IMG/VR virus record: IMGVR_UViG_3300042402_003259
Span: 18,640-82,639 of that record
Strand: one strand, 5' to 3'
DNA length: 64,000 nucleotides
Source of the DNA: a virus
Shown here: positions 1 to 64,000 of the stretch, piece by piece
Position numbering within the stretch: position 1 is the stretch's first letter
How the letters are laid out: every line of letters begins with the position of its first letter
Notes under the pieces: model-generated
Told to the model about the DNA's origin: nothing
The model's input: only the letters and a program-made list of their open reading frames with translations
Database searches by the model: none
Made by a program: the position numbers and the translations under genes

Positions 1-184
1 TTAGCTTGCCTCGGCGTTGGGTTGTCTCTTGACTAGAAGGTTTCGACTTTTATTAATGTGAGTTTGAAACCTACAAATATCTGACTTCTCACTACCGCAC
101 TAGTGCTGCTTTTCATCAAGAAACGAGCCGTTCACCGAATTTACACCATACTCATACACAATTTCTCATGTATGGACCCTTAAG
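1..184 (-). ncRNA. Group I intron (IC3/Azoarcus-like), 5' part only, in a probable tRNA-Leu
   Basis: Minus strand: P1 hairpin GGACU^CUUAAGGGUCC with U.G wobble at the splice site; P element AAAUUCGGUGAA (131-142); Q element CAACGCCGAGG (9-19); truncated by window start. Confidence 0.85.
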
Positions 185-217
185 AGTCCGCTATGTCTGC
201 CATTTCATCATCGCGCC
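185..217 (-). tRNA. 5' exon (to U33) of intron-containing tRNA, probably tRNA-Leu
   Basis: GGCGCGA-TG-ATG-AAATGGCAGA-CAT-A-GCGGA-CT; D-arm of Leu (type II) style; anticodon lies outside the window. Confidence 0.75.
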
Positions 218-237
218 AAAATTTAAAGAACACGCAC

Positions 238-266
238 AATCTACTAGAGATTGCGGCCCCTGTCAA
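238..266 (-). promoter_or_regulatory. sigma70-like promoter for tRNA unit
   Basis: TTGACA-17 nt-TAGATT on minus strand. Confidence 0.7.
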
Positions 267-277
267 GGGGAAAAATT

Positions 278-352
278 TGGCAGTCCATAAGAGAATCGAA
301 CTCTTGTTAATAGGTTGAAAACCTACTGTCCTAACCACTAGACGAATGGACC
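278..352 (-). tRNA. trnE: tRNA-Glu(UUC)
   Basis: Cloverleaf, anticodon arm GTAGG-TT-TTC-AA-CCTAT, TTCGA T-loop, encoded CCA. Confidence 0.93.
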
Positions 353-356
353 GTTT

Positions 357-432
357 TGGTAGTCCCGGTGGGATTTTCGCCCACAGTCAATCCCTTATAA
401 AGAGAACGCTTTTGATGTTAAGCTACGGGACC
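357..432 (-). tRNA. trnI: tRNA-Ile(UAU), atypical D and T loops
   Basis: Acceptor GGTCCCG/CGGGACT, anticodon loop TT-TAT-AA, encoded CCA; D-loop lacks GG, T-loop GCGAAAA. Confidence 0.75.
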
Positions 433-456
433 ACTAAAAATACGCAATAGCCTCTG

Positions 457-529
457 TGGGCCGTGCTGGACTTGAACCAGCAACCGACGAATTATGAGTT
501 CGCTGCACAAACCATTATGCTAACGGCCC
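457..529 (-). tRNA. tRNA(CAU), probably Ile2 (lysidine type)
   Basis: GCGAA-CT-CAT-AA-TTCGT; T-arm GCTGGTTCAAGTCCAGC as in bacterial Ile2; no encoded CCA. Confidence 0.8.
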
Positions 530-564
530 ATAGAAACTACTACATATTAAATTTTAAAGAACGA

Positions 565-634
565 AAAGAGTAAAGTATAATTCCAATTATGTTTCAGAAT
601 ATATTACCGAATGACAAACATATTCTTACTCTTT
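565..634. ncRNA. Putative small structured RNA in tRNA array
   Basis: AAAGAGTAA/TTACTCTTT closing stem with two internal hairpins; tRNA-sized but not a cloverleaf. Confidence 0.35.
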
Positions 635-646
635 ACTCAAATTAAA

Positions 647-717
647 TAAGCAGCGGGAAACGTATTTCCATCTATCATAAATAACACACATTATAATGAT
701 AGTGACTTCACTGCTTA
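647..717. ncRNA. Putative three-way-junction RNA in tRNA array
   Basis: TAAGCAG/CTGCTTA closing stem, GGAAA-4nt-TTTCC hairpin, CTATCAT/ATGATAG stem; follows the same leader motif as the tRNAs. Confidence 0.45.
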
Positions 718-740
718 AAATTTAAAAGAACTGAAAAAAA

Positions 741-1325
741 TGGTGCAATCGGCGGGGAACGATCCCGCGACTCACAGATTAAACCTACCACTATAGTTTT
801 CACTACCAGTAGAATGTTGTTACATAATTGATTGAATACTAATTACCAATTACTAAACTTCATTGGATACAGATTTCTCCCTACTACTGTTTGTGGTCTG
901 GACTATGCCTTTATCATAATTAGCTGTCAGGGGTTCCTCTCTTGCGAGTTTAGCTTACCCGACGATTCTCATGCCTTTACCGTGCTAATTTTAGATAGGT
1001 GATTATAGTCTCTACACGTTTTTTATTATGAGGCTATAGAATTTATCACAATTAAGTGGCTAGACGGGTAGCCTAGCAATCATGGTAGGTCACTATTGCG
1101 CCTATTTACCCACAATCCTTTCTTCTATTATTTCTCTAGCGTTTGCCTAAAACTTCGCTCGGCGTTGGGGGCATATATTTACATATTGCAGATTCTTTTG
1201 AAATCTGTCATTGCTACCCGTTCACCGAATTTACACCTTACTCATGCACAGTTTCCTATACATGGACCCTTGTTATCTTGCGATAACATCAAGTCTGTTG
1301 CTCTACCAACTGAGCTACGATTGCA
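741..1325 (-). tRNA. trnK: tRNA-Lys(UUU) split by group I intron (exons 1292-1325 and 741-783)
   Basis: Joined exons give TGCAATCGTAGCTCAGTTGGTAGAGCA-ACAGA-CT^TTT-AA-TCTGT-GAGTCGCGGGATCGTTCCCCGCCGATTGCA-CCA. Confidence 0.92.
784..1291 (-). ncRNA. Group I self-splicing intron, 508 nt, no ORF
   Basis: P AAAUUCGGUGAA (1221-1232), Q CAACGCCGAGC (1157-1167), R GUGUAGAGACU (1007-1017), S AAGGCAUAGUCC (900-911), P3 AGGUG/CACCU, IGS GGUC pairing exon GACU, terminal G at 784. Confidence 0.92.
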
Positions 1326-1342
1326 TTTTAAAGAACTTCAAC

Positions 1343-1371
1343 ATCCTACTTTAGTATGTTGCCTTTGTCAA
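1343..1371 (-). promoter_or_regulatory. sigma70-like promoter upstream of tRNA-Lys
   Basis: TTGACA-17-TAGGAT, followed by GTTCTTTAAA boxA-like motif. Confidence 0.65.
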
Positions 1372-1380
1372 GGGGAAACT

Positions 1381-1453
1381 TAGCGGGTATCGGATTCGAA
1401 CCGATGATCTTCACGTTATGAGCGTGACGAGATGACCTCTTCTCCAACCCGCA
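1381..1453 (-). tRNA. tRNA-Met(CAU), initiator-like
   Basis: U1:U72 mismatch and fMet-like D arm and variable loop; anticodon arm TCACG-CT-CAT-AA-CGTGA; no encoded CCA. Confidence 0.85.
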
Positions 1454-1509
1454 AAATTTAAAGAACGCGATCAATTTACCATACTTTCACTGATTGTCAA
1501 GGGGGAAAT

Positions 1510-1584
1510 TGGAGCCTCGCCAGAGACTTCAACTCTGCTCTGAGGTTTACAAAACCCCTGCATCGGCATCTATGCTTGCGAGGC
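1510..1584 (-). tRNA. trnT: tRNA-Thr(UGU)
   Basis: GGGGT-TT-TGT-AA-ACCTC anticodon arm, acceptor GCCTCGC/GCGAGGC, encoded CCA. Confidence 0.85.
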
Positions 1585-1602
1585 ACACTTAAATATTATA
1601 CA

Positions 1603-2532
1603 CTATTTCTTCACACCTTCTAATACTTTACATCCATTTGCAGTAATATATCTAACATTATCAATACTAATAAACCCTTTACGAATAAGATACAATTCAA
1701 AATCCCTTTGAATCGCGGTTCTTGACAAACCAGTTTTTGCAGCGAGCATAGAAAGAGTACAGTTACCTTCTTTACGCAAAATATTTAGTATCTGCCACTC
1801 AATTCTATTCAAACCGTAAGGAAGAATATCAAGAATATAAAACAACTTCTCAGCATCTTCTTTGGTAAATCGCGTGATCTCAAATCGATCAGCATAAAGC
1901 TTGACTTCTTTGGCGCGAAGCACACAAGAACGTGCATTGCCTCGGGAAGTTTCAGATAACATTGATAGAGCTTCTTCATCAAACTCAATATTTGGTAGAG
2001 CTTTTTGAAAGATTTGCCTCAATTCATTTGTATTGTAATCTGCAAATTCAATCGTCGTCAATCGATCACGCAACGGAATAAATAGCTTATCTGATTCAGT
2101 TGTCGCGAATATAAAATGATGCTTCTTGAAATTGAAGATATAATTTGCTTTGCCAGCATTATAATCAATTACATGATCTTTCTCTGTAGAGAGAATAGAT
2201 AGCAATGCGTAAGTAAAGTCTCTTGGCAGACAATGAGCTTCATCAAAGAAACAAATAATTTCTTGATCTTGAATGTGGGGCAGAAAAACTTGTTCGAAAA
2301 ACTGATTCCCCGATTTAATACTAGAGCTATTTAGCTCAAGCAGTGGCTTATTGACTCCGGTGGTGTTATAAATGTTCTTGGCAAATTCGCGAACAAATGC
2401 AGTCTTGCCTAGACCTTTTGCGCCAACGAAATTCAAAAACGGTACAAGTTCAGTCTTAGCATGAGCTTCCAAATAAAATGAAAGCTTGCGTTTGACTTCT
2501 TCTTGACCAACAAGTTCAGCGAAGTAGTTCAT
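1603..2532 (-). CDS. ruvB: Holliday junction branch-migration ATPase RuvB-like
   Basis: VGQEEVK start, Walker A GAKGLGKT, Walker B FFDEAH, ATT..PLRDR, C-terminal winged helix (ELYLIRKGFI). Confidence 0.85.
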   Translation of the reverse strand: MNYFAELVGQEEVKRKLSFYLEAHAKTELVPFLNFVGAKGLGKTAFVREFAKNIYNTTGVNKPLLELNSSSIKSGNQFFEQVFLPHIQDQEIICFFDEAHCLPRDFTYALLSILSTEKDHVIDYNAGKANYIFNFKKHHFIFATTESDKLFIPLRDRLTTIEFADYNTNELRQIFQKALPNIEFDEEALSMLSETSRGNARSCVLRAKEVKLYADRFEITRFTKEDAEKLFYILDILPYGLNRIEWQILNILRKEGNCTLSMLAAKTGLSRTAIQRDFELYLIRKGFISIDNVRYITANGCKVLEGVKK

Positions 2533-2783
2533 TACTGGGTGATAGTGAACTCTGCAACAGGCTCCTCGTCAAGCTGATTCTGAATCTCTTGAGGAAGTGA
2601 ATCGCCATCTTGCGCTGAAGCTACAGGCACGTTCTGGTACTTATTGTACCAAACGCGACCAACAACAACAGTGGCGTTCGCATCGTTGTTAAGCTTCGCG
2701 AGAAGCTCGCCCAACGTGATTTCAACAGTGGAGGTCGCTCCCTTGGGACGACCACGACCAATCTTGGGTGATGGATTTTCCAT
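2532..2783 (-). CDS. Small AT-hook DNA-binding protein
   Basis: GRGRPKG motif; start corrected to ATG 2783, 8 nt after a TAAAGT -10 box with TTGACA at 2814-2819. Confidence 0.65.
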   Translation of the reverse strand: MENPSPKIGRGRPKGATSTVEITLGELLAKLNNDANATVVVGRVWYNKYQNVPVASAQDGDSLPQEIQNQLDEEPVAEFTITQ

Positions 2784-2862
2784 ACGCGACCACTTTATCA
2801 GGTTTTTAGGTGCTGTCAAGGGGCTTCGCAAGATTTTTTGAGAAAAATGAGAGGGTGGGGAC

Positions 2863-2958
2863 GAAAAAAGACCCGATATCAAACACAAGCTTGATGCGCT
2901 TCGGGTCTTACTGTTTTTTAATCAATAGATCAAAGTTTGAACAGTTTATATTTGCGCT
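2863..2958 (-). ncRNA. Putative ~95 nt small RNA ending in a terminator-like hairpin
   Basis: GTGTAA motif at 2967-2972, no ORF, AAGACCCGA/TCGGGTCTT stem followed by U-run. Confidence 0.4.
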
Positions 2959-2975
2959 ACTATATATTACACTAT

Positions 2976-3140
2976 TTATTCTTCTTCACGACAATTATCT
3001 TCTTCATCGTCTGAAAAATTATTATCTATTTCATCAGCATAATCTTCATAGCAGAACACGCAAACAAATTTCTTACCAACTTTTTGGTAATCGTCATTCT
3101 CAGTGTCGATAAATTCGCTACAGTATAAACATTTTTTCAT
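2976..3140 (-). CDS. 54 aa CxxC..CxxC zinc-finger protein with acidic tail
   Basis: Read from sequence: MKKCLYCSEF..FVCVFCYEDY..; below ORF-track cutoff. Confidence 0.6.
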   Translation of the reverse strand: MKKCLYCSEFIDTENDDYQKVGKKFVCVFCYEDYADEIDNNFSDDEEDNCREEE

Positions 3141-3192
3141 ACTTATATTCTAATTGTACATATCATAACAGAAAATGTGAAAAAATAAAATA

Positions 3193-3453
3193 TTATTCTT
3201 CACTATTTTCATCGTATAGATCTGTATACATATCAAAAATAATTACTTTGTCCTCGCATTGTTCTAAATAACCTTCGTCACTTAAAAATTTAATTACATG
3301 ATTGCGACAGGAATCATCTTGAGAATCGCACTCAAATGGATGCTTTAACGTCATTAGTTTTTTATTAAAACAAATGATATTATGATTACGAAACTGTAAT
3401 TTAAAAAGGGGATCGAAGTTTTCTTCGTCCCCTATTAGTTCTTTAAGATTCAT
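3193..3453 (-). CDS. Hypothetical protein
   Basis: ORF in operon, ATGA overlap with upstream gene. Confidence 0.6.
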   Translation of the reverse strand: MNLKELIGDEENFDPLFKLQFRNHNIICFNKKLMTLKHPFECDSQDDSCRNHVIKFLSDEGYLEQCEDKVIIFDMYTDLYDENSEE

Positions 3454-3716
3454 TTCTTTATAAATCTATTATACACAAGTTTACCTAAATTGGCGGCAAA
3501 CTTTCTAGCTTTCTTTTCAGGCAGTTCAAAAAGATGTGCATGAAAGACTTCTTCGATCAATACATTAAGTTGGCGGCGAGTCAATAATGTTGGATCAATT
3601 AAAATTTGAGGATCATCAGTATCAGGAGAATCACACAAACCAGAAGCGTGAAATCTTGTAGGCGGTTTATTATAATTAACTGTGTATTCTACACCCTCAA
3701 AATTCTTGAATTTCAT
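3450..3716 (-). CDS. Zincin-like small protein
   Basis: LNVLIEEVFHAH resembles HExxH metallopeptidase helix (first His replaced). Confidence 0.5.
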   Translation of the reverse strand: MKFKNFEGVEYTVNYNKPPTRFHASGLCDSPDTDDPQILIDPTLLTRRQLNVLIEEVFHAHLFELPEKKARKFAANLGKLVYNRFIKK

Positions 3717-3719
3717 AAT

Positions 3720-4091
3720 TTAATTTTTAGGCCATCCACCTGCCCAATAATTATCTCCATAATGTATGAAGATTTCTTCGCCAGCATTGATCTTTCTTGA
3801 AGCATGAATGTAAATACCCTTTTTAGAAGTTGACCAATGAGCGTTATTATTATCGCTATGATTGTATAAAGATATATAACCTAACGCAATAACATAGTTG
3901 TTTTCCCCTTGAGGAAATGAAAAAACTATCTTTCTCAAATCTTCAGGAGTTTCTTTCCATTGACTTTTCCAACAACTACTAAATGGAGAATGTTCTATAA
4001 TTACTTGAGGAGCTATGTCTATCTTGGTGAATACGCCAAGACCTAGTGGAGTATCTTTAATTTCTAAAAAAGAAGAAATAAAATAATTCAT
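3720..4091 (-). CDS. SET-domain protein-lysine methyltransferase
   Basis: GLGVF, YNHSDNNN, I..GEEIFIHYG motifs. Confidence 0.88.
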   Translation of the reverse strand: MNYFISSFLEIKDTPLGLGVFTKIDIAPQVIIEHSPFSSCWKSQWKETPEDLRKIVFSFPQGENNYVIALGYISLYNHSDNNNAHWSTSKKGIYIHASRKINAGEEIFIHYGDNYWAGGWPKN

Positions 4092-4333
4092 TTTAAAAAT
4101 TCTTTTAACTTTTTCTGATTCTCTGCGTTTAATATTATAAAGTCAGACCAAGGTTTTCCATATCTCAGTATCTGCCAACACCATCTTAATCTCTCTGACC
4201 AACCTAGCGTTCTACCACTCAATCCTCTTTCAAATAAACTTAAGCATACTTCTTCATCATCGAACTTCTCAACAAGAAGCCCATGACTATAACAATCGCA
4301 AATAAGAAACTCAGAGTCTTTTTCTTCTTTCAC
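4088..4333 (-). CDS. Hypothetical protein
   Basis: Operonic ORF. Confidence 0.6.
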   Translation of the reverse strand: MKEEKDSEFLICDCYSHGLLVEKFDDEEVCLSLFERGLSGRTLGWSERLRWCWQILRYGKPWSDFIILNAENQKKLKEFLK

Positions 4334-4941
4334 TTTATCATTAAAAAATTATGTACTCGCCAGACTCTACTAGATAAAAAGCACAAAGCTTTGTATACTT
4401 TATCGCAAATAAATTTAAGAATCTTATTGTATGGATTCAAGAAATACTTATATCGACGAGTTTTTCTAAATTCGTCCCATTCTCGTAATTTATTATGGAA
4501 TTCTATGTCTTTTTTTTTGCGTTCGCCATTTGCGGTGGCTTCGAAAGTAGTTAATTTAATATCTTTTATTTTACCGTCAATAAATACAGCATCATATACA
4601 ATCCAGTAATCATAATCAGTTTTATTCGAACTAAAAAAATCATAAAATTGTACTGTGCAAGTTTTATTTACAGATTCAAGCCATGTCTTTTTAGTTTTTA
4701 TATGTCCTACTTTATCTAAAAAGCCTTTGGCATTTGGATCTCCTTCTACCCATTCTGTTTCGCGGCGTTCAATAAATAATTGACCGTTCTCGTCGATGAT
4801 ATAAATATCTAACGCGCAATCAAAATCTTTAGTTTGAAAGCCGTGCGAGCCAGTATAACCTTTTGGTTCATCTGGCATTGGCAAAAAACATTTGCATTCT
4901 ATACTGTCATACATTCCCATCTTAATTGCCTCCTTTATCAA
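4330..4941 (-). CDS. Conserved phage hypothetical (MGMYD..FQTKD family)
   Basis: MGMYDSIEC, FQTKDFDCAL motifs; true start probably at the MGMYD Met. Confidence 0.65.
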   Translation of the reverse strand: MIKEAIKMGMYDSIECKCFLPMPDEPKGYTGSHGFQTKDFDCALDIYIIDENGQLFIERRETEWVEGDPNAKGFLDKVGHIKTKKTWLESVNKTCTVQFYDFFSSNKTDYDYWIVYDAVFIDGKIKDIKLTTFEATANGERKKKDIEFHNKLREWDEFRKTRRYKYFLNPYNKILKFICDKVYKALCFLSSRVWRVHNFLMIK

Positions 4942-5158
4942 CTTTATAATCCATTATGTCCTCAAAGAATTTGCGAAATGCTAAATAGTCTTGATGATCT
5001 GCGTCATTCATGCCTTTAACATCTACACGATTTAAATAATCGCAAATAACGCCATCATAATAAGATGGAATAATAATATTCTTTCCATCGTATTTTAGAT
5101 CATCGCTTTGAATAACAATCTTCTCGTTAGGATTCTTCATGTATAAATCTTTCTTCAT
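4922..5158 (-). CDS. Hypothetical protein
   Basis: Operonic ORF. Confidence 0.55.
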   Translation of the reverse strand: MKKDLYMKNPNEKIVIQSDDLKYDGKNIIIPSYYDGVICDYLNRVDVKGMNDADHQDYLAFRKFFEDIMDYKVDKGGN

Positions 5159-5195
5159 TACGGTTATGATATTCTAGCCTCAGATATAGTCAAGG

Positions 5196-5588
5196 TTAAT
5201 TTGACAATTTTTCAATATTACCCTCACTATCTGAATAAAAAACTTCTTCGACATTGTAAGACTTAAGCAAACTCAAACAACCGGGACACGGTTTACTGTT
5301 TGCCAATCGTCCTTTTCTATCAACTCTAAGTACGATCATAGAATGATCGTTAAGATCTTCAAGACCTGATTTTAAAATGACATCTAATTCAGCATGAGTG
5401 CCAACATATCCATCGTGATATGGATGTTTAGATATTTCAGGGTGAGTTCTTTTTCTATTCCAACCAATTTTTACTATCTTGTTCTTTTTAACAAGAAAAG
5501 CTACATGAGAATTATTAACATTCTTCCAATTAGTAGGGCATAGAGCGTGAGCAGTTTCAACTGCTCTCTTTAATATTCGCGGCTTCAT
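5196..5588 (-). CDS. Cytidine/deoxycytidylate deaminase-superfamily protein
   Basis: THAE and KPCPGC zinc-binding motifs. Confidence 0.8.
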   Translation of the reverse strand: MKPRILKRAVETAHALCPTNWKNVNNSHVAFLVKKNKIVKIGWNRKRTHPEISKHPYHDGYVGTHAELDVILKSGLEDLNDHSMIVLRVDRKGRLANSKPCPGCLSLLKSYNVEEVFYSDSEGNIEKLSN

Positions 5589-5882
5589 TCATCGCCAAGT
5601 ACGATGCGCTTCAGCAATATATTCGCCAGAAGTATCGGACATTATTTTCCAACCTATATCATTAGGTATTTCAATAATCTTTAAAGTAGTATATAAACCA
5701 TTAGCCTTTTTGCCAAGCTTTTCTACAGCTTCCACAAGTAAAGGATTACATCTATCATTATCAAAAGCATAAGCATTTATTTCTGACTTAGCTTTTACGC
5801 TCTTTATATTTTTTTGAATATACAGTATAGCATCGCGACTTATAGCAAAATTACTATGAGAAGTATTAATTACGACTTGCAT
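5589..5882 (-). CDS. Conserved phage hypothetical
   Basis: R..PLLVEAVEKLGKKANG..LKIIEIP..EYIAEAHRTW pattern common in phages. Confidence 0.65.
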   Translation of the reverse strand: MQVVINTSHSNFAISRDAILYIQKNIKSVKAKSEINAYAFDNDRCNPLLVEAVEKLGKKANGLYTTLKIIEIPNDIGWKIMSDTSGEYIAEAHRTWR

Positions 5883-6186
5883 ACATTGATATCAGTTTTT
5901 CGAGTTCATCACAGACAGTTTTGATATCCGCAGTTATCTGTGCTGGAACAATTCCAGCTTCAGTCATAGTGCGTTCATCTTTTCCCGTGCGCCAATCGTT
6001 GAATGCGCGAAGGCGTTCTATAGCTTTTTCAATCATGATTTGTAGATACGGTAATGACGTTGACAGTTATACCTGCTTTGCCGTCATATTTAGCACCATA
6101 ATGACGCTTAGATTCCAGAAAGTCAAGGAGATCTTTTTGAATTTTTTCAGCGTCTTCACGACTAAAACCTTTTGGAAGATTTAAAG

Positions 6187-6546
6187 TTAAATAAAAATTT
6201 GGTTGATGCATAACTTATAGATTATCCAGATAGTAAATATGTGCCAAACATTGTCAACAACAATTAATGACCAAGGGGCAAACGGAGGTTTGGTAAAATT
6301 TGTTTGCCCAATTTTTTTCATATACCAAGGAATTAGTTGCCATCTGTCTTGTATATAATGTGTTACAAATAGAACAGTAAATACTTTAACGTTCCATATA
6401 TCACCCATTACGCAAACCAACGTCGCCCATATAAAACAATGTAGGGCGCAAATTAAACTCTTCTTTTTCTTATTCTCAGCAATAAAATCGAATTGCAGAA
6501 GATAATCTGCAATAAGATGTCCTATAATTGCTGAAGTTAAGTCCAT
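6187..6546 (-). CDS. DUF3307-like membrane protein
   Basis: GHLIADYLLQ, H..IQD, VDNVWH motifs, TM segments. Confidence 0.75.
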   Translation of the reverse strand: MDLTSAIIGHLIADYLLQFDFIAENKKKKSLICALHCFIWATLVCVMGDIWNVKVFTVLFVTHYIQDRWQLIPWYMKKIGQTNFTKPPFAPWSLIVVDNVWHIFTIWIIYKLCINQIFI

Positions 6547-6736
6547 TACATTCTCTGTTCTAATTCTTCTATACTACCACACTCGTTATAAATATAATCA
6601 AACAACCAATCTTCGGCGTATATTGTTACGTTCAATTCTTTAACAAGATCATCGTAGAGTTTATGTTGTTTTTCTGTCAGATCTCGAATTTCGTCGCGAG
6701 TCTTGATTAAAAGTTCGATTTGTTGAGGTGTGAATT

Positions 6737-7075
6737 TCATTTCCAAATCACTTGAAGTGTAACTATAATACCGCACAGACATAATAATGTCAACGTTTTT
6801 AAACTTAATTTTTCACCAAAATGAAAAGAAGTTAAAAACGTAAATAATATGATGCCTATCGTAAAAGTTAATATTCTATTAGGCCAAATCAAACCATTAA
6901 AATGTTCATTAATTAATTTGATGGCGCGAATAGATATTAGTGTAGTTGGTACGCTAATAAATATTAGATAGTATTCATACTTCTTGAACCATTCAGATAA
7001 GAATTGTCCATGAATCTGATACCATCCAATAACATAAACTAAACTAAGAAGTAATATTGCTAAAAATAATTTCAT
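6737..7075 (-). CDS. Small 4-TM membrane protein (DMT/SMR-like)
   Basis: Four hydrophobic segments, FGEKLS before last helix. Confidence 0.55.
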   Translation of the reverse strand: MKLFLAILLLSLVYVIGWYQIHGQFLSEWFKKYEYYLIFISVPTTLISIRAIKLINEHFNGLIWPNRILTFTIGIILFTFLTSFHFGEKLSLKTLTLLCLCGIIVTLQVIWK

Positions 7076-7744
7076 TTAGATCCACAAAATATCCATGTGT
7101 TCTACAAATAATTGTAAACCTTGTGTCTTACGTTCGTTGTATTGCTCGCATTTCTTCATGTATTCATCCCAAGCTACTTTTTCTTCAATAGTTTTTTCTC
7201 TATTAAAGTAGTTTTTATCTTTAAGATCCCATTTAGTTGATGACTCTGGAAAAGGTAAATACTTATCAGGATCAATAATATAATCAAAAGCAAAAATAAT
7301 TTCATCCATGATGCGATCAATTTCTTTTTCAGCGATTTTTTCTGCTTTTCGCTGATCTTCTTCTGACAAAGAAGTATAGTCGTTAGGCAAAAATTTCATT
7401 GGAATACCCATTTTGCCTATCTTCTTGAGATATTGCAGACGAGGAACAATAAATTTAGCAATATTAGTTTCTAAAGAAAAAACATCATCATCAGAAACTC
7501 CATAACGAAACTTCTGATACTTACACTTTGCCCACCAACGCAATTCACACCAATTATGTTTGAAGCCCCATCCAAGTCGATAAGGCAGAAGATCAATAAG
7601 TTTGTCTACATATTTATTATATGTATAATAATTATTATCTTCTGGAAACAACTTATTTAATTCAGCTTCTTGATCATGCCAATGTTTAAGGCGTTTTTCT
7701 TTTTGTTCTGGCGTTTCGAAATCAAATTCAGTTTGATAGCTCAT
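7076..7744 (-). CDS. Conserved phage hypothetical
   Basis: I.PRL..K..G.P, MDEIIFAF, GLQLF pattern. Confidence 0.65.
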   Translation of the reverse strand: MSYQTEFDFETPEQKEKRLKHWHDQEAELNKLFPEDNNYYTYNKYVDKLIDLLPYRLGWGFKHNWCELRWWAKCKYQKFRYGVSDDDVFSLETNIAKFIVPRLQYLKKIGKMGIPMKFLPNDYTSLSEEDQRKAEKIAEKEIDRIMDEIIFAFDYIIDPDKYLPFPESSTKWDLKDKNYFNREKTIEEKVAWDEYMKKCEQYNERKTQGLQLFVEHMDILWI

Positions 7745-8124
7745 AGTGTTTTATTATAGTTTTCTATATAAGATTCAATATTCTTTTTACCAACAGGATT
7801 CATGCTATGCACGACATAAGGTGGATGTTTGATATTCTTTTCAAAAAAACAATAAGCTACCAACCATTTGGCGCAATCATATCCAGTCTTTTCTTTATAA
7901 GAATCATAAGGAATATCATCGTTATTTAATCCATGCCCATAATGAGAATCTGCTAGATCGTGATCGTAGCAGACGAACTTGGGAACTCCTCTAAGAGTTA
8001 TTAAGTCTACAAATTCCTTGTAGTTTCGTACAACAGAATAATGTTGATCGATTGGTACATTAGCCCAAGTTACATCGGTTGGGATGCGAATGTCATCAAG
8101 GAATAAATTATATTTACTTATCAT
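7741..8124 (-). CDS. Cyclic-phosphate-processing receiver (cREC)-like protein
   Basis: LFLDDIR, YDHDL, TGYDCAKW, VHSMNPVG motifs. Confidence 0.75.
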   Translation of the reverse strand: MISKYNLFLDDIRIPTDVTWANVPIDQHYSVVRNYKEFVDLITLRGVPKFVCYDHDLADSHYGHGLNNDDIPYDSYKEKTGYDCAKWLVAYCFFEKNIKHPPYVVHSMNPVGKKNIESYIENYNKTL

Positions 8125-8810
8125 AGTTCGAATGCGGCGATTGTATGCTCAAAAGGATTACCTTCAATATTCTTTACTAGACGCAACATCTCGGCGGCAA
8201 TTTCTCTAATCTCTTTTTGAGCGTCAGGCTTGTTACGCAAACTCAAGAAATGATAGAAAGAACGCCAATTAAACATAACATCAGCCTGAATTTGAGAGTT
8301 ATAAGTCTTGAAATAACGAGCAGATTCCTTGGCTCGCTTGCGACCAAGCACAGGCTCAAGATCCTTCAGAGCGGCATGATATAATCTGTTGCCAGCTTGC
8401 GTATACATTTCTAACACATCGGCCCAATTTTTGCCGGGAAAATTAAGTTGACTATTTACGTCAAGATTATTCGTGACTTCAATATTTTTCCAATCATCAG
8501 GAATCAAATACTTATCTTCTTTAATTTCTTTATAACGAGCGGATTCGCCATTAACAGATGTTCCAACTCGGTGTTTTATAATATGAATGTGACTAGCAAT
8601 ATCTGTATCAACTAAGAAGTGAAGAGAAGATTTTTCAAAAGGTGTGTGATGACCTGCATCAGCGAGCATTTTAAGAAGTTTAGGAATTCTATTAATCTTA
8701 TCTTCATTTAAATCTCTACTTGTAGAAGTCCAAGCTGAACAAGCATGAACTTGATCGCTACCGTAATAGCCAATTAACTGTACTTTATTATCATTCTTAT
8801 CGTTAATCAT
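8121..8810 (-). CDS. thyX: FAD-dependent thymidylate synthase
   Basis: GHHTPFE, KHR..SVNGESARY, ESAR, AQKEIR. Confidence 0.92.
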   Translation of the reverse strand: MINDKNDNKVQLIGYYGSDQVHACSAWTSTSRDLNEDKINRIPKLLKMLADAGHHTPFEKSSLHFLVDTDIASHIHIIKHRVGTSVNGESARYKEIKEDKYLIPDDWKNIEVTNNLDVNSQLNFPGKNWADVLEMYTQAGNRLYHAALKDLEPVLGRKRAKESARYFKTYNSQIQADVMFNWRSFYHFLSLRNKPDAQKEIREIAAEMLRLVKNIEGNPFEHTIAAFEL

Positions 8811-9604
8811 ATATCTAAAAATTTTTTAATTTCTAACTTACCGTTGCTGATAACTATATACTCATTTAGTCCATTGTCAATACAAAGATTATCGCAATCT
8901 GCTGGATTCAGATTGCCATCTAAATGATGAGGATTAACTCTACCATTTTTATGATAAGTGTGACCAACGATTTGTTTTAATCCTTCAATAGGCTGAAACT
9001 CTTGTTTGAAATCTAACCAAACAATTCCTCCACCTTTCTTAGGACCACCTCGGCTTCGGCCAGCAAAATAAAACCAATGATTTTGATCTGTCATTAAAGC
9101 AATGTTTGCGCGTTCTACTTCTTTCACAAGAAATAAACTGAGATCATCGTTATTTTTAACAGATGGATCTATGTAATCAGGAAATAATCCTGCATGAGTG
9201 CAAAGGATACCATCAACCCAAAAACGCCATTTAAATTTGTTAATGATGTTTTTGCGTTCAGATCCTAGCATTTCATCGATGGCAAAATACTTTCTATCTT
9301 CATAACCGCTACACATCGTATAATGATTATTAAATAGATAATGCAAATCATGATTACCAAAAAGAGTATAGTTATTTGGCGCAGATAGATATCGCATCAA
9401 ATAATCAGCGGTCTTTTTATAATCATCATTGTCATCCAAATAAAAACTATCAAACCAATCGCCAAGACAAATATTTATGTCCGCCGATTCGTGCTGAATA
9501 ATCTTATTGAACTTCTCAACGTTATTGTGAAGATCAGAAAGTATTACTATTTTCTTTTTGTGACTATCGAATGTCATTTCTAAATTGTGTTTTAAAAGGA
9601 TCAA
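8807..9604 (-). CDS. Calcineurin-like metallophosphoesterase
   Basis: SDLH, LGDWFD, GNHD, THAG, VGHT. Confidence 0.9.
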   Translation of the reverse strand: MILLKHNLEMTFDSHKKKIVILSDLHNNVEKFNKIIQHESADINICLGDWFDSFYLDDNDDYKKTADYLMRYLSAPNNYTLFGNHDLHYLFNNHYTMCSGYEDRKYFAIDEMLGSERKNIINKFKWRFWVDGILCTHAGLFPDYIDPSVKNNDDLSLFLVKEVERANIALMTDQNHWFYFAGRSRGGPKKGGGIVWLDFKQEFQPIEGLKQIVGHTYHKNGRVNPHHLDGNLNPADCDNLCIDNGLNEYIVISNGKLEIKKFLDI

Positions 9605-9941
9605 TCGTTGGTTTGCTGATCATGATTCTTGTATCAGTTTCGTTTTCTTTAACTTCTAACCATTTGACTTCAAAGTCGCCTTTTTCATTTCCACTCATTT
9701 CTAGCGTTCGATCATTAACATGAAAAATAATACCGTGGACATGGAGCTTAGTAATGGGCATACTAGTTCCTAATCCAACGTTATCTGATCCTCCAATACC
9801 AAGATTGCCATTATTAAGTGAAAAATCTTTTGACGGTTGAATATTCTCTTCTGCTTTGATTAGAGATGGAGTCGCTGCTGCCGCTACAAAACCGCCAAAT
9901 ATAGATTTAAAGAATCCCTTACGAGTAAATTTCATACTCAT
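9564..9941 (-). CDS. Exported protein with Tat-like signal and fibre-type beta repeat
   Basis: TRKGFFK..AAAATPSLIKA signal; NGNLGIG/NVGLGT..P..KLHVHG repeat. Confidence 0.55.
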   Translation of the reverse strand: MSMKFTRKGFFKSIFGGFVAAAATPSLIKAEENIQPSKDFSLNNGNLGIGGSDNVGLGTSMPITKLHVHGIIFHVNDRTLEMSGNEKGDFEVKWLEVKENETDTRIMISKPTIDPFKTQFRNDIR

Positions 9942-9952
9942 ATAATATAACT

Positions 9953-10369
9953 TTACTTGTCGTAGTCTATTTTTCCAATGACATTTATGCGAAAAGTATT
10001 AGTTACTTTTCCATCATTTGAGCTAGTGACAATGTAGCTTTCTTCTATCGTGCCGTCAAGAAAAAAAACGATTTTTGTTGCAGATGTTTCTATTATTTTT
10101 AAATCGTTAGTTATTGCGGCGAGTTCATCTGGATTTTCTATAGAGTTTATAGTATAATCTTCAGAAAAAGATAGCTCAGATTGTTTTTGATGATATGCTG
10201 CTTGATGACGTTTATTTATTAGAAAGGTTTTTAAATTCTCTCTAGCTTCCTGATATCTATTAGCGTTAAAAGAATCAAAGTTAATAACAAGAGCGGCGAT
10301 CAATGATAATAATATCACTGTCGCCAATACTATCTCTATAAGAGTAAATCCTTTAGATTTACCAGTCAT
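9953..10369 (-). CDS. Prepilin/pseudopilin-like protein (type IV N-methylation motif)
   Basis: MTGKSKG^FTLIEIVLATVILLSLIAALV class III signal with Glu at +5; GspH/FimT-like C-terminus (IVFFLDG). Confidence 0.85.
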   Translation of the reverse strand: MTGKSKGFTLIEIVLATVILLSLIAALVINFDSFNANRYQEARENLKTFLINKRHQAAYHQKQSELSFSEDYTINSIENPDELAAITNDLKIIETSATKIVFFLDGTIEESYIVTSSNDGKVTNTFRINVIGKIDYDK

Positions 10370-10646
10370 TGGAATTTGGTAATTGCTCTAATTCTTTTTC
10401 TCTTTCGATTGCTCGTTTAATTATCTTCTTTAAAGTGTGCAATGCTTCTTCATAAGTATCGCACTTTGCTTCAATATCATCAGTTATGTTTCCATAGTGT
10501 CGAACAAAGTATTTTGGCGATAAGCCATAAGACCAAACTGATTCTATATACCAGTGACAGTCACGATCTTTATGAATTCCCTCGCAGACAAGTTCGTTCC
10601 ATTCTTCAGTTAATTTAAGTATATCTTTTTGTATGTCGTCAGTCAT
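10359..10646 (-). CDS. Hypothetical protein
   Basis: Operonic ORF. Confidence 0.6.
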   Translation of the reverse strand: MTDDIQKDILKLTEEWNELVCEGIHKDRDCHWYIESVWSYGLSPKYFVRHYGNITDDIEAKCDTYEEALHTLKKIIKRAIEREKELEQLPNSNDW

Positions 10647-10860
10647 GGATGTTTATGCGTCGAATGTTAATTTCTTCATATAAAAGAGTGCGAATAGCTT
10701 CGATAGCTTCATCTGCTGTTTTAAAATCGTGTCCAAATTTATGATAGCTTCGTAGTCTATCTTCAAAATGACAAATAGCAGAAAACATATCAATAGCTTG
10801 ATTAGCTATTTCAAATCGTTTTTGATCTTCGGGCAAATTAAATTCTAATATAGCTTTCAT
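10639..10860 (-). CDS. Conserved phage hypothetical (MKAILEFNLPED family)
   Basis: Recognisable N-terminal motif. Confidence 0.65.
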   Translation of the reverse strand: MKAILEFNLPEDQKRFEIANQAIDMFSAICHFEDRLRSYHKFGHDFKTADEAIEAIRTLLYEEINIRRINIHD

Positions 10861-11396
10861 ATTCTTGAAAAGTTTTCGCTTAAACTTTTTCCTTTTAGAT
10901 CTCTTTGTTTCACAGCTTCTTCTACAGAATCAAATGTTCCTAAATAATATCTTTTATTATTTATTTTAAACATACAATAAAACTTGTTATTTTTCTTATA
11001 AATATTTGAAAAACCACTTTTGTTTTGTCTTTTATTTTTTCGATTCTGTAGATTTTCTGAAAAAGTTACAAGCCTTAAATTATCAGGATTATTATTATAT
11101 TTATTTCCATCTATATGGTCAATAATCTTGTCGTCAAACTGTGTTGTATTATTATGTATTGCAAATATTATGTTGTGAACCCTAAATTTTTGATTATTGA
11201 TTTCTACTTTATAATATTTATCTTTATTTCCAGCAACTTTGCCAGCAAATTGTGGATTCCAAGTTTTATAAATATTTTCAGATTTAAAATGTGATCTAGG
11301 TCTTTCTTTTTTCCATCTCAAATAAGAAGGGCTTGAAGGATCTATGATAAAACATTCATTCAAATACTCTATCGATGGTAATTCATTTATTTTCAT
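10857..11396 (-). CDS. HNH homing endonuclease with AP2-like domain
   Basis: IDHIDGNKYNN..NLR..N; YYLGTFDSVEEA. Confidence 0.88.
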   Translation of the reverse strand: MKINELPSIEYLNECFIIDPSSPSYLRWKKERPRSHFKSENIYKTWNPQFAGKVAGNKDKYYKVEINNQKFRVHNIIFAIHNNTTQFDDKIIDHIDGNKYNNNPDNLRLVTFSENLQNRKNKRQNKSGFSNIYKKNNKFYCMFKINNKRYYLGTFDSVEEAVKQRDLKGKSLSENFSRI

Positions 11397-12054
11397 ACTT
11401 TAAAAGCTGTTCACCAATATATTTAGTATAAGCAGGCGGAATAGCTTCTGTCAATTCCCATCCTCGCTTAGGCCAATGCATATCCATAACCTTGCGCCAA
11501 ACGTCGATTGAACCTTTGCGGCGACTCTTGCCGGTAACACTCATGTCGCGATAATCAATACCATTCTCTTCGGCATATTTTTTAGAATATCCACGTTTAG
11601 TGATATTTTTTAATGGCGCAACTGGAAAGTTGCATTCAAAATATCTTGCTCGTTCAATTGGCATACCAAACATATAACCAGTTAATCTAAACGGTTCTAT
11701 GAGATATTCTTTTGCACCGGCAACATTTTCAATAATATAATACTTTTTAGTCTCAATAAGTGCTTGGCGAACTGGCTCAATTAGTTTTGGCGTGTCTTTG
11801 CCTTGAGAATAATGAACATAAATTGAATCAGGCTTGGTAGCTTTGCTGTATCCCTGACAAGGAGGTGATGCATGAATAACGTCAAATGAATTAAGAAAAT
11901 CTTTATCTTTCAAGATTTCAATGACATCACCCTTAATAAATTTAAAAGGATAACTAGGCTGATCTTTAATATCAACTCCAGTTACTTCAAATCCCGCACG
12001 ATGATAGCCCATGCTTGCACCGCCAGCGCAACAAAATAAATCAAGTAATTTCAT
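11383..12054 (-). CDS. DNA (cytosine-5)-methyltransferase
   Basis: LLDLFCCAGG, SPPCQ, IENV motifs. Confidence 0.88.
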   Translation of the reverse strand: MKLLDLFCCAGGASMGYHRAGFEVTGVDIKDQPSYPFKFIKGDVIEILKDKDFLNSFDVIHASPPCQGYSKATKPDSIYVHYSQGKDTPKLIEPVRQALIETKKYYIIENVAGAKEYLIEPFRLTGYMFGMPIERARYFECNFPVAPLKNITKRGYSKKYAEENGIDYRDMSVTGKSRRKGSIDVWRKVMDMHWPKRGWELTEAIPPAYTKYIGEQLLKYENK

Positions 12055-12098
12055 ATCGTTTCAAAACCAACTTATCGCATAGAAGGCATCAGGTCAAG

Positions 12099-12129
12099 AA
12101 AAACCCTCCAATTACGGAGGGTTTATTTT
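12099..12129. terminator. Intrinsic terminator
   Basis: AACCCTCC-aattac-GGAGGGTT hairpin with flanking A/T runs. Confidence 0.7.
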
Positions 12130-12501
12130 TTATTTAAATTTTTTAAATCCAAGAAGAATCGCAGATTGAGTAGACAGCGTTTTATACCATCCATTCTTTT
12201 CGTATGTAGAACCTTTTCCGCCAGTGACTTCGCAAGTCTGAGAAGAAAGTTTTGAATACTTTTCAATCATAGCGTGGGTAACTTCATTTCCGCCACTTGA
12301 ATAAAAACGAAGTCCTGCAAACTTTTCTTTAACTTGAAGTGCGACAACTTGTTCACAACCAGAATTATTAATTTCATGTTGTACGTCTTTGCAAAGATTA
12401 AAGATGATATCAAACCATCCATCGTCACATTCAAAATAAAAATCCTCTTTAAAAATAGAGGGAAATCTATTAACGAGTTTTTCAGTATTTTTATCAGTCA
12501 T
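12130..12501 (-). CDS. Conserved phage hypothetical (QVKEKFGxLRFY family)
   Basis: ECDDGW, QVKEKFAGLRFY, TCEVTG, GWYKTL. Confidence 0.75.
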   Translation of the reverse strand: MTDKNTEKLVNRFPSIFKEDFYFECDDGWFDIIFNLCKDVQHEINNSGCEQVVALQVKEKFAGLRFYSSGGNEVTHAMIEKYSKLSSQTCEVTGGKGSTYEKNGWYKTLSTQSAILLGFKKFK

Positions 12502-12633
12502 GATTTCTATCGTTTTGGTTTAAATCGAAAGGGCTATCGTCTTGTTCTTCAATTTCTCCGAGGCAATCTACACAAACAGAACAATAATTAAGATCTTCTA
12601 AGAAAGCGGTTTTTTTGCCGCAGTAATCGCAGT

Positions 12634-12840
12634 TCATTGATTTGCTAATTTAAAAATATCATCAAGAGTTTCTTTAACTCTAATACCATTATTATTCCAA
12701 CGAGTAATAATTATACTATGCTTTTTACTCGGACTCGGCTCAATACTTACTACAGTATCAAGATTAAAAAGAATAGGAGTATAAGTCATGCTGTTGTCGT
12801 GATGCAAATCTAGTTGATTCAATTTTACAAAGTGTGCCAT
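12634..12840 (-). CDS. Small hypothetical, FlbD-like
   Basis: FVKL..ILFNLDTVVSIE..VKETLDDI pattern. Confidence 0.5.
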   Translation of the reverse strand: MAHFVKLNQLDLHHDNSMTYTPILFNLDTVVSIEPSPSKKHSIIITRWNNNGIRVKETLDDIFKLANQ

Positions 12841-12886
12841 ATAAATAAAAGCGGTTTTAAGGGTTACCGCAAACCTTTTGTCCTAC

Positions 12887-13081
12887 TTAGTATCGACGGT
12901 TCTCAGGAGCGCGAAATACTTCTTGCTCTTTACTTGAATCACCTTCGACATAGTAAATTACGCCATTTACAGACTTAGCGCACTGCATAGCCCAATCATA
13001 CGCTTGCTTCTTTCCTAGCGCAAGATTATAAGCTGACTGATACGCACCGTCCTTATCTCTAACGATATATCGTTTGTTCAT
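12887..13081 (-). CDS. Hypothetical protein
   Basis: Operonic ORF downstream of rIIB. Confidence 0.55.
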   Translation of the reverse strand: MNKRYIVRDKDGAYQSAYNLALGKKQAYDWAMQCAKSVNGVIYYVEGDSSKEQEVFRAPENRRY

Positions 13082-13082
13082 T

Positions 13083-13343
13083 TTAGGAATTCTTGATTAG
13101 AATGTCGTGAATCAAATGACGAGTCTTATGGTCGAGGATTCGACCTGTCTCATCCTTCGGAAGATCAGTGACAACCTTATCAAAATTAAGCCCAAGAACG
13201 GAACTCATGCACTTAATCTTTCGGTAAATACCAATCTCCTTATACTTTAGAATTGACCACAATGTGTCAACTTGTTCTGGAGTTGCCTTAGTGATGGCAT
13301 TCAACAAGACAACTGGCTCTGTAACTGTAGCTGTTTCACTCAT
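13083..13343 (-). CDS. Hypothetical protein
   Basis: Operonic ORF downstream of rIIB. Confidence 0.6.
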   Translation of the reverse strand: MSETATVTEPVVLLNAITKATPEQVDTLWSILKYKEIGIYRKIKCMSSVLGLNFDKVVTDLPKDETGRILDHKTRHLIHDILIKNS

Positions 13344-13352
13344 GTTATAATA

Positions 13353-14462
13353 TTACTGATCGTCAGACTTTTCACTGATTGTCACAATAGTTACAAGACT
13401 ATTAGACAAAGCAATGTTGTCATCTTCATGAACGGTAAATCCTAGATCCAAACAAATATCCTTGATTTCTTGACAAGTGATATGCGTTCCCTTTAGGCGG
13501 GACTGAATGGACTTGAGGGTAGCAGGTGTTCCACCTTCAACGCGACCCTCAACGTAATTCTTAATGGCAAGAATAGTAGCATCACTATATTCATAGCCTT
13601 CGTTGATATTGCAACCACAACCGTCGAAACAATCATCACTGTCATCATCAACGCTGATTTCTTTATCAGTATTGTAATATGGCTCATTAAGCGGAGCTTC
13701 AGTTTCCTTAACACGCTCGAAAGGAACTTCGCCAATGACCTTATACTTAGAAACGCGAAGTTTCTGGAAGTTGCAATCAGTAGGTACGCTAACTGCATTG
13801 GAAGGATCAAACTCAACCATCATAAGATGACCGTCATTTGCAGCCCAATCCTTTGCATAATCATAGCTGCCGATATGCAAACCATGAGAACAATGATTAT
13901 CCTTGTTATCATCAACACTATTGCGAGCCACTTCAACAGTCTCGCCAATCTTGTTCAAGATGCAGCCGTTTTCATTTACAGTGCCAGTAATAACAATTGT
14001 ATCCTTATTACCACGCTTTGAATAATAATTAGCATCAACACCCTTATATCCAATAACATTGCCAGTTTCAGTCAATGGCAGAGTCTTGTAAGAAAGAAAA
14101 GTGTATAGTTGATCGACACTATTCTTGCTAGGATTGAACATAAGCTTCTCAATAAAATTGAGAATAGGTTGAGCGTCCTTAGCTCCTGAGCGCAAAAACT
14201 CAAGCAGCTTATCAATTACGAAACCCTTCAACTCATGGTTGCCATAATAAACCTTCTCGGAAACAACTTTAATGCTGCCATGAGAGAAGTTTTCGATCTG
14301 CTTCTTAATATCCAGAAAACGAGGAATAGTATCGTATTCTGCATTGATTAGTGCATTTTTCAGTCCAGTATAATTGGGATTGTCGGTATTAAGCGTGTAT
14401 GGCTTACCTTCCCAAATAACCGTGATTGCATTGCTAGTGACAATATATGCTGGCTTGTTCAT
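13353..14462 (-). CDS. rIIB: RIIB lysis-inhibition/anti-exclusion protein
   Basis: NPS..V.QLY.FL, GYKGV, CSHGLHIGS..YA, VSVPTDCN..KLRV; adjacent to rIIA. Confidence 0.88.
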   Translation of the reverse strand: MNKPAYIVTSNAITVIWEGKPYTLNTDNPNYTGLKNALINAEYDTIPRFLDIKKQIENFSHGSIKVVSEKVYYGNHELKGFVIDKLLEFLRSGAKDAQPILNFIEKLMFNPSKNSVDQLYTFLSYKTLPLTETGNVIGYKGVDANYYSKRGNKDTIVITGTVNENGCILNKIGETVEVARNSVDDNKDNHCSHGLHIGSYDYAKDWAANDGHLMMVEFDPSNAVSVPTDCNFQKLRVSKYKVIGEVPFERVKETEAPLNEPYYNTDKEISVDDDSDDCFDGCGCNINEGYEYSDATILAIKNYVEGRVEGGTPATLKSIQSRLKGTHITCQEIKDICLDLGFTVHEDDNIALSNSLVTIVTISEKSDDQ

Positions 14463-14499
14463 AATATTTTTTACACCTTTATTCTTCGACTATGCTAAC

Positions 14500-16698
14500 T
14501 CAAATTTCTGAAAAGTCAACAGAATTCTGTTGATTCATGAAGGAAATATATTCCTTAAATTTTACTTCATTTTTGATGCGATCACTATTGTACATGTCGG
14601 CATGAATTTCAAGCATTGGATAATTTTTATAAATTTCTTCGGTTGCTTGTTTTAGATATTTTCCGCAGATAGAAACTGGAGTTTCATTGTCGTGAGACAT
14701 GTTAATTTTAAGAATTTCTAACGCATTCCGCCATTTTTTAATAAAATCTGCAAATTCAAGCGCACCTGCTTTCTTAAGATTTTCTGAACAAAATTTCAGC
14801 TTGTAATCGTATTGCTGATAAGTGATAATGTCTCCAATCATAGAAACGAAATCCATAATATTATACCCACCATCAGTCTTGCAAGAAATATATTCAAGAA
14901 TCAACGACTTAACTTCATCAGAACAAGCATTCCATTTATCTTGGATATACTTAATAATATCAACGAAATCAGCGCGATTTTTAAATTTAACAGTTGCGGC
15001 TACATTATTTGATACTGCATAAATACCAACATTAAATAGCTTACCTACTTCACTAAAAAAGTAGCTATTAAGTTTATTCTTTTCCTGATGAAAATGTAAA
15101 TAGTTATTAACTGGTTTGCCATTAGAAACAGGAAAATAAAGCTTAGTAATAGAACTATCATTAATTTCTTTAGCAAAAACACTTGAACACCGAAAATAAC
15201 AACTCTCAACCTTATAAAAATAATTAGCAGTATATGAACTAGTAGAACCTTTTTTAGTAGAAGGAAGCTTTACTGGAGTCAATTCACTAAGATTACAGTA
15301 ACCAGACTTGACAAGATCAAATCGATTAACCTCTTTAAACTTGTCAACACCATTAAGAGTAGCGGAACTAATGATTGATTGATCGTGAGCAACAACGACT
15401 ACGTTTTTATATTTTTTAACTAATTCGTAAACGCGAGGAACGACCTTCGTATTGTCTGGCAAATCATGAAATACAATATAAGTATCTTTATCATTGCCAA
15501 CAGTATAACATTTAGCAACAGCTACACGATCACCAGATACGCAATAATTCTTAGCATAAACAGGAATCCTGATCATTTCATCATTCTCTTCGTAACTAGA
15601 ACGATTGAAATTCCAAGTAATAATTTTATAGCCCTTGAAAACAAATTGATTTTGAAGTTGATCAAAAACGTTACGGGGAAACGTCTGGCTAATGTCTTTA
15701 TAGTAAGACATAGCATCACGCAAACAATCAAATTGCGCGATCTTATTCTTAATTGAATCCGTAAACTCTTTACAGAAAGCTTGATAACGAGACTTCAAAT
15801 AAGTCTTAGTAGTCTTGTTATACTCAAGCGTTTCGCGTGAGTGATGCAGCGAAACAGATCCAATATCAGCAATAAAAACAAGCTTATTAAGAAACTTAGT
15901 CCATGAAATTAGTCCAGCGTAATCATCGTCACTCTTGAAATCAACAAGTTCAGGATTGATAGGATAATAAATGCCGCCCATTACAATACCCTGCTCACCA
16001 ACTGAATAATGATTATAACCATTAAAAGATTTGCGAATTTGCCAATTAGTACCAGAAGCGACAATCTCAGGCTTTGCAATTTCAACTTGCAAATTCAAGA
16101 AGTGAGGCTGAACTTCAAAATTACTAAAGAATGAAGAAATTTCCTGATTGAACTTGTTGATATCGCCGCTCGAAACACCTACAGAAATACAAATACCATT
16201 TGCTTCCAAGGTAGGCTCACAAAATATCTCGTCAATCTTAGTGTCATTCTCTTCTGAGATATAAAGACTATAAATAGACTTGATACCTTCGTGATAAGAA
16301 GTAACAGTGAAACTGTCTTTGTAAGAAAGAGGAGCGAAGCGTCCAATCCCATATCCGCCGATCAGAGAATTTGAATTTCGTTTTGTAGACTTACCAAATT
16401 TGCTATATAGATTAAAAATCTGATCGCGACTCAAACCAGCACCAAAATCACGAACAAAGAAAGTTTGGTCAAGAAAAGTTGGTGATTTAATTTGGATGGA
16501 TTCAGTAGACAATCCAGATTCTTTATTAGCGTCAGCAGCGTTTGCGTAAACCTCGCGAATAGTAGCGAGTATAGTATTCGAATAATTATTCCGAAGAAGC
16601 GAGGAAATGTACCTCATATCTTCGGGATCAATCGAACAATTTACGGTGGGAAAATCGTGCGAGGTAGCAACGATTCGATCAGCAACAAGGATTTCCAT
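14500..16698 (-). CDS. rIIA: RIIA protein (N-terminal GHKL ATPase)
   Basis: IREVYANAAD, VRDFGAGL, STKR..IGGYGIG. Confidence 0.88.
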   Translation of the reverse strand: MEILVADRIVATSHDFPTVNCSIDPEDMRYISSLLRNNYSNTILATIREVYANAADANKESGLSTESIQIKSPTFLDQTFFVRDFGAGLSRDQIFNLYSKFGKSTKRNSNSLIGGYGIGRFAPLSYKDSFTVTSYHEGIKSIYSLYISEENDTKIDEIFCEPTLEANGICISVGVSSGDINKFNQEISSFFSNFEVQPHFLNLQVEIAKPEIVASGTNWQIRKSFNGYNHYSVGEQGIVMGGIYYPINPELVDFKSDDDYAGLISWTKFLNKLVFIADIGSVSLHHSRETLEYNKTTKTYLKSRYQAFCKEFTDSIKNKIAQFDCLRDAMSYYKDISQTFPRNVFDQLQNQFVFKGYKIITWNFNRSSYEENDEMIRIPVYAKNYCVSGDRVAVAKCYTVGNDKDTYIVFHDLPDNTKVVPRVYELVKKYKNVVVVAHDQSIISSATLNGVDKFKEVNRFDLVKSGYCNLSELTPVKLPSTKKGSTSSYTANYFYKVESCYFRCSSVFAKEINDSSITKLYFPVSNGKPVNNYLHFHQEKNKLNSYFFSEVGKLFNVGIYAVSNNVAATVKFKNRADFVDIIKYIQDKWNACSDEVKSLILEYISCKTDGGYNIMDFVSMIGDIITYQQYDYKLKFCSENLKKAGALEFADFIKKWRNALEILKINMSHDNETPVSICGKYLKQATEEIYKNYPMLEIHADMYNSDRIKNEVKFKEYISFMNQQNSVDFSEI

Positions 16699-16706
16699 AC
16701 GCGAAG

Positions 16707-16735
16707 ACTCTAGGCGATTTCGTGCATACTGTCAA
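16707..16735 (-). promoter_or_regulatory. sigma70-like promoter 8 nt upstream of rIIA ATG
   Basis: TTGACA-17-TAGAGT-8-ATG. Confidence 0.7.
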
Positions 16736-17348
16736 GGGGTATTTTGTCGGATTTTGAAAGATTTTCGTGCGCCCAAAGCGGTTGCAAATTTTTATAATTA
16801 AAACATTTTAAACAGTCTTCTTTTTTTGATAGGTCGAAAGCCGCGCATGGAATTATATGGTCGATATGCCATTCGCCATGATTTTGCCAAGTCATACCTT
16901 CTTTGAATTGATTTTGTAAATGAGTTTTTAACTCTTCAATATTACATCCAAGGAATTCTATTGTCTTCTTTTTATTTTTATATTTATTTATTAAATGATT
17001 TTTTAAAGCTTGTCTTATTCTTCCACTAATAGTTATTCTCAATTTAAAATGAGCGTCAACTTTTTTTCTATTATTTTTATTTATATTACGTTTGTCTCTA
17101 TTATTTTTTGCATATTCTGCATTTTGTTTTCTTATTCTTTCTGAATTTAATTTATAATGCTCTCTTTTTTGAGCGTTTATTTTATATCTATTTAATTCCC
17201 TATATTTATTTTGATGTTCTCTGGTTTCTTTATGGTTAGAAAGATAATATTCTTGTTTATTTTTCTTTAAGCAATTGTTGCAAATTCTTCTATCTTTTCT
17301 AAATCCTATTAAATCTTCTGTAGCGTTACATGTTTTACATATTTTCAT
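16710..17348 (-). CDS. HNH endonuclease (free-standing homing type)
   Basis: N-terminal CxxC pairs, WHIDHIIPC..NLQPLWAHENLSKSDK; start set at ATG 17348 after AAGGGG. Confidence 0.85.
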   Translation of the reverse strand: MKICKTCNATEDLIGFRKDRRICNNCLKKNKQEYYLSNHKETREHQNKYRELNRYKINAQKREHYKLNSERIRKQNAEYAKNNRDKRNINKNNRKKVDAHFKLRITISGRIRQALKNHLINKYKNKKKTIEFLGCNIEELKTHLQNQFKEGMTWQNHGEWHIDHIIPCAAFDLSKKEDCLKCFNYKNLQPLWAHENLSKSDKIPLDSMHEIA

Positions 17349-17361
17349 AAAAAATCCCCTT

Positions 17362-17462
17362 TCCGACACTACTCGAAAAAGGGACGATGCGTAAACGCAC
17401 CTATTTAGCGATTGCCGCTAAAAATTGATTTTTCATCCTCCGATTTCTCGGGTAGTGTAGGA
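17362..17462 (-). ncRNA. Structured multibranch 5' leader of HNH gene
   Basis: 19-position closing stem with 17 pairs enclosing a GGAUGA/UCGUCC stem and two hairpins. Confidence 0.55.
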
Positions 17463-17490
17463 TATACTATATAATACACTATTTATTGAT

Positions 17491-17775
17491 TTATTCCAAA
17501 TCGTCAAGGGGTTTTTCAAAAAAATCATCAAGGTATCCACTACTTAATTCAAGGTAAAAAATGACGCTGTTCTCGTCTTCAAATACTTTGACTTCACCAG
17601 CAATACTTTTAGCACACTTATAAAATATATCACTGCTATATTTATCCACGCTCTCTTCATCAGGAACTAATGCTCTTACTACGTCTAAAACAAGAACTCT
17701 CAAATAAAAATCATTATTATACTGAACTTTATCGTAAAAGTTTCTATCTACAACAATTGCAAATTTATGAGTCAT
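17491..17775 (-). CDS. Hypothetical protein
   Basis: ORF directly after tRNA-Gly. Confidence 0.55.
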   Translation of the reverse strand: MTHKFAIVVDRNFYDKVQYNNDFYLRVLVLDVVRALVPDEESVDKYSSDIFYKCAKSIAGEVKVFEDENSVIFYLELSSGYLDDFFEKPLDDLE

Positions 17776-17780
17776 GAAAG

Positions 17781-17854
17781 TGGAGCGGGTAGCGAGAATT
17801 GAACTCGCATTATCACTTTGGAAGAGTGAGACTTTACCATTAAGTTATACCCGC
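17781..17854 (-). tRNA. trnG: tRNA-Gly(UCC)
   Basis: TCACT-CT-TCC-AA-AGTGA, acceptor GCGGGTA/TACCCGC, encoded CCA. Confidence 0.93.
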
Positions 17855-17861
17855 TTTTAAA

Positions 17862-18161
17862 TTAAGGATTAACTACCTTCACTAAATTAACTACAGGTTT
17901 CAATCGCAATAAAGCTTTGCCACCATGCTTATCATCATGCTGAATAACAAAACATTGAATAAAAACATTCTCTCCAATAAATCTTACGTCTATTAATTGT
18001 ATACTATGTTGCTTATTATCTTCTGTCTTTAATGTGGCAAGTGGAGGAGAATTGATATCTATATCTTTATACAAAGATTCAATATCTACTGTTTGCCCAA
18101 TATAGTTTTCCAAGAACTTTCCACCATTATTGGTTCCATCTATATTGAGAATGAATTTCAT
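17862..18161 (-). CDS. Hypothetical protein
   Basis: ORF. Confidence 0.55.
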   Translation of the reverse strand: MKFILNIDGTNNGGKFLENYIGQTVDIESLYKDIDINSPPLATLKTEDNKQHSIQLIDVRFIGENVFIQCFVIQHDDKHGGKALLRLKPVVNLVKVVNP

Positions 18162-18361
18162 AGATCTACTTCTTCAGTGATATTCATCTTAGGGTTATTT
18201 AGAACTTGGCGAAGAATCTCAATAATCAATAGATCTTGCTTTGCTTGAGGCTTAAAGTTAGCTTCATTCTTAAAAATTTCAGACAAATCTTCAAGATCTT
18301 TATCCCCGATTTTAACTGTAACGTGCTTCATGTATTAATAATACAATCAGCCACAAAGTTT

Positions 18362-19306
18362 TCAATTAGGAAAACGCTTAATGAAATGAACAAAAGCTTT
18401 ATCTTTGCCTTTGACTTCGATCTCCCAAGTAACATCCAATCCCATATCAGGAGGAGGAACAGTGAGATTCTTGGCGTGATTACGCTTTGTATCTTTCTCT
18501 GCTTCAGACCAATGAAAAACAGGGGGAACATCCCAAGTTTGAAAAAACTTCATAAAGTTTTTCTCGAAAGGAATAATCGTACCATCAGCGATAATACTAG
18601 GATTTGCCGTATCGTGCAAGTTATCATAAGTCAAAGGAAAATGGAAACTATAAACCTGCCTCATGTAATTATGAAAATAATCATGAAGATTAAGACAGTT
18701 CCAAAATCCTTTGTCTTCGTTTTCGACGACTAGGCGATTGCGAACACCAATATCACACCGAAAGAAATTACGCACAAACTTGTCTACGAATTTCTGGGCA
18801 GATTCAAAGTTAGACAAACTAGGATGAATATTGATCGGGCATAGATGCGATTGCGGCATCTTCATTTGATCAAGCACCCAAGCATGAAAATTAAGTTCAG
18901 CAATAGATTTGTTGCAAATGTCATCTGAATCAGACCCGAGAACTACAAACTGATCAGGATGAATTGACATAGAAATATTAAGTTCGCGAGCAACGCGACC
19001 AATTTCCATCAACTTTTGTTCCAAAATATTCCAATACGGAAGCAAGTCTACTTGGATTTTTAGAGTAGGATCAGTAACAAGCGGAAACAGCTTGCATGAC
19101 AAACGGTAATGCTTGATGCCAACCTCTTTGCAGTGTTTAAGTGTTTCAATGGTTACGGTCAAGTTATGGGAAATGCGTCGAGACAATTCTTGAATTGATT
19201 CATCGCGACTTTTCTTCAAGAACTGAGTCCGAGTCATGGTCTTGAAGGCCAGATCAGGATTTTTATCGCGCAAAAGTTCTGAAATACAAACGAGTCCTAA
19301 TTTCAT
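18362..19306 (-). CDS. uvsE: UV-damage endonuclease (UVDE)
   Basis: LGLVCIS, YRLS..LFP, SIHPDQFVVL, VENED, FHWSE, EIEVKGKD. Confidence 0.92.
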   Translation of the reverse strand: MKLGLVCISELLRDKNPDLAFKTMTRTQFLKKSRDESIQELSRRISHNLTVTIETLKHCKEVGIKHYRLSCKLFPLVTDPTLKIQVDLLPYWNILEQKLMEIGRVARELNISMSIHPDQFVVLGSDSDDICNKSIAELNFHAWVLDQMKMPQSHLCPINIHPSLSNFESAQKFVDKFVRNFFRCDIGVRNRLVVENEDKGFWNCLNLHDYFHNYMRQVYSFHFPLTYDNLHDTANPSIIADGTIIPFEKNFMKFFQTWDVPPVFHWSEAEKDTKRNHAKNLTVPPPDMGLDVTWEIEVKGKDKAFVHFIKRFPN

Positions 19307-19815
19307 ACGCCGTGATTCTCGCAGGTTCCTTGGTTGTTGTCAAGGGGTTGTTTAGAAATTTCGCAAGAGTATTGCTTGCAAATATATAGTGGATTATTTA
19401 TTTCTTTCAAAGAAAAATTTAATTTTAATTTTTGCGCCGTTTTGTTTGCAGCGTTTAAAGCTTCAAAATTTGTTTTGAATATGTTTGTTTCCAGTTTTTC
19501 GGCCTTATCTTTTATTTGCAAATAAAATTGTTCTCTGAAATATCTGCCGTGTCTTCTATTTTTATTTTTTGGAGATATATAATAGAAATGAAATCTTAAA
19601 GTTTTATTTATTATAGAATAAAGTATATATCCAATTATTTCTGAATCGTTGTATAATAACTTTATTGTTTTATTATATATGCAAGGTTGCGTATATTTAG
19701 TATAAAACTCTTCAGTGTCAGGGTAGTTTTTCTTTAATGCGTATAAAGATTCTCTATAGATTTTTTCGAAATCTAAAGAGTTTATAAAAAGTTTGTAATC
19801 TTCGATGCGTGGCAT
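19303..19815 (-). CDS. GNAT-like protein
   Basis: IIGYILY..YISPKNKNRRHG resembles acetyl-CoA binding motif A. Confidence 0.4.
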   Translation of the reverse strand: MPRIEDYKLFINSLDFEKIYRESLYALKKNYPDTEEFYTKYTQPCIYNKTIKLLYNDSEIIGYILYSIINKTLRFHFYYISPKNKNRRHGRYFREQFYLQIKDKAEKLETNIFKTNFEALNAANKTAQKLKLNFSLKEINNPLYICKQYSCEISKQPLDNNQGTCENHGV

Positions 19816-19820
19816 AAAAT

Positions 19821-19840
19821 AGCCCCCATTTCTGGGGGCT
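19821..19840. terminator. Intrinsic terminator
   Basis: AGCCCCCA-tttc-TGGGGGCT. Confidence 0.7.
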
Positions 19841-19848
19841 TTGCTTAC

Positions 19849-20175
19849 TTACATCGGAATTCCATCGTCATCGGAATCAACGCTTGCTGGTTGAGGCGTT
19901 CGCTTTGGAGGGGCAGAAGCCTTAGCCTTCGGTGCAGGAGCGGCATCAACATTATCTTGTTCATTCGAAAGATAAATAATAAAGTCTGGAGACTTCTCAT
20001 TATTCTTTGTCTTGTTAGAGAACATGATTACACGTTGCTTCACCTTATTTCCAATCTCGTCGGAAACAATGTATCCAGTACAATATGAACTCTTGCCATT
20101 GGCAGCAGCCTTCTTCCAAAGTGCGCCAACTTCACGATTCTTCCATTCTGATTGCTTATCTGTAGTATTACTCAT
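19849..20175 (-). CDS. DUF736-like putative ssDNA-binding protein
   Basis: EVGALWKK..Y.TG, NEKSPDF, acidic tail DDDGIPM. Confidence 0.6.
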   Translation of the reverse strand: MSNTTDKQSEWKNREVGALWKKAAANGKSSYCTGYIVSDEIGNKVKQRVIMFSNKTKNNEKSPDFIIYLSNEQDNVDAAPAPKAKASAPPKRTPQPASVDSDDDGIPM

Positions 20176-20312
20176 ATTTTTTATTGTGATGTATAACTAA
20201 AACGAACGAAGTGAACATTATTATTAATAGTAGCACTAATTTTAATTTTCATATTCGCAATTATTTACGCGAGATCACCTTAGCAGGTTTTTCGAGGCTG
20301 TCAAGAGGTTTT

Positions 20313-20501
20313 TCAAAAATTTCCAAGCTCGTCGATCATTTTCACCTCAAGGGTTAATCTATTTTTTAGTGCCATCAATTGTTTCAAATATTTAGTTCTT
20401 TGTTTATCATTTTTTGCATTTGTTATTTTATAAATAACTTTATCAACCTCTTTGTTAAAAAATGCAGCAGAATCTTCCATGATTTGTTTATGATTCAACA
20501 T
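20313..20501 (-). CDS. Hypothetical protein
   Basis: Operonic ORF. Confidence 0.5.
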   Translation of the reverse strand: MLNHKQIMEDSAAFFNKEVDKVIYKITNAKNDKQRTKYLKQLMALKNRLTLEVKMIDELGNF

Positions 20502-21006
20502 AGAGGGAATTTAAAAAATCTTGATCCTTTTTGTTCCAGTACAAGATCTTTTTGATATTCTTATTATCCATTTGAATGCAATTTATTCCATAAAATTTAA
20601 AGATTTCTTGGTATTTCAAATCGGGTTGCTGGTCTGAGCCTTTTAGATATTGCTGAATAAAATAAACGCTCTTTATTTTTGAGGCAGCGATTGTTTTGGC
20701 GCAATGAATGCATGGACTATAAACCATGCAAGCGTAATAAGCTTGTCGCGAAGAATATAAAATAGCATTAATTTCTGCATGATTAATTAAGCAAGACTTC
20801 GTTTCGCGATCTTTAAATACCGTTTCTTTGGGTAAAAAGCCGGGGCCGAATCCGTTAAACCCAGTAGAAACTGTTCTCCACTCTTCATCAAATAAGGCAA
20901 CGCCTACTTGAGTGTGTGGGTCTTCTGAACGTGATCTAGCTGACAAAGCTAGATAACAACCGTATTCAGGTTTACTTAGTCTCGGTGTGTTCGGGTTGAA
21001 ACTCAT
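20488..21006 (-). CDS. dCMP deaminase
   Basis: RSEDPHTQVG, GFNG, HAEINA, SPCIHC. Confidence 0.88.
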   Translation of the reverse strand: MSFNPNTPRLSKPEYGCYLALSARSRSEDPHTQVGVALFDEEWRTVSTGFNGFGPGFLPKETVFKDRETKSCLINHAEINAILYSSRQAYYACMVYSPCIHCAKTIAASKIKSVYFIQQYLKGSDQQPDLKYQEIFKFYGINCIQMDNKNIKKILYWNKKDQDFLNSLYVES

Positions 21007-21631
21007 AGTACATTAATTCTGCGTCTCCTGCGGTCCATTTGTGAGCTAGACCTTCACAAGAAAATTCTTTTGAGAATGGTTTCCAAGTCTTCGATTCGGG
21101 TGGTAGTTTGCTTGAAATCCAAGCTCCGCTGTCTCTGAAAATTATTCTATTGTTTGGTTGGGCGAACATTTGTCCTCCTTCGCCCCAAAAAACATGAGCG
21201 CATTTGTGTCCAGCGGCTATTTCAGAATAACCCAGATTATAATCTTCTGAATTGCACCAATCAATTGTGAACAAATATTTTCCAACGTGCATTTTTTTAT
21301 CTTTTAAATAAATATATGCACTTCCATTTTTTAAATAGTCAAATCTTTGAACTGTAAAATAATAACTAAAACTGTCCCATAGCTGAAGCCAGTCTAGTGT
21401 ATATTTGGTGCTGGGTTGTTCACTATTGGAGAGATAGTGAATAGGCACTCTAGCAAATTGTGCGCCGTATTCACTCATTACATTGAACATCAAACACCTT
21501 TTAGGGATAGAAACGACTGAAAATATTTCTACAGGAATAAATTTTTCAGATGTTCGCGGCATCTGATCGTGTAGAAAAGAAGTATCTAAATATCCTATTT
21601 GTACTGGTATATTTGTCGATAGATAGCTCAC
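20972..21631 (-). CDS. Conserved phage hypothetical
   Basis: LQLWD.FSY, YLFTIDW, HKCAH, QPNNR motifs typical of T4-like aquatic phages. Confidence 0.7.
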   Translation of the reverse strand: MSYLSTNIPVQIGYLDTSFLHDQMPRTSEKFIPVEIFSVVSIPKRCLMFNVMSEYGAQFARVPIHYLSNSEQPSTKYTLDWLQLWDSFSYYFTVQRFDYLKNGSAYIYLKDKKMHVGKYLFTIDWCNSEDYNLGYSEIAAGHKCAHVFWGEGGQMFAQPNNRIIFRDSGAWISSKLPPESKTWKPFSKEFSCEGLAHKWTAGDAELMYYEFQPEHTETK

Positions 21632-21812
21632 TATTCACCTTTTAAAAATGTTTCTTTCAATTCTGTAATAGCCTTTAACATACTATCAAGAGTAGCTATT
21701 CTATTTGCATAAAGATTTTCTGTCTTTATCTGTTCTTCTTTAATTAGCTTTTCTAACTCTTTGATTCTTTTTAAAGTTTTTACTGGTTTAGTTCTTTCGA
21801 ATTCAGAGACGT

Positions 21813-22406
21813 TCATAGTTTTTTATATATAAAATATTTCTGCCATTCTTGTCTATTATTAATCGGCCTGTTTGGAAGAACAGGGATAGGCATTGGAACA
21901 GATTTTATATCGCGATTCTTGATATCAAAGAATGGATACATATCTTTCTTAATCTGATTACACCGCGCACAAGTGAGTGTGATGTTTTCAATTTCTTTGG
22001 TTCCACCTTTGGAGCGAGGGAAAATATGTTCGACTGTCATGTCCTTTTTGTCAAACTTTTCGTGACAAATTTGGCAAGTATTATCGAAGATCATGCATAA
22101 TTTCTGCAAGCTTAGAGTGCGAGGCAGTCTTTTTCTCTTAGAATAAAAAGACGCTTTGATAACAGCAGTAGTTGGTAGAAACCAAATTCTATCTTTAGAA
22201 GTCAAGAACGGCTGATCTTCATGAAAATTGATTCCCTGATTAGAAAACCATTGAAGATTATTATCTATAAGATTCTCGCTTGCATCAAAGCATTTAATAT
22301 TATTCTTTATCAAATGTAAGAATGTCGCCCTGCCTGTTAAAAAAGTATAAGGCATGAACGAAGAATCTAAAAGTAAAGTGGTTATTTGATTAGAATAACT
22401 CGACAT
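21813..22406 (-). CDS. McrA-like HNH endonuclease
   Basis: CQIC, TVEHIFPRSKGG, NITLTCARCN.IK. Confidence 0.85.
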   Translation of the reverse strand: MSSYSNQITTLLLDSSFMPYTFLTGRATFLHLIKNNIKCFDASENLIDNNLQWFSNQGINFHEDQPFLTSKDRIWFLPTTAVIKASFYSKRKRLPRTLSLQKLCMIFDNTCQICHEKFDKKDMTVEHIFPRSKGGTKEIENITLTCARCNQIKKDMYPFFDIKNRDIKSVPMPIPVLPNRPINNRQEWQKYFIYKKL

Positions 22407-22444
22407 TGTTCGACGATAACAGAAAAATATCGGATGTCAACACA

Positions 22445-22472
22445 AAAAAACCGCCAACTTTCGTTGGCGGTA
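22445..22472 (-). terminator. Intrinsic terminator after OMP gene
   Basis: ACCGCCAAC-gaaa-GTTGGCGGT followed by U-run on minus strand. Confidence 0.75.
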
Positions 22473-22496
22473 TATTTGACTAAATATCGTTCACTA

Positions 22497-23201
22497 TTAG
22501 AAGTTCCAGCGAACACCAGCGACAGCAACGATGTCGCCGCTAAACTCTTGCGAAGCGAACTTGTACTTTGAAGCTGAGAAGTTGTTGTCATACCAACCGA
22601 CTTCAGCATAAGGCTGCAAGTGGTTGAAGAAAGTGCGAGATACGCCGATCTTTGCCGCGACAACATCATAATCAGTGAACTTACCATACTCTATTGCTGG
22701 AGTAACAGTGACCCATCCAAATACATCGGTTGGGCGTTCAACGCCAACGATATAACCAGATTGCTTTAGATTGAAATCATGTGAACCACGAATATAAGGA
22801 GTTAGATATGGATTGACCAAAGCAATCTTTGGGGCTAGTTCGATAGAATTACGACCACCAACAATTGAGCTTTGATGGCGTAGCAATTGTAGATCGCCAC
22901 GAAGAGAAAACTTCTCGGTAATCTTTAGAGCCTTGCCTACACCTACATTCCAGTGAGATTCATCGATGCTGTTAGAATCAGGAAGAATAACACCACCGAC
23001 ATAACCATCTACGCCAAAATAAGTTGATCCAATATCAAAACCAGCGAAACCTTGTCCGCTAGTCTTGGCTAGACCATTTACGATGTAGTGGTTGTTGTAG
23101 CCAGCATTAATACTGGCGCGAACTGAAGACTCAGTATCCGCAGCAAAAACTGCGACTGAGGCTAGAATTGACACGATGAATAACTTAAATGATTTAATCA
23201 T
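22497..23201 (-). CDS. Outer-membrane beta-barrel protein (TorF/TIGR02001-like)
   Basis: Sec signal (AVFA^A), alternating amphipathic beta strands, C-terminal beta-signal GVRWNF. Confidence 0.75.
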   Translation of the reverse strand: MIKSFKLFIVSILASVAVFAADTESSVRASINAGYNNHYIVNGLAKTSGQGFAGFDIGSTYFGVDGYVGGVILPDSNSIDESHWNVGVGKALKITEKFSLRGDLQLLRHQSSIVGGRNSIELAPKIALVNPYLTPYIRGSHDFNLKQSGYIVGVERPTDVFGWVTVTPAIEYGKFTDYDVVAAKIGVSRTFFNHLQPYAEVGWYDNNFSASKYKFASQEFSGDIVAVAGVRWNF

Positions 23202-23234
23202 AGGTATATAATCTTACACAGATTCTGCGCCTTG

Positions 23235-23834
23235 TCAACAAGTTTTTTCAGAGTCTTCTAGCTCTCTAATATTTATTAATTTACCGACATATTTACCATC
23301 TTCTTGTCTGACTGCTATACATTTTGCACTGAAAGATCTATTTTTACTATCTACAATTATTATTTCGTGTTCAAAGTTTCTTTTATTTTCTATTGCTATT
23401 TGCCAGCTTTCATTTATTTCTGTTCTAGTATTTTCGCAAAGAGCATTGATCCAATTATTGTTTTCTAAATCTTTAAATAATCTATCAGTCAAACGTATCA
23501 TTGCGCTATTCGCCCAAGTAAAATTTCCGTTTTCATCTGTTTCAAATATCGGTTCTTCTCTATTATCTAATATCCATCTTTGTCGATAAAGAATTGTTTT
23601 AGTGGATAATTGAAGATCATTCATTTGATCTTTCAAGCTTTTACCGCCATTTGGTTTTAGTTCTTTAGAAATGTGTGATATTTCATTTTTAAGAACCGCT
23701 ATATCCGTAGTAATTGTTGTGAAAGGATGCAATTTTTTTAAAACATAAAACATATATCCGCAAAATGCTGTAATTACAACAATTGACGAGTTTATTTTAT
23801 TTATAGTTTCAATAATTTCTTTTAGCGTATCCAT
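23235..23834 (-). CDS. Single-TM protein with PAS domain (holin-associated type)
   Basis: TM at about aa 17-32, ELKPNGGKSLKD motif, PIFETDENG.FTWAN PAS signature. Confidence 0.7.
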   Translation of the reverse strand: MDTLKEIIETINKINSSIVVITAFCGYMFYVLKKLHPFTTITTDIAVLKNEISHISKELKPNGGKSLKDQMNDLQLSTKTILYRQRWILDNREEPIFETDENGNFTWANSAMIRLTDRLFKDLENNNWINALCENTRTEINESWQIAIENKRNFEHEIIIVDSKNRSFSAKCIAVRQEDGKYVGKLINIRELEDSEKTC

Positions 23835-23861
23835 AATTTAATATTATGATTTTACACCGTT

Positions 23862-25628
23862 TTAAACATTAGTAGAATCACTTTTTTTAACTCTTGAAGA
23901 TGGAAAACTTTTATTTCCAAAATCAGAACTATATAAACTATATAATCTCATTACGACTCCATGTTTAACAATAACGTCGCCAAGATCTTCTACTAAAACA
24001 TAATTAGGTCTATCATATTTAGCCATAACGTCAGAGCTAACTAATAAATGATTGCTTTCACCTGCATCCATAACTCTTTGAGCATAATTGATTCCATCGC
24101 CGCTTATATTTAAGTTACCGTTGATGTCTTCTAATGGACAAACATCGCCGCAGTGAACGCCCATTCTCATTTGTAGATCTTCTCTATTTTTTACAGCTTT
24201 TGCTACAGTAATGCCACAATTAATAGCATCTTCAAGATAAGTAAAGAATCCAAGAATCATGCCATCGCCTGTTGGTAAAACAATTAATTTTTCAAGAGCG
24301 TTGGCGGTTTTAAATTGGATGGTTGATTTGACTATTTCTCCTAAATCTTTAAATACTTTTCTTTGTTCATCAGTTGTTTTTTTACTGTATCCAACAATAT
24401 CCATGAAAAATATATAGCCATCTTGTATTTTATCCAATTCAAGGCGACTAGATTTAACTTCAGCATCAATCGCCGCAACTTGATTTATTATTTTCTTAGG
24501 TGCTTTTGGTGCTTCAACTTTTTTAATCTCTTCGACTTTCTTTTCTTCGACTGGTTTGTTTTTGCTTTTTAAAAATTCTTTCCAACTAATGGTCTTTTTA
24601 TCTTTTTTCTTTGGGTCTTTTGCGACTTCTTCTTCATGTATCTTTTTTAACTTAACTTCTTCTTCATTTCTTTTATCAATGTAAGCTTGCATTTGCTTTT
24701 TAAATTCTTCACTGATATGGATTGTAACGTCTTTGCCGCCACCTCCATTGTCGATTTTTTTCTTTCTTGCTGCTCCTTTTAATTGAAGCAGTGTTTGCAT
24801 TTTAATATTACCAGTTTTAAAAGCTAAATCTAAAGGAGCGATTTCACCTTTAAAGTCTGCACCATTAACATTAGCTCCTAGACAGATCAAAAATTCAACC
24901 ATTTCAATATCATTAGCATTAACTGCATAATGAATTGGCATCCATCCATTTTTATCATCGCGACCATTTATACGGCCATCAATATCAAAATACTTTTGAA
25001 CTCCTTCGAAGTCTCCCGTTTCAGCGCAAAAATGAATACTTGAGCCACCAGAAGACTTTGCTCCTGCTTTAGTTAGTATTCTTACTATTTCTCCTCTATT
25101 GCCTAAAGCTAATACGTCTATTGGATTATTCTTGCCTAAGAAGTCTTTAGCGTTAACATCTGCGCCTCTGAGTAATAAGTATTCTACAAGATGTTTTTGT
25201 CCGTAATGAACTGCATAATGCATAGCAGTCCAACCTTTTGCCGCATCTACTTCATTTAAAGTATTTCCTTTGTTCAACATTTCTTCAACAGAAACTATAT
25301 CTCCATTTTTAGCAGCTAAATGAAAACTACTACCGCTTCCGTATTTTGCACCACGTTTTTGAAGAACATCAACAATAGATAAAAAACCTTTTTGTTCTGC
25401 AATATCAAGTGCTGTGTTTTTACTTGTCCAGTCTTTGCAGTTAACGTCAGCACCATGATTTAATAGTAATTCGACAATCTCTTTATTATTCTCTGATACG
25501 GCAGCTATGAGAGGGGGATTTCCAGTGTCCTCGTCTCTTTCATTTATATTTACCTTATCTTTTACTATGCAATTATAAACATTATCGTATAAATTGCGAC
25601 GGATATGAGTAAAAATATTTATTGCCAT
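23862..25628 (-). CDS. Ankyrin-repeat protein fused to class III nucleotide cyclase
   Basis: Multiple G.T/PL..A ankyrin repeats, Lys/Glu-rich linker, FMDIVGYS, TGDG, RMGVHCG, GDGINYAQR. Confidence 0.88.
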   Translation of the reverse strand: MAINIFTHIRRNLYDNVYNCIVKDKVNINERDEDTGNPPLIAAVSENNKEIVELLLNHGADVNCKDWTSKNTALDIAEQKGFLSIVDVLQKRGAKYGSGSSFHLAAKNGDIVSVEEMLNKGNTLNEVDAAKGWTAMHYAVHYGQKHLVEYLLLRGADVNAKDFLGKNNPIDVLALGNRGEIVRILTKAGAKSSGGSSIHFCAETGDFEGVQKYFDIDGRINGRDDKNGWMPIHYAVNANDIEMVEFLICLGANVNGADFKGEIAPLDLAFKTGNIKMQTLLQLKGAARKKKIDNGGGGKDVTIHISEEFKKQMQAYIDKRNEEEVKLKKIHEEEVAKDPKKKDKKTISWKEFLKSKNKPVEEKKVEEIKKVEAPKAPKKIINQVAAIDAEVKSSRLELDKIQDGYIFFMDIVGYSKKTTDEQRKVFKDLGEIVKSTIQFKTANALEKLIVLPTGDGMILGFFTYLEDAINCGITVAKAVKNREDLQMRMGVHCGDVCPLEDINGNLNISGDGINYAQRVMDAGESNHLLVSSDVMAKYDRPNYVLVEDLGDVIVKHGVVMRLYSLYSSDFGNKSFPSSRVKKSDSTNV

Positions 25629-25629
25629 T

Positions 25630-26010
25630 TTAGTCTTGCTTCTTAAATCTACTGAGATCTAAGTTAGCAAGTGGCTTTTCGATATTTAATGATGCTAGTC
25701 TTTCGTTTTGAACCACTAACTTGCTGCCGCCCAAAACCTTTCCGTCAACAACATCGTATATGAAGAATACGGTCTTTGTTAAACCTACTCTGACTATTCT
25801 TCCAGGCTTACCATCGACATACACAACGTCATCTTCTTTATAATCATTTCCTACAAACATAAACAAAGCAGCCGCAAACTTTTCAATACTAGACTTAAAC
25901 ATTAAAGCTATAAGTCCCACAATAAATAACCAAACATATTTACCAGTCAAATCTTGACCAGTTGATTCTAATACTTGTTGCGATATAATCTGAACATCGT
26001 TTGTATTCAT
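25630..26010 (-). CDS. Truncated MscS-like membrane protein
   Basis: TM helices then YKEDDVVYVDGKPGRIVRVGLTKT, MscS beta-domain pattern. Confidence 0.6.
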   Translation of the reverse strand: MNTNDVQIISQQVLESTGQDLTGKYVWLFIVGLIALMFKSSIEKFAAALFMFVGNDYKEDDVVYVDGKPGRIVRVGLTKTVFFIYDVVDGKVLGGSKLVVQNERLASLNIEKPLANLDLSRFKKQD

Positions 26011-26095
26011 ATAATCAGTGTGACATAACTGATTACACTAAAATAAACCAAATAGATTTTTTTAATTCATCCGGTATTGATTAGTAATTTTCCGG

Positions 26096-27055
26096 TTATT
26101 TAGTCCACTTTTGTTCTTTTAAAATATCATCAATCAAATCTTTTTCTGGTTTATCCATTTCTTTATCAAATCTCTTTAATACTTCGGTTAATGGATATAC
26201 TCTATCTGGAGATTCTTTTTGTTTTTCTTTAAGCTCTTGAATTACATCTACAATTTTAACAAGAGGAGATTTAAATTCATCGACCTTATCTTTTGTGGCA
26301 AAATTACACATTTCAAAAGCTTTGGGAGTTAAAGCCTTTAGAACTGAGATGATTGCCGATCCTAACATATTAAATATTGAAAATGCAGCACCAGCAGCAG
26401 GATGTACAGTTGCTAGAAGGCGAAGAATAACGAATACTACTACAAATACAATAATTGCAGTTAATGCGCTAAGTATAAACTTCTTTAACCCCCAAAATAC
26501 TGCATTAAGACCAAACATTCCGCTCATTGAGTCTAACACAGCTTTATTTTGATCAGCTTCTTTGGCTACTTCTTTAGCTTTATCGGTTAGTTGCCAGAGT
26601 TGATCGTCGTATTTTTCATTTAATTCTGACTTTTCTTTTTGAAGTTTATTGATTATTTCATCTCGCTGGGATAATAATTCTTCGCCTTTTTTGCGTTCTT
26701 CAGCAACTTGAGAATTTAATAGATCTACGGTGGCTTTAATTCTTTTTATTTCATCAATATGAGGTGAGCCGACAATAGAAATCACTCTTTCATTAAGAGC
26801 TTTAGCCGTATCTACTTGAACGGGCGGATTTGAAACTTGATTTAAAGAATGTTGAATGCCGATTGAAAGCCCTGAGGTTTGAATTCTCTTGCCTTTATCG
26901 TTCTTTTCCATCTCTACTAAAGTAGTATCTACTTTTTTCTCTTCTTTAGCGATAACTTTTTGATTGTCATCAATTTGTTTCGCTGGTCTTATAGTAGAGA
27001 AGCACCCAGTAAATAAAAAAACCAATATTATTAATATTGGTAGTTTGGTTGTCAT
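26096..27055 (-). CDS. Lipoprotein with coiled coil and internal TM (spanin-like)
   Basis: Lipobox LFTG^C, long coiled coil, hydrophobic segment about aa 193-215. Confidence 0.6.
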   Translation of the reverse strand: MTTKLPILIILVFLFTGCFSTIRPAKQIDDNQKVIAKEEKKVDTTLVEMEKNDKGKRIQTSGLSIGIQHSLNQVSNPPVQVDTAKALNERVISIVGSPHIDEIKRIKATVDLLNSQVAEERKKGEELLSQRDEIINKLQKEKSELNEKYDDQLWQLTDKAKEVAKEADQNKAVLDSMSGMFGLNAVFWGLKKFILSALTAIIVFVVVFVILRLLATVHPAAGAAFSIFNMLGSAIISVLKALTPKAFEMCNFATKDKVDEFKSPLVKIVDVIQELKEKQKESPDRVYPLTEVLKRFDKEMDKPEKDLIDDILKEQKWTK

Positions 27056-27097
27056 ATCTGTTATTACACAGATAATGATAAAAAGAAATAATTAAAA

Positions 27098-28408
27098 TTA
27101 TCTGCTGATTTCTTCCCAATCTATAGAAGCGAATATATTTTGACTATTACTTCCAGCGGTAACAGCAAGAGTAAGTTCATAAGGCGTTGAAGTTAATCCA
27201 TTTCTTTCTAATTGAAATGTAAAAAGAGCTTCTTTAAGGATATCAATTGATGGAGAACCTTGATTAGAAGAGTTTATAAATCCACTGGCAAGCACTCTTC
27301 CTCCAGTAAAAGAAGTTCCACTGATATTATATTCAACAGCACTGTCAGTGCCAGCACTTATCCAGCTACCGTCAGTAGTAGCACCAGAAGCAACTACTCG
27401 CCAACTATAATTTATACCATTACCTATACCCATCATTGAAAGCGCAGTTAAAATTACAATACCGTCTAAAGCTGTGCTTTTTAATCTTACAGAAATCACT
27501 GGATAATAAGTTCCTGCAACTGCAAGGCTTGATGGAGTATTTATTGGAGTTGCTATTGCTTGTTGTAATCCACGAAGTTCATAACCGCCTTCTGAAATTA
27601 CAGTTGAGCAAATTTGCTTAAGAGTGCTGGAGCCAGAAGTCGCAGCGGTATTTTTAATTTCATAACGAAGCGGCAAACATGCTGTTGTAATATATGTTGA
27701 AGAAATTAAATTTGCATGGTTAAATATGTGACAAACAATAATTTGACCATTAATTATAAATCCAGTTCTAACAGAGCCAACACCCAGCCATTCAATATCC
27801 ATCCAAAAAATTTGAGCTTTAGACGTATCTAAAGTTAAACCTGAAGGGCCAGTTCCATCTAACTTATCTCCATTCCAAGATGATTGCGATACTCTAGTTT
27901 CTGCTAGACCACCACTTACATAAGATCTTTCTACAAAATTTATAGTTGAATTATTAACTTCAAAATATATTCCATTATAATCGTTATAATATCCAGCTCT
28001 TTGACGAAGACCAGTTTTTTTAGCTTGCATTACAAACGTATTCAAAACCAACAATGATTTTCCCGGTTGATAGGAAAATACTTTGGTAGTTTCTCTTATA
28101 ACTTCAGAGTTTATAGAATTATCAACAGCCAAATCTACTAAACCTTGATTTGCATTAAAAGTGGCAGAAGCAGTTCCTGTAGTCGCTGTAGTCCAAAGAC
28201 CGTTGTCTTTATATCTATGAGAGCTATCAAATAAAGTTAAAGGAGTAGAGACTCTTTGGCGACCAAAAATATCAAAAGCGGGATTTAAAATGCCGCCGCC
28301 AATAGTAAAATCAGTGTCTCTGGCAGGTCTATAGTATTGATTTATTGAATCATAAATCAAATTAGTATTGACATTCTGCGGAAACTGAACGGCGAAATTC
28401 TGGGCCAT
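27098..28408 (-). CDS. Putative virion structural beta-rich protein
   Basis: DIFGRQRVSTP.TLFD, YQPGKS, W.GVG.VR.G motifs; Ser/Thr/Gly rich. Confidence 0.6.
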   Translation of the reverse strand: MAQNFAVQFPQNVNTNLIYDSINQYYRPARDTDFTIGGGILNPAFDIFGRQRVSTPLTLFDSSHRYKDNGLWTTATTGTASATFNANQGLVDLAVDNSINSEVIRETTKVFSYQPGKSLLVLNTFVMQAKKTGLRQRAGYYNDYNGIYFEVNNSTINFVERSYVSGGLAETRVSQSSWNGDKLDGTGPSGLTLDTSKAQIFWMDIEWLGVGSVRTGFIINGQIIVCHIFNHANLISSTYITTACLPLRYEIKNTAATSGSSTLKQICSTVISEGGYELRGLQQAIATPINTPSSLAVAGTYYPVISVRLKSTALDGIVILTALSMMGIGNGINYSWRVVASGATTDGSWISAGTDSAVEYNISGTSFTGGRVLASGFINSSNQGSPSIDILKEALFTFQLERNGLTSTPYELTLAVTAGSNSQNIFASIDWEEISR

Positions 28409-28422
28409 AAATATTTTTACAC

Positions 28423-28638
28423 TTACTTTCTTCGATATACTGTATTTTCTTTAAGCACTTTATATTTCAAAAGCTTATTTCCTTCAGCAATTTTTACATA
28501 TTGATCGTCATACAATAATACTAAATCATCTTTTTTAAAACTATCTCCAACTTTAACTAAAGAATACTTTTTAATTTCTTTGTCAGTGAGGGCCGTTACA
28601 TTGATTGCTCTATGTATATTTGAAGAATTATCGCTCAC
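28423..28638 (-). CDS. Hypothetical protein
   Basis: Operonic ORF. Confidence 0.5.
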   Translation of the reverse strand: MSDNSSNIHRAINVTALTDKEIKKYSLVKVGDSFKKDDLVLLYDDQYVKIAEGNKLLKYKVLKENTVYRRK

Positions 28639-28756
28639 TATTGGAGCCTTTCTTATTCTTCTTGTTTTTCTTACGACCCCAATCTATCAAATCATGATTG
28701 TCTTTATATTGTTTACTAAAACAATTTCTTGGTTTATCGCCTTTACCAGCACTCAT
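28628..28756 (-). CDS. 42 aa basic phage protein (GKGDKPR motif)
   Basis: Read from sequence; fills the gap between neighbouring ORFs. Confidence 0.55.
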   Translation of the reverse strand: MSAGKGDKPRNCFSKQYKDNHDLIDWGRKKNKKNKKGSNSER

Positions 28757-28946
28757 ATTGGTCTTTTAGTTGTATATTTGGCTTTAGATCGTTCATTATT
28801 GCAAGTCTTTCAGACTCTTTATAAAAGGTCCAATCTCTGATTTGTTGCCAAGTTCGACCGCAGCCTACACAATGATCGTTTATTAACTTGCATTTTCTAG
28901 TGCAGGGAGTTGATATTTTAACAGCAGTGTCCTCGTTTATTATCAT
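28743..28946 (-). CDS. DUF1289-like Cys-rich protein
   Basis: TPCTRKC..CVGCGRT..I.DW. Confidence 0.75.
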   Translation of the reverse strand: MIINEDTAVKISTPCTRKCKLINDHCVGCGRTWQQIRDWTFYKESERLAIMNDLKPNIQLKDQYECW

Positions 28947-29112
28947 TCAGAGGTTTATACACTGATTTTTGTTCGCGGTATTTATAAAGTTCAGCGTAAG
29001 CTTCTTGAACGTGCTTGTCTATATCTTTTACTAAATAAGGAATAGACTTATTAGAATCAACTGTTTTAATTGATTCTATTAGTTTAGATATAATGGATTG
29101 TACTTCTTGCAT
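28918..29112 (-). CDS. Hypothetical protein
   Basis: Start moved to ATG 29112 to avoid overlap with tRNA-Gln. Confidence 0.5.
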   Translation of the reverse strand: MQEVQSIISKLIESIKTVDSNKSIPYLVKDIDKHVQEAYAELYKYREQKSVYKPLNDNKRGHCC

Positions 29113-29119
29113 TATAAAA

Positions 29120-29193
29120 TGGTTGTCCGAACAGGATTTGAACCTATACAAAGAGAGTCAAAGTCTCTTGTGCTACCATTACACCATCGGACA
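29120..29193 (-). tRNA. trnQ: tRNA-Gln(UUG)
   Basis: AGAGA-CT-TTG-AC-TCTCT, encoded CCA. Confidence 0.93.
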
Positions 29194-29201
29194 ATTTAAA
29201 T

Positions 29202-29292
29202 TGGCGGTGAGAGAAGGATTTGAACCTTCGGTACTCTTTTGGAGTACGGGGCTTTAGCAAAGCCCTGCATTAGACCACTCTGCCACCTCACC
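29202..29292 (-). tRNA. trnS: tRNA-Ser(GCU)
   Basis: GGGCT-TT-GCT-AA-AGCCC, long variable arm GTACTC/GAGTAC, encoded CCA. Confidence 0.93.
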
Positions 29293-29563
29293 TTAATTTT
29301 TCTATCTCAAAACATCCGTAACCAGCTTGGTGTTCGAATGTTAGTAGTCCGCATCTTTTACTTCTTTTATTTGTGCAGACTCCGAAATCAACGTCTGCAT
29401 CTCTATATTTCTGATTGTATAAAGGAATAAAATGCTTACAGCCACCGCTGCAATCGCTGTAATTATAATCAGGATCACTGTGGCGACGTATTTTTCCTCC
29501 ATAGTCAGAATAATCTGTATCTAAAACTTTACAAAGATCTAATAATTTGAGATCCCGCTTCAC
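29288..29563 (-). CDS. Cys-rich hypothetical protein
   Basis: DCSGGCKHF, DFGVC, TFEHQAGYGC. Confidence 0.6.
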   Translation of the reverse strand: MKRDLKLLDLCKVLDTDYSDYGGKIRRHSDPDYNYSDCSGGCKHFIPLYNQKYRDADVDFGVCTNKRSKRCGLLTFEHQAGYGCFEIEKLR

Positions 29564-29841
29564 TTCTTTTTTGACTTTTTAGAAGATTGAGTCGAAGTCC
29601 TTAGACCGTAATTCAAATCAATCCACGCAGTTTCTATCAATGCTTTGTCTTTCGTGAGCTTCATCTTTTCGCGCATATATTTCATAGTCCAGTTCTTCCA
29701 CTTTTCATTATCTTCTGGAGTATAAGAATACTTTGTTAACCAGTTTGGAGTTTGGTTATCGCGGATATCTTCATATTTAAGATCTACATTGGCTATCTTA
29801 AATTGCTTATCTATGATTTTTTTTATGTGCTTGTCGTTCAT
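29560..29841 (-). CDS. Hypothetical protein
   Basis: Operonic ORF. Confidence 0.6.
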   Translation of the reverse strand: MNDKHIKKIIDKQFKIANVDLKYEDIRDNQTPNWLTKYSYTPEDNEKWKNWTMKYMREKMKLTKDKALIETAWIDLNYGLRTSTQSSKKSKKK

Positions 29842-30287
29842 TTTCCTGTTGATCCAAAGCCGCCAGCTTGTCTCAATGTATTATCTAAATTATCTACATT
29901 ATTTAAAGTGGCGATATAACAAGCTTCAAAAATAATCTGAGCGATTCGATCACCTTTCTTAACAGTGAAATCGATATTCTTATCTGTATTATAAAGAATA
30001 ACTCCAATATCTCCACGATAATCAGAATCAATTACTCCAGCCAAAACATCAATACCGTTTTTATAAGCTAGACCGGAACGCGGAGCAATTCGTCCATAAT
30101 AACCGGGAGTAATTTCCATTGAGACATTGGTTTTGATCAGCTTGCGAGTTCCGCAAACTACGACCGCATCTTCTGCTGCGTATAAATCATATCCAGCAGC
30201 AAAGCTTGTTCCTTGAGTAGGAATAGTTGCGTTTTCTGAAAGCTTCTTTACGTTAATTTGTAAAATTTCTCTATACATAATTATCAC
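29838..30287 (-). CDS. dut: Trimeric dUTPase
   Basis: AGYDL, APRSG, GVIDSDYRG, RIAQ, R.AGGFGSTG. Confidence 0.95.
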   Translation of the reverse strand: MIIMYREILQINVKKLSENATIPTQGTSFAAGYDLYAAEDAVVVCGTRKLIKTNVSMEITPGYYGRIAPRSGLAYKNGIDVLAGVIDSDYRGDIGVILYNTDKNIDFTVKKGDRIAQIIFEACYIATLNNVDNLDNTLRQAGGFGSTGK

Positions 30288-31036
30288 TTATCTTTTAGAA
30301 TTGACATCAAAATTCTAGCTTCTTTTGCTGGAATATCATTGTATGAAGTCCATACTTTAGCTTCAGCGTTCTTATAAACACCAAGTTTCCAAGCATTGCG
30401 AAGATAATCTTGAAATTCTTCAAAAGAATTAATGCTAGAATTCTTAGCAGTCTTCTCTAGCATTCCTTGTGAAGAAGGAAGCGCGACTTCATTATCTTCT
30501 TCGAATACAGAAGGAGTGCCTTTCTTAGAAGCGTCGATTTCGTCGCTACCTACAATGTGTACGCCTAAAAAGTTTCTTACAGCCCTAACGAATGCGCGAT
30601 TAGCTGCAATCGTTTCCAAAAATTTGACAGCAAAGTCCGAAGTATTATTGACTGTAGCGTTTGCGATATCTTCGTAATAACTTTCATATTCTGATTCGTA
30701 GTTTGGAATCCAAGTTATGCCACACTTAATGCTGACGTAAGATGGTTCACACTTAATAACGTCATACTTTACGCTTGTGTATCCTCGGAGCTTGGCAAGC
30801 TCTTTAATGCCAGCAAGCTTGATAAGAAGCTGATTATCAGCAAGACCTTCAATGGAAGTGGGCATCTGCTGTTTACGCAATTCAAACCAACCTCTATTAG
30901 GGAATAGATGTTCTGTTTTAACCATTGCTCGCCAGTTGATTGAGCCGTCTTCATTTTTTTTGTAGTCTATACCTTCAATTAAGCCCCAAGCATTACGCGA
31001 CTGAGGCACCAGATTTTGATTCTTCTTCTCGCTCAT
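30284..31036 (-). CDS. Putative Rad52/Sak-like annealing protein
   Basis: DIANA..ETIAANRAFVRAVR helix resembles the Rad52-family motif. Confidence 0.35.
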   Translation of the reverse strand: MSEKKNQNLVPQSRNAWGLIEGIDYKKNEDGSINWRAMVKTEHLFPNRGWFELRKQQMPTSIEGLADNQLLIKLAGIKELAKLRGYTSVKYDVIKCEPSYVSIKCGITWIPNYESEYESYYEDIANATVNNTSDFAVKFLETIAANRAFVRAVRNFLGVHIVGSDEIDASKKGTPSVFEEDNEVALPSSQGMLEKTAKNSSINSFEEFQDYLRNAWKLGVYKNAEAKVWTSYNDIPAKEARILMSILKDK

Positions 31037-32258
31037 TGTAAATTTTAAAGAATTCTAGTTCTTGTTCGAATTCTTTTGAGAGAATAACTGTTTCTTCTGA
31101 ATTGTCAAGGTGTTTGTTCGAAAGATAGTTGGCTTTGCATGAAAACTGTTTGCCTTTAGAAATTAAAATTTTGGAGCTAATGAACTTAGATTTTTCAGAA
31201 ATGTTTTGTAGTTTTTCTAAAGCTCCATCATTTTCGAAATCTTTATTTACTTCCCAGTCTAAGAATTTAAATCTGTATTCTTCTAGTTTGTCTTTATCGT
31301 CGCAAAAGATTTTTAATTTAAGACCGATAGCCTTGCAATGCTTTAAAAATTTTTCTGAAATATTTGGAGAAAGCATTATCGTCATCAAGATTATATTATT
31401 TCTAAATGGAGCGATCATGTTAACATTGATATCTTTATCGGTAATTATGTTAACTTTTCTATTGGTTAGCCAATAGTTGAAGACAGATGCATTTAGATTT
31501 TTTACATAATCAAGTCTTAAATTGATGGATCTGTCCTTCATAAAATCTTCTGAAGATATAAAGTCAGGAACTATTTCTACAACTTTTTGATGAAAACTTC
31601 TGCCCAAATTAACTAATTCAAAACGATGCAGATCATTTTCTATACCAAGACTGTCTAAAATATTTTTGGCAATAACGTATGGGCTAATAAAATTTATGGT
31701 TTTGGGAGACTCTTTTAAATGACCATAAGTGGGAAGATTACCGTCTCTATTGGATTCTAAAATAATTTGCGAGCTTTGGTTCCAAATTGGTCTGGTATTT
31801 TTAGGATTAAATAAAGAATACAAACCTATAGACTTCGTATTAAATACTGAAGCGATATGCAAAGAATAATTTTCATTCGAAATCAAAAGTCTAGCTTTTG
31901 ATATGAGATAGTTTTCTTGCTTTTTATTTATTGTTATAAAGCATTTATTACATTGTAGCTTAGGGCTTTTATCCGTGGCGAATTGAAATACTTCTATATT
32001 TGAATCTTTAAGATATGGTTTAATTAAATCAAGAACATCTGCAAAATAATCATACTCGCCGTTCGTATTTTTGCAACGAGTGTCTATGATGATATAATTA
32101 TCGCTTTTCAGCGGAATAAAATATCTATCAAGATAAGGCTGCGAAATTTTTACTCCGCAATCTAATGCCATTTTTTCAGTTAGATTCATAAATATTATAT
32201 TGCAGAATATCTTCTGAGTTTCGAAAGTAATTATTATGTATGGAAAGATGAGGAGCAT
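30993..32258 (-). CDS. Glycosyltransferase-like (GT9-type fold) protein
   Basis: LLISNE..SLHIAS.F.TKSIGLY..P pattern; probable start near 32189. Confidence 0.5.
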   Translation of the reverse strand: MLLIFPYIIITFETQKIFCNIIFMNLTEKMALDCGVKISQPYLDRYFIPLKSDNYIIIDTRCKNTNGEYDYFADVLDLIKPYLKDSNIEVFQFATDKSPKLQCNKCFITINKKQENYLISKARLLISNENYSLHIASVFNTKSIGLYSLFNPKNTRPIWNQSSQIILESNRDGNLPTYGHLKESPKTINFISPYVIAKNILDSLGIENDLHRFELVNLGRSFHQKVVEIVPDFISSEDFMKDRSINLRLDYVKNLNASVFNYWLTNRKVNIITDKDINVNMIAPFRNNIILMTIMLSPNISEKFLKHCKAIGLKLKIFCDDKDKLEEYRFKFLDWEVNKDFENDGALEKLQNISEKSKFISSKILISKGKQFSCKANYLSNKHLDNSEETVILSKEFEQELEFFKIYNEREEESKSGASVA

Positions 32259-34071
32259 AAACTATGTCAAAGTATTTAGTGTTTGGTCCTTTACCTTCGA
32301 AAAACAATGGATCGTCCATTTTGCTGAAGTAATTTAATACTTTCTTGATATCTGGATGTGAATTTACTAAATCAAAGTTTTCAGACTTGGTAAAGAAATA
32401 AATATCATGTTGTGGATATAGTTTCTTTATTGAAGATATCAATGATGTGGCGATAATAACTTCTTCTGCGCCTTCTGGTTGTATAAACGCTATCTTTTTG
32501 GTGCTATCGCTTTCTTTTAACGATTCTAACATTTCAGAAAGAAATGTATTTTGATTTTCGTTTAACGCTGTTTTCCTGAAATACGCTAACACATCTGATC
32601 TTTTAAGATCATTGCTAAGTCTTTGTATCCAATGAGTAACTCCAGCAGGATCTTTCTTCATCAAAATATTATCATATAGCGATTCAACCCATTCTTTATC
32701 ATTTAAATTAGAATCAACATCGTAGAATGGATTGCATTTGGTCTTTTTATTTTCGAAGTTGTAGTTAACTGAAGGCAAGCTATCAAAAAGTTCTTCAAAA
32801 TATTTGCCGACAACTTCAATGCTATAATTATCTATAACAAATTGACGAGCTTTTTGACCTATTTGTTTTTTGTCTTCATTAGATAAATTGAAAACATATT
32901 GTAGCTGAGATAAAATACTCGTTGGTAAAGTGGAAGCTTTGATGAATTGTGTTCCAGGTTCTCTGTATTCAGCCCATTCAAGAGGCAAGCCGCCACTAGC
33001 TTCTGTAGAACAATCTTCACCGCAACTATAATTAGTAACCAACGTTATTAGTTCTGTAAGTTTAGCTTCTTGAATTGGAATCTCCTGCCCACCAGAAGTA
33101 AATGGATGACAATACACATCCATGAGATTATAAATCTCATTGAGTTGCTGTTCATTTACTCCATTTTTTACATTTGTAGTTTCGCAGCTATTTTGTGCGC
33201 GACAAAAATCACAATGAGCGATATGAGTGGAGAACGGTTTCACCGCATAAGCATTGCAATTTTTACAAACATAAGTGGTCAATATATTTTTTGTGCTGAT
33301 GTCTTTTTCTTTTAAAAGTTTTAAGATATCCCAACCTTCATTCCAAGAAGTATGTAAAAGAAGTTTCGCATTTGCTTGTGGATTTGCGGCGCAAAACATT
33401 TTAAAACCATCAAGTAAATTAGGCACTGACTTTCTTAGTTGATTTCTAAAAACAAATCCAATAATGAATTCATCATTTAGTTTGAAACGAGTGCGAATTT
33501 TCTTTCTGTCTTCATCAAGCAATCGATAAAAAGAATTTGTATCTAGTGTTCCATGTACTGTTTTTACATGAGTATGTCCAAGCTTGTGCATAGCTTTTTC
33601 AGCAAATGATGCCCAAACTAAATAATGATTAACTTTTGGCGCAATAGAAACTGCGTCAGGAAGTATAGGAAGACTATCAAGAGTGGTGTGAATAATGCAG
33701 TGAACTTTATTCCACCACTCTTTGTCTTGAAAACCATTGAAAGCCCAAACGTCTTCTATTCCTAAGTAAATATCGGGTTTTAATTCTTGTATTGCATGAT
33801 CAATCATTTCTGCGCCATAACCTGCACCATGTTTACGTCTTTCATCAATAGCAATTTCTTTAATAATCTCTGGATCTTCTGGTAACATACCATAAGATTT
33901 CCAAGGTACAAATTGTACTTGTTCTGATTCCCAAGTAAATCCATTGCTTAATTCTATAAGATCGTATTTTCCAGTCTTATATAAATATGACAATAAATTC
34001 TTTTTATGTTTACCGAAACCAGTAAACATCTTGCAAAAATTACTATGAATTAAAACCCGTTTCTTAGACAT
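32176..34071 (-). CDS. GT4-family glycosyltransferase with extra C-terminal domain
   Basis: TGFG, RNQLRK, YNLMDVY..GG.EIPI.EA. Confidence 0.8.
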   Translation of the reverse strand: MSKKRVLIHSNFCKMFTGFGKHKKNLLSYLYKTGKYDLIELSNGFTWESEQVQFVPWKSYGMLPEDPEIIKEIAIDERRKHGAGYGAEMIDHAIQELKPDIYLGIEDVWAFNGFQDKEWWNKVHCIIHTTLDSLPILPDAVSIAPKVNHYLVWASFAEKAMHKLGHTHVKTVHGTLDTNSFYRLLDEDRKKIRTRFKLNDEFIIGFVFRNQLRKSVPNLLDGFKMFCAANPQANAKLLLHTSWNEGWDILKLLKEKDISTKNILTTYVCKNCNAYAVKPFSTHIAHCDFCRAQNSCETTNVKNGVNEQQLNEIYNLMDVYCHPFTSGGQEIPIQEAKLTELITLVTNYSCGEDCSTEASGGLPLEWAEYREPGTQFIKASTLPTSILSQLQYVFNLSNEDKKQIGQKARQFVIDNYSIEVVGKYFEELFDSLPSVNYNFENKKTKCNPFYDVDSNLNDKEWVESLYDNILMKKDPAGVTHWIQRLSNDLKRSDVLAYFRKTALNENQNTFLSEMLESLKESDSTKKIAFIQPEGAEEVIIATSLISSIKKLYPQHDIYFFTKSENFDLVNSHPDIKKVLNYFSKMDDPLFFEGKGPNTKYFDIVYAPHLSIHNNYFRNSEDILQYNIYESN

Positions 34072-34661
34072 TAGAAGTCCATTTCTTCTGTATCTGCGGC
34101 AACTGGTTCTGCCTTCTTAGGCTTTGGAGCGGCTTCTTGAGGCACTGCTTCTCGCTTTGCTGGTGCGGCTTGTTCTGACTTCGGTGGTAGCTTTCGTGAG
34201 TCATCAAGTAGAGAATAGAACTTATTAATAAAAGAAATAAGCCTAACAGCCTCTCCCGGCTCTAGCGGAACCTTGAAAGTGTCCGCTCCATTTCGAATGA
34301 AAGACAATCCAAAAGCGGTATACTTGACAGCGTAATCTCCAGTACCCTTTGTCTTCTCGTATGGCGCGAGCTTGATTTGGGTCTTGTTGGATTCGCTAGA
34401 ATGGAACGCTGAATAAGAAGTCTTTTGCTGAAACGCGTTAATCATTTCACCAAGTTCAAACTCATTGAACTTGATAGCAATAGTCTTTGATGGATTATTA
34501 CGACTCTCCGCGAATGAGCCTGTCTTGGTCTGATCGTTCCAAGAATGTTGAGCAATACAGTTTACATAAAACTGCGGCTCACTGTTTGGCTTTTGTGAGA
34601 TTTGGAAGCTGATAGCGCAACCCTGATTCTTAGGGTTTGGCTTATAGATCTGAAGATTCAT
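34071..34661 (-). CDS. Putative ssDNA-binding protein (Whirly/PC4-like)
   Basis: Two beta-beta-beta-alpha units, flexible linker, acidic EEMDF tail. Confidence 0.45.
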   Translation of the reverse strand: MNLQIYKPNPKNQGCAISFQISQKPNSEPQFYVNCIAQHSWNDQTKTGSFAESRNNPSKTIAIKFNEFELGEMINAFQQKTSYSAFHSSESNKTQIKLAPYEKTKGTGDYAVKYTAFGLSFIRNGADTFKVPLEPGEAVRLISFINKFYSLLDDSRKLPPKSEQAAPAKREAVPQEAAPKPKKAEPVAADTEEMDF

Positions 34662-34694
34662 ATATCGCAGGATAATAAGGTTATCCTGCGATAT
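34662..34694. promoter_or_regulatory. Perfect 14-bp inverted repeat abutting start codon
   Basis: ATATCGCAGGATAA-taagg-TTATCCTGCGATAT. Confidence 0.55.
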
Positions 34695-34705
34695 TTCTAA
34701 TAAAA

Positions 34706-34933
34706 TTACTCGAAATAATAGAATAAACTTCTAGCTGTTCCACTAACAACTGGACTAGAAATTTTAATAGGAATAGTAGGATTTAAACTTTGATTAGCGC
34801 CTACTGTTATAGTGCCAAAATCTCCACTAAAAGAAGCTAATGCCGATACGATATAAATATCTTTATCGCTAGTTGGGGTAACAGTTGTGCCAGTATTAAA
34901 ATAACAAAATGGAATGTCTTGATTATTAGCCAT
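34706..34933 (-). CDS. Small beta-rich protein, possibly virion
   Basis: Preceded by GTGTAA-8nt motif. Confidence 0.55.
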   Translation of the reverse strand: MANNQDIPFCYFNTGTTVTPTSDKDIYIVSALASFSGDFGTITVGANQSLNPTIPIKISSPVVSGTARSLFYYFE

Positions 34934-34947
34934 ATATTTTATTACAC

Positions 34948-36096
34948 TTATTGACTAGCTTTTAGAAGAGCTTCTAGTTTACCATTTGGAGTTGTAATAC
35001 CACCAATAGCCGTAAAGATAGAAAGTCCTTCTTTAACTCCCTTATAAACACCTTGATGAACGGTGCTATTGGTCTTCAAGGTTCTATTCAATTGATTGAA
35101 AGCGTTGTCTAAATATTCTTGAGGAATATTGTCTAACGTTCTTTCATCACAAATCGCCACAGCAGCAGCGGTGCTACCAGTAGAAAGATCAAGCTCGCCG
35201 CAAAGAACATTTCTCTTGAGATTTTCGCGAACTGCTTTGCTGATTTCGGCTTCGCTACTATGATTAGTAATGTTAGCTGCACCAAAAACCATAATACCAG
35301 AATCGAGAACAGTTCTGAAATCATTTGTATCGAATGTACTATATTGACTATTCTTAGTAATGATGTTATTAAACAAGTGAAATAAAGAACAAATATTAGC
35401 ATTTGCTACTTGCCAGAACTTGTTTACAGAAAGTTTTGGATAAAGCGTATTGATTCTTTCGTTATCAAGAATAATAAGAGGAGAAACAATCTTCTGTTCT
35501 ACTAACTCACAAGCTTCCTTGAGTGTTTCATAAGCATTCTGACTGACTTTCTTGCCTTCAGAAAGCTTTGGTAGAGCGAGAATTAAGCCAACATAAGGAG
35601 AAGTGGCTTTCACTGTTGTCTGATATTCTTTTACGGTTTTTACTAGTTCGGCGCAAACACCTGCGCCAGTTCCGCCACCAGCACCAACTGTAACGAAAAT
35701 ACGATCAATATCTGTTCCGACAGAAGACTTGATAAAATCTACTACATCTTCTTTACTATTTAAGAAAGCTTGTTTAGCGAATTCTCTATTCTTACCAGCA
35801 CCTTGTTGTTCTCCAAACTTCATTTTGTTTGGCACGTTTATGGTAGCTAGATCTTGATCGGCTGTATTAATAACACCAACTCTAGCATATCCAATCTGAG
35901 AAAATGTTTCAGCTAGTTTTCCACCGCCTTGACCAGCACCAATAAATCCAAACTTAAAACCTACAGCATCTTTATCTTTTGGTTCTGGCTTTTCACTTTG
36001 AGGAGGCTCAGGAATATCTGGCATCGCAAAATCAAATGTGTCATTAGAAGATGGAGGGTTAGGGTTCACACCGTAAATAGGATTATGCTCATTCAT
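34948..36096 (-). CDS. Tubulin/FtsZ-family GTPase (PhuZ/TubZ-like)
   Basis: IGAGQGGG, INT, GAGK, signature GAGGGTGAG, LDN, FDTND. Confidence 0.9.
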   Translation of the reverse strand: MNEHNPIYGVNPNPPSSNDTFDFAMPDIPEPPQSEKPEPKDKDAVGFKFGFIGAGQGGGKLAETFSQIGYARVGVINTADQDLATINVPNKMKFGEQQGAGKNREFAKQAFLNSKEDVVDFIKSSVGTDIDRIFVTVGAGGGTGAGVCAELVKTVKEYQTTVKATSPYVGLILALPKLSEGKKVSQNAYETLKEACELVEQKIVSPLIILDNERINTLYPKLSVNKFWQVANANICSLFHLFNNIITKNSQYSTFDTNDFRTVLDSGIMVFGAANITNHSSEAEISKAVRENLKRNVLCGELDLSTGSTAAAVAICDERTLDNIPQEYLDNAFNQLNRTLKTNSTVHQGVYKGVKEGLSIFTAIGGITTPNGKLEALLKASQ

Positions 36097-36099
36097 ATA

Positions 36100-36303
36100 T
36101 TATAGAAGATTTAAACTGTCACCTTTGCGAACGTCATCCCAGCTAGTTTCTCCTTTTGCCTTATGGCGAATCTTATATTGAGAATAACAAACAGCAGCGC
36201 GTTGCTTTTGATCTTTAAAATCTTTATTCATCATATCGTCACCCATGCAGCGGCTAACGAATTCTTGTTCTGTTTCTTTCTTACTAGGTTTTGGGAGCGG
36301 CAT
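36100..36303 (-). CDS. Small conserved phage protein (P.P...E...EFVSRCM..QR.AVC)
   Basis: Motif common in head-associated phage proteins; start ATG 36303. Confidence 0.6.
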
Positions 36304-36308
36304 ATAAA

Positions 36309-38714
36309 TTATATTACACAAATATTGTTGTCTTTAATAGAAATTTCTAGATTTAGTTTCTTGTCTGAATCTAGCATCTTTTCCGCTACTTGTGTTTGAA
36401 GTTCGCGTTGAATAGTTTTGATAACCTGTCTTGCGCCAAAGTTGTTAAATTGAATTTTATTAAATATAAAATCAGTTACTTCTGATGAATATTTTATAAT
36501 CACATTTCTTTCTATCAAATCTGATTTAAAAGATTGCAGTTCTTTATCTATAATTAGTTTGATCTGTTCTTGCTCAAGAGAATCGAAAATAATTATTTCA
36601 TCAATGCGATTCAATAAATCAGGAGGAAAATGTTTTTTAATAGAAGATAAAACGTCTGATTTACCAGCCTTTTGCTTTCCAAAACCAATCGAAGAATGAT
36701 TAACCACTTCTGCTCCGACATTCGTAGTCATAACAATCATCGTGTTTGAAAAGTCAACGGTCTTACCAGAAGAATCGGTTATCTTGCCTTCTTCAAGTAT
36801 TTGTAACAAAGAATACAAAACGTCTTCATCAGCTTTTTGTATTTCATCAAATAGAATTAAAGAGTATGGATTTTTTCTAACCTTTTCAGTTAATACTCCA
36901 CCTTTATCAAATCCAATATAACCGGGACTAGATCCAACTAGTTTATTTACGGCGGTCTTGTCTGTGTATTCAGACATATCAATTGTTATAAAATTGTTCT
37001 TATTAATGAATAATGTTTCAGCAATTATCTTTGCAGTCATTGTCTTGCCAACACCCGTTGGTCCAGCATAAAGCATTGAACAAATGGGTTTATTTGGATT
37101 GCGGAAACCAGCTTTCGCTCTGATTAAAGATTTATATATATGTTCAATTTGATTATCTTGACCAAATACTTGTTCTTTTAGCTTAATTTTAAGCAATTTA
37201 ACTTTATCAAAGTCTTGTAATTCCAAATCATCAATTGGAATATTAGTTTTATCAGAGACGACTTCTAAAATATCGGTGTTTGTGACTTGATATCTATTAT
37301 TACGCCAATTAGTAATCATCTTTTTTGTAGACTCTTCATACTCAACCAATAGCTCTTCTAAAGAAGAAATCTTTTTCTTCTCTATTGTTTGCTTATTAGA
37401 ATCTACAAATTTACTGAGTTTCTTTTCTATCTTAAGCATTTCAGGAGACTTTACAAAGTTCTTTAATTTAACTTTAGCTCCTACTTGATCAATAATGTCT
37501 AAAGCTTTGTCAGGAAATCTTCCTTCAATATACTTTTCAGCACTATTAATAATAAAATGAATAACATCATCAGAGAAATCTATTACATGAAAATTTTCAT
37601 ATCCGCCTTTAATATTCTTGATTAGATTGAAGGTTTGTTCTTTTGTGGGTTCTTCAATTTTAATAATCTGAAAACGCCTAGATAAAGCTGGGTCATCAGA
37701 TATAGTCTTCTTGTATTCGTCAAAAGTGGTAGCACCAATGCAGCTAATTTCTCCTCTGGCTAAATAAGGCTTTAGAATATTAGCAACATCGTTGCCATTT
37801 TCTGGATTTCCAGCACCAATGATCGTGTGAATTTCATCGATAAATAAAACTATATACGGATCATCTGTAATTTCTTTTAATAGATTCTTAATTTTTTCTT
37901 CAAACTCACCACGGAATTTGCAACCAGCAATCATCATTGGAATATCTAAGCTGTAAATCTGCTTTAAACTAAGCAAATCAGAAGCTTCACCTTTAACGAT
38001 GGCTTGAGCCAATGATTCAACTAGTGCAGTTTTACCAACACCGGCTTCACCTACAATAAGTGGATTATTTTTATTTTTACGACAAAGGACTTCTGAGATC
38101 TTTTGAATTAATTCTTTATTAAGATGCAGATTATTTATCTTACCATTAACAACTTGTATATTAAGATTATTAGCGTAAGTATTTAAAACTTTATACTTCT
38201 TTATATCAAAAGTTTGTTTCGCTTCATTAGGAACGTTTGTTTCCTCCTCAACGCTTGGCAACATATCATCATCTTCTAGTTTTTGCTCAACATAGTCCAC
38301 GACTTTAACAAAATCATAATTATAATCAATCAAGTAAAGTTCAAAAGTCTGATTAGGAACTTCAAACAAACTTAAAAATACATGTTCTAATCCGATGTAT
38401 TTATGATCGAATTTAGAAGATATAGTTTTGGCGCATTTAAAAACATTAGTTACACCTTCAGATAATAAAGGCTTTAACGTAGCTTTCTTTTGTGCTGGAA
38501 CATTAGCTTTTAGAAATGCTATGGCACTATTCTTTATCTTTAAAGAATCTATACCGAAATTTCCAAATGCTTCTTCTATCTGACTTTGCTTAAGATTCAA
38601 AAAGCTTATAAACAAATGAAGATGCGTGATCTCTGTGTGTTTGAGATCTACAGCTATTTTATAAGCTTCTTTGATTAGCTTTTGCGCTCTTGGTGTTAAA
38701 TTTAAATTTTTCAT
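36309..38714 (-). CDS. clpC: Clp/Hsp100 ATPase, ClpC/ClpA-like
   Basis: Clp-N repeats, [30 protein letters not shown] loop. Confidence 0.85.
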
Positions 38715-41263
38715 TCTATGTCAGATAACTTCATGTAGATCTTGTCGTCCAAGATTCCGATGTTCTCTATCCATAGCACATCGTCACCCTTTCTGCCAGT
38801 GAAAACTACAATACTTTCCTTATCTGGAATTTTAAGACCGTCTTCAAGATACTCTGTTAATCTTTGGTGTTTTCCACCATCTAAAAACATCGCACTTACG
38901 CTGCCAACTTCATCTTTCAATTGGAATCTATAGAATGTAGAATTAGACTTTTTAGTTTTGCCCTTATAAACATCATCTATCACTCCAACCATCTTTACTC
39001 TGTCTTCTTTAAAAGCAGATTGAAATTCCATTGTATCTGTAAACGTACACTCAGATTGCTGAAAAATAGTCTTTAGTCGAATAGTTGGAGTGTAACCTAA
39101 GAGCCTATTTTCAAAGACCCAATTAGCAAACTTCTCATGATTCTTGTTTTGCTCGTAGATCTTTTTATACTCATCGTACTTTTTTCTGAATGTTATTTTA
39201 CGCTTTTCATTCATGAATGGTTTACCATTCTCATTAAGAGATTGTGCTTTAAAAGCGCATTCACTTACAATAGTTAAAATATCGTAATCATATTTAGGCC
39301 CAACACTGCAAGCGAATTTCTTTTCTTTATCAGTTAAGATGTTGAAAGTTTGAGCTTCAAGAACTAAGCGTGATCTTCTATGAGTATATGAACTTAGAGT
39401 TCCAGCTTGAATCAAAGAAGAAAGTAGACCAATATTAATACCAGCTTGTTTAGCGGCGATAAAAATATCGAACTTTGTTGGAGTGTTTGTCTCTCTAAAG
39501 CTTTGAAGAGCTTGCAACGTCTTTTCAGAAACACCCTTAATAGAGTTCAATCCAAAACGAATATTTCCATCTTCAATCTTAAAATCTAATGCAGACTTTG
39601 CTAGATCAGGAGGTAGAAGTTTGATATCAAAATATACTAGCTCTTTTGAAATCTTGTTAATTTCTTGATGTGAATCAGGCTCATATTTAGACAACTGAAG
39701 CAATGCCAAGAAAAATTCATGTGGATACTTGAATTTTAGATAAGCAGTCCATGCAGCCAAAATAGCATAAGAGATAGAGTGAGATTTATTAAACGAATAG
39801 TTCGCTGAGTCTTCAGCTACTTTCCACAATACATCGCCAATCGCAGGATCAAGATTCTGTTCGGATACTTTCTGACGAATCTTTCCTTGCCATGCTGGCA
39901 TTTGATCCACCTTCTTTTTACCAACGATACGTCGCAACTGCTCTGACTCATCAAGAGTGAATCCCAAACGCACAGCCATCTTCATCAACTGCTCTTGATA
40001 AAGAGGAATGCCACCAGTATATGAAAGCTCTTCTTTAAAGAAATCGTGAACAAGCTGGAATACTCCTGAAGCTGAATATGTAGCATACTGATCAGCGAAA
40101 TCCAATGCGCCGGGACGAGCAATAGCAACTACCGCACTAAGCTGTTCAAGAGACTTGGGCTTAACTTTACGGCATACCTTGAAGTTGGTTTCCGCTTCAA
40201 TTTGGAATAGACCTTGTGGAGTACGAAGATTCTGAAAGCTTTCATAAATGAAAGGATCTTCTGGATCAATAGAAGTCATTTCAATATTCAGTCTCTTGCA
40301 AACTTCGCTGACTACAGTCAAAGTTCTCAAGCCAAGAACATCGAACTTAACCATTAGTTCGGCTACATAATTCATATCATAGCCGCTAACTAAATCACCA
40401 TCAGAAGTCTTTTGAACTGGGCAAACTTCTTCGATCTTATAATAAGAAATAGCAATACCAGAAGGATGAACACCAGTATTCTTATTCAACCCTTCAATCT
40501 TCTTAGCTATTTCAAATACGAATTTATTTTGATCAACCCAAGCTTTAAATTTATCATTAGCTTTATACGCTTCTTCTAAATCAAAAACCCGTCCAAACAG
40601 TTTGGGAATATTGTCGCTAACTTCATTTACGTCTGTTTCTGATAAAGCACCAACAATCTTTCCGCACTCTTTAATACAAAGCTTACTAGAAAGAGTATTG
40701 AGAGTTAAGATCTTCGATGTTTTGCCTAGATGTTTCTGCTCAATATACTTAATCACTTCTGCGCGTCTATCATAGCTAATATCGTTATCTACGTCAGGAA
40801 GAAGTGAACCATCAAGATAGGTAATATCATCTTTGATAATCTTCTTAGCGCGAGAACGGCTAACGAAACGCTCAAAGAATAGTTCATATTTTATGGGATC
40901 AACTTTCGTAACACCCACGATAAACAAAACCAAAGAACCCGCAGCACTACCACGACCAGCACCAGTTGGAATATTATTTTCATGGCAGTAATTAAGAATA
41001 TCCCAGTTGAGAAGTACATAATCAACGAAATCAAGCTCTCTGAAGATTTCCAGTTCCATCTCCATACGCTCAACATATTGATTATTGTTTAATCCTAAAT
41101 TATTTAAACTCCTATAACAAAGTGTCTTAAGGAATGTAAAATTATCGGAAGAAATAGGAATCTTCAGTAAATCATAATATTTACCTTCAATAGAGATTTG
41201 AGGCAAGCGAACGCCGGGAAGCATGGCGTTATCATAAGTTTTAATGTCTTGTAAAAAATTCAT
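38711..41263 (-). CDS. dnaE: DNA polymerase III alpha catalytic core (no PHP domain)
   Basis: GRGSAAGSL, PDVDND, KFDVLGL, YSFNKSH, HhH, OB fold. Confidence 0.93.
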   Translation of the reverse strand: MNFLQDIKTYDNAMLPGVRLPQISIEGKYYDLLKIPISSDNFTFLKTLCYRSLNNLGLNNNQYVERMEMELEIFRELDFVDYVLLNWDILNYCHENNIPTGAGRGSAAGSLVLFIVGVTKVDPIKYELFFERFVSRSRAKKIIKDDITYLDGSLLPDVDNDISYDRRAEVIKYIEQKHLGKTSKILTLNTLSSKLCIKECGKIVGALSETDVNEVSDNIPKLFGRVFDLEEAYKANDKFKAWVDQNKFVFEIAKKIEGLNKNTGVHPSGIAISYYKIEEVCPVQKTSDGDLVSGYDMNYVAELMVKFDVLGLRTLTVVSEVCKRLNIEMTSIDPEDPFIYESFQNLRTPQGLFQIEAETNFKVCRKVKPKSLEQLSAVVAIARPGALDFADQYATYSASGVFQLVHDFFKEELSYTGGIPLYQEQLMKMAVRLGFTLDESEQLRRIVGKKKVDQMPAWQGKIRQKVSEQNLDPAIGDVLWKVAEDSANYSFNKSHSISYAILAAWTAYLKFKYPHEFFLALLQLSKYEPDSHQEINKISKELVYFDIKLLPPDLAKSALDFKIEDGNIRFGLNSIKGVSEKTLQALQSFRETNTPTKFDIFIAAKQAGINIGLLSSLIQAGTLSSYTHRRSRLVLEAQTFNILTDKEKKFACSVGPKYDYDILTIVSECAFKAQSLNENGKPFMNEKRKITFRKKYDEYKKIYEQNKNHEKFANWVFENRLLGYTPTIRLKTIFQQSECTFTDTMEFQSAFKEDRVKMVGVIDDVYKGKTKKSNSTFYRFQLKDEVGSVSAMFLDGGKHQRLTEYLEDGLKIPDKESIVVFTGRKGDDVLWIENIGILDDKIYMKLSDIE

Positions 41264-41889
41264 ATTTCAATTTGCCAAAGCTGCTTCTGAAAAATCTTAA
41301 AATTCATCTGAACGTCGTACATGGAATTGTGAAGCATATTCTCATCGAAGTCAATCTTATATTCTTTCAATTGAGTTTTAATGCTTGTCTTTAAACCTTT
41401 CTCACGAAAGTCATTTAATCTATATTGCCAAAAAGTAAAATCAGAATCTCTTTGAGGTTTTAAATTCTTTTTAATAGCTTTGGCTAGACAATTTGTATCT
41501 ATTATTCTCTTTACATAAGAGAAGTCGCTCTTCTTGCCCATTAATTTTCTGTATGTATTATGAATATATACATCAAATCCAAGAAGATTCTGTCCTATAA
41601 TAAGGTATTGATCGTCATAGATATAGTCTTCAAAAGCTGCCAAAACTTCTTTTGGATCGGCGGCTAATGAATGGTATTTACGCTCATCAAAATGAGTAAC
41701 TAGCTTTGCGCCTTCAGAAAGCTTCAAATCAGGCCAATAGATATGATTGTCTACTTCTTTAATTATGTTACTTCCTTTTGCAATTAAATAACTTAATTGC
41801 CAAGGCTTATTGCTATCATCAAGTAGATTTAGATGACAGGTTTCGAAATCGAAACAAATATACTTTTGTTCTTTATTAAATCGTAGCAT
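41260..41889 (-). CDS. DEDDh 3'-5' exonuclease (epsilon-like)
   Basis: DFET, QN..GFD, IDT, H.SMYDV. Confidence 0.88.
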   Translation of the reverse strand: MLRFNKEQKYICFDFETCHLNLLDDSNKPWQLSYLIAKGSNIIKEVDNHIYWPDLKLSEGAKLVTHFDERKYHSLAADPKEVLAAFEDYIYDDQYLIIGQNLLGFDVYIHNTYRKLMGKKSDFSYVKRIIDTNCLAKAIKKNLKPQRDSDFTFWQYRLNDFREKGLKTSIKTQLKEYKIDFDENMLHNSMYDVQMNFKIFQKQLWQIEI

Positions 41890-42634
41890 TTTCTTCCTTC
41901 CAAGCTTCGAAGCTGAATTTGTCGCTGCAAAAATGAGGTAGTTCTGGTTTCTCCAAAGAACGATCTTTACCGAAAGATCGATTACAGATTATCTTATAAG
42001 CCATAAAAGCTTTGACATCTGATTTCTTGTTGTAATAGATACTTCGAACTTTAACCATTGGCAGATCATTGTTTGTAGAGAATTCTCTGACCTTCTCCTC
42101 AAGTATATAATCTAAAGCTAGATCGTTCTGCTCATAGAACAATGTAGCTTTTGTAAAAGACAAATCTGGCACCGCGTTTCCAAAAGAAAGATTGTTTATA
42201 TAAATAAACGAATCATAAAAAGGAATAGCGAGCTTGAGAGAGTTTTCATTCCACAACTCTTTCAACTCGCTATAACTTAGAAATCCAGAATTAGCGCAAA
42301 AAGCTTTTGAATATATTTTATTCAGAAGTTTGCACCCAATATCATCTTTGGCGAAGATGATTACTTTATGTTGACTGCCTTCATCTTCTGGAAGAGCAGA
42401 GTTTCTCATTGAAAGTCTAAGACCAAATATTAATTGAATACCCATTTCTTTGCTGCGCTTGTACGCTTCAAAGAATCCAATCAATGAGTCTTCGACTAAA
42501 ATGATTTGTTTTAGACCGTTATCTTTAGCGATTTTAAATACGCTATCTGATCCTCCTTCAGTAACTTTCTTGGGATCATCTAAAGTTAGTATAGATTTTC
42601 CTATACTAAAGTGTGACTTGAACAATGGCAGCAT
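41876..42634 (-). CDS. Stand-alone PHP domain of Pol III alpha
   Basis: SHFSI..S.L, I..IFG, IIFAK...G...L.KI.S, matching DnaE N-terminus. Confidence 0.82.
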   Translation of the reverse strand: MLPLFKSHFSIGKSILTLDDPKKVTEGGSDSVFKIAKDNGLKQIILVEDSLIGFFEAYKRSKEMGIQLIFGLRLSMRNSALPEDEGSQHKVIIFAKDDIGCKLLNKIYSKAFCANSGFLSYSELKELWNENSLKLAIPFYDSFIYINNLSFGNAVPDLSFTKATLFYEQNDLALDYILEEKVREFSTNNDLPMVKVRSIYYNKKSDVKAFMAYKIICNRSFGKDRSLEKPELPHFCSDKFSFEAWKEENATI

Positions 42635-42657
42635 TCTCCATAAACCTTAGCAAGAAC

Positions 42658-43707
42658 TTAAAACTTGTCAAGGTCGAAATCGTCTGTGGCTTCAACTGGT
42701 TTTGGTTTAAAACAAGGACATCCATCGTATTTATTTTTTACTATCTTCTCTCCTTCTGCTAATTTAATTTTCTGCAACTCTTTTTTAGTAAACGCGGACT
42801 TCTTAATCTTTTCATCTTTGTCTACAATTGCATAATAATCAAATCCAAATTTATAAGTGCAATACCACATTGGAGTACCGTCTTTTTTAATTTGATTTGG
42901 TTGTTTAGCGAATCCACAAAGAAGTTTGCCAGCAAAACTTCCATCTTTAGGCATACCTTGATTTGCTGCCATATTAGATATAGCCGTCTTTTCTGTAAAA
43001 GAATCGGCGTATTTTTGATAGCCAGTCAGTTCATGCTCAAAGCCAAGAAGTTCATACTTATCTTTAGCTTCCATAGGCATAACTCCATCAGCATTTAAAT
43101 CCTGTTTCAAGAACAAGAATTCCATTTTGATATCTTTGAGGTGAGGATAAAGCTTTCTAATAGCAAGAGTGTACATATAATCTTGTAGATTATCGGTAAC
43201 TTCTTTGCCCTCGTATTTCTTTTTATTAGTCTTGAAGTCTCTAATTAATACAATTCCATGATCGCCATAAATAAAAAGTTTATCGATGAAACCTTTTATT
43301 TTATAGCTGATATCTTCTTCTTGAACTGTAATCTCGAAATCTTTTTCTGAAATGACTTCTGTTGGAGTCCCGTACTTATTACCGAAAAAATCATACATCA
43401 ATCCGTTCAAGGCCATTGAGCAAATATTTTCTAAGTCTGATTCGGTATTAAGATCTTTTCTCTTAATATGTTTATGAACCATTCTTTTAATAGCTTTAGA
43501 TGCAAAGATATTTTTCTTCTTTATGATTAAATCATAATGTTTTTTATGTCTGGACGAGCCAAGACATTCAAGAATGATATGCACAGTATCGCCAATTAAA
43601 GCTCCAGAATTTGTTTTATCTGGTAACTTCAATACATATTTGCACCAATACTGCCATGAGCAGGATTTTAATGTCTTTATTTTGCTGGCTGATAAAGTTT
43701 CCTTCAA
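42658..43707 (-). CDS. PD-(D/E)xK exonuclease, RecB/AddB/Cas4-like
   Basis: LSASKI..C, G..VH..LE, GFIDKL, IRDFKT, Q..Y, C-terminal Cys. Confidence 0.85.
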   Translation of the reverse strand: MKETLSASKIKTLKSCSWQYWCKYVLKLPDKTNSGALIGDTVHIILECLGSSRHKKHYDLIIKKKNIFASKAIKRMVHKHIKRKDLNTESDLENICSMALNGLMYDFFGNKYGTPTEVISEKDFEITVQEEDISYKIKGFIDKLFIYGDHGIVLIRDFKTNKKKYEGKEVTDNLQDYMYTLAIRKLYPHLKDIKMEFLFLKQDLNADGVMPMEAKDKYELLGFEHELTGYQKYADSFTEKTAISNMAANQGMPKDGSFAGKLLCGFAKQPNQIKKDGTPMWYCTYKFGFDYYAIVDKDEKIKKSAFTKKELQKIKLAEGEKIVKNKYDGCPCFKPKPVEATDDFDLDKF

Positions 43708-44783
43708 AGCTTTAGACTTTCTAAATAATTTTTAAGGATAGAAATAGTTTTCTTATCCTTATCGTTATTATATACATAATCAAAAATGTATTCTACTTGA
43801 GTTATTCTATCTCGCTTCTTATTTTCCCATCTTTCCATCGAAATACCTTTCTCCAGCATTTCGCCAAAGTCTTTGCAGATAGGAAGTTTAATCTTAACCT
43901 TATCGATATCGATATATTTAATAAGCTTAAGGAATATCTTTATAGCTGCTTGAAGTCCGCGATTGTCAGTTTTATCAGCGTCATTGTTTGTAGAAACGAC
44001 AACTTCGTCTACAGATAAAGACATTAAATAAGACAACTGTTTAGAACTAATCTCCAAACCAAATACTACAAGATGATTATAATATCCTTGTTGAGACAAT
44101 GCGAGACTATCTCCAATGCCTTCTACAAGAATGATTGAGCGTTTTTCTTCGATAGTCTTTTTAAATATATTATCATCTTCAGATTGTAGATTGATTGGAT
44201 ATATCCAGTTGCCTTTTCTACCAATGTGTTTCCACTTTGGAGCAGGAGCATTTGGTTTCCAAAGCAAATGTCTGCCGCTAATTCCAATCACTTTTTTATT
44301 TTCATCAAATATTGGAAACACGAAACGGCCATTCATTTTTCCAGACATTGAAAAACCAGATCGATAGATCTCTAGAATTTCAGAACTAATGCATTTCTTG
44401 TTATAAAAATCATAATGAGGAAGCAAGGTCTTTACTTCATCGTGGTCGAAAAATTGATCTGATTCCATTTTAGGTGTTCTGATTGATTCTATACAAGGAT
44501 CATTATTATTCTTAATCGAATGCAAGATTTCTTCTATCTGAGAATCGTCTTTGCAAGAAAGCTCAAGAAGTCTTTTAAAGGGTTGATAAGAAGTGTTTGC
44601 TACGAAATCTTTCCAGATTCCGGTATCTTTCCAAATTTGTAGAGCGGTTCTATTATCTCCATCACGATAAACAGCATTACATTGCCAATACTTGCCACGA
44701 TCTGAGAGTTGATATCCAAGATCGATTAAAGTTTTTTCTATGAGTTCTGCTTGATTATTAATCGAGGTTAGGTACGTCGTCAT
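43704..44783 (-). CDS. dnaG: DNA primase (Toprim)
   Basis: RFVFPI..G.SGR, KWKH, LVEGIGD, KDFGEM. Confidence 0.85.
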   Translation of the reverse strand: MTTYLTSINNQAELIEKTLIDLGYQLSDRGKYWQCNAVYRDGDNRTALQIWKDTGIWKDFVANTSYQPFKRLLELSCKDDSQIEEILHSIKNNNDPCIESIRTPKMESDQFFDHDEVKTLLPHYDFYNKKCISSEILEIYRSGFSMSGKMNGRFVFPIFDENKKVIGISGRHLLWKPNAPAPKWKHIGRKGNWIYPINLQSEDDNIFKKTIEEKRSIILVEGIGDSLALSQQGYYNHLVVFGLEISSKQLSYLMSLSVDEVVVSTNNDADKTDNRGLQAAIKIFLKLIKYIDIDKVKIKLPICKDFGEMLEKGISMERWENKKRDRITQVEYIFDYVYNNDKDKKTISILKNYLESLKL

Positions 44784-46272
44784 CGTTATCTTTAGCTACA
44801 GTTGCGGTTGCGCTTAGAGAATCGACGATATCTCTATAATCACCTTTTTCAGTGACACAGAAATTAGCAATTTCTAGGTTAATAAAATTCTTTTTAAGGC
44901 TTCCATCAGGAAGTTTTACTGGATTAATAGCTCCAGCAATGTCTTTACCCAAATGACGGGCTTTAATATTAATTAATTTATGAGTGCCGTAACCAGCTTC
45001 ATTCTGTAATTCATCAAATGTTTTCTGACGAAGAATAAACATATGAGATGAAAACTGAGTGATTCGATCTGATAGGGAGACGATGCTTTCATCATCAGTT
45101 ACGTTAGCCGCGCTCTTGTTTGTTACGATACCTGCGCGATTAGACTGAACTGAAGTCATCATTGAAATACATGGACCTTTGTCGCTCTTAATATCTCTTT
45201 GAATACAACGCTTATATTTATCCACCATTTCGCCAACAAGCTGCCATTCATTTTTGTTACCGCTGTTTTCGCTTGTTGTTTTAATATAATCGAAGCTGAA
45301 AATAAGAGGATTACCTCGACCAATTTTTGAATAATAAAAACGCTTCAATACGCTTATTTGAGCATCAACGCTCATTCCGCCAACATTATAATAATAAAGA
45401 TGCTTGTATCTTTCTTTCAGAGATCGCCAAACCAATCTCACGTTATCAACAACTTCTGGACCAGCTTTACGCCAGTTACCGCTTTCAAGAAGATACATTG
45501 GAACTTTAGATAAAGCAGCGCACTGTCTAAAGATTAGTTCTTCTTTACTCATTTCTCCGTTATCGAAATGAAGAACTGGAACTTTATATTGCTCAGAGAC
45601 TTTAGTTGTAAAATCTAAACACAGTTGAGTTTTGCCTACGCCAGAACGAGCAACAATAACTGTAATATTTCCCGGTCTGAGAAGGGAACCGTACATATCC
45701 TGAGTCTTCGGATAAGGACCGACAAATCCAAATTCAGTAACTGGATTATTTCCACGCTCTTCAATAAGAGCTTCCATTTCATCGAAAATATTTTCAGGCT
45801 GATCTGCTCCAGTTTCGTACAGATTAATTTGATCATTATAAAGTTTATCAGCAGTTTCAATAATGATGTTGTAATCAGAAGATGGAGATATAGACTTCAT
45901 CTTCTTGTTGATTTCTGCGCCACACATCGCAATTTCGCGACGAATAGTGTATTTCTTCAACTCTTTAGCAACGCTTATAATAGATTCTGGGGATAACTTC
46001 TTGAGAGACAAAGATTCAATATAATCAGATGGATTGATATTGTCCTCAAAAGTTACCCCAAAATTCTTTACTCTTTGAGATATTACTACGTCATCAATTT
46101 TTTCACCGTTGTCAATTGCTTGACGAAGCACACAAAAAATAGTTCTATTTATCTTAGAGCTTTCACTCCAGAAGTCTTTTTCTGTCACGAAAGATGCGAC
46201 ATCTGCGTATCTTTCTGGATATTTAATCAGTCCAGCGAGTAACTGAGTCTCTAAATCATACGAATAAATCAT
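44758..46272 (-). CDS. dnaB: Replicative helicase DnaB-like
   Basis: ARSGVGKT, GEMS, FDYIK, Q.NR, KARH. Confidence 0.9.
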   Translation of the reverse strand: MIYSYDLETQLLAGLIKYPERYADVASFVTEKDFWSESSKINRTIFCVLRQAIDNGEKIDDVVISQRVKNFGVTFEDNINPSDYIESLSLKKLSPESIISVAKELKKYTIRREIAMCGAEINKKMKSISPSSDYNIIIETADKLYNDQINLYETGADQPENIFDEMEALIEERGNNPVTEFGFVGPYPKTQDMYGSLLRPGNITVIVARSGVGKTQLCLDFTTKVSEQYKVPVLHFDNGEMSKEELIFRQCAALSKVPMYLLESGNWRKAGPEVVDNVRLVWRSLKERYKHLYYYNVGGMSVDAQISVLKRFYYSKIGRGNPLIFSFDYIKTTSENSGNKNEWQLVGEMVDKYKRCIQRDIKSDKGPCISMMTSVQSNRAGIVTNKSAANVTDDESIVSLSDRITQFSSHMFILRQKTFDELQNEAGYGTHKLINIKARHLGKDIAGAINPVKLPDGSLKKNFINLEIANFCVTEKGDYRDIVDSLSATATVAKDNDDDVPNLD

Positions 46273-46287
46273 TCCGAGCGCACTTTA

Positions 46288-46548
46288 TCATGGCTCGTCA
46301 GTCATGTCAATGGAATTCTGCTCGTTGTCTACCTCATCTAAATACTTCTCCAAAGCCTTAACTAGACCCATTTCTACGATTGGATTGGCTACTTTAGTAT
46401 AAATCATGGGGCATCCATCTTGAGAGACATAAGCCACTATAAATCCTTTGGAGGATTCATCGGACCCACTGAACTCATAGAGTTTGTTAAAATAGTTTTC
46501 AGGAATTTTGAACTGTTTAAAATTCTCTGATTGAGAGTCCTTCTTCAT
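46288..46548 (-). CDS. Hypothetical protein
   Basis: ORF in replication module. Confidence 0.6.
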   Translation of the reverse strand: MKKDSQSENFKQFKIPENYFNKLYEFSGSDESSKGFIVAYVSQDGCPMIYTKVANPIVEMGLVKALEKYLDEVDNEQNSIDMTDEP

Positions 46549-46549
46549 G

Positions 46550-46963
46550 TTATAATATTACACCTTGACTTTCGAAAAGGTCTTTATTTATTGTATCGTT
46601 TTCGAAAATAGTTACAAGTGTAATTTCGTTAAGTTCACAAAAACGTTCTTTTTTCTTATCTCTATTAAGCTGATGAAGAAAGTTCATTCTGTTTTCGTGG
46701 AAGAATTTAACAAAACCAGTGTGCTGCCTACCTTGGACTTCTATAGCTATTTTTTTATTAGCATTATAAAAGTCCAAAGTAAGACGAGTCCCAACAATAG
46801 GAAACTCTTCAAACACAATGTTATGCTGCCAATAGTTTCGCAGAAATTTCTTAACTTCAGCCTGAAATTTACTGCGACTATGCGCTCCCCAATCAATTAA
46901 ATAATTGCGAGCATTCTTGCAGCGTCTTTTTTTATTACTCAGAGATAGAAATTCCATCGCCAA
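46550..46963 (-). CDS. DUF559/Vsr-like endonuclease
   Basis: LDFY..IAIEVQG.QH..RD.KK..C. Confidence 0.8.
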   Translation of the reverse strand: MAMEFLSLSNKKRRCKNARNYLIDWGAHSRSKFQAEVKKFLRNYWQHNIVFEEFPIVGTRLTLDFYNANKKIAIEVQGRQHTGFVKFFHENRMNFLHQLNRDKKKERFCELNEITLVTIFENDTINKDLFESQGVIL

Positions 46964-48104
46964 AATTTAATAGATTTTCACTGATGTACTTGAAAAAGAA
47001 ATTCTTGAGCTTTTCATTATCGTTTACAATTTGTTCGAACTTAGCGGCTCCTTGAATCTGAGAAGGAAAGTCTGTGAAACCAGCTTCTTTCAAAGTATTC
47101 AGAAACTCTTCATCAAAGCTGATCCAAGCTCCTTTCTTAATTGCAATTTCCCACATTGTTAGAAAATCAAAAATCTCTTTCTCTACCCAATTGGAAGTAC
47201 CGTTCTTTCTTCCATATTTAATAGGATATCGAATCGTGCAATTAGTTCTCTCGTTGGGTGACTTCTTGACCACAATCTTAACAAAATGTCCAAGATAAGG
47301 ATTCTTTTGTTCGTCGTAAGAAGCGTTGGGGTCTTCAAGAATCAGATCGCCCTTGAAACGAGCGTCGAATTCAAAAATCCAGTTTGCAAAATGCAACAAA
47401 GCGTTGCCGCCTGTAGCAGTGGTTTGGCGAATCGGAGCTTTACTGTATGGATCAAGCTTGATATCAGCGCGAACTTGAGAAATAAATACTGCGATATGAC
47501 CACGCTTTTGTAGTGCGATAGAAATACGCTTCATTAGATCGGCGGCAATAACTGCTCCACCAGCCACCTTTTGAGATTCTTCAAAAGTTTTATCAAGATC
47601 GCCCTTGCGAATCAATCCATCAACAGAGTCGAGAAGGAAGAAGTATTGAATCTTTTCATCGTTCTTACCTACTAGTTCGCGCATTGCATCAAATACTGTT
47701 TCATGAATGTTAGATTCAAATACGAAACAAGTTCCATCAACCCATTCATCTTCATTAAATACGAACTTAACTCCAGATCGTTCAATCATCTCTTTACTCA
47801 ATCGACCTTCAGCTTTGATATAAAAGCCTTTACGTTTCTTAGGTTGATCCAAGAAATTCTTCATAAACTGAAGAGCGCAGCTTGTCTTGCCGCCTTCATT
47901 GATTCCGCAGAATCGATGAAGACCAGTTCCTAAACCGCCAGATAAAAAGTAATCAAGCAACAGACTGCCACTTGATACCTTATAATCTATACTTGGTTCG
48001 AAATTATAATGAGACTCTTTGTTGTTCTTCAAGAAACTCTTTAGTTGGTCTTGAGACGTAGTGATTTTGCCGCTATCTACTTCTTCTTTATTCTTTTTAC
48101 TCAT
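46935..48104 (-). CDS. recA: RecA/UvsX recombinase
   Basis: SSGS..LD..L.GG, GINEGGKT, LLDSV, FISQ.R, TGGNAL.H. Confidence 0.9.
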   Translation of the reverse strand: MSKKNKEEVDSGKITTSQDQLKSFLKNNKESHYNFEPSIDYKVSSGSLLLDYFLSGGLGTGLHRFCGINEGGKTSCALQFMKNFLDQPKKRKGFYIKAEGRLSKEMIERSGVKFVFNEDEWVDGTCFVFESNIHETVFDAMRELVGKNDEKIQYFFLLDSVDGLIRKGDLDKTFEESQKVAGGAVIAADLMKRISIALQKRGHIAVFISQVRADIKLDPYSKAPIRQTTATGGNALLHFANWIFEFDARFKGDLILEDPNASYDEQKNPYLGHFVKIVVKKSPNERTNCTIRYPIKYGRKNGTSNWVEKEIFDFLTMWEIAIKKGAWISFDEEFLNTLKEAGFTDFPSQIQGAAKFEQIVNDNEKLKNFFFKYISENLLNFGDGISISE

Positions 48105-48448
48105 TTTAGAAAGTCTTTAATTGTTTTTGGTTTTACTGCTATATTATAGTCTTGTCCAGCCTTTTCGCCAATGTTTATTTCAATATTTTTGTATTGAGGT
48201 TCGTAGTGAAAATCGCGATATTTTTTTTCAATATCTTTCATATCCATAGCGATATGAATAGCTAAAGAGTTGACTTGTTGAAAAGAACTTTTAAGCCAAA
48301 AATCTTCACTTGGAAATTTCTGAAGAATTCTTTTTAGTAAAGTATATTCTTTAGTCATGAATTCTTTACTTGGTTTAACAGGTCTAAAAACCAACTTAAA
48401 AAGAATTTCTTTTTTATTCAATTTTTTAGTTGTTTTACTCTTTGCCAC
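48101..48448 (-). CDS. Hypothetical protein
   Basis: GTG start close to TTGACT..CATTAT promoter. Confidence 0.55.
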   Translation of the reverse strand: MAKSKTTKKLNKKEILFKLVFRPVKPSKEFMTKEYTLLKRILQKFPSEDFWLKSSFQQVNSLAIHIAMDMKDIEKKYRDFHYEPQYKNIEINIGEKAGQDYNIAVKPKTIKDFLK

Positions 48449-48486
48449 GCAGTGATAATGGCATGAAAAACTTCGTAAGTCAACAG

Positions 48487-48519
48487 CAAAAAACCGTCAG
48501 TTTCCTGACGGTTTCTTTT
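48487..48519. terminator. Intrinsic terminator
   Basis: AAACCGTCAG-tttc-CTGACGGTTT. Confidence 0.75.
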
Positions 48520-48532
48520 AATTTATTATTTA

Positions 48533-49063
48533 TTAAGCTTTTGGATCGAAGCCAGCACTCTGAAGATCAGGATTTTTAAGAGCAGATTTTTCTTGCTCTG
48601 CTTTTAGCTTTTCATCTATCTTCAAACCTTCGATGGCTGCATCTGGGGTAATGTTTCCTGATGGAGCGGCGGGAGTTTCTGGAAAAACGGCTAACTGAGC
48701 GGCTTCAGACTTTTCAGATTCTGGAGATTCACCAGCTTCTTTCTTACCTTCGTCATTCAAATTACCCTTCTTTTGCATTCTCTTTAGAATAGCTTTTTGA
48801 ATAGCTGGAGGGAGAGTCTTTTGTTTCTCTGTGAGTTGTCCAGCCATTTCATTGAGCATTGGGCGATTCTTCATGTACGACATACCGCACATATACTTAG
48901 CATCGCTTGTACTCATGCCAGCGGTGTTAGTCAAAGATTCATCTTTGAGCATACATTCGCTCATATATTCGCTGTGCATTTCCATTTCATCTTCTTCTAT
49001 CATGCTTGAAAGTGAAACTTCAGCGACGAAATTTTTATTATCGAATTTTAGATTAGATTTCAT
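48533..49063 (-). CDS. Hypothetical, possibly internal head protein
   Basis: LT.KQK.LPP.IQK.IL motif, charged low complexity. Confidence 0.55.
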   Translation of the reverse strand: MKSNLKFDNKNFVAEVSLSSMIEEDEMEMHSEYMSECMLKDESLTNTAGMSTSDAKYMCGMSYMKNRPMLNEMAGQLTEKQKTLPPAIQKAILKRMQKKGNLNDEGKKEAGESPESEKSEAAQLAVFPETPAAPSGNITPDAAIEGLKIDEKLKAEQEKSALKNPDLQSAGFDPKA

Positions 49064-49064
49064 A

Positions 49065-49937
49065 TTATTTGTTACCTTCTAGGATTTTAATTTGGTTTAT
49101 TGTTTTTGTTAAAATATCGCCCTTTTTGAAATTAGCTCCTTCATTGATGACTTCATAAGCAACTACTTTGCCCATATCATTTGGGAGATCTTTAATTTCT
49201 TTAATGAAGCCTTCGCTATTGTAGTGTTTACAAGAAGCGTTAATATTTAGTACGCGCATACCAGCTTCCATTTCATTCTCAACTTCCATTTCTTTTTCAT
49301 CTTCTTTTTGAGAATAAACAAGGTAGTTGTATACGGCGAAAAGATAATCCTCCATCAATGTGATTTTACTTTGAACCCAAGGTTCAATTTCTTCAGCCAT
49401 AGATGGATTTGCACGAAGTTTTTCAAGAAGATCTTTAGAATTATCTGCTATATAAGCTAATTGGGCCATAGCCATTTCAGCAGCTTCTTCATTTCCTTCT
49501 TCAGACTCGTTCTCAATTTCTTCAGTAATTTCTTGAGCTTGAGATAAATGTGGGGCTATTTTAAGAAGATCAGCTTCTTCCCAAAGAGTAATACCATCCC
49601 ATTGATGAACAACGTCGTCTATAGATCCTTTTGTAGTATAATCGGTAACTGATTTTTTAGATTCCCACATTTTGCAGGACCAATATTTAGCTTTCCAACG
49701 AGGGCCGGGATTAGTGTCGCATTGATGGCGAGCGCGAAAACTCTTTCTACGGGCTGGATCGTCGCGCTTAATCTCCATATTTGGATCACCGAAGTTCACC
49801 TTTACGACATTGCCTTTTTCATTTTTAACGTAAACAGAAAACTTCTTAGGCCCTTTTGAGGTTCTGAAAGGCTTGTTTAAAGCTTTCTTGTCTTTTGCGG
49901 CGCGAATCTCGTTGCTAAAATTTACCGATATGTTCAT
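49065..49937 (-). CDS. Conserved phage protein (KVNFGD..RRKSFRARH.C..YWSC domain)
   Basis: Recognisable motif plus EPWVQSKIT domain. Confidence 0.65.
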   Translation of the reverse strand: MNISVNFSNEIRAAKDKKALNKPFRTSKGPKKFSVYVKNEKGNVVKVNFGDPNMEIKRDDPARRKSFRARHQCDTNPGPRWKAKYWSCKMWESKKSVTDYTTKGSIDDVVHQWDGITLWEEADLLKIAPHLSQAQEITEEIENESEEGNEEAAEMAMAQLAYIADNSKDLLEKLRANPSMAEEIEPWVQSKITLMEDYLFAVYNYLVYSQKEDEKEMEVENEMEAGMRVLNINASCKHYNSEGFIKEIKDLPNDMGKVVAYEVINEGANFKKGDILTKTINQIKILEGNK

Positions 49938-49940
49938 TTT

Positions 49941-50078
49941 TTAATCTTCTATATTAACGAAATTAAGATTTAGTTCATCTTCATTTACACCAAATTCTTT
50001 TAAATCAGAAAAAGCTTGAACAAATTCTTCTTCGTCAAAATCATCATAATGATATATATCTACTATTCTATCATTCAT
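49941..50078 (-). CDS. 45 aa acidic protein
   Basis: Read from sequence: MNDRIVDIYHYDDFDEEEF.. Confidence 0.5.
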   Translation of the reverse strand: MNDRIVDIYHYDDFDEEEFVQAFSDLKEFGVNEDELNLNFVNIED

Positions 50079-50082
50079 ATTA

Positions 50083-50553
50083 TTAATTAGCTATGTCTTG
50101 ATCTGCGCGACGATAAGCATCTTTGACTTTACCTCCGCTTTGCATTCTTAAAAATGTATTCACTCTCGCTAAAGCCCAAGCCGCTCTTGATTTACCGGGA
50201 CGATGACTTGAACTAAAAGCTCCTAAACCTCTTCTATAAACTTTTTTTAATTGGCTGAGTGTAACTTTTTTAGAATATTTTGCATTATGATTTTTAACTT
50301 TTTCTTTTAAAGTGTTTGTTACTTTTTCACTGAAAGTGATCTCAGCTTGACTAATTAATTGTTTATCATCTTTTCTTTTTAGAACTTCTTTAGCTCTTTC
50401 TTTAGCTTCTGGAGTTGTTCCAGCAGATCCAGGTTCGTTTATATTTGAACCTTTCTTTTTCTCTTCTGGTTTAGCTGGGGTTTGAGCAGAGCTTTTAGGC
50501 CCTTGTCTTTTCTTCGCAGCTATTTCTTGGCTAAAATCTAATACTAAATTCAT
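50083..50553 (-). CDS. DUF5824-like basic protein
   Basis: LKKVYRRG.GAF..SHRPG..WA.ARVN.F. Confidence 0.65.
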   Translation of the reverse strand: MNLVLDFSQEIAAKKRQGPKSSAQTPAKPEEKKKGSNINEPGSAGTTPEAKERAKEVLKRKDDKQLISQAEITFSEKVTNTLKEKVKNHNAKYSKKVTLSQLKKVYRRGLGAFSSSHRPGKSRAAWALARVNTFLRMQSGGKVKDAYRRADQDIAN

Positions 50554-50589
50554 ATCATTTATTACACAAGATAATTAAGTGTTAGAAAA

Positions 50590-50619
50590 AAGAAAGCCGC
50601 TTTTTAGGGCGGCTTTCTC
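50590..50619 (-). terminator. Intrinsic terminator
   Basis: AGAAAGCCGC/GCGGCTTTCT hairpin followed by U-run on minus strand. Confidence 0.7.
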
Positions 50620-50635
50620 GTTGTTGTGTTTTATA

Positions 50636-50776
50636 TTACTTCTTCTTACCGCCGCTTGGCTTTGCTGGCACGGTTGGCTTGCTTGCTGGCTTTGCGGCCT
50701 TGGCTGAAGCGGTAACTACCTTAGCGGCAGTCTTTGAAGTGTTCTTTACTGTAGTCTTAGCTGTAGTCTTGCTCAT
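50636..50776 (-). CDS. 46 aa histone H1/Hc1-like Lys-Ala-Thr-Pro-rich protein
   Basis: MSKTTAKTTVKNTSKTAAKVVTASAKAAKPASKPTVPAKPSGGKKK; followed by terminator; missed by ORF track. Confidence 0.7.
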   Translation of the reverse strand: MSKTTAKTTVKNTSKTAAKVVTASAKAAKPASKPTVPAKPSGGKKK

Positions 50777-50824
50777 ATTTGTATATGTGATTTATGTTAT
50801 ATTTGAGAAAATGTTTTTCAACTT

Positions 50825-52807
50825 TTATCGAATTGGACATGCACCGCCAGCGCATTCAGCCATTTCTAGCATTTCTGTACTACCAGTAGAGATGTTTGTG
50901 AGAGGTTTAACTTTAGCACTTGCAGTGAGATATGCGGTTTCATCAATTTCTTGATATGGAGCTTGCTTGAAACCGTGATCCTTAAAAAGAAGGAAGCTTA
51001 CGCTCTTAACGTTGTGTTCATAATTATCTTTCAACCAAGTTTTTAGAGTATCAAGTTCTTCTGGCTTATAATAAGCAGTAACAGAAACGGCGTTGTCAGA
51101 CCAAACTGTTTGAAGCTTCTTAACCATATCAAGCTGCTTAATAACATCCATGTCCTTGGTGAGGATGGAGCCTTCTGGAGTTTTGCATGGGAAATAAACT
51201 ACAACAGTATCGCGATTTTCAGTTCCATCAAAATTAATAAGGAACTCAACATGATATCCCATATCCTTACAGATTTGAACTAGAGCATCAGAGCTAGACA
51301 TGCGAACTGTACGCATATAATACTCACTGAAAGCTGGATGAACACCGGGGGTAGCTCCACCAAGCAAGCTTAGTGTTCCGCTTGGTTTGATTGTGGTCAG
51401 CTTAATGCTTTCTGACCATCCACGCTTCGCGCTCCATTCTTTGTCGAACTTACGCAAAGCGATATAACAATCATCAAGCCAATCAAGCTTATCAAGAGAC
51501 TGACAAACACCAGTAACACCAAGACCAAGACGCATGTTCTTATGAACGATTCGATTAGTTTCTTCATGAATGAAGGGTAGGGAGGCAATAGCTTTTTGAG
51601 TCTTATAAAGAAGTTGAGCGCAGTCAATCAGTTCTTCTTTAGAAGTAATGTTGTTTAGGTATAGTTCTGAAAGATTGCAGCACTCATAATTAGAAAGACT
51701 AATTTCAGCGCAAGGGTTCGTCATTTCACAATTATCTGTATCTGTGGGATACATGGAATTATCTGAAATTGGACCATCCTTAATACGGCCAAACTTTTGA
51801 GAAAGAGGAAGGTTGAAAAATCCATAAGGCTCGCCATTTGCATAGCCAGAATCTTTATTGATCTCATATCCATTCTTCCAAATTTCTTCAAGAACGTGAT
51901 CATAACTATCGGCATAGATAGTATTGTTGCTCATCGCTCGCCAATTGGGAACATTTCCTGAACCCCAGTTCTTGGCGCGAAGATAAAGAATATCGTCAGG
52001 ATCACCTAGGGCGATTTCTGCGCTACGACGTACATTACCAGCGACAACAACGCTGCCAATAATATTACAGATATCCAACACATCAATCGAGCGAAGCTTT
52101 TTGCCTTCGCGAGCTTGGAAGATTTTTGTGATCTTATCGATTCCGTCAATAAGGATTTGTGGGCCACTAGCCTTGCCGCCAAAACCCTTGATTGGTTCGC
52201 CGTAACCTCTGATGAGAATAGTCGAGTACGAAAACGATTTACCTGTAACGTAAAAAGCATCCAGAACTTTAGAAAGTAGATTAACCCAACCTTCGCGTTT
52301 ATCTGGCACAATATAATCAGCGTCTTTAGTTGCTTCATGAATAACTGTTACACTTTTCTTAATCTTTGGAAGCTCATGAACATCTTCGCGACGAATGCTA
52401 TAACCAACGCCGCCGCCAAGCATTAGATTCTCAAAAAGGAAAAGGAAAGCCCTTGGTTCACGCATTGCTGTAGCCCAGCAATTGAGAAGAGAATTTGCGC
52501 CGAAACGATCTACGGTAGAAGTACCAAGCTGCCAAAGCATTCGGCCAGCAAAATTGCACTTCAAATTAAAAACATAATCGTAAATACGTTCAGCTTCTTC
52601 TTTTGTATATTGTGCGCCAATCTTTTGTGCGCCATTTATACAGCGTTCTACTGTTTCGTTCCATTCTTCAGTAGTTCCATCTTCCTTGAGACGAGCATAC
52701 GTTCTTTTGTATACTATATATCCAAGACCGTTGAAACCCCAGTTTGGTTGTTTGTTTTTATATTTGGCGAGAAAAGATGGCGAAAGAATATTTAAATTAT
52801 CATTCAT
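50825..52807 (-). CDS. nrdJ: Class II (adenosylcobalamin) ribonucleotide reductase, monomeric type
   Basis: AGRMLW, LLNC, GGGVG, GNVRRSAE, TNPCAE, TIKPSGT, C-terminal CxxxxCP. Confidence 0.92.
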   Translation of the reverse strand: MNDNLNILSPSFLAKYKNKQPNWGFNGLGYIVYKRTYARLKEDGTTEEWNETVERCINGAQKIGAQYTKEEAERIYDYVFNLKCNFAGRMLWQLGTSTVDRFGANSLLNCWATAMREPRAFLFLFENLMLGGGVGYSIRREDVHELPKIKKSVTVIHEATKDADYIVPDKREGWVNLLSKVLDAFYVTGKSFSYSTILIRGYGEPIKGFGGKASGPQILIDGIDKITKIFQAREGKKLRSIDVLDICNIIGSVVVAGNVRRSAEIALGDPDDILYLRAKNWGSGNVPNWRAMSNNTIYADSYDHVLEEIWKNGYEINKDSGYANGEPYGFFNLPLSQKFGRIKDGPISDNSMYPTDTDNCEMTNPCAEISLSNYECCNLSELYLNNITSKEELIDCAQLLYKTQKAIASLPFIHEETNRIVHKNMRLGLGVTGVCQSLDKLDWLDDCYIALRKFDKEWSAKRGWSESIKLTTIKPSGTLSLLGGATPGVHPAFSEYYMRTVRMSSSDALVQICKDMGYHVEFLINFDGTENRDTVVVYFPCKTPEGSILTKDMDVIKQLDMVKKLQTVWSDNAVSVTAYYKPEELDTLKTWLKDNYEHNVKSVSFLLFKDHGFKQAPYQEIDETAYLTASAKVKPLTNISTGSTEMLEMAECAGGACPIR

Positions 52808-52825
52808 GGTAAAGAGTATTATACA

Positions 52826-53890
52826 CTAGATTTTAAAATTATCTATGTCATACTTTACCATACGTTCTACAAGGTTGTCAAAGGAAATTTTCGGCTTCCA
52901 ACCTAATTCTTCTCTGGCTGGAGTTGAGTTGCCTAAAAGAAGCTCAACTTCAGCAGGTCTGTAAAATTTAGGATTAATTTTAACTAAAACAGATGAACAG
53001 ATTTCTCGCTCTTCCATTAAATAATTTGCCATACTGAACTCTTCATCGGTTCCATTTCCGTGCCAAGCTCCATAAAAACCAGCGATTTGAAACGATTTAT
53101 TAATAAATTCTCTTATCGTATGAGTTTCATTGCTGGATAAAACATAATCTTTTGGTTTTTCTTGATTGAGCATTTTCCATACTCCATCAACAAAGTCTTC
53201 ACTATCAGACCAATCTCTTTTAGCGTCTAAATTGCCTAATTCAATCGGTGCGAATGGTTGCTTGTTTTTAATCGCATGATATATGCGAGCTACACCTTTG
53301 CTAATTTTTCTCGTAACAAATTCTTCTCCTCGTTTAACTCCTTCGTGATTAAATAAAATGCCATGAACAGCGTATAAATTATAAGATTCACGATACACTT
53401 TTACCAAATGACGCGCAGCAGCTTTACTTGCTCCATAAGGGCTTCTTGGTCTTACGGGGTGGTGAATGTCTTGTGGGCTGTATTGCACATCACCAAACTC
53501 TTCACTAGATCCAGCAGAATAAAAACGACAATTTGGTTTGAATCTTCGAATAGCTTCTAAGCACCGTGCAACTCCAGTAGCATTAATATCAAAGGTTTGA
53601 AGTGGAATTTCCCAACTGCACCCAACAAAACTTTGTGCGCCAAAATTAATAAAATAATCTGGTTTGATATCGTTTACCAAAGAATCAATACTTATACTAT
53701 CTGACAAATCTCCATAAATAAATTTAAATCTAGGATTATTTATAAAATTAACACAGTTAACAAAATTTGGATTTGACGTTCTTCTCATCATTCCAAAAAT
53801 TTGAGCATCAGTATTGGCTAATAAATATTCAGCCATATTAGCTCCATCTTGACCGAGTATTCCTGTTATAAGTGTTTTTTCGTTTTTCAT
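52826..53890 (-). CDS. gmd: GDP-mannose 4,6-dehydratase
   Basis: ITGILGQDG, AQSFV, PRSPYGASK, GILFNHE, LGNLDAKRDW, RPAEV. Confidence 0.95.
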   Translation of the reverse strand: MKNEKTLITGILGQDGANMAEYLLANTDAQIFGMMRRTSNPNFVNCVNFINNPRFKFIYGDLSDSISIDSLVNDIKPDYFINFGAQSFVGCSWEIPLQTFDINATGVARCLEAIRRFKPNCRFYSAGSSEEFGDVQYSPQDIHHPVRPRSPYGASKAAARHLVKVYRESYNLYAVHGILFNHEGVKRGEEFVTRKISKGVARIYHAIKNKQPFAPIELGNLDAKRDWSDSEDFVDGVWKMLNQEKPKDYVLSSNETHTIREFINKSFQIAGFYGAWHGNGTDEEFSMANYLMEEREICSSVLVKINPKFYRPAEVELLLGNSTPAREELGWKPKISFDNLVERMVKYDIDNFKI

Positions 53891-53891
53891 T

Positions 53892-54479
53892 TTATTTATT
53901 TTTAAAAATCACCAAAAGTCCTCTTTGGCACCTTTCATAAGGCAAAGAGTTTTTATTAAAAAGATAATGATGCAAGTTTCTTTCTTTGCATTTTTCATAT
54001 ATCGATCTTAAATTTATAAAGCTATCTTCAATTAAATTTATATCATGATAAATTAATATTCCATTCTGTTCAAGAATATTATCATAAACATATTCGAACC
54101 ATTCGTCTGTATGATGATGATCTGCGTCACTCATTATAAAATCATATTTTTCTTTAGTTGAAAAAATAAAATCTTTTTCATTTGACGTTATTAGTTTTAT
54201 ATCATTTTTATATTTAGCATTTATGTCTTCTGGCATTGTGCCTCCCCAATCTATCCAATTATCAACAACTGTAATAGATACGTTATTTGAATTTATTTTT
54301 GAAGCTTGCAAAATTGCATCAAGGCTTCTTCCTCCTCCAATTCCTAATTCTAGAATTTTTTCTGGTTTATGACTTAAAACAAGTCCATATAAAAAATATG
54401 CATGAACCACATCTATTTTTACGAATTCATTATCATTAAATCCCATATGAATTGTATAGTTATTTTTATTTTTCTCCAA
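53892..54479 (-). CDS. SAM-dependent methyltransferase (Methyltransf_24-like)
   Basis: ILELGIGGG, DFIMSDADH, G.LIYHD. Confidence 0.8.
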   Translation of the reverse strand: MEKNKNNYTIHMGFNDNEFVKIDVVHAYFLYGLVLSHKPEKILELGIGGGRSLDAILQASKINSNNVSITVVDNWIDWGGTMPEDINAKYKNDIKLITSNEKDFIFSTKEKYDFIMSDADHHHTDEWFEYVYDNILEQNGILIYHDINLIEDSFINLRSIYEKCKERNLHHYLFNKNSLPYERCQRGLLVIFKNK

Positions 54480-54957
54480 AAATCATGAAAGAATTATTTA
54501 AATCAACTTGCGAAAAATATATATTTTGATACCCTTTGTCTTCCATGTAGTCTTTTATAATAAAAGGAGAAAATATATTAACATGTTTTTTGTTATTCCA
54601 AGGTCTCCAGTACACTTGAGAATAGTCTGGCAAATATAAAAATAAAATTCCTTCTTTTTTTAATGTGTCGTGCCAGTAATCCATAACTTCAACCCAGTTT
54701 GTAATATGTTCTAGGCAATGACTAGAAAATATATAATCTATATTTTTTTCTGGAAGATTTAAGGCGTGATATCCATTGTTAAACGAAAGATCTATTGGTA
54801 TAGAATCTGGAAAAGCCCATTCTTTTTTCATACATCCTATATCATATCCAATTCCTTTGCAAACTTGTTTAGCAAAAGGTATAGCAAATTGAGCAGCGTT
54901 TCCTGTGGATTGAAATTTAGGATAGCATTTATTTTTAAAATTAATTGTTTCTATCAT
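54466..54957 (-). CDS. SAM-dependent methyltransferase
   Basis: GYDIGC, DYIFSSHCLEH, LKKEG.L.L.LP. Confidence 0.8.
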   Translation of the reverse strand: MIETINFKNKCYPKFQSTGNAAQFAIPFAKQVCKGIGYDIGCMKKEWAFPDSIPIDLSFNNGYHALNLPEKNIDYIFSSHCLEHITNWVEVMDYWHDTLKKEGILFLYLPDYSQVYWRPWNNKKHVNIFSPFIIKDYMEDKGYQNIYFSQVDLNNSFMIFGEK

Positions 54958-54959
54958 GG

Positions 54960-55661
54960 TTAATAATTATAAAGTTGATTGTAGTCCATTTTCATTGTTT
55001 CTGGTTTATTTCCGTTTCCATATTGACATGGGCCAGCGTAATGAATGAAATCAGCTTTATACCTTTCATTATTTAAATCAGGCTTTCCAAGATGCATTCT
55101 GTTAAAACGATAGTCTATAGATTTAAACGGAATTTTATTTTTTGCTATCCAGTAATTTACAATTGTTTGTTCTCCAAAATACCATATATCGGGCCAGTTT
55201 GGAATGTCAGATAAATCAAAAGCTGATTTAAAATTATCAAAAGTATTTTTAGAAAAAATCATAACTCCGGCATTGAAGTATTGCTTTTTATTTTTATTAT
55301 TTATGGGCCATTGTATTTTAGAAATCTTTTCATGAATATAGCTATCTCTATTCATACATTCAGTATTGTCGTTTTCATCAAAAGCGTAAAAAATATTTAA
55401 TTCATCGTAAATATTAAAAATGTTTTCTGCTTTTGGTGTTATCATTATATCCGCATCAAGATAAAGAACTCTATCGTATCCTTGGTTGAAAAGAGAAAAC
55501 AATTGATATTTCTCAAACATTATATGAGGTCCATTAATTAATGCATTTTGTGATATAAAATAATCTATATCATTTTTTTTAGAATAATCTATTACACTTT
55601 TTATGCAATACTCTTGACCTCTGGAAGGGCCTATTAAAAATTGAAAAATTGCTGTTTTCAT
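54960..55661 (-). CDS. GT-A glycosyltransferase (GT8/GT34-like)
   Basis: VLYLDAD, YFNAGVM, EQT..N, FIHYAG. Confidence 0.85.
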   Translation of the reverse strand: MKTAIFQFLIGPSRGQEYCIKSVIDYSKKNDIDYFISQNALINGPHIMFEKYQLFSLFNQGYDRVLYLDADIMITPKAENIFNIYDELNIFYAFDENDNTECMNRDSYIHEKISKIQWPINNKNKKQYFNAGVMIFSKNTFDNFKSAFDLSDIPNWPDIWYFGEQTIVNYWIAKNKIPFKSIDYRFNRMHLGKPDLNNERYKADFIHYAGPCQYGNGNKPETMKMDYNQLYNY

Positions 55662-56647
55662 TTTAAAACTTCATTTAAAAAATAATTTGCTAGTGCTTCG
55701 GCAGACATGTTTTCACATTCTTTTTTGCATGTAAGAGATAAATTTTCTCCTCCGAACGTTTCGAGAAAAAATGATGGACATTTTTTTCTACAATCTAAAT
55801 GTAAATGCTCTGGATAAAAAGCATTGCCGAGTTTTAAAAACTCTACTTTGCATAATATTCCAGCTTGAAAAAGAACTATGGGTTTTTTTCTTAAATTAAA
55901 TGCATGATGGACTCCTCCGTCGCTCATTATTCCATAGTCCATGATATCTATATTTTTTAATAAATCAAAAATATTTCCAGTGTCTGGAAAGTGATGATCT
56001 CCTAATCCAAAATTTTCAGAAGAGAATTCATAGATTTTTATATTAGAATTTTTCTTTTTTAAAGTTTCGACTAGTTTACTCCAAGATTCTAATCCTTTTG
56101 GTCCATTAAATCTAAATCCTAGTCCATCACAATTTGGGTGGGGGGTTTTTTTTCCTGAAAGTTTTGTTGCAGGAACTATACCGACATTTATGTGCTGGGT
56201 TTCGTTTTTGAAAATTGGAGTATTAGCATAAGTTGAAAATTCTGCATTTGTAAAAATTAAATTTTCTAAACCAAGTTGAAGAAGATAATTTAAAACAATT
56301 AAATTGACAGTTGGATGAGGTTCAAGAATTTCATAATTTTGTTTCCAGAATGAAAAAACTTTAGGGTGCCAATCAGGATATATAACTTTAATATTTTCGT
56401 TCTGATCGTTTGAGAAAGCGTAATCCTTATAATTAAGATAGATTTCATTTTCAAAAGGCTGTCTAACGACATCTACATTTTTATCAAGTTTAAGCAAATC
56501 TATTAAAAAACCATAAGTTATAACTTCTATTTTTTTATTAGGGTATTGTTGTTTTAAAATTTTTGGAACAAAAGTTACAATCAAACTGTCTCCGAGATTA
56601 TTTGGAAATAGCCATCTAGGAAAATATAATTTTATAAAGTCAGACAT
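55658..56647 (-). CDS. GT9-like glycosyltransferase
   Basis: NLGDSL, SDGGVHH.F motifs. Confidence 0.65.
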   Translation of the reverse strand: MSDFIKLYFPRWLFPNNLGDSLIVTFVPKILKQQYPNKKIEVITYGFLIDLLKLDKNVDVVRQPFENEIYLNYKDYAFSNDQNENIKVIYPDWHPKVFSFWKQNYEILEPHPTVNLIVLNYLLQLGLENLIFTNAEFSTYANTPIFKNETQHINVGIVPATKLSGKKTPHPNCDGLGFRFNGPKGLESWSKLVETLKKKNSNIKIYEFSSENFGLGDHHFPDTGNIFDLLKNIDIMDYGIMSDGGVHHAFNLRKKPIVLFQAGILCKVEFLKLGNAFYPEHLHLDCRKKCPSFFLETFGGENLSLTCKKECENMSAEALANYFLNEVLK

Positions 56648-56650
56648 ATT

Positions 56651-57340
56651 TTATGTAAATCGTTTAAAGTTCATTTCAATCCAACTATTATAATCGAAAA
56701 CCACGTTTTCAATACTTGAATAGCTTGGAGTTTGGTTAGCTAATATAACATTAGATATAAAAGTGTTAGTTTGTTTCTGATATGTTTTTGCCATAAAAAC
56801 ATCCATATTTTCATAGTTTTCAATTAAATATTCAAATCCACTTTTTCCATAACCTAGAAAATCAAATATTTTTTCTATACCTTGGTAGGAAAAAGAAACA
56901 GAGTGTAAACAATGAGCTGATTTTAATCTGTGTAGATTTATACTATATTTTTCAATAGGATTAATTCCGTATTCGTCTGTTAAATTTGCTCCAAAAAATA
57001 AAGAGTCCCAATCGTCAGGTAATTCAGAAATGCATGTATTTATTTTTTTAAAAAGATTTTCTTTATCTAGAGTGAAATTAAAATCATCTTCTAATATTAA
57101 AACGTTTTGAAGTTTATCTGTTTTAATTTTTTCAAAACATTTATAAAAAGAAAGAGCGCATCCTATTTGGCCTAACCTTTTTTTGTCAAAATGATCAGCG
57201 GAAATTTTATAGCCGTTAAATCTTTCATAATTTTTAATTTCGTATTTATCGAAATTTAAAACACATTGGTTCCATCTATCTTCTCTTTCTGGTAAATTTA
57301 TGCAAAACACTTTTTCATATTGATCGAATGGGTTTTTCAT
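56651..57340 (-). CDS. GT25-family glycosyltransferase
   Basis: CINL..R.DR, GQIGCALS, LILEDD. Confidence 0.85.
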   Translation of the reverse strand: MKNPFDQYEKVFCINLPEREDRWNQCVLNFDKYEIKNYERFNGYKISADHFDKKRLGQIGCALSFYKCFEKIKTDKLQNVLILEDDFNFTLDKENLFKKINTCISELPDDWDSLFFGANLTDEYGINPIEKYSINLHRLKSAHCLHSVSFSYQGIEKIFDFLGYGKSGFEYLIENYENMDVFMAKTYQKQTNTFISNVILANQTPSYSSIENVVFDYNSWIEMNFKRFT

Positions 57341-58200
57341 ATTTTTTCCCAGAAAGTAAAACCAGCCTTATAGCATTTTTCTTTAAATTCTTCAATTCCT
57401 ATTTTAGATATTTCATTCAAACATCCTATCTTGTGTGCTTTAGAAGTTAGAATTGACATTCCACACAAAACAGCTTCTGCAACTGATCTACAAAATGGTT
57501 CGCTAAGATTAGGATTATAAAACATGTACTTATATTTATTATAAATAATTGGCATCTCTTCGTATTTAACTAATCCTAGATATTCTATATTCTTTATAGA
57601 ACTACATAAGTGATGTAAAATATTGTTGTCTGTCCATCCAGCAACAACAAACTGTTGATTTGGATTCGATAGAGCAAAATCAAAAAATTCAAAAGCTCCT
57701 TTTAAAGGATGCATATATCCTGCATATAAAACTTTCTCTTCTCTTTCTAAGTTTGAATTTGAAAAGTTAAGGCAATCAATAGGATCATATACGATTTCTA
57801 CGTTCTTGAAAATATCTCCATATCTTTCTTTAAAAAAAGAGATATGAAAATCGCTTAAGAAAATACTTTTCGCGCATGATCCAAAAAGTTTTATTCTATC
57901 TTCTTGCTTAAGATACTCGTTTGAATCATGTTCTAATCTAACATGATACTTATGTTGAGAAATTTCATCTATTAGGTTTGGGTTCTTGAAATACAAAGAA
58001 CATAGATTTGATGTTATAAGGACATCATAATTATATAAATTTATAGAAGGATCGTATGTCTCATGATTGAGTTTTAATATCTTATATCCAAGAAGTTTTC
58101 CTTGATCGATGATTATCTTGTCGCTTCTCTGTGCGCCTCCTGGCGCTGTGTCTAAATCAAAATCAGATAACCATAAAATTCTTTTATTGACATCTAACAT
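57337..58200 (-). CDS. GT4-family glycosyltransferase
   Basis: GGAQ, G.M...KG, EPFCRSVAEA..CG. Confidence 0.82.
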   Translation of the reverse strand: MLDVNKRILWLSDFDLDTAPGGAQRSDKIIIDQGKLLGYKILKLNHETYDPSINLYNYDVLITSNLCSLYFKNPNLIDEISQHKYHVRLEHDSNEYLKQEDRIKLFGSCAKSIFLSDFHISFFKERYGDIFKNVEIVYDPIDCLNFSNSNLEREEKVLYAGYMHPLKGAFEFFDFALSNPNQQFVVAGWTDNNILHHLCSSIKNIEYLGLVKYEEMPIIYNKYKYMFYNPNLSEPFCRSVAEAVLCGMSILTSKAHKIGCLNEISKIGIEEFKEKCYKAGFTFWEKI

Positions 58201-58220
58201 ATTAAGAATATACTAATCTT
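58187..58220. promoter_or_regulatory. Bidirectional promoter at strand switch
   Basis: Plus: TTGACA(58187)-16-TATACT-6-ATG; minus: TATATT-6-ATG; only 20 bp between the two start codons. Confidence 0.55.
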
Positions 58221-58526
58221 ATGATTAGGAGTTTAGAAAATCAAGATTATTTTTATATGGTAACATGCGCTGATTTAGAATGTGTAGTTTTATCTTCTTC
58301 TTTTGAAGAAGCTGCGTGTTCTGGATTAAAAAAGATGCTTGAAGAAAAAAAGTCTGAAACCAACCTTTCATTTATAATGAGCGTAGATTTTTTAGATAAA
58401 AAAGATTATGAAACTCAAGTTTTTCATACATCTAGTATTTTAAACGATATCGGTTATTTTAAATTAGCTAAAGATTTGGAATCCCTGAGTGATTTTTTCC
58501 TTGACAAAGGAGAAAATCATCATTAA
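58221..58526 (+). CDS. Hypothetical protein
   Basis: First ORF of plus-strand block. Confidence 0.55.
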   Translation: MIRSLENQDYFYMVTCADLECVVLSSSFEEAACSGLKKMLEEKKSETNLSFIMSVDFLDKKDYETQVFHTSSILNDIGYFKLAKDLESLSDFFLDKGENHH

Positions 58527-58703
58527 ACTCTTGAGCGAAGCGAAAGAGTTTAATAATCTTACGAAAATCATACGCAATATCTTAAATAATATCTTAATAA
58601 AAAGTATGGTTAACCTTAACAAATCGGTAAGGTATACCTAAGAGAGCGAAACCTAAGAGAAATGAATAAGACTCATAAATTTATTATAAGAAGAAGAAAA
58701 AAA

Positions 58704-59291
58704 ATGATCTCAAAAGAACTGCCATTAATATTTGGAATCGCTGGAGTTGCGCGATGTGGAAAAGACACTCTTGGAAAGCATCTTATCAGCAAGCTAAATA
58801 AGTCTGGATTTCCAGCTATGAACATATCTTTTGCGATGGAGCTAAAAAGAGATCTAGATCCTTTTTTAAAAGATAAACTTAACATTTCAGCTTTCACAGA
58901 AAACAACTCCGAGAAAGATCTTATAAGACCAATGCTTGTATGCTGGGGAACAGATACTTGCAGAAAAATTGATCCTGATTATTGGATAAAGAAGATAGAA
59001 AAGCAGGTAAAGACTTCAATTAACAATAAAATAATTGTAGTTATAACTGATGTCCGATATGAAAATGAAGCTAAGTGGATCAAAGAAAACGGCGGCTTTC
59101 TAATTCATCTGAGCAGAATGGGACAAAAACCTTCTAATTTTCAAGAAAGATTAAACGATCCGATTGTAAAACGTAATGCTGATCATATAATCAAGTGGAA
59201 AACTTTCACTGATGAAAAAGAAACTTGCAATTATCATCTAAGCAAGTTATTCTATACAAAAGGATGGTCAACATATGGAGACTTTAAGTGA
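58704..59291 (+). CDS. Deoxynucleoside monophosphate kinase
   Basis: GIAGVARCGKDT, SFA..LK, R..L..WGTD..R, ITDVRYENE. Confidence 0.85.
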   Translation: MISKELPLIFGIAGVARCGKDTLGKHLISKLNKSGFPAMNISFAMELKRDLDPFLKDKLNISAFTENNSEKDLIRPMLVCWGTDTCRKIDPDYWIKKIEKQVKTSINNKIIVVITDVRYENEAKWIKENGGFLIHLSRMGQKPSNFQERLNDPIVKRNADHIIKWKTFTDEKETCNYHLSKLFYTKGWSTYGDFK

Positions 59292-59880
59292 TTCAGATTT
59301 AATCAAAAGCATCAAAAAGAAAAAAAAAGTAGATGAATGTCTACAAGAGCTTATTGATAGACATTCGGGAATTTACCTTGATATAGTAAATTCTTTTTTA
59401 AGAAACTGCAACAACGATTCTTTAAGAGAAGAAATTATAAACGATAAAGAATATGCAATATACAACTCAGTTCTGAAGTATGATGAAAACAGGGGAACTA
59501 AGTTTTCTACATTTCTTGGCAATGAAGCTAAATGGATGTGTCTAAACGCTTCTAACAAGAATAAAAAATACGTCGAACTTAACGACAACACTTATGACTT
59601 TGAATGTATAAAAGATACATACGAGCATACAGTGGTTAATTTTCAAGATCAAATTCTAAAAGAATTCAATGAAGAAATAAGCAAGCACCCAGACAAGCGC
59701 ATTCAAAAAATCTTCTCTATGCGCTATTCAGGAAACAAAAAACTAACTCCTTGGCGCAAAATCAGTAAAGCCATGAACTTAAGCATCCAAGGATGCATTA
59801 ATATACATAATGCCGCTTTGAATTCTATCTCTAAAAATATAAGATCAAAATATGAGATTATTAGTCAACGCTCCAATTAA
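59275..59880 (+). CDS. sigma70-family (region 2/4) phage sigma factor
   Basis: LIDRH.G, KYDENRGTKFSTF region 2; RY..TPWRKIS..MNLS HTH region 4. Confidence 0.8.
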   Translation: METLSDSDLIKSIKKKKKVDECLQELIDRHSGIYLDIVNSFLRNCNNDSLREEIINDKEYAIYNSVLKYDENRGTKFSTFLGNEAKWMCLNASNKNKKYVELNDNTYDFECIKDTYEHTVVNFQDQILKEFNEEISKHPDKRIQKIFSMRYSGNKKLTPWRKISKAMNLSIQGCINIHNAALNSISKNIRSKYEIISQRSN

Positions 59881-60940
59881 CGCATTATCTTTCGGAAATG
59901 TTTCGGTAAACATTTTGCGCGAACTTCATAAGAAAGATATTGATTTAGCATTCTTTCCTATTGGAGACAAAGCTGAACTAGAAGCTTACGATAAAATTGA
60001 TCTATCTTTTGTCAAGTATCTTCAATCAGCTACTAACAGCAGATATGAAAAAATCAATAAAGATATTCCTACTCTAAAGTTATGGCATATCTTTGGTAGC
60101 GAAACTAGATATTCTAAAAATCAATCTTTGTTTACATTCCACGAAGTTTCAGAAGTAACTTCTATTGAAAAAAATCTATTAAATCTTCAAGATAGAATTT
60201 TCGTAAGTTCTAATTATACCAAAAATATCTTTGAACTAAATGGCGTAGAAAATGTAACTTATGTGCCGCTGGGATTTGATTCGAACTTTCATATCACAAA
60301 TAAAACCTATTTAGAAGACAAGATTCATTTTGGTCTTCTTGGAAAGTTTGAAAGTAGAAAGAATACCGCTCGTATCATCAAGGCATGGCTTAAGTTATTT
60401 GGAAACAATTCTAAATATCAACTTAGTTGCGCTATTACAAATCCATTTTTAGACAAGGCTAAATTTCAAAATGAACTTCTAAAAACTCTAGAAGGAAAAC
60501 AGTATAATAATTTAAACTTCGTTCCATACATGCAAACAAATAGCGAAGTGAATGATTTCTTAAATAGTATAGATATTGATCTCGGCGGATTAAGCGGCGC
60601 AGAAGGCTGGAATCTGCCTTCTTTCAACGCTACCGCGCTAGGCAAATGGAGCGTAGTTATGAATGCTACAGCCCATAAGGATTGGGCAACCAGTGATAAT
60701 AGCATTCTTATAGAACCATCTTCACTTAAAGATTGCTATGATGATGTATTTTTTAAGAAAGGTCAGGCTTTTAATCAAGGTCAATTCTTTAATATCTCTG
60801 ACGAAGAAATGGAAAACGCTATTCTCAAGTCCGTTTCTTATGCAAAGAAACCCAATCCTGAAGGTCTCAAGCTTCAAAAAGAATTCACATATGAAAAAAC
60901 AGTTGAGACAATACTGTGTGCCATAAATAGTCAAGTGTGA
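59852..60940 (+). CDS. GT4-family glycosyltransferase
   Basis: GKFESRKN, S.AEGWNLP.F.A.A.G. Confidence 0.82.
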   Translation: MRLLVNAPINALSFGNVSVNILRELHKKDIDLAFFPIGDKAELEAYDKIDLSFVKYLQSATNSRYEKINKDIPTLKLWHIFGSETRYSKNQSLFTFHEVSEVTSIEKNLLNLQDRIFVSSNYTKNIFELNGVENVTYVPLGFDSNFHITNKTYLEDKIHFGLLGKFESRKNTARIIKAWLKLFGNNSKYQLSCAITNPFLDKAKFQNELLKTLEGKQYNNLNFVPYMQTNSEVNDFLNSIDIDLGGLSGAEGWNLPSFNATALGKWSVVMNATAHKDWATSDNSILIEPSSLKDCYDDVFFKKGQAFNQGQFFNISDEEMENAILKSVSYAKKPNPEGLKLQKEFTYEKTVETILCAINSQV

Positions 60941-61032
60941 CGTATTATGTGACAAAAGTATCCTAAAACGCCTTTTTAGACGTTTAAAATGCATAAAAAA
61001 GTTGGCACGATTCTTGCTATAGCATAGTTACT

Positions 61033-61311
61033 ATGTATAAAACACTAACATATAGATATCAAGTAAATAACGACGGATTAACCTTCAACATTGAATTGGC
61101 TGGAAAGTCTAAAGATGATATAAAGCTGTTCAAGGAAGACAGTTCTATTGTTATTAAAGTTAACGATAATAAATATCATATTAGCTATGAAGATTTTATT
61201 TATGGTTCGAAGTATGACTTCGATAATCTTAAAGCTAAAATGAAAAATGGATTGTTAACCATAACAGTTCCTATTATCAAAAAAACGGAACGACAAATAG
61301 AAATAGAATAA
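61033..61311 (+). CDS. Small heat-shock protein (Hsp20)
   Basis: IELAG.SKDDI, AKMKNGLLTITVP..R.IEI. Confidence 0.88.
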   Translation: MYKTLTYRYQVNNDGLTFNIELAGKSKDDIKLFKEDSSIVIKVNDNKYHISYEDFIYGSKYDFDNLKAKMKNGLLTITVPIIKKTERQIEIE

Positions 61312-61317
61312 ACAAAC

Positions 61318-61341
61318 AAAGCGCGGCGAAAGTCGCGCTTT
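61318..61341 (+). terminator. Intrinsic terminator
   Basis: AAAGCGCGGC-gaaa-GTCGCGCTTT. Confidence 0.7.
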
Positions 61342-61369
61342 AATTTTTTCTACATAAGATATAATAGAT

Positions 61370-61762
61370 ATGGTTTATCAATTTAAGAATAAGAAAAATG
61401 GCAAAATTGTAGACATCGTTATGTCTATGAAAGATTATAAGCCATATCGCGGTGAAAATGGCAATGAAGATTTCTGGGAGAGAATCTATGATGTGCCTCA
61501 AGTAAATCTAGGAGACGCTAAAGTCGTTGACCCATTCGACAATAAGGCATTTGTGAACAAGACTGGAAACATGAAAGGTAAATACGGTGACCTATTAGAC
61601 TATTCTTCTGAACTATCAGATAGACGCGCCGCTCTCGCTGGCGGCGAAGACCCTCTTAAGCGCAAATACTTTGACGAATACAAAAAGAAAACTAATGGTA
61701 AAAAACATTTGAAAGATATGCCAAAAAAGATTGAAACAAAAAATGCAACAATAGAATTTTAA
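61370..61762 (+). CDS. FmdB-like phage protein (Cys-less)
   Basis: MVYQFKN..G..W.RIY..P. Confidence 0.5.
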   Translation: MVYQFKNKKNGKIVDIVMSMKDYKPYRGENGNEDFWERIYDVPQVNLGDAKVVDPFDNKAFVNKTGNMKGKYGDLLDYSSELSDRRAALAGGEDPLKRKYFDEYKKKTNGKKHLKDMPKKIETKNATIEF

Positions 61763-62862
61763 GTTAGCCTAGCGGCTCCACTCAATCTCATTCCATCTTC
61801 TGGATATATTTTAAAACTAAACTCAGAACTAAAAGACATGTTCTCGCCTATAGATAAATCAAAAGATTGAGACTCAACTCTTGCATCGAAAATATCTATT
61901 TTTAAACCTGTTGTTCCATTTGATTTTTTTAAACCAAAAGTAAAATCATAATTATTTTCATCATCAAAAATCGTACTAAAATCACCAGTCACAGCTTCAT
62001 CAAAAGTTCCATTGAATGAAAGAGTTCCTATCAAAGGATACAATAACTTTTTTTCATAAGGATAATTGCTTCCAAAACCCAATAAATCTTTTCTTTCTAT
62101 AGGTATTGATATTTGTAAAGAGTTGATTGTGGCTGGTATATTTCCTGAATATCTTATTCCTCCCATTAATGTTTGTGGCATTTGCAAAACTATATCTCCA
62201 GGTTGCAACGCGCTTGCTCTAGAAGTTTGATTTGATAAATAATTAGCAGGATTCATATTTGCTCCTGTTAATAAATATTTTTCAGTTGATTTATTACCGT
62301 TATATAATGTTATTGCTGGGACTTGACTTCCATTAGCTCCAGTGCCGCTATAACTTTGGAAAACCATATTTATACATGAAAAAGAAACAGAAGCATTTGG
62401 TATTGATCCCACTTCAGCATTTATAGAATAGTTTGTTAAAAATGCATTTCCAACCGCAAAAACATCATTTCCTACCATATCAGTCAAATCATCTGCATCT
62501 TCTCCATTTTCATCTGTAAGTATAAAAAATAAATTTCTATCTTGACCAGTAGCAGAAAGATTTTTTAAAAATCCTTCATTGCCAGTAGCATTCATTCCTA
62601 ATATTAATTCATTTGAATTGTCTGTTATTAAATAAGATAGATCGACAGTTATTTCTGGCGCGGCTATATATTTTTCAAATGCAAAATCTGCGCTACCAAC
62701 TTGTTTAGCTCTTGATACTGGATTAGAAATAGATATCGCCGATGACTGAACTCTTTTCAATAGCTTTAAAGACTTGTTTCCTGTTTGCCCACTCCAAGAT
62801 GGAGCGTCAGAAACAAGAACGTCTGTTCCAGCGTATATTACTCTATTTCTTGTTAATTGCAT
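61759..62862 (-). CDS. Putative tail tube-like structural protein
   Basis: Beta-rich, RVQS..S..R..V.Q.G and R..L.G.G patterns; GTGTAA-8nt motif upstream. Confidence 0.5.
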   Translation of the reverse strand: MQLTRNRVIYAGTDVLVSDAPSWSGQTGNKSLKLLKRVQSSAISISNPVSRAKQVGSADFAFEKYIAAPEITVDLSYLITDNSNELILGMNATGNEGFLKNLSATGQDRNLFFILTDENGEDADDLTDMVGNDVFAVGNAFLTNYSINAEVGSIPNASVSFSCINMVFQSYSGTGANGSQVPAITLYNGNKSTEKYLLTGANMNPANYLSNQTSRASALQPGDIVLQMPQTLMGGIRYSGNIPATINSLQISIPIERKDLLGFGSNYPYEKKLLYPLIGTLSFNGTFDEAVTGDFSTIFDDENNYDFTFGLKKSNGTTGLKIDIFDARVESQSFDLSIGENMSFSSEFSFKIYPEDGMRLSGAARLT

Positions 62863-62878
62863 ATATTATATTACACGA

Positions 62879-63352
62879 TTAACTTTTTAATACGTCTGGA
62901 ATAAATTCGTGTAGCTTTTGTGGAGTATCATATTGTGACATATCAATATTAGTTATATCGCGCAAAATTTGTTTTTTCGCAACAATTGTTTCAATTGCTG
63001 ATGAATTTCCAACTTCTAAAACTTTCATGAATTGAACATCTAATTTTTCCAACAAAGTTTGGCGTAAAAATCTAAACTGATTCTTCTTTAATTCTTCTGC
63101 AATTTGTCTTCTGAAAATTAATTGACCATTATCATCTAGCGTCCATGAATTTCTTAAAAATTTTACATCAGAAAGAAACTCTTTTTCCACTATCCAACAA
63201 GGACGAGGACTTCCATCAATCAATTTTGGAATATCTTTATTTTTAACATAAATGACATAATCATTTCTTTCCTGTTCATTCATATATTCTTTATAAGCAG
63301 GTGCAACCATAGTTAAATTTCCATCATCATTTTTATAAATTATTAATTTCAT
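62879..63352 (-). CDS. Tail-fibre assembly chaperone-like protein
   Basis: R..LL..LDV.F...E...I..KKQ.LRDIT; directly downstream of fibre gene. Confidence 0.6.
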   Translation of the reverse strand: MKLIIYKNDDGNLTMVAPAYKEYMNEQERNDYVIYVKNKDIPKLIDGSPRPCWIVEKEFLSDVKFLRNSWTLDDNGQLIFRRQIAEELKKNQFRFLRQTLLEKLDVQFMKVLEVGNSSAIETIVAKKQILRDITNIDMSQYDTPQKLHEFIPDVLKS

Positions 63353-63353
63353 A

Positions 63354-64000
63354 TTATCTAGTGAAAATAACTCTTACTGCAACACAATCATATAATGTTC
63401 CAGGATATTCACAAGCTATTCTACAAGATCCTGCTGCTTGAGCGCCAGATCTTCTAGGCACAGCAATATAAGTATTAAAAATACTTGTAGTCTGAACGAA
63501 ATCCAAGCTTGCAGTTCCAGCAACAGCATAATATTCATCTATAAAGTTAGAATCAAAATTAACAGTATAATCTCCTGTTCCATTATCGCCAATACTACTT
63601 ACACCAGCATCTCTTGTAATACTTGGAGTTCCAGTTCCATTAAAATAAACCCAAGCAGAAACAGTTGAAGCGCCACTAGATCCGCTGGTTCCACTTGAAC
63701 CACTGGTTCCACTAGATCCGCTGGTTCCACTTGAACCACTGGTTCCACTAGATCCGCTGGTTCCACTTGAACCACTGGTTCCACTAGATCCGCTGGTTCC
63801 GCTTGAACCACTAGTGCCACTTACGCCACTAGATCCGCTGGTTCCACTAGATCCGCTGGTTCCACTTGAACCACTGGTTCCACTAGATCCGCTGGTTCCA
63901 CTTGAACCACTGGTTCCACTAGATCCGCTGGTTCCACTTGAACCACTGGTTCCACTAGATCCGCTGGTTCCGCTTGAACCACTAGTGCCACTTACGCCAC
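63354..64000 (-). CDS. 3' end of tail fibre protein with Gly-X-Ser repeats (5' end outside window)
   Basis: Open frame ..GVSGTSGSSGTSGSS..GASTVSAWVYFNGTG..GTGDYTVNF..VRVIFTR*. Confidence 0.8.
   Translation of the reverse strand, partial: GVSGTSGSSGTSGSSGTSGSSGTSGSSGTSGSSGTSGSSGTSGSSGTSGSSGTSGSSGVSGTSGSSGTSGSSGTSGSSGTSGSSGTSGSSGTSGSSGTSGSSGTSGSSGASTVSAWVYFNGTGTPSITRDAGVSSIGDNGTGDYTVNFDSNFIDEYYAVAGTASLDFVQTTSIFNTYIAVPRRSGAQAAGSCRIACEYPGTLYDCVAVRVIFTR
63673..64000. repeat. Coding tandem repeat (9-nt codon triplets; 36-nt higher-order unit)
   Basis: CCACTAGATCCGCTGGTTCCACTTGAACCACTGGTT repeated; encodes GTS/GSS. Confidence 0.92.

Follow-up and report, generated by a model that had tools for sequence, protein, structure and literature searches.

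A 64,000-nt stretch of viral DNA (IMG/VR record IMGVR_UViG_3300042402_003259, positions 18,640 to 82,639; hereafter, the window) begins with what a first-pass annotation had taken for the 5' part of a probable tRNA-Leu gene, interrupted after U33 by a group I intron related to one in a neighboring tRNA. This raises the question of whether a tRNA gene of this phage is split by such a ribozyme and how introns of one lineage came to occupy different tRNAs. The presence of a group I intron in a tRNA-Leu gene of a freshwater phage (window 217..1, minus strand) was confirmed, as indicated by the exon, the elements from P1 to the 5' strand of P6, the match to a covariance model (R1), and an orthologous gene for tRNA-Leu(UAA) in another IMG/VR locus (L022). 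It is highly probable that this stretch represents the 5' part of an interrupted phage tRNA-Leu(UAA), in which a 33-nt exon is followed by a group I intron that is located between U33 and U34, lacks an ORF, is IC3-like and is predicted to splice; of its approximately 383 nt, the first 184 are present.

The 5' exon and its upstream region

The 5' exon comprises the first 33 nt of a long-arm (Leu-type) type II tRNA (217..185, minus strand; GGCGCGAUGAUGAAAUGGCAGACAUAGCGGACU). An acceptor strand of 7 bp and a D stem of 3 bp, the latter with the long D loop typical of type II tRNAs, precede the anticodon-stem strand GCGGA, after which the exon closes with C32 and U33. No match to the exact 33-mer was found in IMG/VR or the JGI metagenomes. 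Since the orthologs at the same place of the array (in L022, L023/L025 and L008/L018, all IMG/VR loci) are tRNA-Leu(UAA), the split tRNA is almost certainly Leu(UAA), with its anticodon lying outside the window. ARAGORN called the genes in L022, L023 and L025 as tRNA-Lys(CUU) with an intron after position 37. This call was rejected because the intron would then follow an A and also end in A, and because a long variable arm is present; when parsed with U33 and a terminal G, the same genes yield Leu(UAA).

The promoter-like site upstream of the gene (Table 1) is regarded as a lead only, since six such sites were seen in the region and 4.9 were expected from the consensus scan. Comparable sites precede tRNA-Lys (1371..1343) and tRNA-Met (1500..1473). 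The leader motif GTTCTTTWAAW, in turn, occurs six times in the window compared to 1.07 expected copies, and five of the six lie inside the tRNA array that holds the Leu gene. Megablast of window positions 1-6000 against GenBank phages gave no match, and every match of the phage DNA polymerase was below 30% identity, indicating a phage without a close cultured relative.

Table 1. Features of the split tRNA-Leu gene, its upstream region and the neighboring tRNA-Lys gene (window coordinates).
Feature	Position	Strand	Basis
Promoter-like site TTGACA, 17 nt, TAGATT, upstream of tRNA-Leu gene	238..266	-	consensus scan, 10/12 matches
Leader motif GTTCTTTAAAT, directly upstream of tRNA-Leu 5' end	221..231	-	motif count
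5' exon, tRNA positions 1-33, ends in U33	185..217	-	sequence; Leu(UAA) from orthologs
First 184 nt of group I intron of about 383 nt	1..184	-	R1 match, L022 identity, DNA contig X2 record 12
P1: exon GGACU (189..185) with guide GGGUCC (179..174), loop UUAA (183..180)	174..189	-	fold
P2: 8-bp hairpin, GAAA loop	154..173	-	fold; 24-sequence alignment
P3 5' strand UGGUG; partner beyond window	144..148	-	R1 alignment
P4 5' strand UCGGUG within conserved AAAUUCGGUGAA block; pairs with 16..11	133..138	-	R1 alignment; P4 pairs
P5 extension, peripheral insert of about 104 nt in P5 loop	22..127	-	R1 alignment
P5 3' strand (21..20), J5/4 and P4 3' strand (16..11), inside CCCAACGCCGAG	11..21	-	R1 alignment; P4/P5 covariation
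P6 5' strand GGC (10..8) and start of P6 loop	1..10	-	R1 alignment
tRNA-Lys(UUU) gene with 508-nt ORF-less intron	741..1324	-	ARAGORN with introns allowed; R1 matches

Anatomy of the intron inside the window

The intron starts with CUUAAGGGUCC (184..174, minus strand) directly after U33 and runs off the start of the window. The part that is present includes P1, P2, the 5' strand of P3, P4, P5 with its 104-nt insert, the 3' strand of P4 and the 5' strand of P6. The clean P1 following an exon end GCGGACU, as described in the first-pass annotation, was recovered: G189-C174, G188-C175, A187-U176, C186-G177 and C184-G179 pair, and U185-G178 forms the wobble at the 5' splice site. Folding of 191..150, which covers P1 and P2, gave -13.4 kcal/mol (z = -3.42), a value that was equaled by one of 200 shuffles. 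Compared to the intron in tRNA-Lys, one P2 pair is changed from A-U to G-C. For P6, the 3' partner reads ...AGAAGCU both in L022 and in a DNA contig (X2) that continues beyond the window, which indicates that the usual C-G pair is swapped to G-C. The P5 insert is nearly identical in L022 and differs from that of the Lys intron; the folds of these inserts (z = -0.75 in Leu, -0.61 in Lys) do not surpass those of shuffled sequences, and we claim no structure for them.

The R1 model was built from 24 compact relatives, none of them from the window. In a search of 736 kb, it matched window positions 189..1 with 36.6 bits (E = 2e-6; model positions 1-91 of 202, flagged as 3'-truncated), a score that is partly given by construction, since the relatives had been fetched with two motifs from the window. 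In the alignment of these relatives, the 45 pairs of P2 to P9, including the P7 pseudoknot, were 95.6% paired, compared to 31-45% when the partners were slid. Twenty-six pairs change on both sides, among them one P7 pair (A-U in 18 sequences, U-A in 6), and none of 500 shuffles reached the observed values. All six counted pairs of P2 change on both sides, and all five pairs of P3 covary, with 95% of cells paired.

Default tools did not detect the locus: ARAGORN called no tRNA at the Leu locus, and Rfam gave no match on window 1-217 at the gathering score and none on the Leu fragment in E-value mode. The independent Rfam group I model (RF00028) did align one compact relative (L023) end to end (31.8 bits, E = 1.9e-6; the gathering score is 50), but at the gathering score it gave no match anywhere in the window or in the 16 related loci that were searched. 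The cut-off in Williams (2020) was lower, at about 18-20 bits, and that paper notes that the Rfam seeds include no bacterial sequence. The longest ORF in the Leu fragment and its L022 equivalent is antisense and 50 aa long, and no homing endonuclease ORF was found in either. The intron would be IC3-like by kinship only, through a 3' motif and core blocks that recur in introns of the classical Leu 34/35 site; Williams (2020) assigns all four classical tRNA introns to IC3.

The 3' part of the gene beyond the window

A DNA contig from a lake (X2 record 12) covers window positions 1-722 without mismatch and continues for a further 165 nt. This extension is composed of 33 new letters, 27 nt resembling P7/P3' of the Lys intron (1016..990), 75 new letters and 30 nt resembling its P7' (918..889), and it contains R-like and S-like core stretches. 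An RNA contig (X15 record 5) supplies the intron end, ...CUGGUAGUGAAAACUAUAGUGGUAGG with the terminal G (the Leu intron ends ...GUGGUAGG in this contig). Taken together, the pieces from the window, X2 and X15 total 383 nt, P7, P3' and P8 of this copy being known only via the run contig that resembles stretches of the Lys intron. A complete intron of 417 nt is present in L022, at the same place and in the same order of tRNAs, and 178 of the 184 nt (97%) are identical to the Leu fragment. It ends in G, and its removal in silico leaves an 87-nt tRNA-Leu(UAA). Of the elements that had been expected next to the window, R-like and S-like stretches and a terminal G were seen in contigs running beyond it, and a matching 3' tRNA half in the near-identical L022 copy; this outcome does not refute the first-pass annotation. 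The 3' exon of the window's gene would start UAAAAUCCGC; we infer this exon, the anticodon and the splicing activity of the copy in the window.

On this basis, the most likely course of events can be proposed. The tRNA-Leu gene would be transcribed from its own promoter-like site, and the intron would fold so that the exon end GGACU pairs with the guide GGGUCC and U33 takes part in a U-G wobble. Free guanosine would attack after U33, and the freed exon end would then attack after the terminal G of the intron, so that U33 is joined to the UAA anticodon and a normal tRNA-Leu results. The excised intron may persist and could circularize by an attack of its terminal G after intron base 2, the predicted circularization point, where the dinucleotide CU of intron bases 1-2 repeats the exon end.

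Intron RNA in lakes

Contigs of three lake metatranscriptome runs cover window positions 1-181 and 881-1281, which correspond to the interiors of both introns. In two studies, position 1281, which is 10 nt into the Lys intron, marks the end of the RNA contigs, although a DNA contig continues there; this is a weak hint. One RNA contig (depth 5.2) joins the last G of the Leu intron to its own base 3, as would be expected of a truncated group I circle. This junction comes from a single Logan contig in one of the three RNA runs, its shorter side is 27 letters long, and repeats or other organisms can mimic such joints. In the contigs of the three runs, no ligated-exon junction was seen for either tRNA and neither exons nor spacers were covered, where missing contig cover proves nothing. 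Likewise, a DNA run contained no circle-like joint, which is no proof of absence.

A sister intron in tRNA-Lys

The second intron lies 570 nt from the Leu intron. On the minus strand, the tRNA-Lys gene consists of a 5' exon (1324..1292), the intron (1291..784) and a 3' exon including CCA (783..741), and splicing in silico yields a 76-nt tRNA-Lys(UUU). R1 matched the intron with 69.2 and 46.9 bits. RF00028 in E-value mode gave 13.2 bits (E = 2.9), which is below the gathering score, and the longest ORF, again antisense, has 65 aa. Anticodon nucleases cut tRNA-Lys at 33/34; a link between these enzymes and the intron site was dropped as speculation.

When the 184-nt Leu fragment and the initial 150 nt of the Lys intron were aligned globally, 99 of 118 aligned columns were identical. 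Both the block CCCAACGCCGAG and the segment reaching from AAGGGUCC to GAACGG are free of gaps, whereas the P1 loop (UUAA in Leu, a 20-nt hairpin in Lys) and the P5 insert (104 versus 45 nt) differ, in agreement with the common blocks and differing extensions noted at first sight. The core of the Lys intron is 98% identical to that of a Leu intron in another phage locus (L021). The two introns of the window are accordingly not recent copies of each other, each being closest to introns of other phages. The idea of one lineage in different tRNAs held at the level of the family, as described below, and not as a recent duplication within this array.

A family of introns at several tRNA-like sites

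We obtained 194 ARAGORN intron calls, 103 of which contained at least two core motifs; 91 of these could be parsed under a rule that demanded that the intron follow a U and end in G, and the remainder were not counted. In a core tree, from which one partial row standing for three identical rows (L093, L117, L123) was dropped, a clade with 100/100 support comprised 22 rows: eight Leu, eight CAU and two Lys introns at 33/34, one in tmRNA and three at other sites. Members of this subfamily are inserted after U33 in phage tRNA-Leu(UAA), tRNA-Lys(UUU) and tRNA(CAU), and in the T-loop of phage tmRNA.

Among syntenic arrays, the Leu intron is present in the window, L022, L023/L025 and L008/L018 and absent from L020, and the Lys intron occurs in the window and L022 only. 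L020 is the closest relative (94% identical over a neighboring gene). Its tRNA-Leu(UAA) is uninterrupted and reads GACU/UAAAA at the site; such an empty site is what a mobile intron leaves behind. Relatives, all of them unannotated, were found in one cultured jumbo phage and in IMG/VR, where the number of contigs is well above one hundred.

Is the Leu copy functional and genuine?

The Leu intron might have decayed, with splicing lost and the tRNA-Leu gene dead. Its 3' half is known indirectly, no ligated-exon read was found, the Rfam scores are below threshold, and splicing is a prediction. However, all visible core blocks are intact, compensatory changes relative to the relatives are present in P2 and P6, the L022 copy with 97% identity gives a regular tRNA as its spliced product, and the RNA junction is consistent with circularization by the ribozyme. 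We therefore regard decay as very unlikely. Even less credible, to the point of being negligible, is an artefact, in which the assembly would be chimeric or a tRNA fragment would happen to adjoin some unrelated non-coding RNA. The feature is cut at the window edge, but 14 DNA runs from lakes and fresh water hold at least 94% of the sampled words of window 1-3000, one DNA contig spans the region and runs on, and the same architecture recurs across independent IMG/VR contigs. An interrupted tRNA-Leu gene with an intron that is predicted to splice thus remains the preferred reading.

Routes of spread between tRNAs

Two routes may have brought the introns into different tRNAs. We see roughly even chances for spread and maintenance at the DNA level, with allelic gain and loss by homologous recombination between co-infecting phages, gene conversion of paralogous introns, occasional help from nucleases encoded elsewhere (HNH genes of related introns, or free-standing genes), and switches of site as rare repair accidents. 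Peripheral modules speak for such exchanges: in P6, the Lys intron has a 155-nt module that is identical (155/155) in the Leu intron of L021 and almost so (154/155) in the Met(CAU) intron of L020, although the flanks differ, and its P5 insert has an 89% match in the Leu intron of L010. The presence and absence of introns vary among the syntenic arrays, and one DNA run contains strain variants in which the Lys intron is devoid of its P9 hairpin of 77-81 nt. ORFs of 153-172 aa with an HNH-like motif, assigned by reading the translations, are present in seven of the examined classical Leu introns of 650-754 nt (L037, L040, L056, L067, L083, L084 and L101), and were seen only in such longer introns of that site. 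On the other hand, neither intron of the window contains or adjoins a nuclease gene, and allelic recombination alone leaves unexplained how a different tRNA species was reached, given that the old and new sites have only 4 nt in common.

The first-pass annotation had favored reverse splicing, in which the excised ORF-less intron would enter any tRNA-like loop with (G/A)ACU and then be copied into DNA, which would explain the Leu, Lys, CAU and tmRNA sites. Several findings are in line with this route: no examined intron of the subfamily contains an ORF longer than 65 aa; each site follows a U able to wobble-pair with the guide, and the Leu and Lys targets of the window share GACU; the guide GGGUC is retained even where the target is AACU (L012, L013, L020); at least seven kinds of site are occupied within the 100/100 clade; and excised intron RNA, possibly circular, is found in nature. 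On the other hand, a reverse transcriptase or cDNA step is not in evidence, and no signature sets an RNA route apart from the DNA-level routes. Other tRNAs ending in GACU33, for which the first-pass annotation had proposed a check, can be without an intron: tRNA-Leu(UAA) of L020 is uninterrupted, and so is tRNA-Gln(UUG) of the window, with AGACU at positions 29-33. One origin for each type of tRNA remained compatible with the AU tests (p = 0.088 for Leu, 0.339 for Lys and 0.072 for CAU), so the core tree alone is no proof of repeated jumps. The lack of ORFs and the shared (G/A)ACU target would fit reverse splicing, but DNA-level explanations fit too, and we consider reverse splicing possible and rather unlikely. 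Still more doubtful is a broader scenario: a mainly phage-borne, ORF-less IC3 lineage that would colonize (G/A)ACU-ended tRNA-like loops by reverse splicing (the Leu, Lys and CAU anticodon loops, an anticodon stem and the tmRNA T-loop), swap peripheral modules and have seeded the tRNA(CAU) intron of Opitutaceae hosts, its excised, partly circular RNA persisting during lake infections.

Related introns in Verrucomicrobiota

A chromosomal tRNA(CAU) intron of Opitutaceae belongs to the same subfamily and clade as the introns of the window. An identical 20-mer, GGUGUAAAUUCGGUGAACGG, was found in 34 genome contigs, with the 3' flank (G followed by CAUAAUCC) in 29 of the 34; some of the intron-bearing Verrucomicrobiota contigs are 3.8 to 6.5 Mb long. 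GTTCTTT lies upstream of the intron-bearing tRNA(CAU) in 29 of the 34 genome loci, nearly all of them from Verrucomicrobiota. In a second tree, which left out L162, L171 and L172 because their 3' end was outside the fetched stretch, 29 host rows clustered among the phage rows with a support of 80/65. Like those of the window, the introns of Opitutaceae and other Verrucomicrobiota follow U33 and carry the guide GGGUC and the 20-mer; they differ in their host, a bacterial CAU tRNA (Met or Ile2), in their length of 210-284 nt and in being devoid of large P5/P6 inserts. Their site class is that of the cyanobacterial 'fMet.2Ug' intron (Williams 2020). Opitutaceae are the likely host group of the phage, the shared intron and the shared GTTCTTT leader providing a host lead for an uncultured phage.

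Comparison with known introns

The classical Leu(UAA) intron resembles the Leu intron of the window in its host tRNA, its insertion into the anticodon loop, its core blocks and the 3' end motif GGUAGUGAAAACUAUAGUGGUA, and is usually ORF-less and about 200-300 nt long. As had been pointed out, it is inserted one base later, between U34 and A35 (CUU/AAAA, or 'Leu.3Ug'; Williams 2020). Phage copies at the classical site, to which the comparison applies, have the guide UUGAG instead of GGGUCC and fall into the other of the two 100/100 clades; they are the commonest class, with 69 of 127 motif matches in the loci examined. The cultured Agrobacterium jumbo phage Atu_ph07 (MF403008) likewise carries a tRNA-Leu(UAA) split by a group I intron of 278 nt. 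R1 matched this intron with 112 bits, and the gene was called by ARAGORN with introns allowed; the record annotates only 'hypothetical protein'. It differs in occupying the classical 34/35 site and in having the core type of the other clade. The Azoarcus tRNA-Ile(CAU) intron ('Ile2.5Ug', IC3) is also a small ORF-less bacterial tRNA intron. Its core blocks presumably resemble those of the window intron, which may serve as a lead. Its site is later in the loop (position class 5; Williams 2020).

Our literature search returned no paper describing phage tRNA genes with group I introns; bacterial Leu or Lys introns after U33 may be listed in Williams (2020), whose Table 1 and supplements were outside the coverage of this search. 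According to a 2014 review, every phage group I intron known at that time interrupted a protein-coding gene, although phages have many tRNA genes (PMC3984707). For the Lak megaphages of the gut, Devoto et al. (2019, PMC6784885) described 'enigmatic' tRNA introns, of which none had been reported earlier to the authors' knowledge. These also lie in phage tRNA genes, but were not classified as group I.

Implications

As a ribozyme, the Leu intron is ordinary and IC3-like; its setting is under-reported. In a single lake phage, two tRNAs are split by such introns, which have many unannotated relatives, indicating that these introns are common yet unannotated in phage tRNA genes. Default tRNA finders missed both the Leu and the Lys gene of this window; since intron-split genes escape them, phage tRNA repertoires, and the codon-usage arguments built on them, are undercounted. 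The compact natural variants with other guides could interest engineers who use the Anabaena tRNA-Leu intron to produce circular RNA. Finally, since genomes carry more than one paralog, close relatives differ in whether a site is filled or empty, the target spans 4-5 nt and the Opitutaceae hosts have cultured members, the family may make the mobility of ORF-less group I introns by reverse splicing testable.

The window edge carries the 5' part of a group I intron in a probable tRNA-Leu(UAA)

Every gene at this end of the window is carried on the minus strand. The 33-nt exon of the tRNA-Leu fragment (see the table) begins with an acceptor strand, followed by a 3-bp D stem whose loop is long, as in type II tRNAs, and by the anticodon-stem strand GCGGA, C32 and U33. 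No anticodon follows U33; the sequence continues with CUUAAGGGUCC and runs to window base 1 without a tRNA 3' half. This tRNA was not called by default ARAGORN, which gives six tRNAs in the window, and Rfam at the gathering score returned no intron in the window and one additional tRNA. When 191..150 was folded, two hairpins were obtained (z = -3.42), with only one of 200 shuffles being equally good.

A covariance model (R1) was made from 24 compact relatives, with the window sequences excluded. R1 matched window 189..1 over model positions 1-91 of 202, with the 3' end flagged as cut off. The score was 36.6 bits (E = 2e-6, 736 kb searched), but the relatives had been fetched by two window-derived motifs, and at those positions the score arises partly by construction. 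Across the 64-kb window, R1 matched only this fragment and the intron of the neighboring tRNA-Lys(UUU). The first-pass annotation proposed a group I intron after U33 of a tRNA, probably Leu, and this observation is confirmed by the exon sequence, the P1/P2 fold and the R1 match. The window contains the 5' portion of a genuine group I intron without an ORF, located in a tRNA-Leu(UAA) gene of the phage. We predict that this intron is most likely active.

Coordinates of intron and tRNA-array features (window positions unless loci are named)
Feature	Position	Strand	Details
5' exon of tRNA-Leu	217..185	-	GGCGCGAUGAUGAAAUGGCAGACAUAGCGGACU
P1	in 191..150	-	exon GGACU with GGGUCC, U185-G178 wobble, loop UUAA
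P2	in 191..150	-	8 bp, GAAA loop; fold and R1 alignment
P3 5' strand	148..144	-	UGGUG; R1 alignment
P4	138..133 with 16..11	-	R1 alignment
P5	129..128 with 21..20	-	insert of 104 nt; R1 alignment
P6 5' strand	10..8	-	R1 alignment
tRNA with anticodon UAU	360-432	-	found by Rfam, not ARAGORN
Stretch between tRNA-Lys and tRNA-Met	540-731	-	about 180 nt without ORF or tRNA
P9 hairpin of Lys intron	808-886	-	77-81 nt
P6 extension module of Lys intron	1006-1160	-	155 nt
tRNA-Thr(UGU)-like gene	1509-1584	-	T loop UUGAAGU; missed by ARAGORN and Rfam
Introns with HNH-like ORF	L037, L040, L056, L067, L083, L084, L101		about 650-754 nt

The helices of the family were evaluated in the 24-sequence alignment using 45 pairs in P2, P3, P4, P5, P6, P7 (pseudoknot), P8 and P9. 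Paired cells amounted to 95.6%, compared with 31-45% when partners were slid by 1-3 columns, changes on both sides were seen in 26 of the 45 pairs, and none of 500 shuffles reached the observed values. The register of P8 is tentative, because P8 as written pairs in only 64% of cells. Over its full length, the compact relative L023 aligned to the independent Rfam group I model with 31.8 bits (E = 1.9e-6), short of the model's gathering score of 50. That model gave 13.2 bits (E = 2.9) for the Lys intron and no match for the Leu fragment. Williams 2020 used a cut-off of about 18-20 bits and pointed out that bacterial sequences are absent from the Rfam seeds.

Other features were observed in the tRNA array. 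The tRNA-Thr(UGU)-like gene has an odd T loop and is homologous to the ARAGORN-called tRNA-Thr of L023. In the stretch between tRNA-Lys and tRNA-Met, which follows a GTTCTTTTAAA leader (731..721), AAGCAG and CUGCUU close a hairpin; the stretch is a possible small RNA gene.

Recovery of the intron beyond the window edge

The 33-mer of the Leu exon is absent from IMG/VR and from JGI metagenomes. The IMG/VR locus L022 carries an intron at the same position of the same array that is identical to the Leu fragment at 178 of 184 positions. This intron is 417 nt long in total and includes P6', GUAGAGACUAUAAUCACC (P7/P3'), P8, GGCAUAGUCC (P7') and P9. It ends with ...GUGGUAAG, the next exon begins with UAAAAUCCGC..., and in silico splicing yields an 87-nt tRNA-Leu(UAA).

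In 14 lake or freshwater DNA runs, at least 94% of the words sampled from window 1-3000 were present. A contig from one of these (X2) matches window 1-722 without mismatch and extends 165 nt past the window edge, comprising, in order, 33 new letters, 27 nt resembling P7/P3' of the Lys intron, 75 new letters and 30 nt resembling its P7'. The remaining intron end, ...AGAAAU CUGGUAGUGAAAACUAUAGUGGUAGG, was found on an RNA contig (X15 record 5). Joining the pieces gives a length of 184 + 165 + 2 + 6 + 26 = 383 nt. R- and S-like stretches follow the fragment in the X2 contig, and L022 supplies the matching 3' tRNA half; the outcome that would have spoken against the first-pass annotation, adjacent sequence with neither, was not observed. 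From these sequences we infer UAA as the anticodon of the window copy.

Intron RNA in lake metatranscriptomes

Six lake metatranscriptome runs contained 18-27% of the words sampled from window 1-3000. Contigs of three of these runs and of one DNA run were aligned to window 1-1700. The RNA contigs, mostly free of mismatches, cover 1-181 and 881-1281, the interiors of both introns; a ligated-exon joint was not seen in these three RNA runs. In two studies the RNA contigs end at 1281, 10 nt into the Lys intron, and show no loose end at that point, whereas the DNA contig continues. The tool grades this stop as a weak hint.

One RNA contig of 123 nt (depth 5.2) joins the 3' end of the Leu intron to window 182/181, although the shorter piece of the joint has 27 letters, a kind of joint flagged with a tool warning. 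In the RNA sense it reads ...GUGGUAGG-U-AAGGGUCC..., which means that intron base 3 is attached to the terminal G. The two lost bases, CU, are a copy of the last two exon bases and are able to pair with the same guide Gs. Circularization sites of group I introns are selected by guide pairing of bases that resemble the exon end. The junction, seen in one contig from one of the three RNA runs, is consistent with that expected of a truncated intron circle.

The intron lineage occupies several tRNA species

The 20-mer GGUGUAAAUUCGGUGAACGG was found in 26 IMG/VR stretches and the 3' motif GGUAGUGAAAACUAUAGUGGUA in more than 119. R1 matches in the fetched loci numbered 91 in one half and 88 in the other. 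ARAGORN made 194 intron calls, 103 of which contained at least two core motifs, and 91 of these 103 could be parsed with U before the intron and G at its end. In 127 matches of the 3' motif, with counts biased by locus retrieval, the terminal G was followed by AAAAU (classical Leu, after U34) in 69 cases, CAUAA and CAAAA in 9 each, UCUAA in 7, UAAAA (Leu after U33) in 6 and UUUAA in 1. One 10-kb phage contig contains four separate R1 matches (L082, 1176-5738, minus strand), indicating that multi-intron tRNA arrays are not unique to the window.

Maximum-likelihood analysis of 131 core columns in 73 rows, with one partial row omitted, gave two clades (support 100/100). The larger one comprises 51 rows, and in 41 of these the intron occupies the classical Leu 34/35 site. 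The smaller clade (22 rows) contains introns after U33 of Leu(UAA) (8), CAU (8) and Lys(UUU) (2) tRNAs, and one each at a phage tmRNA T-loop, Leu 34/35 (L004), UUU 34/35 (L015) and the site of L019. Both window introns fall within it. The proposal that one intron lineage resides in different tRNAs is therefore borne out, as this clade spans Leu, Lys and CAU tRNAs as well as tmRNA. The Leu fragment is 100% identical to L022 over 49 tree columns, and the L021 Leu intron matches the core of the Lys intron at 98% identity; the two window introns are not recent duplicates of one another. Since AU tests did not reject trees in which each tRNA type was held together (p = 0.088, 0.339, 0.072), the number of jumps is not countable from the core tree.

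In L019 (about 4381-4604, minus strand), a 196-nt intron interrupts a phage tRNA-Leu(UAA) in its anticodon stem, between positions 27 and 28. The P1 of this intron is formed by GCAU with GUGC, and in silico splicing gives an 89-nt tRNA-Leu(UAA). Such a site would escape pipelines limited to the anticodon loop. In L003 (10239-10813, plus strand), an intron belonging to this subfamily (R1, 173 bits) interrupts the T-loop of a tmRNA gene (Rfam, 78 bits). Intron-split phage tmRNA also occurs in L005, L006, L007, L011, L014, L016 and L017, and the upstream 100 nt are identical in all eight. Group I introns in T-loops of bacterial tmRNA are known (Williams 2020).

Mosaic introns and routes of spread

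Related contigs keep the tRNA order Thr, Met, Lys, Met, Ile(UAU), Glu, Leu(UAA). The Leu intron is carried by the window, L022, L023/L025 and L008/L018, whereas the tRNA-Leu(UAA) of L020 is uninterrupted, with a neighboring clamp-loader gene 94% identical to that of the window. Among the compared contigs, only the window and L022 carry the Lys intron; in L020 it is a tRNA-Met(CAU) that carries an intron instead. Compared with the P6 module of the Lys intron, the modules of the L021 tRNA-Leu and L020 tRNA-Met introns agree at 155/155 and 154/155 positions, and those of L002 and L008/L018 at 81-86%. Folding of the module gives a multi-helix domain with compensatory change in 8 of 41 pairs (four sequences). 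The module matches no Rfam family and looks like a structured element moving between introns. In contigs of a lake DNA run and an RNA run, 2-6 letters stand in place of the Lys intron's P9 hairpin, a presence/absence polymorphism within the population. Together, the mosaic peripheral parts and the filled and empty sites show recent DNA-level exchange between introns of different tRNAs.

The first-pass annotation had favored reverse splicing as the route of spread. This is a possible source of rare site switches: the targets have (G/A)ACU in common 5' of the splice site, the guide GGGUC is retained on AACU targets as well, and no ORF longer than 65 aa was found in the introns of the 22-row clade examined, all of which is compatible with it. 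However, among the eight uninterrupted window tRNAs read, tRNA-Gln(UUG) has GACU33 and yet is intron-free. We rank DNA-level recombination, with or without outside nucleases, above reverse splicing, as it is better documented. ORFs of 153-172 aa on either strand, with an HNH-like motif read by eye from translations, were observed in seven phage-contig introns at the classical tRNA-Leu 34/35 site; judging from this motif, they likely encode homing endonucleases.

A host lead

The GGUGUAAAUUCGGUGAACGG 20-mer was also found in 34 contigs of a species-representative genome set. By title, 32 belong to Verrucomicrobiota, 26 of these with Opitutae- or Opitutaceae-type names; the remaining two are titled Sediminibacterium and Saccharibacteria. 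In 29 of the 34, an intron lies after U33 of a tRNA(CAU), with the flank G|CAUAAUCC. These introns, from the genome contigs L146-L178 (mostly Opitutaceae), are of the subfamily of the window introns, and since some of the contigs are 3.8-6.5 Mb long, the gene is chromosomal. In a tree with these rows, the host introns cluster (80/65) among phage rows, a grouping that sets no direction of transfer. In 29 of the 34 genome loci, GTTCTTT is found no more than 130 nt upstream, and GTTCTTTWAAW is found six times in the window (1.07 expected), five of them directly upstream of tRNA-array genes. The intron common to phage and Opitutaceae, together with the upstream GTTCTTT, provides a lead to Opitutaceae/Verrucomicrobiota as host. 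The phage encodes RIIA, a clamp loader, a DnaE-like polymerase and a ribonucleotide reductase; protein comparison found no close cultured relative.

Relation to known tRNA introns

Williams 2020 described 21 tRNA/site classes in bacteria, 17 of them new; the four classical classes, Leu.3Ug, Arg.5Ug, fMet.2Ug and Ile2.5Ug, are all IC3. Insertion after U33 is thus already known for fMet (fMet.2Ug). A 2014 review (PMC3984707) stated that the phage introns seen until then were all in protein-coding genes, and Devoto et al. 2019 (PMC6784885) presented the unclassified tRNA introns of Lak megaphages as the first to be reported from phage tRNAs. Group I introns in phage tRNAs were not described in any paper found by full-text literature searches. 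The sole tRNA case found in GenBank phages is the cultured jumbo phage Agrobacterium phage Atu_ph07 (MF403008; L144, 645-1006, plus strand), in which a tRNA-Leu(UAA) is split at the classical site by a 278-nt group I intron; the annotation at this locus has only a 117-nt 'hypothetical protein' CDS, leaving the intron unannotated. The window intron is a known kind of element in a setting barely recorded in the searchable literature.

Follow-up and report, generated by a model that had tools for sequence, protein, structure and literature searches.

An ORF-less group I intron between U33 and U34 of a tRNA-Lys(UUU) gene in a large uncultured freshwater phage

Phage group I introns such as those of T4 td, nrdB and others are linked to homing endonucleases and reside in protein-coding genes. 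According to part of the text of a 2014 review, all phage introns reported to that date were located in protein-coding genes, despite the many tRNA genes that phages carry (PMC3984707), and our full-text literature searches found no paper on group I introns in phage tRNA genes. For cellular genomes, a survey of bacteria and archaea distinguished 21 bacterial tRNA intron settings, 17 of them new, and noted that, in the intron database, the four classical bacterial tRNA types are all assigned to IC3 (Williams 2020, bioRxiv 10.1101/2020.01.27.920355). A Lys type at position 2 may already be among those settings. The intron described here is the same kind of element as the 17 new ones and was delimited by the same approach (ARAGORN with introns allowed, plus a rule of U at -1 and G at omega), but it is found in a phage. 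A close counterpart in insertion setting is the cyanobacterial tRNA-fMet intron ('fMet.2Ug' in Williams 2020), which likewise interrupts the anticodon loop after U33 ('position 2') with U at -1 and G at omega. An intron of the present family sits at exactly that site in a tRNA(CAU) gene of a related viral locus (L001), whereas the host gene in our case is a phage tRNA-Lys(UUU). The core is that of the cyanobacterial and plastid tRNA-Leu(UAA) intron ('Leu.3Ug'), although the phage intron lies one base earlier, differs in its guide pairing (GACU rather than ACUU) and is 2.5 times longer. The Azoarcus tRNA-Ile(CAU) intron (IC3, 'Ile2.5Ug') is also a group I intron of a tRNA anticodon loop, inserted after position 36 rather than after U33. 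Finally, endonuclease-bearing mobile group I introns hold a homing ORF, and the intron studied here has none.

The window, by which we mean the whole stretch of 64,000 nt that was analyzed, belongs to a large uncultured freshwater phage. Matches to phage families among its ORFs comprised rIIA, rIIB, a clamp loader, DNA polymerase, a DnaB-like helicase, ribonucleotide reductase and a virion protein, and its G+C content is 28%–39%. At least 0.95 of the sampled window words were present in 14 DNA runs labelled as lake-water or freshwater metagenome, of which 10 are possible sources and four come from four other studies. Among 50,697 phage records there was no match to the split gene (blastn, distant mode) or to window positions 1–25000 (megablast).

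The tRNA-Lys(UUU) gene of the window is interrupted by a real group I intron between U33 and U34 (Table 1). With introns allowed, ARAGORN called a tRNA-Lys(ttt) at c[741,1324] with 76 bases and a 508-nt intron at 33-34, bearing out the claim of a preliminary description of this DNA that a tRNA-Lys(UUU) is split at 33/34 by a 508-nt insert ending in G. The coordinates given there (741–1325) hold except for the start of the tRNA, which on the minus strand is 1324, one base less. Joined together, the exons yield a CCA-ended tRNA-Lys(UUU) of 76 nt with a clean cloverleaf and an ordinary anticodon loop (CUUUUAA), and G784 at omega is the sole split that gives a 7-nt loop with both U(-1) and G(omega). 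It had also been predicted that standard tRNA callers would pass over this gene, and it is indeed absent both from the default ARAGORN output (6 tRNA genes) and from the Rfam matches at gathering cut-offs (7 tRNA matches). Among viral contigs, no other copy of the window's exon 1/intron junction was found, and of 75 spliced tRNAs from intron-bearing genes, the most similar has 72% identity with that of the window. A search for an intron-less allele with the spliced-junction word returned four loci, all of them unrelated tRNAs sharing only the anticodon arm.

The T loop of this tRNA-Lys, encoded in exon 2, has the sequence AUCGUUC, in which positions 54 and 58 are A and U; the usual T loop is of the UUCGAAU type. 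The same kind of T loop occurs in an unrelated, uninterrupted viral tRNA-Lys (L138, about 5912–5990), which is one of the four loci found with the spliced-junction word and thus has the odd T loop in common as well.

Table 1. Features of the split tRNA-Lys(UUU) gene, its intron and the neighbouring intron, in window coordinates
Feature	Positions	Strand	Basis
Neighbouring paralogous intron: exon 1 at about 219-185 (ends at U33) and first 184 nt of intron	1..219	minus	
tRNA-Lys(UUU) exon 2, anticodon UUU to encoded CCA, 43 nt	741..783	minus	ARAGORN intron mode
Group I intron, 508 nt, without endonuclease ORF, omega-G at 784	784..1291	minus	ARAGORN, model R1, drawn pairs, ORF check, covariation
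P7 3' strand (906-901), P9 (896-893 with 788-791), P9 extension 892-807 (86 nt), P9a hairpin 806-793 (GAAA loop)	788..906	minus	drawn pairs, fold
P3 3' strand (1001-997) and P8 (996-994 with 913-915; 990-984 with 918-924), 59-nt extension with GCAA hairpin	913..1001	minus	drawn pairs, fold
P7 5' strand in R element, partner 901-906 in S element; pseudoknot, guanosine-site helix	1005..1010	minus	drawn pairs, covariation test
P6 (1158/1157-1156 with 1016/1017-1018) and 137-nt branched extension 1155-1019	1016..1158	minus	drawn pairs, fold
P4 (1229/1228-1223 with 1158/1159-1164) and P5 (1219-1217 with 1168-1170)	1158..1229	minus	drawn pairs, covariation
P5 extension, two hairpins, one with GUAA loop	1216-1171	minus	fold; comparison with L382
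P3 5' strand, partner 997-1001	1234..1238	minus	drawn pairs, covariation
P2 hairpin, 9 bp, GAAA loop	1243..1264	minus	drawn pairs; 9/9 pairs changed on both sides
P1, 5 bp: G30-A31-C32-U33 and intron U1 (1295-1291) with guide GGGUC (1269-1265), U33(1292).G1268 wobble	1265..1295	minus	drawn pairs, guide covariation
P1 extension hairpin, 7 bp, GCAA loop, enclosed by P1	1288-1271	minus	drawn pairs
tRNA-Lys(UUU) exon 1, tRNA positions 1-33, ends at U33, 33 nt	1292..1324	minus	ARAGORN intron mode; sequence

The P, Q, R and S core strings named in the preliminary description, which may resemble those of the Azoarcus IC3 intron, are exactly present at minus-strand positions 1232, 1167, 1015 and 911 and are identical in relatives. 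The check proposed there, an Infernal search with the Rfam group I model RF00028, turned out less favorably, as the intron scored 13.2 bits (E 1.0–1.4) and stayed below the curated cut-off of 50; the weak alignment covers the whole model (1–253), with the P, Q, R and S strings in register. We attribute the shortfall to the long inserts of this intron, since short relatives with the same core pass. Among nine loci searched, the cut-off was passed by four (L018, L002, L115 and L026, at 51.0–75.6 bits) and not reached by L007, L001, L019, L087 and L103. A covariance model spanning P3 to omega-G (R1), built from 36 short (178–219 nt), non-redundant relatives with the window excluded, matched the window at 784–1057 with 59.7 bits (E 7.9e-12) and at 1126–1233 with 17.6 bits, or 51.7 and 17.6 bits with filters off, the match being broken into two local pieces because of the long inserts. 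For the 36 relatives themselves, RNAalifold gives the textbook helices, with changes on both sides preserving 32 of 42 pairs.

Pairing in the window's own intron is consistent throughout, with 64 of 64 pairs standard in the core drawn by homology (P1, P1 extension, P2–P9 and P9a). Covariation was assessed in an alignment of 16 introns, all inserted after U33 (six in Lys, four in Leu, five in CAU and one in Arg tRNAs). The drawn structure, which derives from one of the 16 and is therefore somewhat favored by the test, pairs in 92.9% of cells compared with 31.7%–43.5% when slid by 1–3 columns. Changes on both sides were found in 25 of 44 pairs, P7 and P9 being invariant across the 16 introns and hence uninformative, and none of 500 shuffles reached any of five measures. 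Group I membership is thus beyond chance, given an R1 E value of 8e-12 and covariation far above the shuffled and slid controls, and the drawn pairs and covariation agree with the earlier claim of a group I intron that ends in G and forms a U.G wobble at U33. The group I core rules out an archaeal-type or group II intron. G1158 can be assigned to either P4 or P6, and no convincing P10 pairing was found between the first bases of exon 2 and the guide. The choice of splice site is explained by the pairing of the guide with anticodon-stem bases 30–33: exon base 31 and the guide form A-U in 12 introns and C-G in four, so that all 16 pair (the L386 row was read by eye).

The extra length of the window's intron consists of structured RNA inserts and holds no gene. 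Relative to the 287-nt Leu intron of L007, there are five inserts, located in P1 (the 7-bp GCAA hairpin), P5 (46 nt), P6 (137 nt), P8 (59 nt) and P9 (86 nt). The absence of a homing ORF noted in the preliminary description was confirmed: no ORF of at least 20 aa lies inside the intron on the sense strand, a minus-strand ORF at 708–803 overlaps only the last 20 bases of the intron and exon 2, and a Pfam search at E 0.01 assigned neither of the two longest antisense ORFs (95 and 56 aa) to a family. We considered whether the intron might hold the remains of an endonuclease gene and rejected this, as there is no ORF and the inserts fold as hairpins. Some of the inserts recur elsewhere. The P5 insert is identical (42/42) in another split tRNA-Lys (L382), and the P6 insert has identities of 99.3% with its counterpart in the tRNA(CAU) intron of L001 and 89.5% with that in L097, the L001 intron being only 72% similar to that of the window in its 5' part. 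These P5 and P6 inserts, common to introns of other loci, mark the introns as mosaics that exchange modules.

We consider it very probable that window 741–1324 (minus strand) is a tRNA-Lys(UUU) gene interrupted by a bacterial tRNA-type group I intron that comes from a mobile family and is most simply a passenger neutral for tRNA supply. Splicing, which we infer from the anatomy, would begin with the precursor folding into the standard P1–P9 core. An external guanosine would then attack after U33, held in the U.G wobble with the guide GGGUC, after which the terminal G784 would occupy the guanosine site and the exons would be joined into the 76-nt tRNA with its CUUUUAA loop. The intron is one member of a mobile family occupying many phage tRNA genes, and is most simply read as a selfish passenger. 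A related possibility is that this is a true group I intron that has lost the ability to splice unaided and whose folding needs a phage or host protein owing to its large peripheral domains. Long branched inserts in P6, P8 and P9 are in keeping with such a dependence, as is the energy of the fold constrained to the drawn pairs, which at -121.4 kcal/mol (P7 left unpaired) lies near the free minimum of -130.1 but 8.7 above it; the free minimum recovers P1, P2, P4 and P9a by itself. Nonetheless, four GNRA loops (P1 extension, P2, P8 extension and P9a) and the GUAA loop are placed as in self-folding introns, and no maturase-like ORF lies in or beside the intron, so we regard a protein requirement as unlikely.

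The tRNA array around the split gene has further features. A second, paralogous intron begins after U33 of a tRNA-Leu(UAA)-type exon and leaves the window at its start (Table 1); it scores 13.7 bits with model R1, its 3' end being missing from the window, and a full homologue in L007 (287 nt) scores 105.8 bits with the same model. At the corresponding place, a near-identical strain (L385) has an uninterrupted tRNA(UAA) of 76 nt. The tRNA at window 360–432 (minus strand) was matched by Rfam at 50.4 bits and missed by ARAGORN; its anticodon is UAU by eye (AUA-reading Ile type), and ARAGORN calls a tRNA-Ile(tat) at the matching place of L007. Nearly all tRNA genes of the array have a GTTCTTTAAA-like word in front of them (window 222–232, 1326–1340 and others; also L001 7500–7950), and a T run follows each CCA. 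These words and T runs may represent a repeated promoter or processing signal.

The intron belongs to a family that is found in many other viral tRNA genes. A search with the window's clamp-loader protein led to 17 related viral loci, three of which have the same four core strings in other split tRNA genes. The 14-nt S/P9 core word was found at no fewer than 120 viral loci, with R-like or P-like strings upstream of at least 100 core-word sites. When ARAGORN intron calls from 126 sites were filtered by the site rule (a preceding U, a final G and a loop of 7 nt), 76 sites were left with a single U(-1)/omega-G solution; of these, L028, L078, L090 and a 1287-nt call in L083 are doubtful. More than half of the solved sites (40 of 76) are UAA tRNAs split after U34, the 'Leu.3Ug' setting; they share the P, Q, R and S strings, and RF00028 is passed by some of them. 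The remainder include UCU after U34 (7/76), CAU after U33 (6/76), UAA after U33 (5/76), GUU after position 35 (3/76), UCU after U33 (2/76) and UGA after U34 (2/76), and single cases such as UUU after U33 (the window) and UUU after position 36 (L103).

Split tRNA-Lys genes were also sought by pattern. The pattern TAGTGGTANGTTTAA was too loose, with no true intron in 240 of its matching loci (120 viral, 120 genome contigs); a more specific pattern gave seven additional loci, one viral and six from metagenomes, in which tRNA-Lys(UUU) is interrupted after U33. Six of these seven are distinct and the other is L385, a strain that differs downstream and whose intron is 99.6% identical over 459 nt to that of the window. 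ARAGORN called the tRNA-Lys of L382, L386 and L387 with introns of 272, 358 and 390 nt, respectively; that of L388 received a wrong call, L383 is cut short and the 3' exon of L384 is broken. With RF00028, the introns of the other split tRNA-Lys genes all fail to reach E 0.01.

Several observations on these contigs are recorded here in their own right. In L386 (369–738, minus strand), a unit of about 27 nt, present in three tandem copies, makes up the P9 extension of the tRNA-Lys intron. On the contig of L382, a further weak RF00028 match (527–850, minus strand, 26.6 bits) may be another intron. Two intron-bearing viral contigs have tmRNA genes (L115 5175–5563, 126.4 bits; L087 9292–9692, 99.5 bits). 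In L097 (minus strand), the region from about 540 nt before to 200 nt after the core word holds an orphan Leu-type 5' exon and a full intron, followed by a complete uninterrupted tRNA-Leu(UAA), with no 3' exon. In L384 (3441–3900), a tRNA-Lys split at 33/34 has its 3' exon broken by an 8-base duplication, and about 90 nt further downstream there is a Lys-type anticodon arm with no interruption.

Contigs matching the intron were found in all three RNA-library runs (X15 at 889–1281 with no differences, X16 at 887–1271 and X17 at 900–1050), although RNA libraries can hold DNA and such contigs are not proof of transcription. The three runs had no depth at 523–696 and 1480–1827 and DNA run X2 covers 30 of 30 bins, in contig data that cannot rank depth. 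One contig of X15 leads from the S element of an intron, via a short P9 and the final G, directly to base 3 of the neighbouring Leu intron. This circle-like joint, present in one contig at depth 5 with a 27-nt side and not listed for X2, gives a hint, and only a hint, of a guanosine-mediated circle minus two bases. Other joints within the intron (807/808/809 to 885/887, 911 to 998, 918 to 990, 1017 to 1218 and 1020 to 1153) were considered as products of RNA processing and rejected, since they fit shorter relatives whose DNA occurs in the same lakes. The spliced tRNA-Lys joint (1292 to 783) was not among the contigs of four runs, in a type of data from which tRNAs are poorly recovered.

The missing spliced junction is one of several features that would be expected if the intron were a decayed, splicing-dead copy, with the tRNA-Lys a pseudogene and the ribozyme broken by its five large inserts. 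The Rfam cut-off is not reached, the intron measures 508 nt against about 200 nt in the relatives that pass RF00028, the T loop is unusual, and decayed relatives exist in L097 (orphan 5' exon and intron) and L384 (broken 3' exon). Nonetheless, we judge a dead copy to be very improbable. All core pairs are intact, the P, Q, R and S strings have not diverged from those of relatives, and the exons still form a clean cloverleaf. Moreover, every insert lies in the terminal loop of a helix, where group I introns tolerate insertions, those of P5 and P6 are found again in further introns, and a second strain retains the intron nearly unchanged.

The presence of the intron is optional among related phages. 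An uninterrupted tRNA-Lys(UUU) was found in seven of the 12 sibling loci scanned, and in two of them (L002 and L010) it occupies the window's slot between the same two tRNA-Met genes, with flanks 80%–92% identical. The intron-less tRNA-Lys of the siblings is only 50/76 to 54/80 identical (66%–68%) to the window's and reads GCCU rather than GACU at positions 30–33. Simple homing into a resident tRNA-Lys allele was rejected because of these differences in the tRNA compared with the similar flanks. A divergent tRNA within similar flanks suggests instead an exchange at the level of the gene, and from the sequences it seems that a whole tRNA-Lys gene with its intron replaced the resident one.

How the intron moves can be approached through its longer relatives. 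Among introns of at least 430 nt, nine of 19 have an ORF of at least 60 aa, and all seven ORFs scanned (from family members of 650–780 nt, leaving out a 61-aa ORF and a duplicate) belong to HNH endonuclease families. The tRNA array of L001 also has free-standing HNH genes at 6998–7498 (plus strand) and 8650–9312 (minus strand), with PHROG E values of 6.6e-25 and 3.6e-13, respectively. Within the window, no endonuclease gene was found beside the intron. Given HNH genes in longer members and free-standing ones in sibling tRNA arrays, we infer that the ORF-less copy probably spread in trans or via recombination of a whole cassette of tRNA and intron. A broader reading is that the introns of the U33 site form a generalist lineage that hops among phage tRNA isoacceptors (Lys, Leu, Met/Ile and Arg), swaps peripheral RNA modules by recombination and is moved in trans by the free-standing HNH endonucleases of the same arrays. 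The universal presence of U33, together with the option of adapting one guide base to position 31, would make such hopping feasible; we put this reading forward tentatively, as a possibility that is well short of probable.

It has been reported, in part of the text of PMC2610378, that PrrC cuts tRNA-Lys 5' of the wobble base, in agreement with the preliminary description, which had placed the PrrC site between positions 33 and 34. On this basis, the intron might be kept for protection, by hiding the 33/34 bond from PrrC-like nucleases, or might tie the supply of tRNA-Lys to GTP and Mg2+. The site of cleavage is the very bond at which the intron is inserted, and the 33/34 split of tRNA-Lys(UUU) recurs in seven further loci. 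However, the proposal of an anticodon-nuclease shield found no support, as the same family occupies 33/34 in Leu(UAA), CAU and Arg(UCU) tRNAs and sibling phages have a tRNA-Lys without the intron. The coincidence with the PrrC site needs no special explanation, given that the family uses the same bond elsewhere, that the intron is missing from siblings and that the tRNA-fMet intron classically lies at 33/34 (Williams 2020). Furthermore, the spliced tRNA would have an ordinary loop and be as cleavable as any other, and a non-exhaustive search of the window revealed no link to a nuclease or repair system. Selection for protection or regulation is therefore extremely unlikely, and a selfish passenger remains our preferred reading.

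The locus adds a member to a known kind of element and reveals no new mechanism. Together with more than 100 related viral sites, it shows that introns are commonly housed in phage tRNA genes, as opposed to the picture given in that part of the 2014 review (PMC3984707). As both the Rfam group I model and standard tRNA callers miss the gene, tRNA inventories of uncultured phages are incomplete where such introns occur, and arguments on codon usage or recoding built on these inventories are affected likewise. The family also offers a natural series of one core from 185 nt to 508 nt, with exchangeable inserts and a guide covarying with the tRNA stem, which makes it suitable material for asking how peripheral domains are accommodated and exchanged in group I ribozymes. 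If the U33-site introns do form a generalist lineage, phage tRNA arrays would constitute a large overlooked reservoir of active ribozymes, and excised intron RNA would persist as circles in lake communities.

Follow-up and report, generated by a model that had tools for sequence, protein, structure and literature searches.

Cyclic mononucleotides have a central place in bacterial physiology and, as recent work shows, in anti-phage immunity as well; to our knowledge the cyclases that phages themselves encode are almost unstudied. The soluble bacterial class III adenylyl cyclases with solved structures, i.e., Rv1900c/LipJ (PDB 1ybt, 1ybu), Ma1120 (4wp9, 5d0e), Rv1264 (1y10, 1y11) and 3mr7 from Ruegeria pomeroyi, are the best PDB sequence matches of the phage domain described here. 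In Ma1120, the substrate-specifying pair is K101 and D157, according to the available part of the source (PMC4215837). Another relative is PycC, the cyclase of Pycsar, which according to the available text of its description has class III motifs, works as a metal-dependent head-to-tail dimer and takes part in conflicts between phage and host; the same text presents Pycsar as a host system, in which the cyclase is paired with a cNMP-binding TIR or TM effector (PMC11224242).

Here we describe a phage gene whose product combines ankyrin repeats with a class III cyclase-homology domain (CHD) and which is located in a window of 64,000 nucleotides (the whole stretch of DNA that was analyzed; Table 1). 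The phage origin proposed in an earlier note on this DNA is borne out by genes for rIIA, rIIB, a virion protein, a DnaE-like polymerase and RNR in the window, as well as by 75 related IMG/VR loci that carry the long form of the gene.

Table 1. Positions in the window of the cyclase gene, its domains and key residues, and the two genes upstream.
Feature	Position	Strand	Description or basis
Cyclase gene	23862..25628	(-)	ATG start, 588 aa + stop, no internal stop; ankyrin repeats, linker and CHD
Ankyrin-repeat module	residues 1-290 = 24759..25628	(-)	Pfam Ank, Ank_2, Ank_3, Ank_4, Ank_5; alignment A2
Lys/Glu-rich low-complexity linker	residues 291-394 = 24447..24758	(-)	Sequence; alignment A2
Class III cyclase-homology domain (CHD)	residues 395-588 = 23865..24446	(-)	PF00211, AF2 model, VIA-align
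D410, first metal-binding Asp (FMDIVG)	24399..24401	(-)	Invariant in alignments A1, A2
L451 (LPTGDG), position of adenine-selecting Lys (Ma1120 K101)	24276..24278	(-)	HMMER alignments
D455, second metal-binding Asp (PTGDG)	24264..24266	(-)	HMMER alignments, motif reading
R488 (LRMG), conserved class III cyclase Arg	24165..24167	(-)	Invariant in A1, A2
N507 (NISGD), position of adenine-selecting Asp (Ma1120 D157)	24108..24110	(-)	HMMER alignments
N514...Q517-R518 (INYAQR), transition-state Asn/Arg pair and Q517	24075..24089	(-)	HMMER alignments, A2
K555 (VKHG), conserved Lys near CHD C-terminus	23964..23966	(-)	Invariant in A1, A2
Upstream gene, 126 aa	25630..26010	(-)	One predicted membrane helix and small beta domain
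Next upstream gene, 319 aa	26096..27055	(-)	Lipoprotein-like signal (LFTGC), long helical region, hydrophobic segments

The open reading frame is a real ankyrin-CHD fusion and not a chance one, because at least 114 homologue clusters carry the same six residues (D-L-D-N-N-R, for D410, L451, D455, N507, N514 and R518), the median dN/dS is 0.05, and the AF2 model of the CHD reaches a pLDDT of 94.3 (pTM 0.90). In the full protein, Pfam families Ank (E 5.1e-35, 118 bits) and Ank_2 (E 1.6e-34, 118.8 bits) are matched, and several Pfam stretches mark tandem 33-residue repeats across residues ~20-290, arranged in three blocks that each end in a G-A-K...G-S turn. The match to Guanylate_cyc (PF00211) is weak (25-29 bits): in the full protein it scores 25.1 bits against a cut-off of 21.9, spans residues 478-564 and covers profile positions 93-180 only, which is the C-terminal half, while the C-terminal 194 amino acids scanned alone score 28.7 bits, above the same cut-off. 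Purifying selection is strong in both the ankyrin and the cyclase domain, with median dN/dS values among 35 distinct gene sequences of 0.046 and 0.052, respectively, and 0.087 in the linker, which is the least conserved part of the protein.

The modelled fold of the CHD is that of the class III cyclases. Foldseek places the guanylyl cyclase 3et6 (E 3e-11) and Rv1900c (1ybt, E 7e-11) at the top, and VIA-align returns Rv1264, Ma1120, Rv1900c and guanylyl cyclases with Z scores of 19.9-19.0 and rmsd of 2.0-2.6 A over 152-167 residues; all 50 VIA entries listed (Z 19.9-17.1) are adenylyl or guanylyl cyclases. The four solved adenylyl cyclases named above share this fold at Z 18-20, and a profile of the subfamily searched against the PDB matched 3mr7 (E 3.9e-12), Rv1900c and Ma1120 first. 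However, identity to the solved enzymes is only 16-26%, and the attached ankyrin repeats and the phage origin of the gene set the protein apart from them.

Both metal-binding aspartates and the conserved Arg and Lys of the solved adenylyl cyclases are in place in the phage CHD, and the Asn/Arg pair is retained as in 3mr7. The claim that the two aspartates and the N..R pair are intact was thus confirmed by motifs and by alignments: in HMMER alignments D410, D455, N514 and R518 pair with their counterparts in 3mr7, and these four residues, together with R488 and K555, which we take to be phosphate binders by their usual class III role, are invariant in alignments A1 (50 rows) and A2 (28 rows). 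Judged by these residues, the enzyme looks catalytically complete. By contrast, the canonical base-selecting pair, Lys/Asp in adenylyl cyclases and Glu with Cys or Gly in guanylyl cyclases, is absent. L451 aligns with the Lys of IVKTTGDG in 3mr7 and of VVKSQGDG in Ma1120, and N507 with the Asp of D-I-F-G and D-L-F-G in the same two proteins; counting along the Ma1120 chain matched the two residues to K101 and D157. Relative to Ma1120, the phage CHD therefore has Leu451 for K101, Asn507 for D157 and Gln517 for A167, which is the last of the three positions exchanged in the 'KDA to EGY' mutant (title of 5d0h); Q517 is likewise invariant in A1 and A2.

It is very improbable, in our estimation, that the CHD is a pseudoenzyme that only binds a nucleotide or acts as a dimerization scaffold, with the ankyrin module as the working part. 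The weak PF00211 match, the missing canonical pair and the fact that no characterized subfamily member was found in the literature searched would all fit such a protein, but strong purifying selection preserves all the residues that catalysis requires, in the phage members as well as the cellular ones, whereas a dead enzyme would not be expected to keep them.

We hypothesize instead, with somewhat better than even confidence, that the product is a cytoplasmic enzyme of two modules, made by a large uncultured phage of lake water, with a catalytically competent CHD, an ankyrin module that places or gates it, and cAMP as the most likely product. The dimerization, activity, product, partner and biological role that we infer would be as follows. 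Like all class III cyclases, the CHD would pair head-to-tail with a second copy, D410 and D455 would hold two divalent metals, and in the infected cell an NTP would be converted to a 3',5'-cyclic mononucleotide and pyrophosphate. The ankyrin module (~290 amino acids) may place the enzyme, or gate it as the earlier note proposed, through contact with a protein partner of host or phage origin, and the receiver of the signal would most likely be a host protein. Rv1900c (Asn/Asp) and Rv0386 (Gln/Asn), two mycobacterial cyclases whose pairs are likewise non-canonical, make mainly cAMP, and by likeness to these enzymes of relaxed specificity the likely output would be cAMP, perhaps with side products.

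The Leu/Asn pair is usual throughout a large subfamily of bacterial cyclases and no peculiarity of the phage. All 114 close homologues (114/114) carry the D-L-D-N-N-R signature, and so do 123 of the 151 domain rows taken from the best cellular representatives, with Ile in 18 more, and the subfamily counts 511 cluster representatives at E <= 1e-30. The link drawn in the earlier note to a cyclase family expanded in Verrucomicrobia held up, as Verrucomicrobiota account for 58 and Acidobacteriota for 17 of the best 77 genomic loci, several of which come from a single MAG. The nearest cellular relatives are uncharacterized CHD-TPR and Ser/Thr-kinase-CHD proteins of these two phyla, which match the whole phage domain at 38-46% identity and have in common with it the signature and the subfamily-specific invariant residues. 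Their layout differs: an N-terminal CHD is followed by TPR in 48/67, the CHD stands behind a kinase in 7/67, and ankyrin repeats are absent from the 25 commonest families of these proteins (n=67).

The earlier note was right that the base-specifying residues are non-canonical, with L451 and N507 confirmed, but the pair does not single the protein out, and the note's proposal of a non-standard cyclic nucleotide does not follow from the pair, which is normal in cellular members. Since the canonical purine-selecting pair is absent, use of ATP or GTP is an assumption. These residues do not assign a product, nor does the sequence as a whole, because the Leu451/Asn507/Gln517 pocket belongs to a large bacterial subfamily of unassigned biochemistry. 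Our full-text literature searches returned no measured activity for any Leu/Asn class III cyclase and no paper on a phage ankyrin-cyclase fusion. A product assignment for the phage enzyme would extend to the whole subfamily, and would show whether the phage rewires host signaling with a messenger of its own.

In an alternative that we consider unlikely, though to be kept in mind, the enzyme is active but its Leu/Asn/Gln pocket selects a substrate different from ATP and GTP, such as CTP or UTP, or is broadly promiscuous, so that a non-canonical cyclic nucleotide serves as the phage signal. Neither purine-selecting position holds its canonical residue, both are strictly conserved, Q517 is invariant at the third pocket position, and no classical cAMP or cGMP receptor domain was found in the related phage genomes scanned. 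However, adenylyl and guanylyl cyclases head the matches in both sequence and structure, and the mycobacterial enzymes with non-canonical pairs mentioned above still yield mainly cAMP. Pyrimidine cyclases of the same fold do exist, and the available text on them reports as pyrimidine-selecting residues Y50/D94/R97 in BcPycC, F100/R142/Q144 in EaPycC and F60/K104/F109 in AnPycC (PMC11224242). By counting from the metal aspartates only, the phage protein has F408, L451, T453 and I458 at these positions, and neither -4 nor -2 holds an Arg, Lys or Gln; on this count the reported residues appear to differ, the aromatic at -2 being the one feature in common.

Neither PF00027 (cNMP-binding) nor PF01590 (GAF) was found in five related phage records, two of them rated complete; in the window, PF00027 was absent from the 53 ORFs scanned (>=90 aa, E <= 0.01), neighbours of the cyclase included, and GAF from the scanned ORFs of >=90 aa. 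The cyclase signal is therefore without an identified receiver in these phage sets. One could imagine that the Leu/Asn/Gln pocket defines a functional class of its own, whose product would be a cyclic nucleotide distinct from cAMP and cGMP, or a mixture, and that a widespread family of large aquatic phages captured one such enzyme, fused it to ankyrin repeats and uses its product as a private messenger read by a receptor of neither CNB nor GAF type. We think this quite unlikely; such a messenger might be tied to the MscS-like membrane protein described below, or might silence cyclic-nucleotide immunity of the host.

The link to Pycsar drawn in the earlier note found no support. PycC and the phage CHD have the class III catalytic motifs in common, as far as the available text on PycC describes them, but unlike Pycsar the phage cyclase has no adjoining cNMP-binding effector among the scanned window ORFs or in the five related records, and its best matches are adenylyl and guanylyl cyclases. 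PADLOC, whose models should include PycC, gave matches at E <= 1 to ankyrin-type models only (PDC-M72A, Ankyrin, MzaA). PycC chains were absent from the PDB matches of the subfamily profile at E <= 0.01, and also from the Foldseek matches listed and the 50 VIA entries, where their absence is compatible with a relationship.

A related alternative is counter-defence, in which the phage enzyme would disturb cyclic-nucleotide immunity of the host, Pycsar-like or related, e.g., by flooding it with a competing nucleotide. Cellular CHD members include conflict-type fusions, with TIR_2 (2/67), AAA_35 (2/67), a pPIWI-associated nuclease domain (P0136) and a trypsin-like protease (P0156), and phages are reported, in the available part of the source, to attack such signaling with nucleases (PMC9117128). 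However, no Pycsar-type architecture adjoins the gene, the PADLOC matches are of ankyrin type, and an activating nucleotide would trigger an abortive-infection effector, not block it. No target defence system can be named in a particular host, and we regard counter-defence as highly improbable.

The genes upstream raise another possibility, namely that the cyclase, the 126-aa protein and the 319-aa lipoprotein-like protein form an envelope-linked module, in which the ankyrin repeats dock on the membrane protein and the module senses or times envelope events, such as superinfection or lysis timing. The 126-aa protein resembles the MscS beta domain at a level below the Pfam cut-off (E 0.01-0.02, 15.4 bits vs 20.2). 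The weak match recurs in 21/21 members (E 0.011-0.02), and its Atlas cluster has PF00924 in 33% of members; the likeness rests on Pfam and this cluster, the AF2 model being poor (pLDDT 54.4). The 319-aa protein matches no Pfam family. The order of the three genes is kept in most related loci (126-aa gene in 68/75, 319-aa gene in 65/75), whereas downstream genes vary (PAS 3/75, OMP 9/75). Only 1 nt separates the 126-aa stop from the cyclase ATG, a 126-aa homologue is present in all four related records that are rated complete and carry the fusion (G001, G002, G006, G007), and the 126-aa gene lies near the short-form cyclase gene in 34/70 locus entries. Against a functional module, the two genes are ~15 kb apart in G002, their order and strand differ in the second phage group, and a record rated 88% complete (G008) has the fusion and no 126-aa match. 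Moreover, synteny extends over the entire region, where ferredoxin-like, OMP and HNH genes recur too, so that the linkage may reflect shared ancestry only. On balance, an envelope-linked module seems rather doubtful, and we retain the cytoplasmic two-module enzyme as the preferred reading.

What sets this gene apart from its nearest cellular relatives is the fusion of ankyrin repeats to the CHD, the Leu/Asn signature itself being widespread in the bacterial subfamily. The fusion was seen in viral contigs only. The gene is intact, evolves under strong purifying selection and is common to two groups of large aquatic phages that have diverged from each other; besides the long form, a shorter form occurs in 40 and 41 loci, on largely the same contigs. 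The earlier note had set an ordinary cAMP synthase with common homologues of the same architecture against its own reading; such homologues are indeed common in phage contigs but occur in none of the 77 nearest cellular genes. In a tree, one branch (SH-aLRT 100) separates all 58 phage CHD rows from the 77 cellular rows, and the CHDs of the two phage groups form one clade. Among 50,697 GenBank phage records, seven match, all via the ankyrin part (query residues 14-286), so the cyclase domain was found in no isolate. Separately, a partial protein with 81% identity (P0041) lies on a 5.6-kb contig labelled as a Verrucomicrobiota MAG, which may be a mis-binned phage fragment.

Other viral genomes also encode the class III fold. 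In BFVD, 10 matches at E <= 0.001 include the Harvfovirus 'response regulator' A0A3G5A2G3, A0A6J5RWB7 and A0A6J5KRX6 from uncultured Caudovirales, and pandoravirus proteins. In contrast to the phage CHD, to which they are 12-22% identical, they come in receiver, predicted transmembrane sensor or kinase layouts, and no ankyrin repeats were seen among these matches.

Short contigs from freshwater RNA libraries give a hint that the gene is transcribed. Library X15 holds contigs 85-99% alike that cover 25/30 bins, X16 and X17 one 231-nt contig each, and X18 one of 203 nt; the sign is weak because such contigs could be DNA carry-over. At the DNA level, near-identical sequence is present in 14 lake or freshwater metagenome runs, of which nine are marked as possible sources of the same DNA, and the two phage groups with the fusion recur in lake metagenomes across years.

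The gene under study encodes one protein in which ankyrin repeats (roughly residues 20–290; Pfam Ank, E 5.1e-35) are joined by a Lys/Glu-rich linker of about 100 residues to a cyclase-homology domain (CHD, residues 395–588). The class III cyclase family PF00211 scores just over its cut-off of 21.9 in the full protein (25.1 bits, Pfam), and reaches 28.7 bits if the scan is confined to the last 194 residues. The reading frame lies exactly where an earlier note on this DNA had placed it, and every motif quoted there was recovered: in HMMER alignments to solved cyclases, D410 and D455 fall on the two metal-binding Asp residues, N514 and R518 on the Asn/Arg pair, and L451 and N507 on a Lys and an Asp, respectively, of 3mr7 and Ma1120. 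Counted along the Ma1120 chain, these last counterparts are K101 and D157, named as substrate-specifying residues in the excerpted text of PMC4215837. Q517 occupies the position of Ma1120 A167, the third residue altered in the "KDA to EGY" mutant (PDB titles). Two further conserved class III residues, R488 (LRMG) and K555 (VKHG), which we take to be phosphate binders, are present and invariant in two alignments, A1 (50 sequences: the window CHD plus 12 phage and 37 short cellular homologues) and A2 (28 rows).

Features of the window and their coordinates
Feature	Position	Strand	Remarks
Ankyrin-CHD fusion	23862..25628	-	single ORF, 588 aa, ATG start
Upstream 126-aa gene	25630-26010	-	stop 1 nt ahead of cyclase ATG; one long helix and a beta domain
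Next upstream gene	26096-27055	-	319 aa; lipoprotein-like signal, hydrophobic segments
PAS-domain gene	23235-23834	-	directly downstream of cyclase; 199 aa; PAS_9 E 1.3e-7
OMP-like gene	22497-23201	-	downstream of cyclase; 234 aa; signal-like N-terminus; weak OMP beta-barrel likeness, E 4e-4
DnaE-like replicative polymerase (pol III alpha type)	38711-41263, 41260-41889, 41876-42634	-	three genes; the polymerase appears split from separate PHP-domain and exonuclease-subunit-like ones
Tubulin/TubZ-like GTPase	34948-36096	-	PF00091 E 1.3e-11; TubZ-like C-terminal domain E 1.8e-4
SET-domain protein	3720-4091	-	123 aa; PF00856 E 4.7e-11
Type IV pilin-like protein	9953-10369	-	138 aa; prokaryotic N-terminal methylation motif, PF07963 E 7.2e-5
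cREC_REC protein	7741-8124	-	127 aa; PF20274, 74.3 bits, E 1.3e-20
Calcineurin-like phosphoesterase	8807-9604	-	Metallophos E 1e-9
G+C minimum	54000-58200		G+C 0.276-0.278

An AlphaFold2 model of the CHD built on A1 reached a pLDDT of 94.3 and a pTM of 0.90. Foldseek against the PDB placed a eukaryotic guanylyl cyclase first (3et6, E 3e-11), followed by Rv1900c (1ybt, E 7e-11), and all 50 VIA-align entries listed were adenylyl or guanylyl cyclases, with Z of 19.9–19.0 and rmsd of 2.0–2.6 Å over 152–167 residues to Rv1264, Ma1120, Rv1900c and guanylyl cyclases. The A1 profile matched 17 PDB sequences at E <= 0.01, led by 3mr7 (3.9e-12), Rv1900c and Ma1120. Median Nei-Gojobori dN/dS among 35 distinct full-length gene sequences (pairs with dS of 0.1 to 2) was 0.046 for the ankyrin part, 0.087 for the linker and 0.052 for the CHD; by this measure, the ankyrin and CHD modules are both maintained.

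With a full catalytic set, a matching fold and strong selection, the protein is best read, and on balance probably so, as an active class III cyclase, in which the CHD would dimerise and produce a 3',5'-cyclic mononucleotide inside the infected cell and the ankyrin module would bind a partner; that the protein is a pseudoenzyme is very improbable. The product cannot be predicted from the base-contacting pocket. Relaxed-specificity mycobacterial cyclases carry Asn/Asp (Rv1900c) or Gln/Asn (Rv0386), and it is solely by likeness to these that cAMP would be favoured. A non-canonical product, suggested in the earlier note on the strength of L451 and N507, seems to us rather unlikely. The proposed roles overlap, and therefore the readings considered here are not all mutually exclusive.

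The Leu and Asn are widely shared. A HMMER search with the CHD through 1.84 billion cluster representatives gave 5455 matches at E <= 0.001, of which 511 reached E <= 1e-30; the best cellular matches are 38–49% identical. Read off the phmmer alignment, the signature D-L-D-N-N-R (D410, L451, D455, N507, N514, R518) occurs in 114/114 close homologues (proteins P0003–P0116), in all seven domain rows of P0117–P0122, and in 123 of 151 domain rows from the 149 representatives P0123–P0271 (D-I-D-N-N-R in 18, other in 10). Hence the "non-canonical" residues characterise a large family and do not single out the phage protein. Among genomes, one per species, at least 633 CHD stretches were confirmed, and the best 77 of these loci lie in Verrucomicrobiota (58; Chthoniobacterales, Udaeobacter and others), Acidobacteriota (17), Armatimonadota (1) and a record labelled Heliomicrobium (1; labels per record titles), in some cases several within a single MAG; this supports the Verrucomicrobia link made in the earlier note.

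Of the best 77 cellular genes, 69 have a CHD that begins no more than 50 residues from the N-terminus, and 6 have an N-terminal extension of at least 300 residues. After dropping 10 genes cut at the locus end, the Pfam tally (67 genes from loci L076–L152) was led by TPR_2 (48/67) and Pkinase (7/67), and ankyrin was absent among the 25 commonest families, the remaining 22 having at most two members each. The 49 representatives scanned singly include CHD-TPR, kinase-CHD(-TPR), CHD-WD40, CHD-trypsin, CHD-hydrolase and pPIWI-nuclease-CHD proteins, with ankyrin-CHD in two (P0127, P0131). Conflict-type fusions occur among cellular members, namely TIR_2 and AAA_35 (2/67 each), a pPIWI-associated nuclease (P0136) and a trypsin-like protease (P0156). 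In P0117 (960 aa, encoded on a 3-Mb contig) a Ser/Thr kinase precedes a tandem pair of cyclase domains, each D-L-D-N-N-R.

P0131 and the other short forms, ankyrin-CHD proteins of about 480–510 aa that are 53–58% identical in the CHD, are also viral: with P0127 left out as a query, P0119 and P0131 match 40 and 41 IMG/VR loci, largely on the same contigs of up to 200 kb. The long form, that of the window, is found at 75 IMG/VR loci and in at least 114 metagenomic protein clusters. The fusion is thus carried by a second, diverged phage group as well, and among its nearest relatives it is phage-only. In a quick maximum-likelihood tree of 27 long-form, 31 short-form and 77 cellular CHDs (short search, midpoint root, with a tool warning that long branches meet), 58/58 phage rows form one clade, set apart by a branch with SH-aLRT 100. 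Most simply, a cellular CHD would have been captured once, fused to ankyrin repeats and then passed down over a long time within a family of large aquatic phages. Judged by its sequence, the gene is a class III cyclase of the Leu/Asn subfamily in a phage-specific ankyrin fusion.

Pycsar, in the portion of PMC11224242 consulted, couples a pyrimidine cyclase to an effector (TIR or TM) that binds cNMP, and its cyclases select pyrimidines through residues by the metal Asps (EaPycC F100/R142/Q144, AnPycC F60/K104/F109). Counting from the metal Asps, the phage protein has F408/L451/T453/I458 at the equivalent positions. No partner of the Pycsar kind was found: the scanned ORFs of the window show neither a cNMP-binding nor a GAF domain, and nor do five related phage records (two rated complete), each with exactly one CHD. 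PADLOC matched ankyrin-type models only. The fusion was therefore not filed under Pycsar. As for the jamming of such a system, proposed earlier, a phage that makes the activating nucleotide could be expected to set the system off rather than jam it; a counter-defence role is the least probable of the readings.

That the cyclase and the two upstream membrane genes form an envelope-linked module is an unlikely alternative to the active, partner-bound cyclase that we prefer. Of the 75 long-form loci, 68 keep the 126-aa gene and 65 the 319-aa lipoprotein gene, with the gene order unchanged, and a 126-aa homologue is present in 4/4 related complete-rated records with the fusion. In one of these (G002) the distance is about 15 kb, a fusion-bearing record rated 88% complete lacks the homologue, and the short-form phages have it near the fusion in 34/70 locus entries, often on the opposite strand. 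Because distance, absence and strand vary in this way among related phages, a functional link with the cyclase is only suggestive. The likeness of the 126-aa protein to the MscS beta-domain is below threshold. At two IMG/VR loci (L006, L012) the small membrane gene and the ankyrin-cyclase gene are about 940 bp apart, against 1 nt in the window, and an extra gene seems to have been inserted. Genes downstream vary (PAS at 3 of the 75 loci, OMP at 9, HNH at 6), and the PAS and OMP-like genes are variable cargo.

Near-identical DNA occurs in 14 lake or freshwater metagenome runs from 2016–2024, nine of them marked as possible sources of the window DNA. Short contigs from freshwater RNA libraries, which come without DNA controls, give no more than a hint that the gene is transcribed: those in X15 are 85–99% alike over 25/30 bins of the gene, and X16, X17 and X18 each hold one contig of 203–231 nt with 0 or 1 differences.

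The window is AT-rich (G+C about 28–39%), carries nearly all its genes on the minus strand, and, going by its PHROG matches, comes from the genome of a large phage. The matches are to rIIA, rIIB, a virion structural protein (phrog_1645, E 2e-144), DnaE-like DNA polymerase, primase, helicase, UvsX-like recombinase, ribonucleotide reductase, dUTPase and dCMP deaminase. None of the GenBank phages compared with it was close. The G+C minimum coincides with a glycosyltransferase/methyltransferase run (GT8, GT25, GT1, Methyltransf_23/24), which may be a surface-sugar modification island. The cREC_REC ('cyclic-phosphate processing receiver domain') gene lies two genes from the phosphoesterase gene, with ThyX in between, and their products may form a pair for processing RNA ends or cyclic phosphates.
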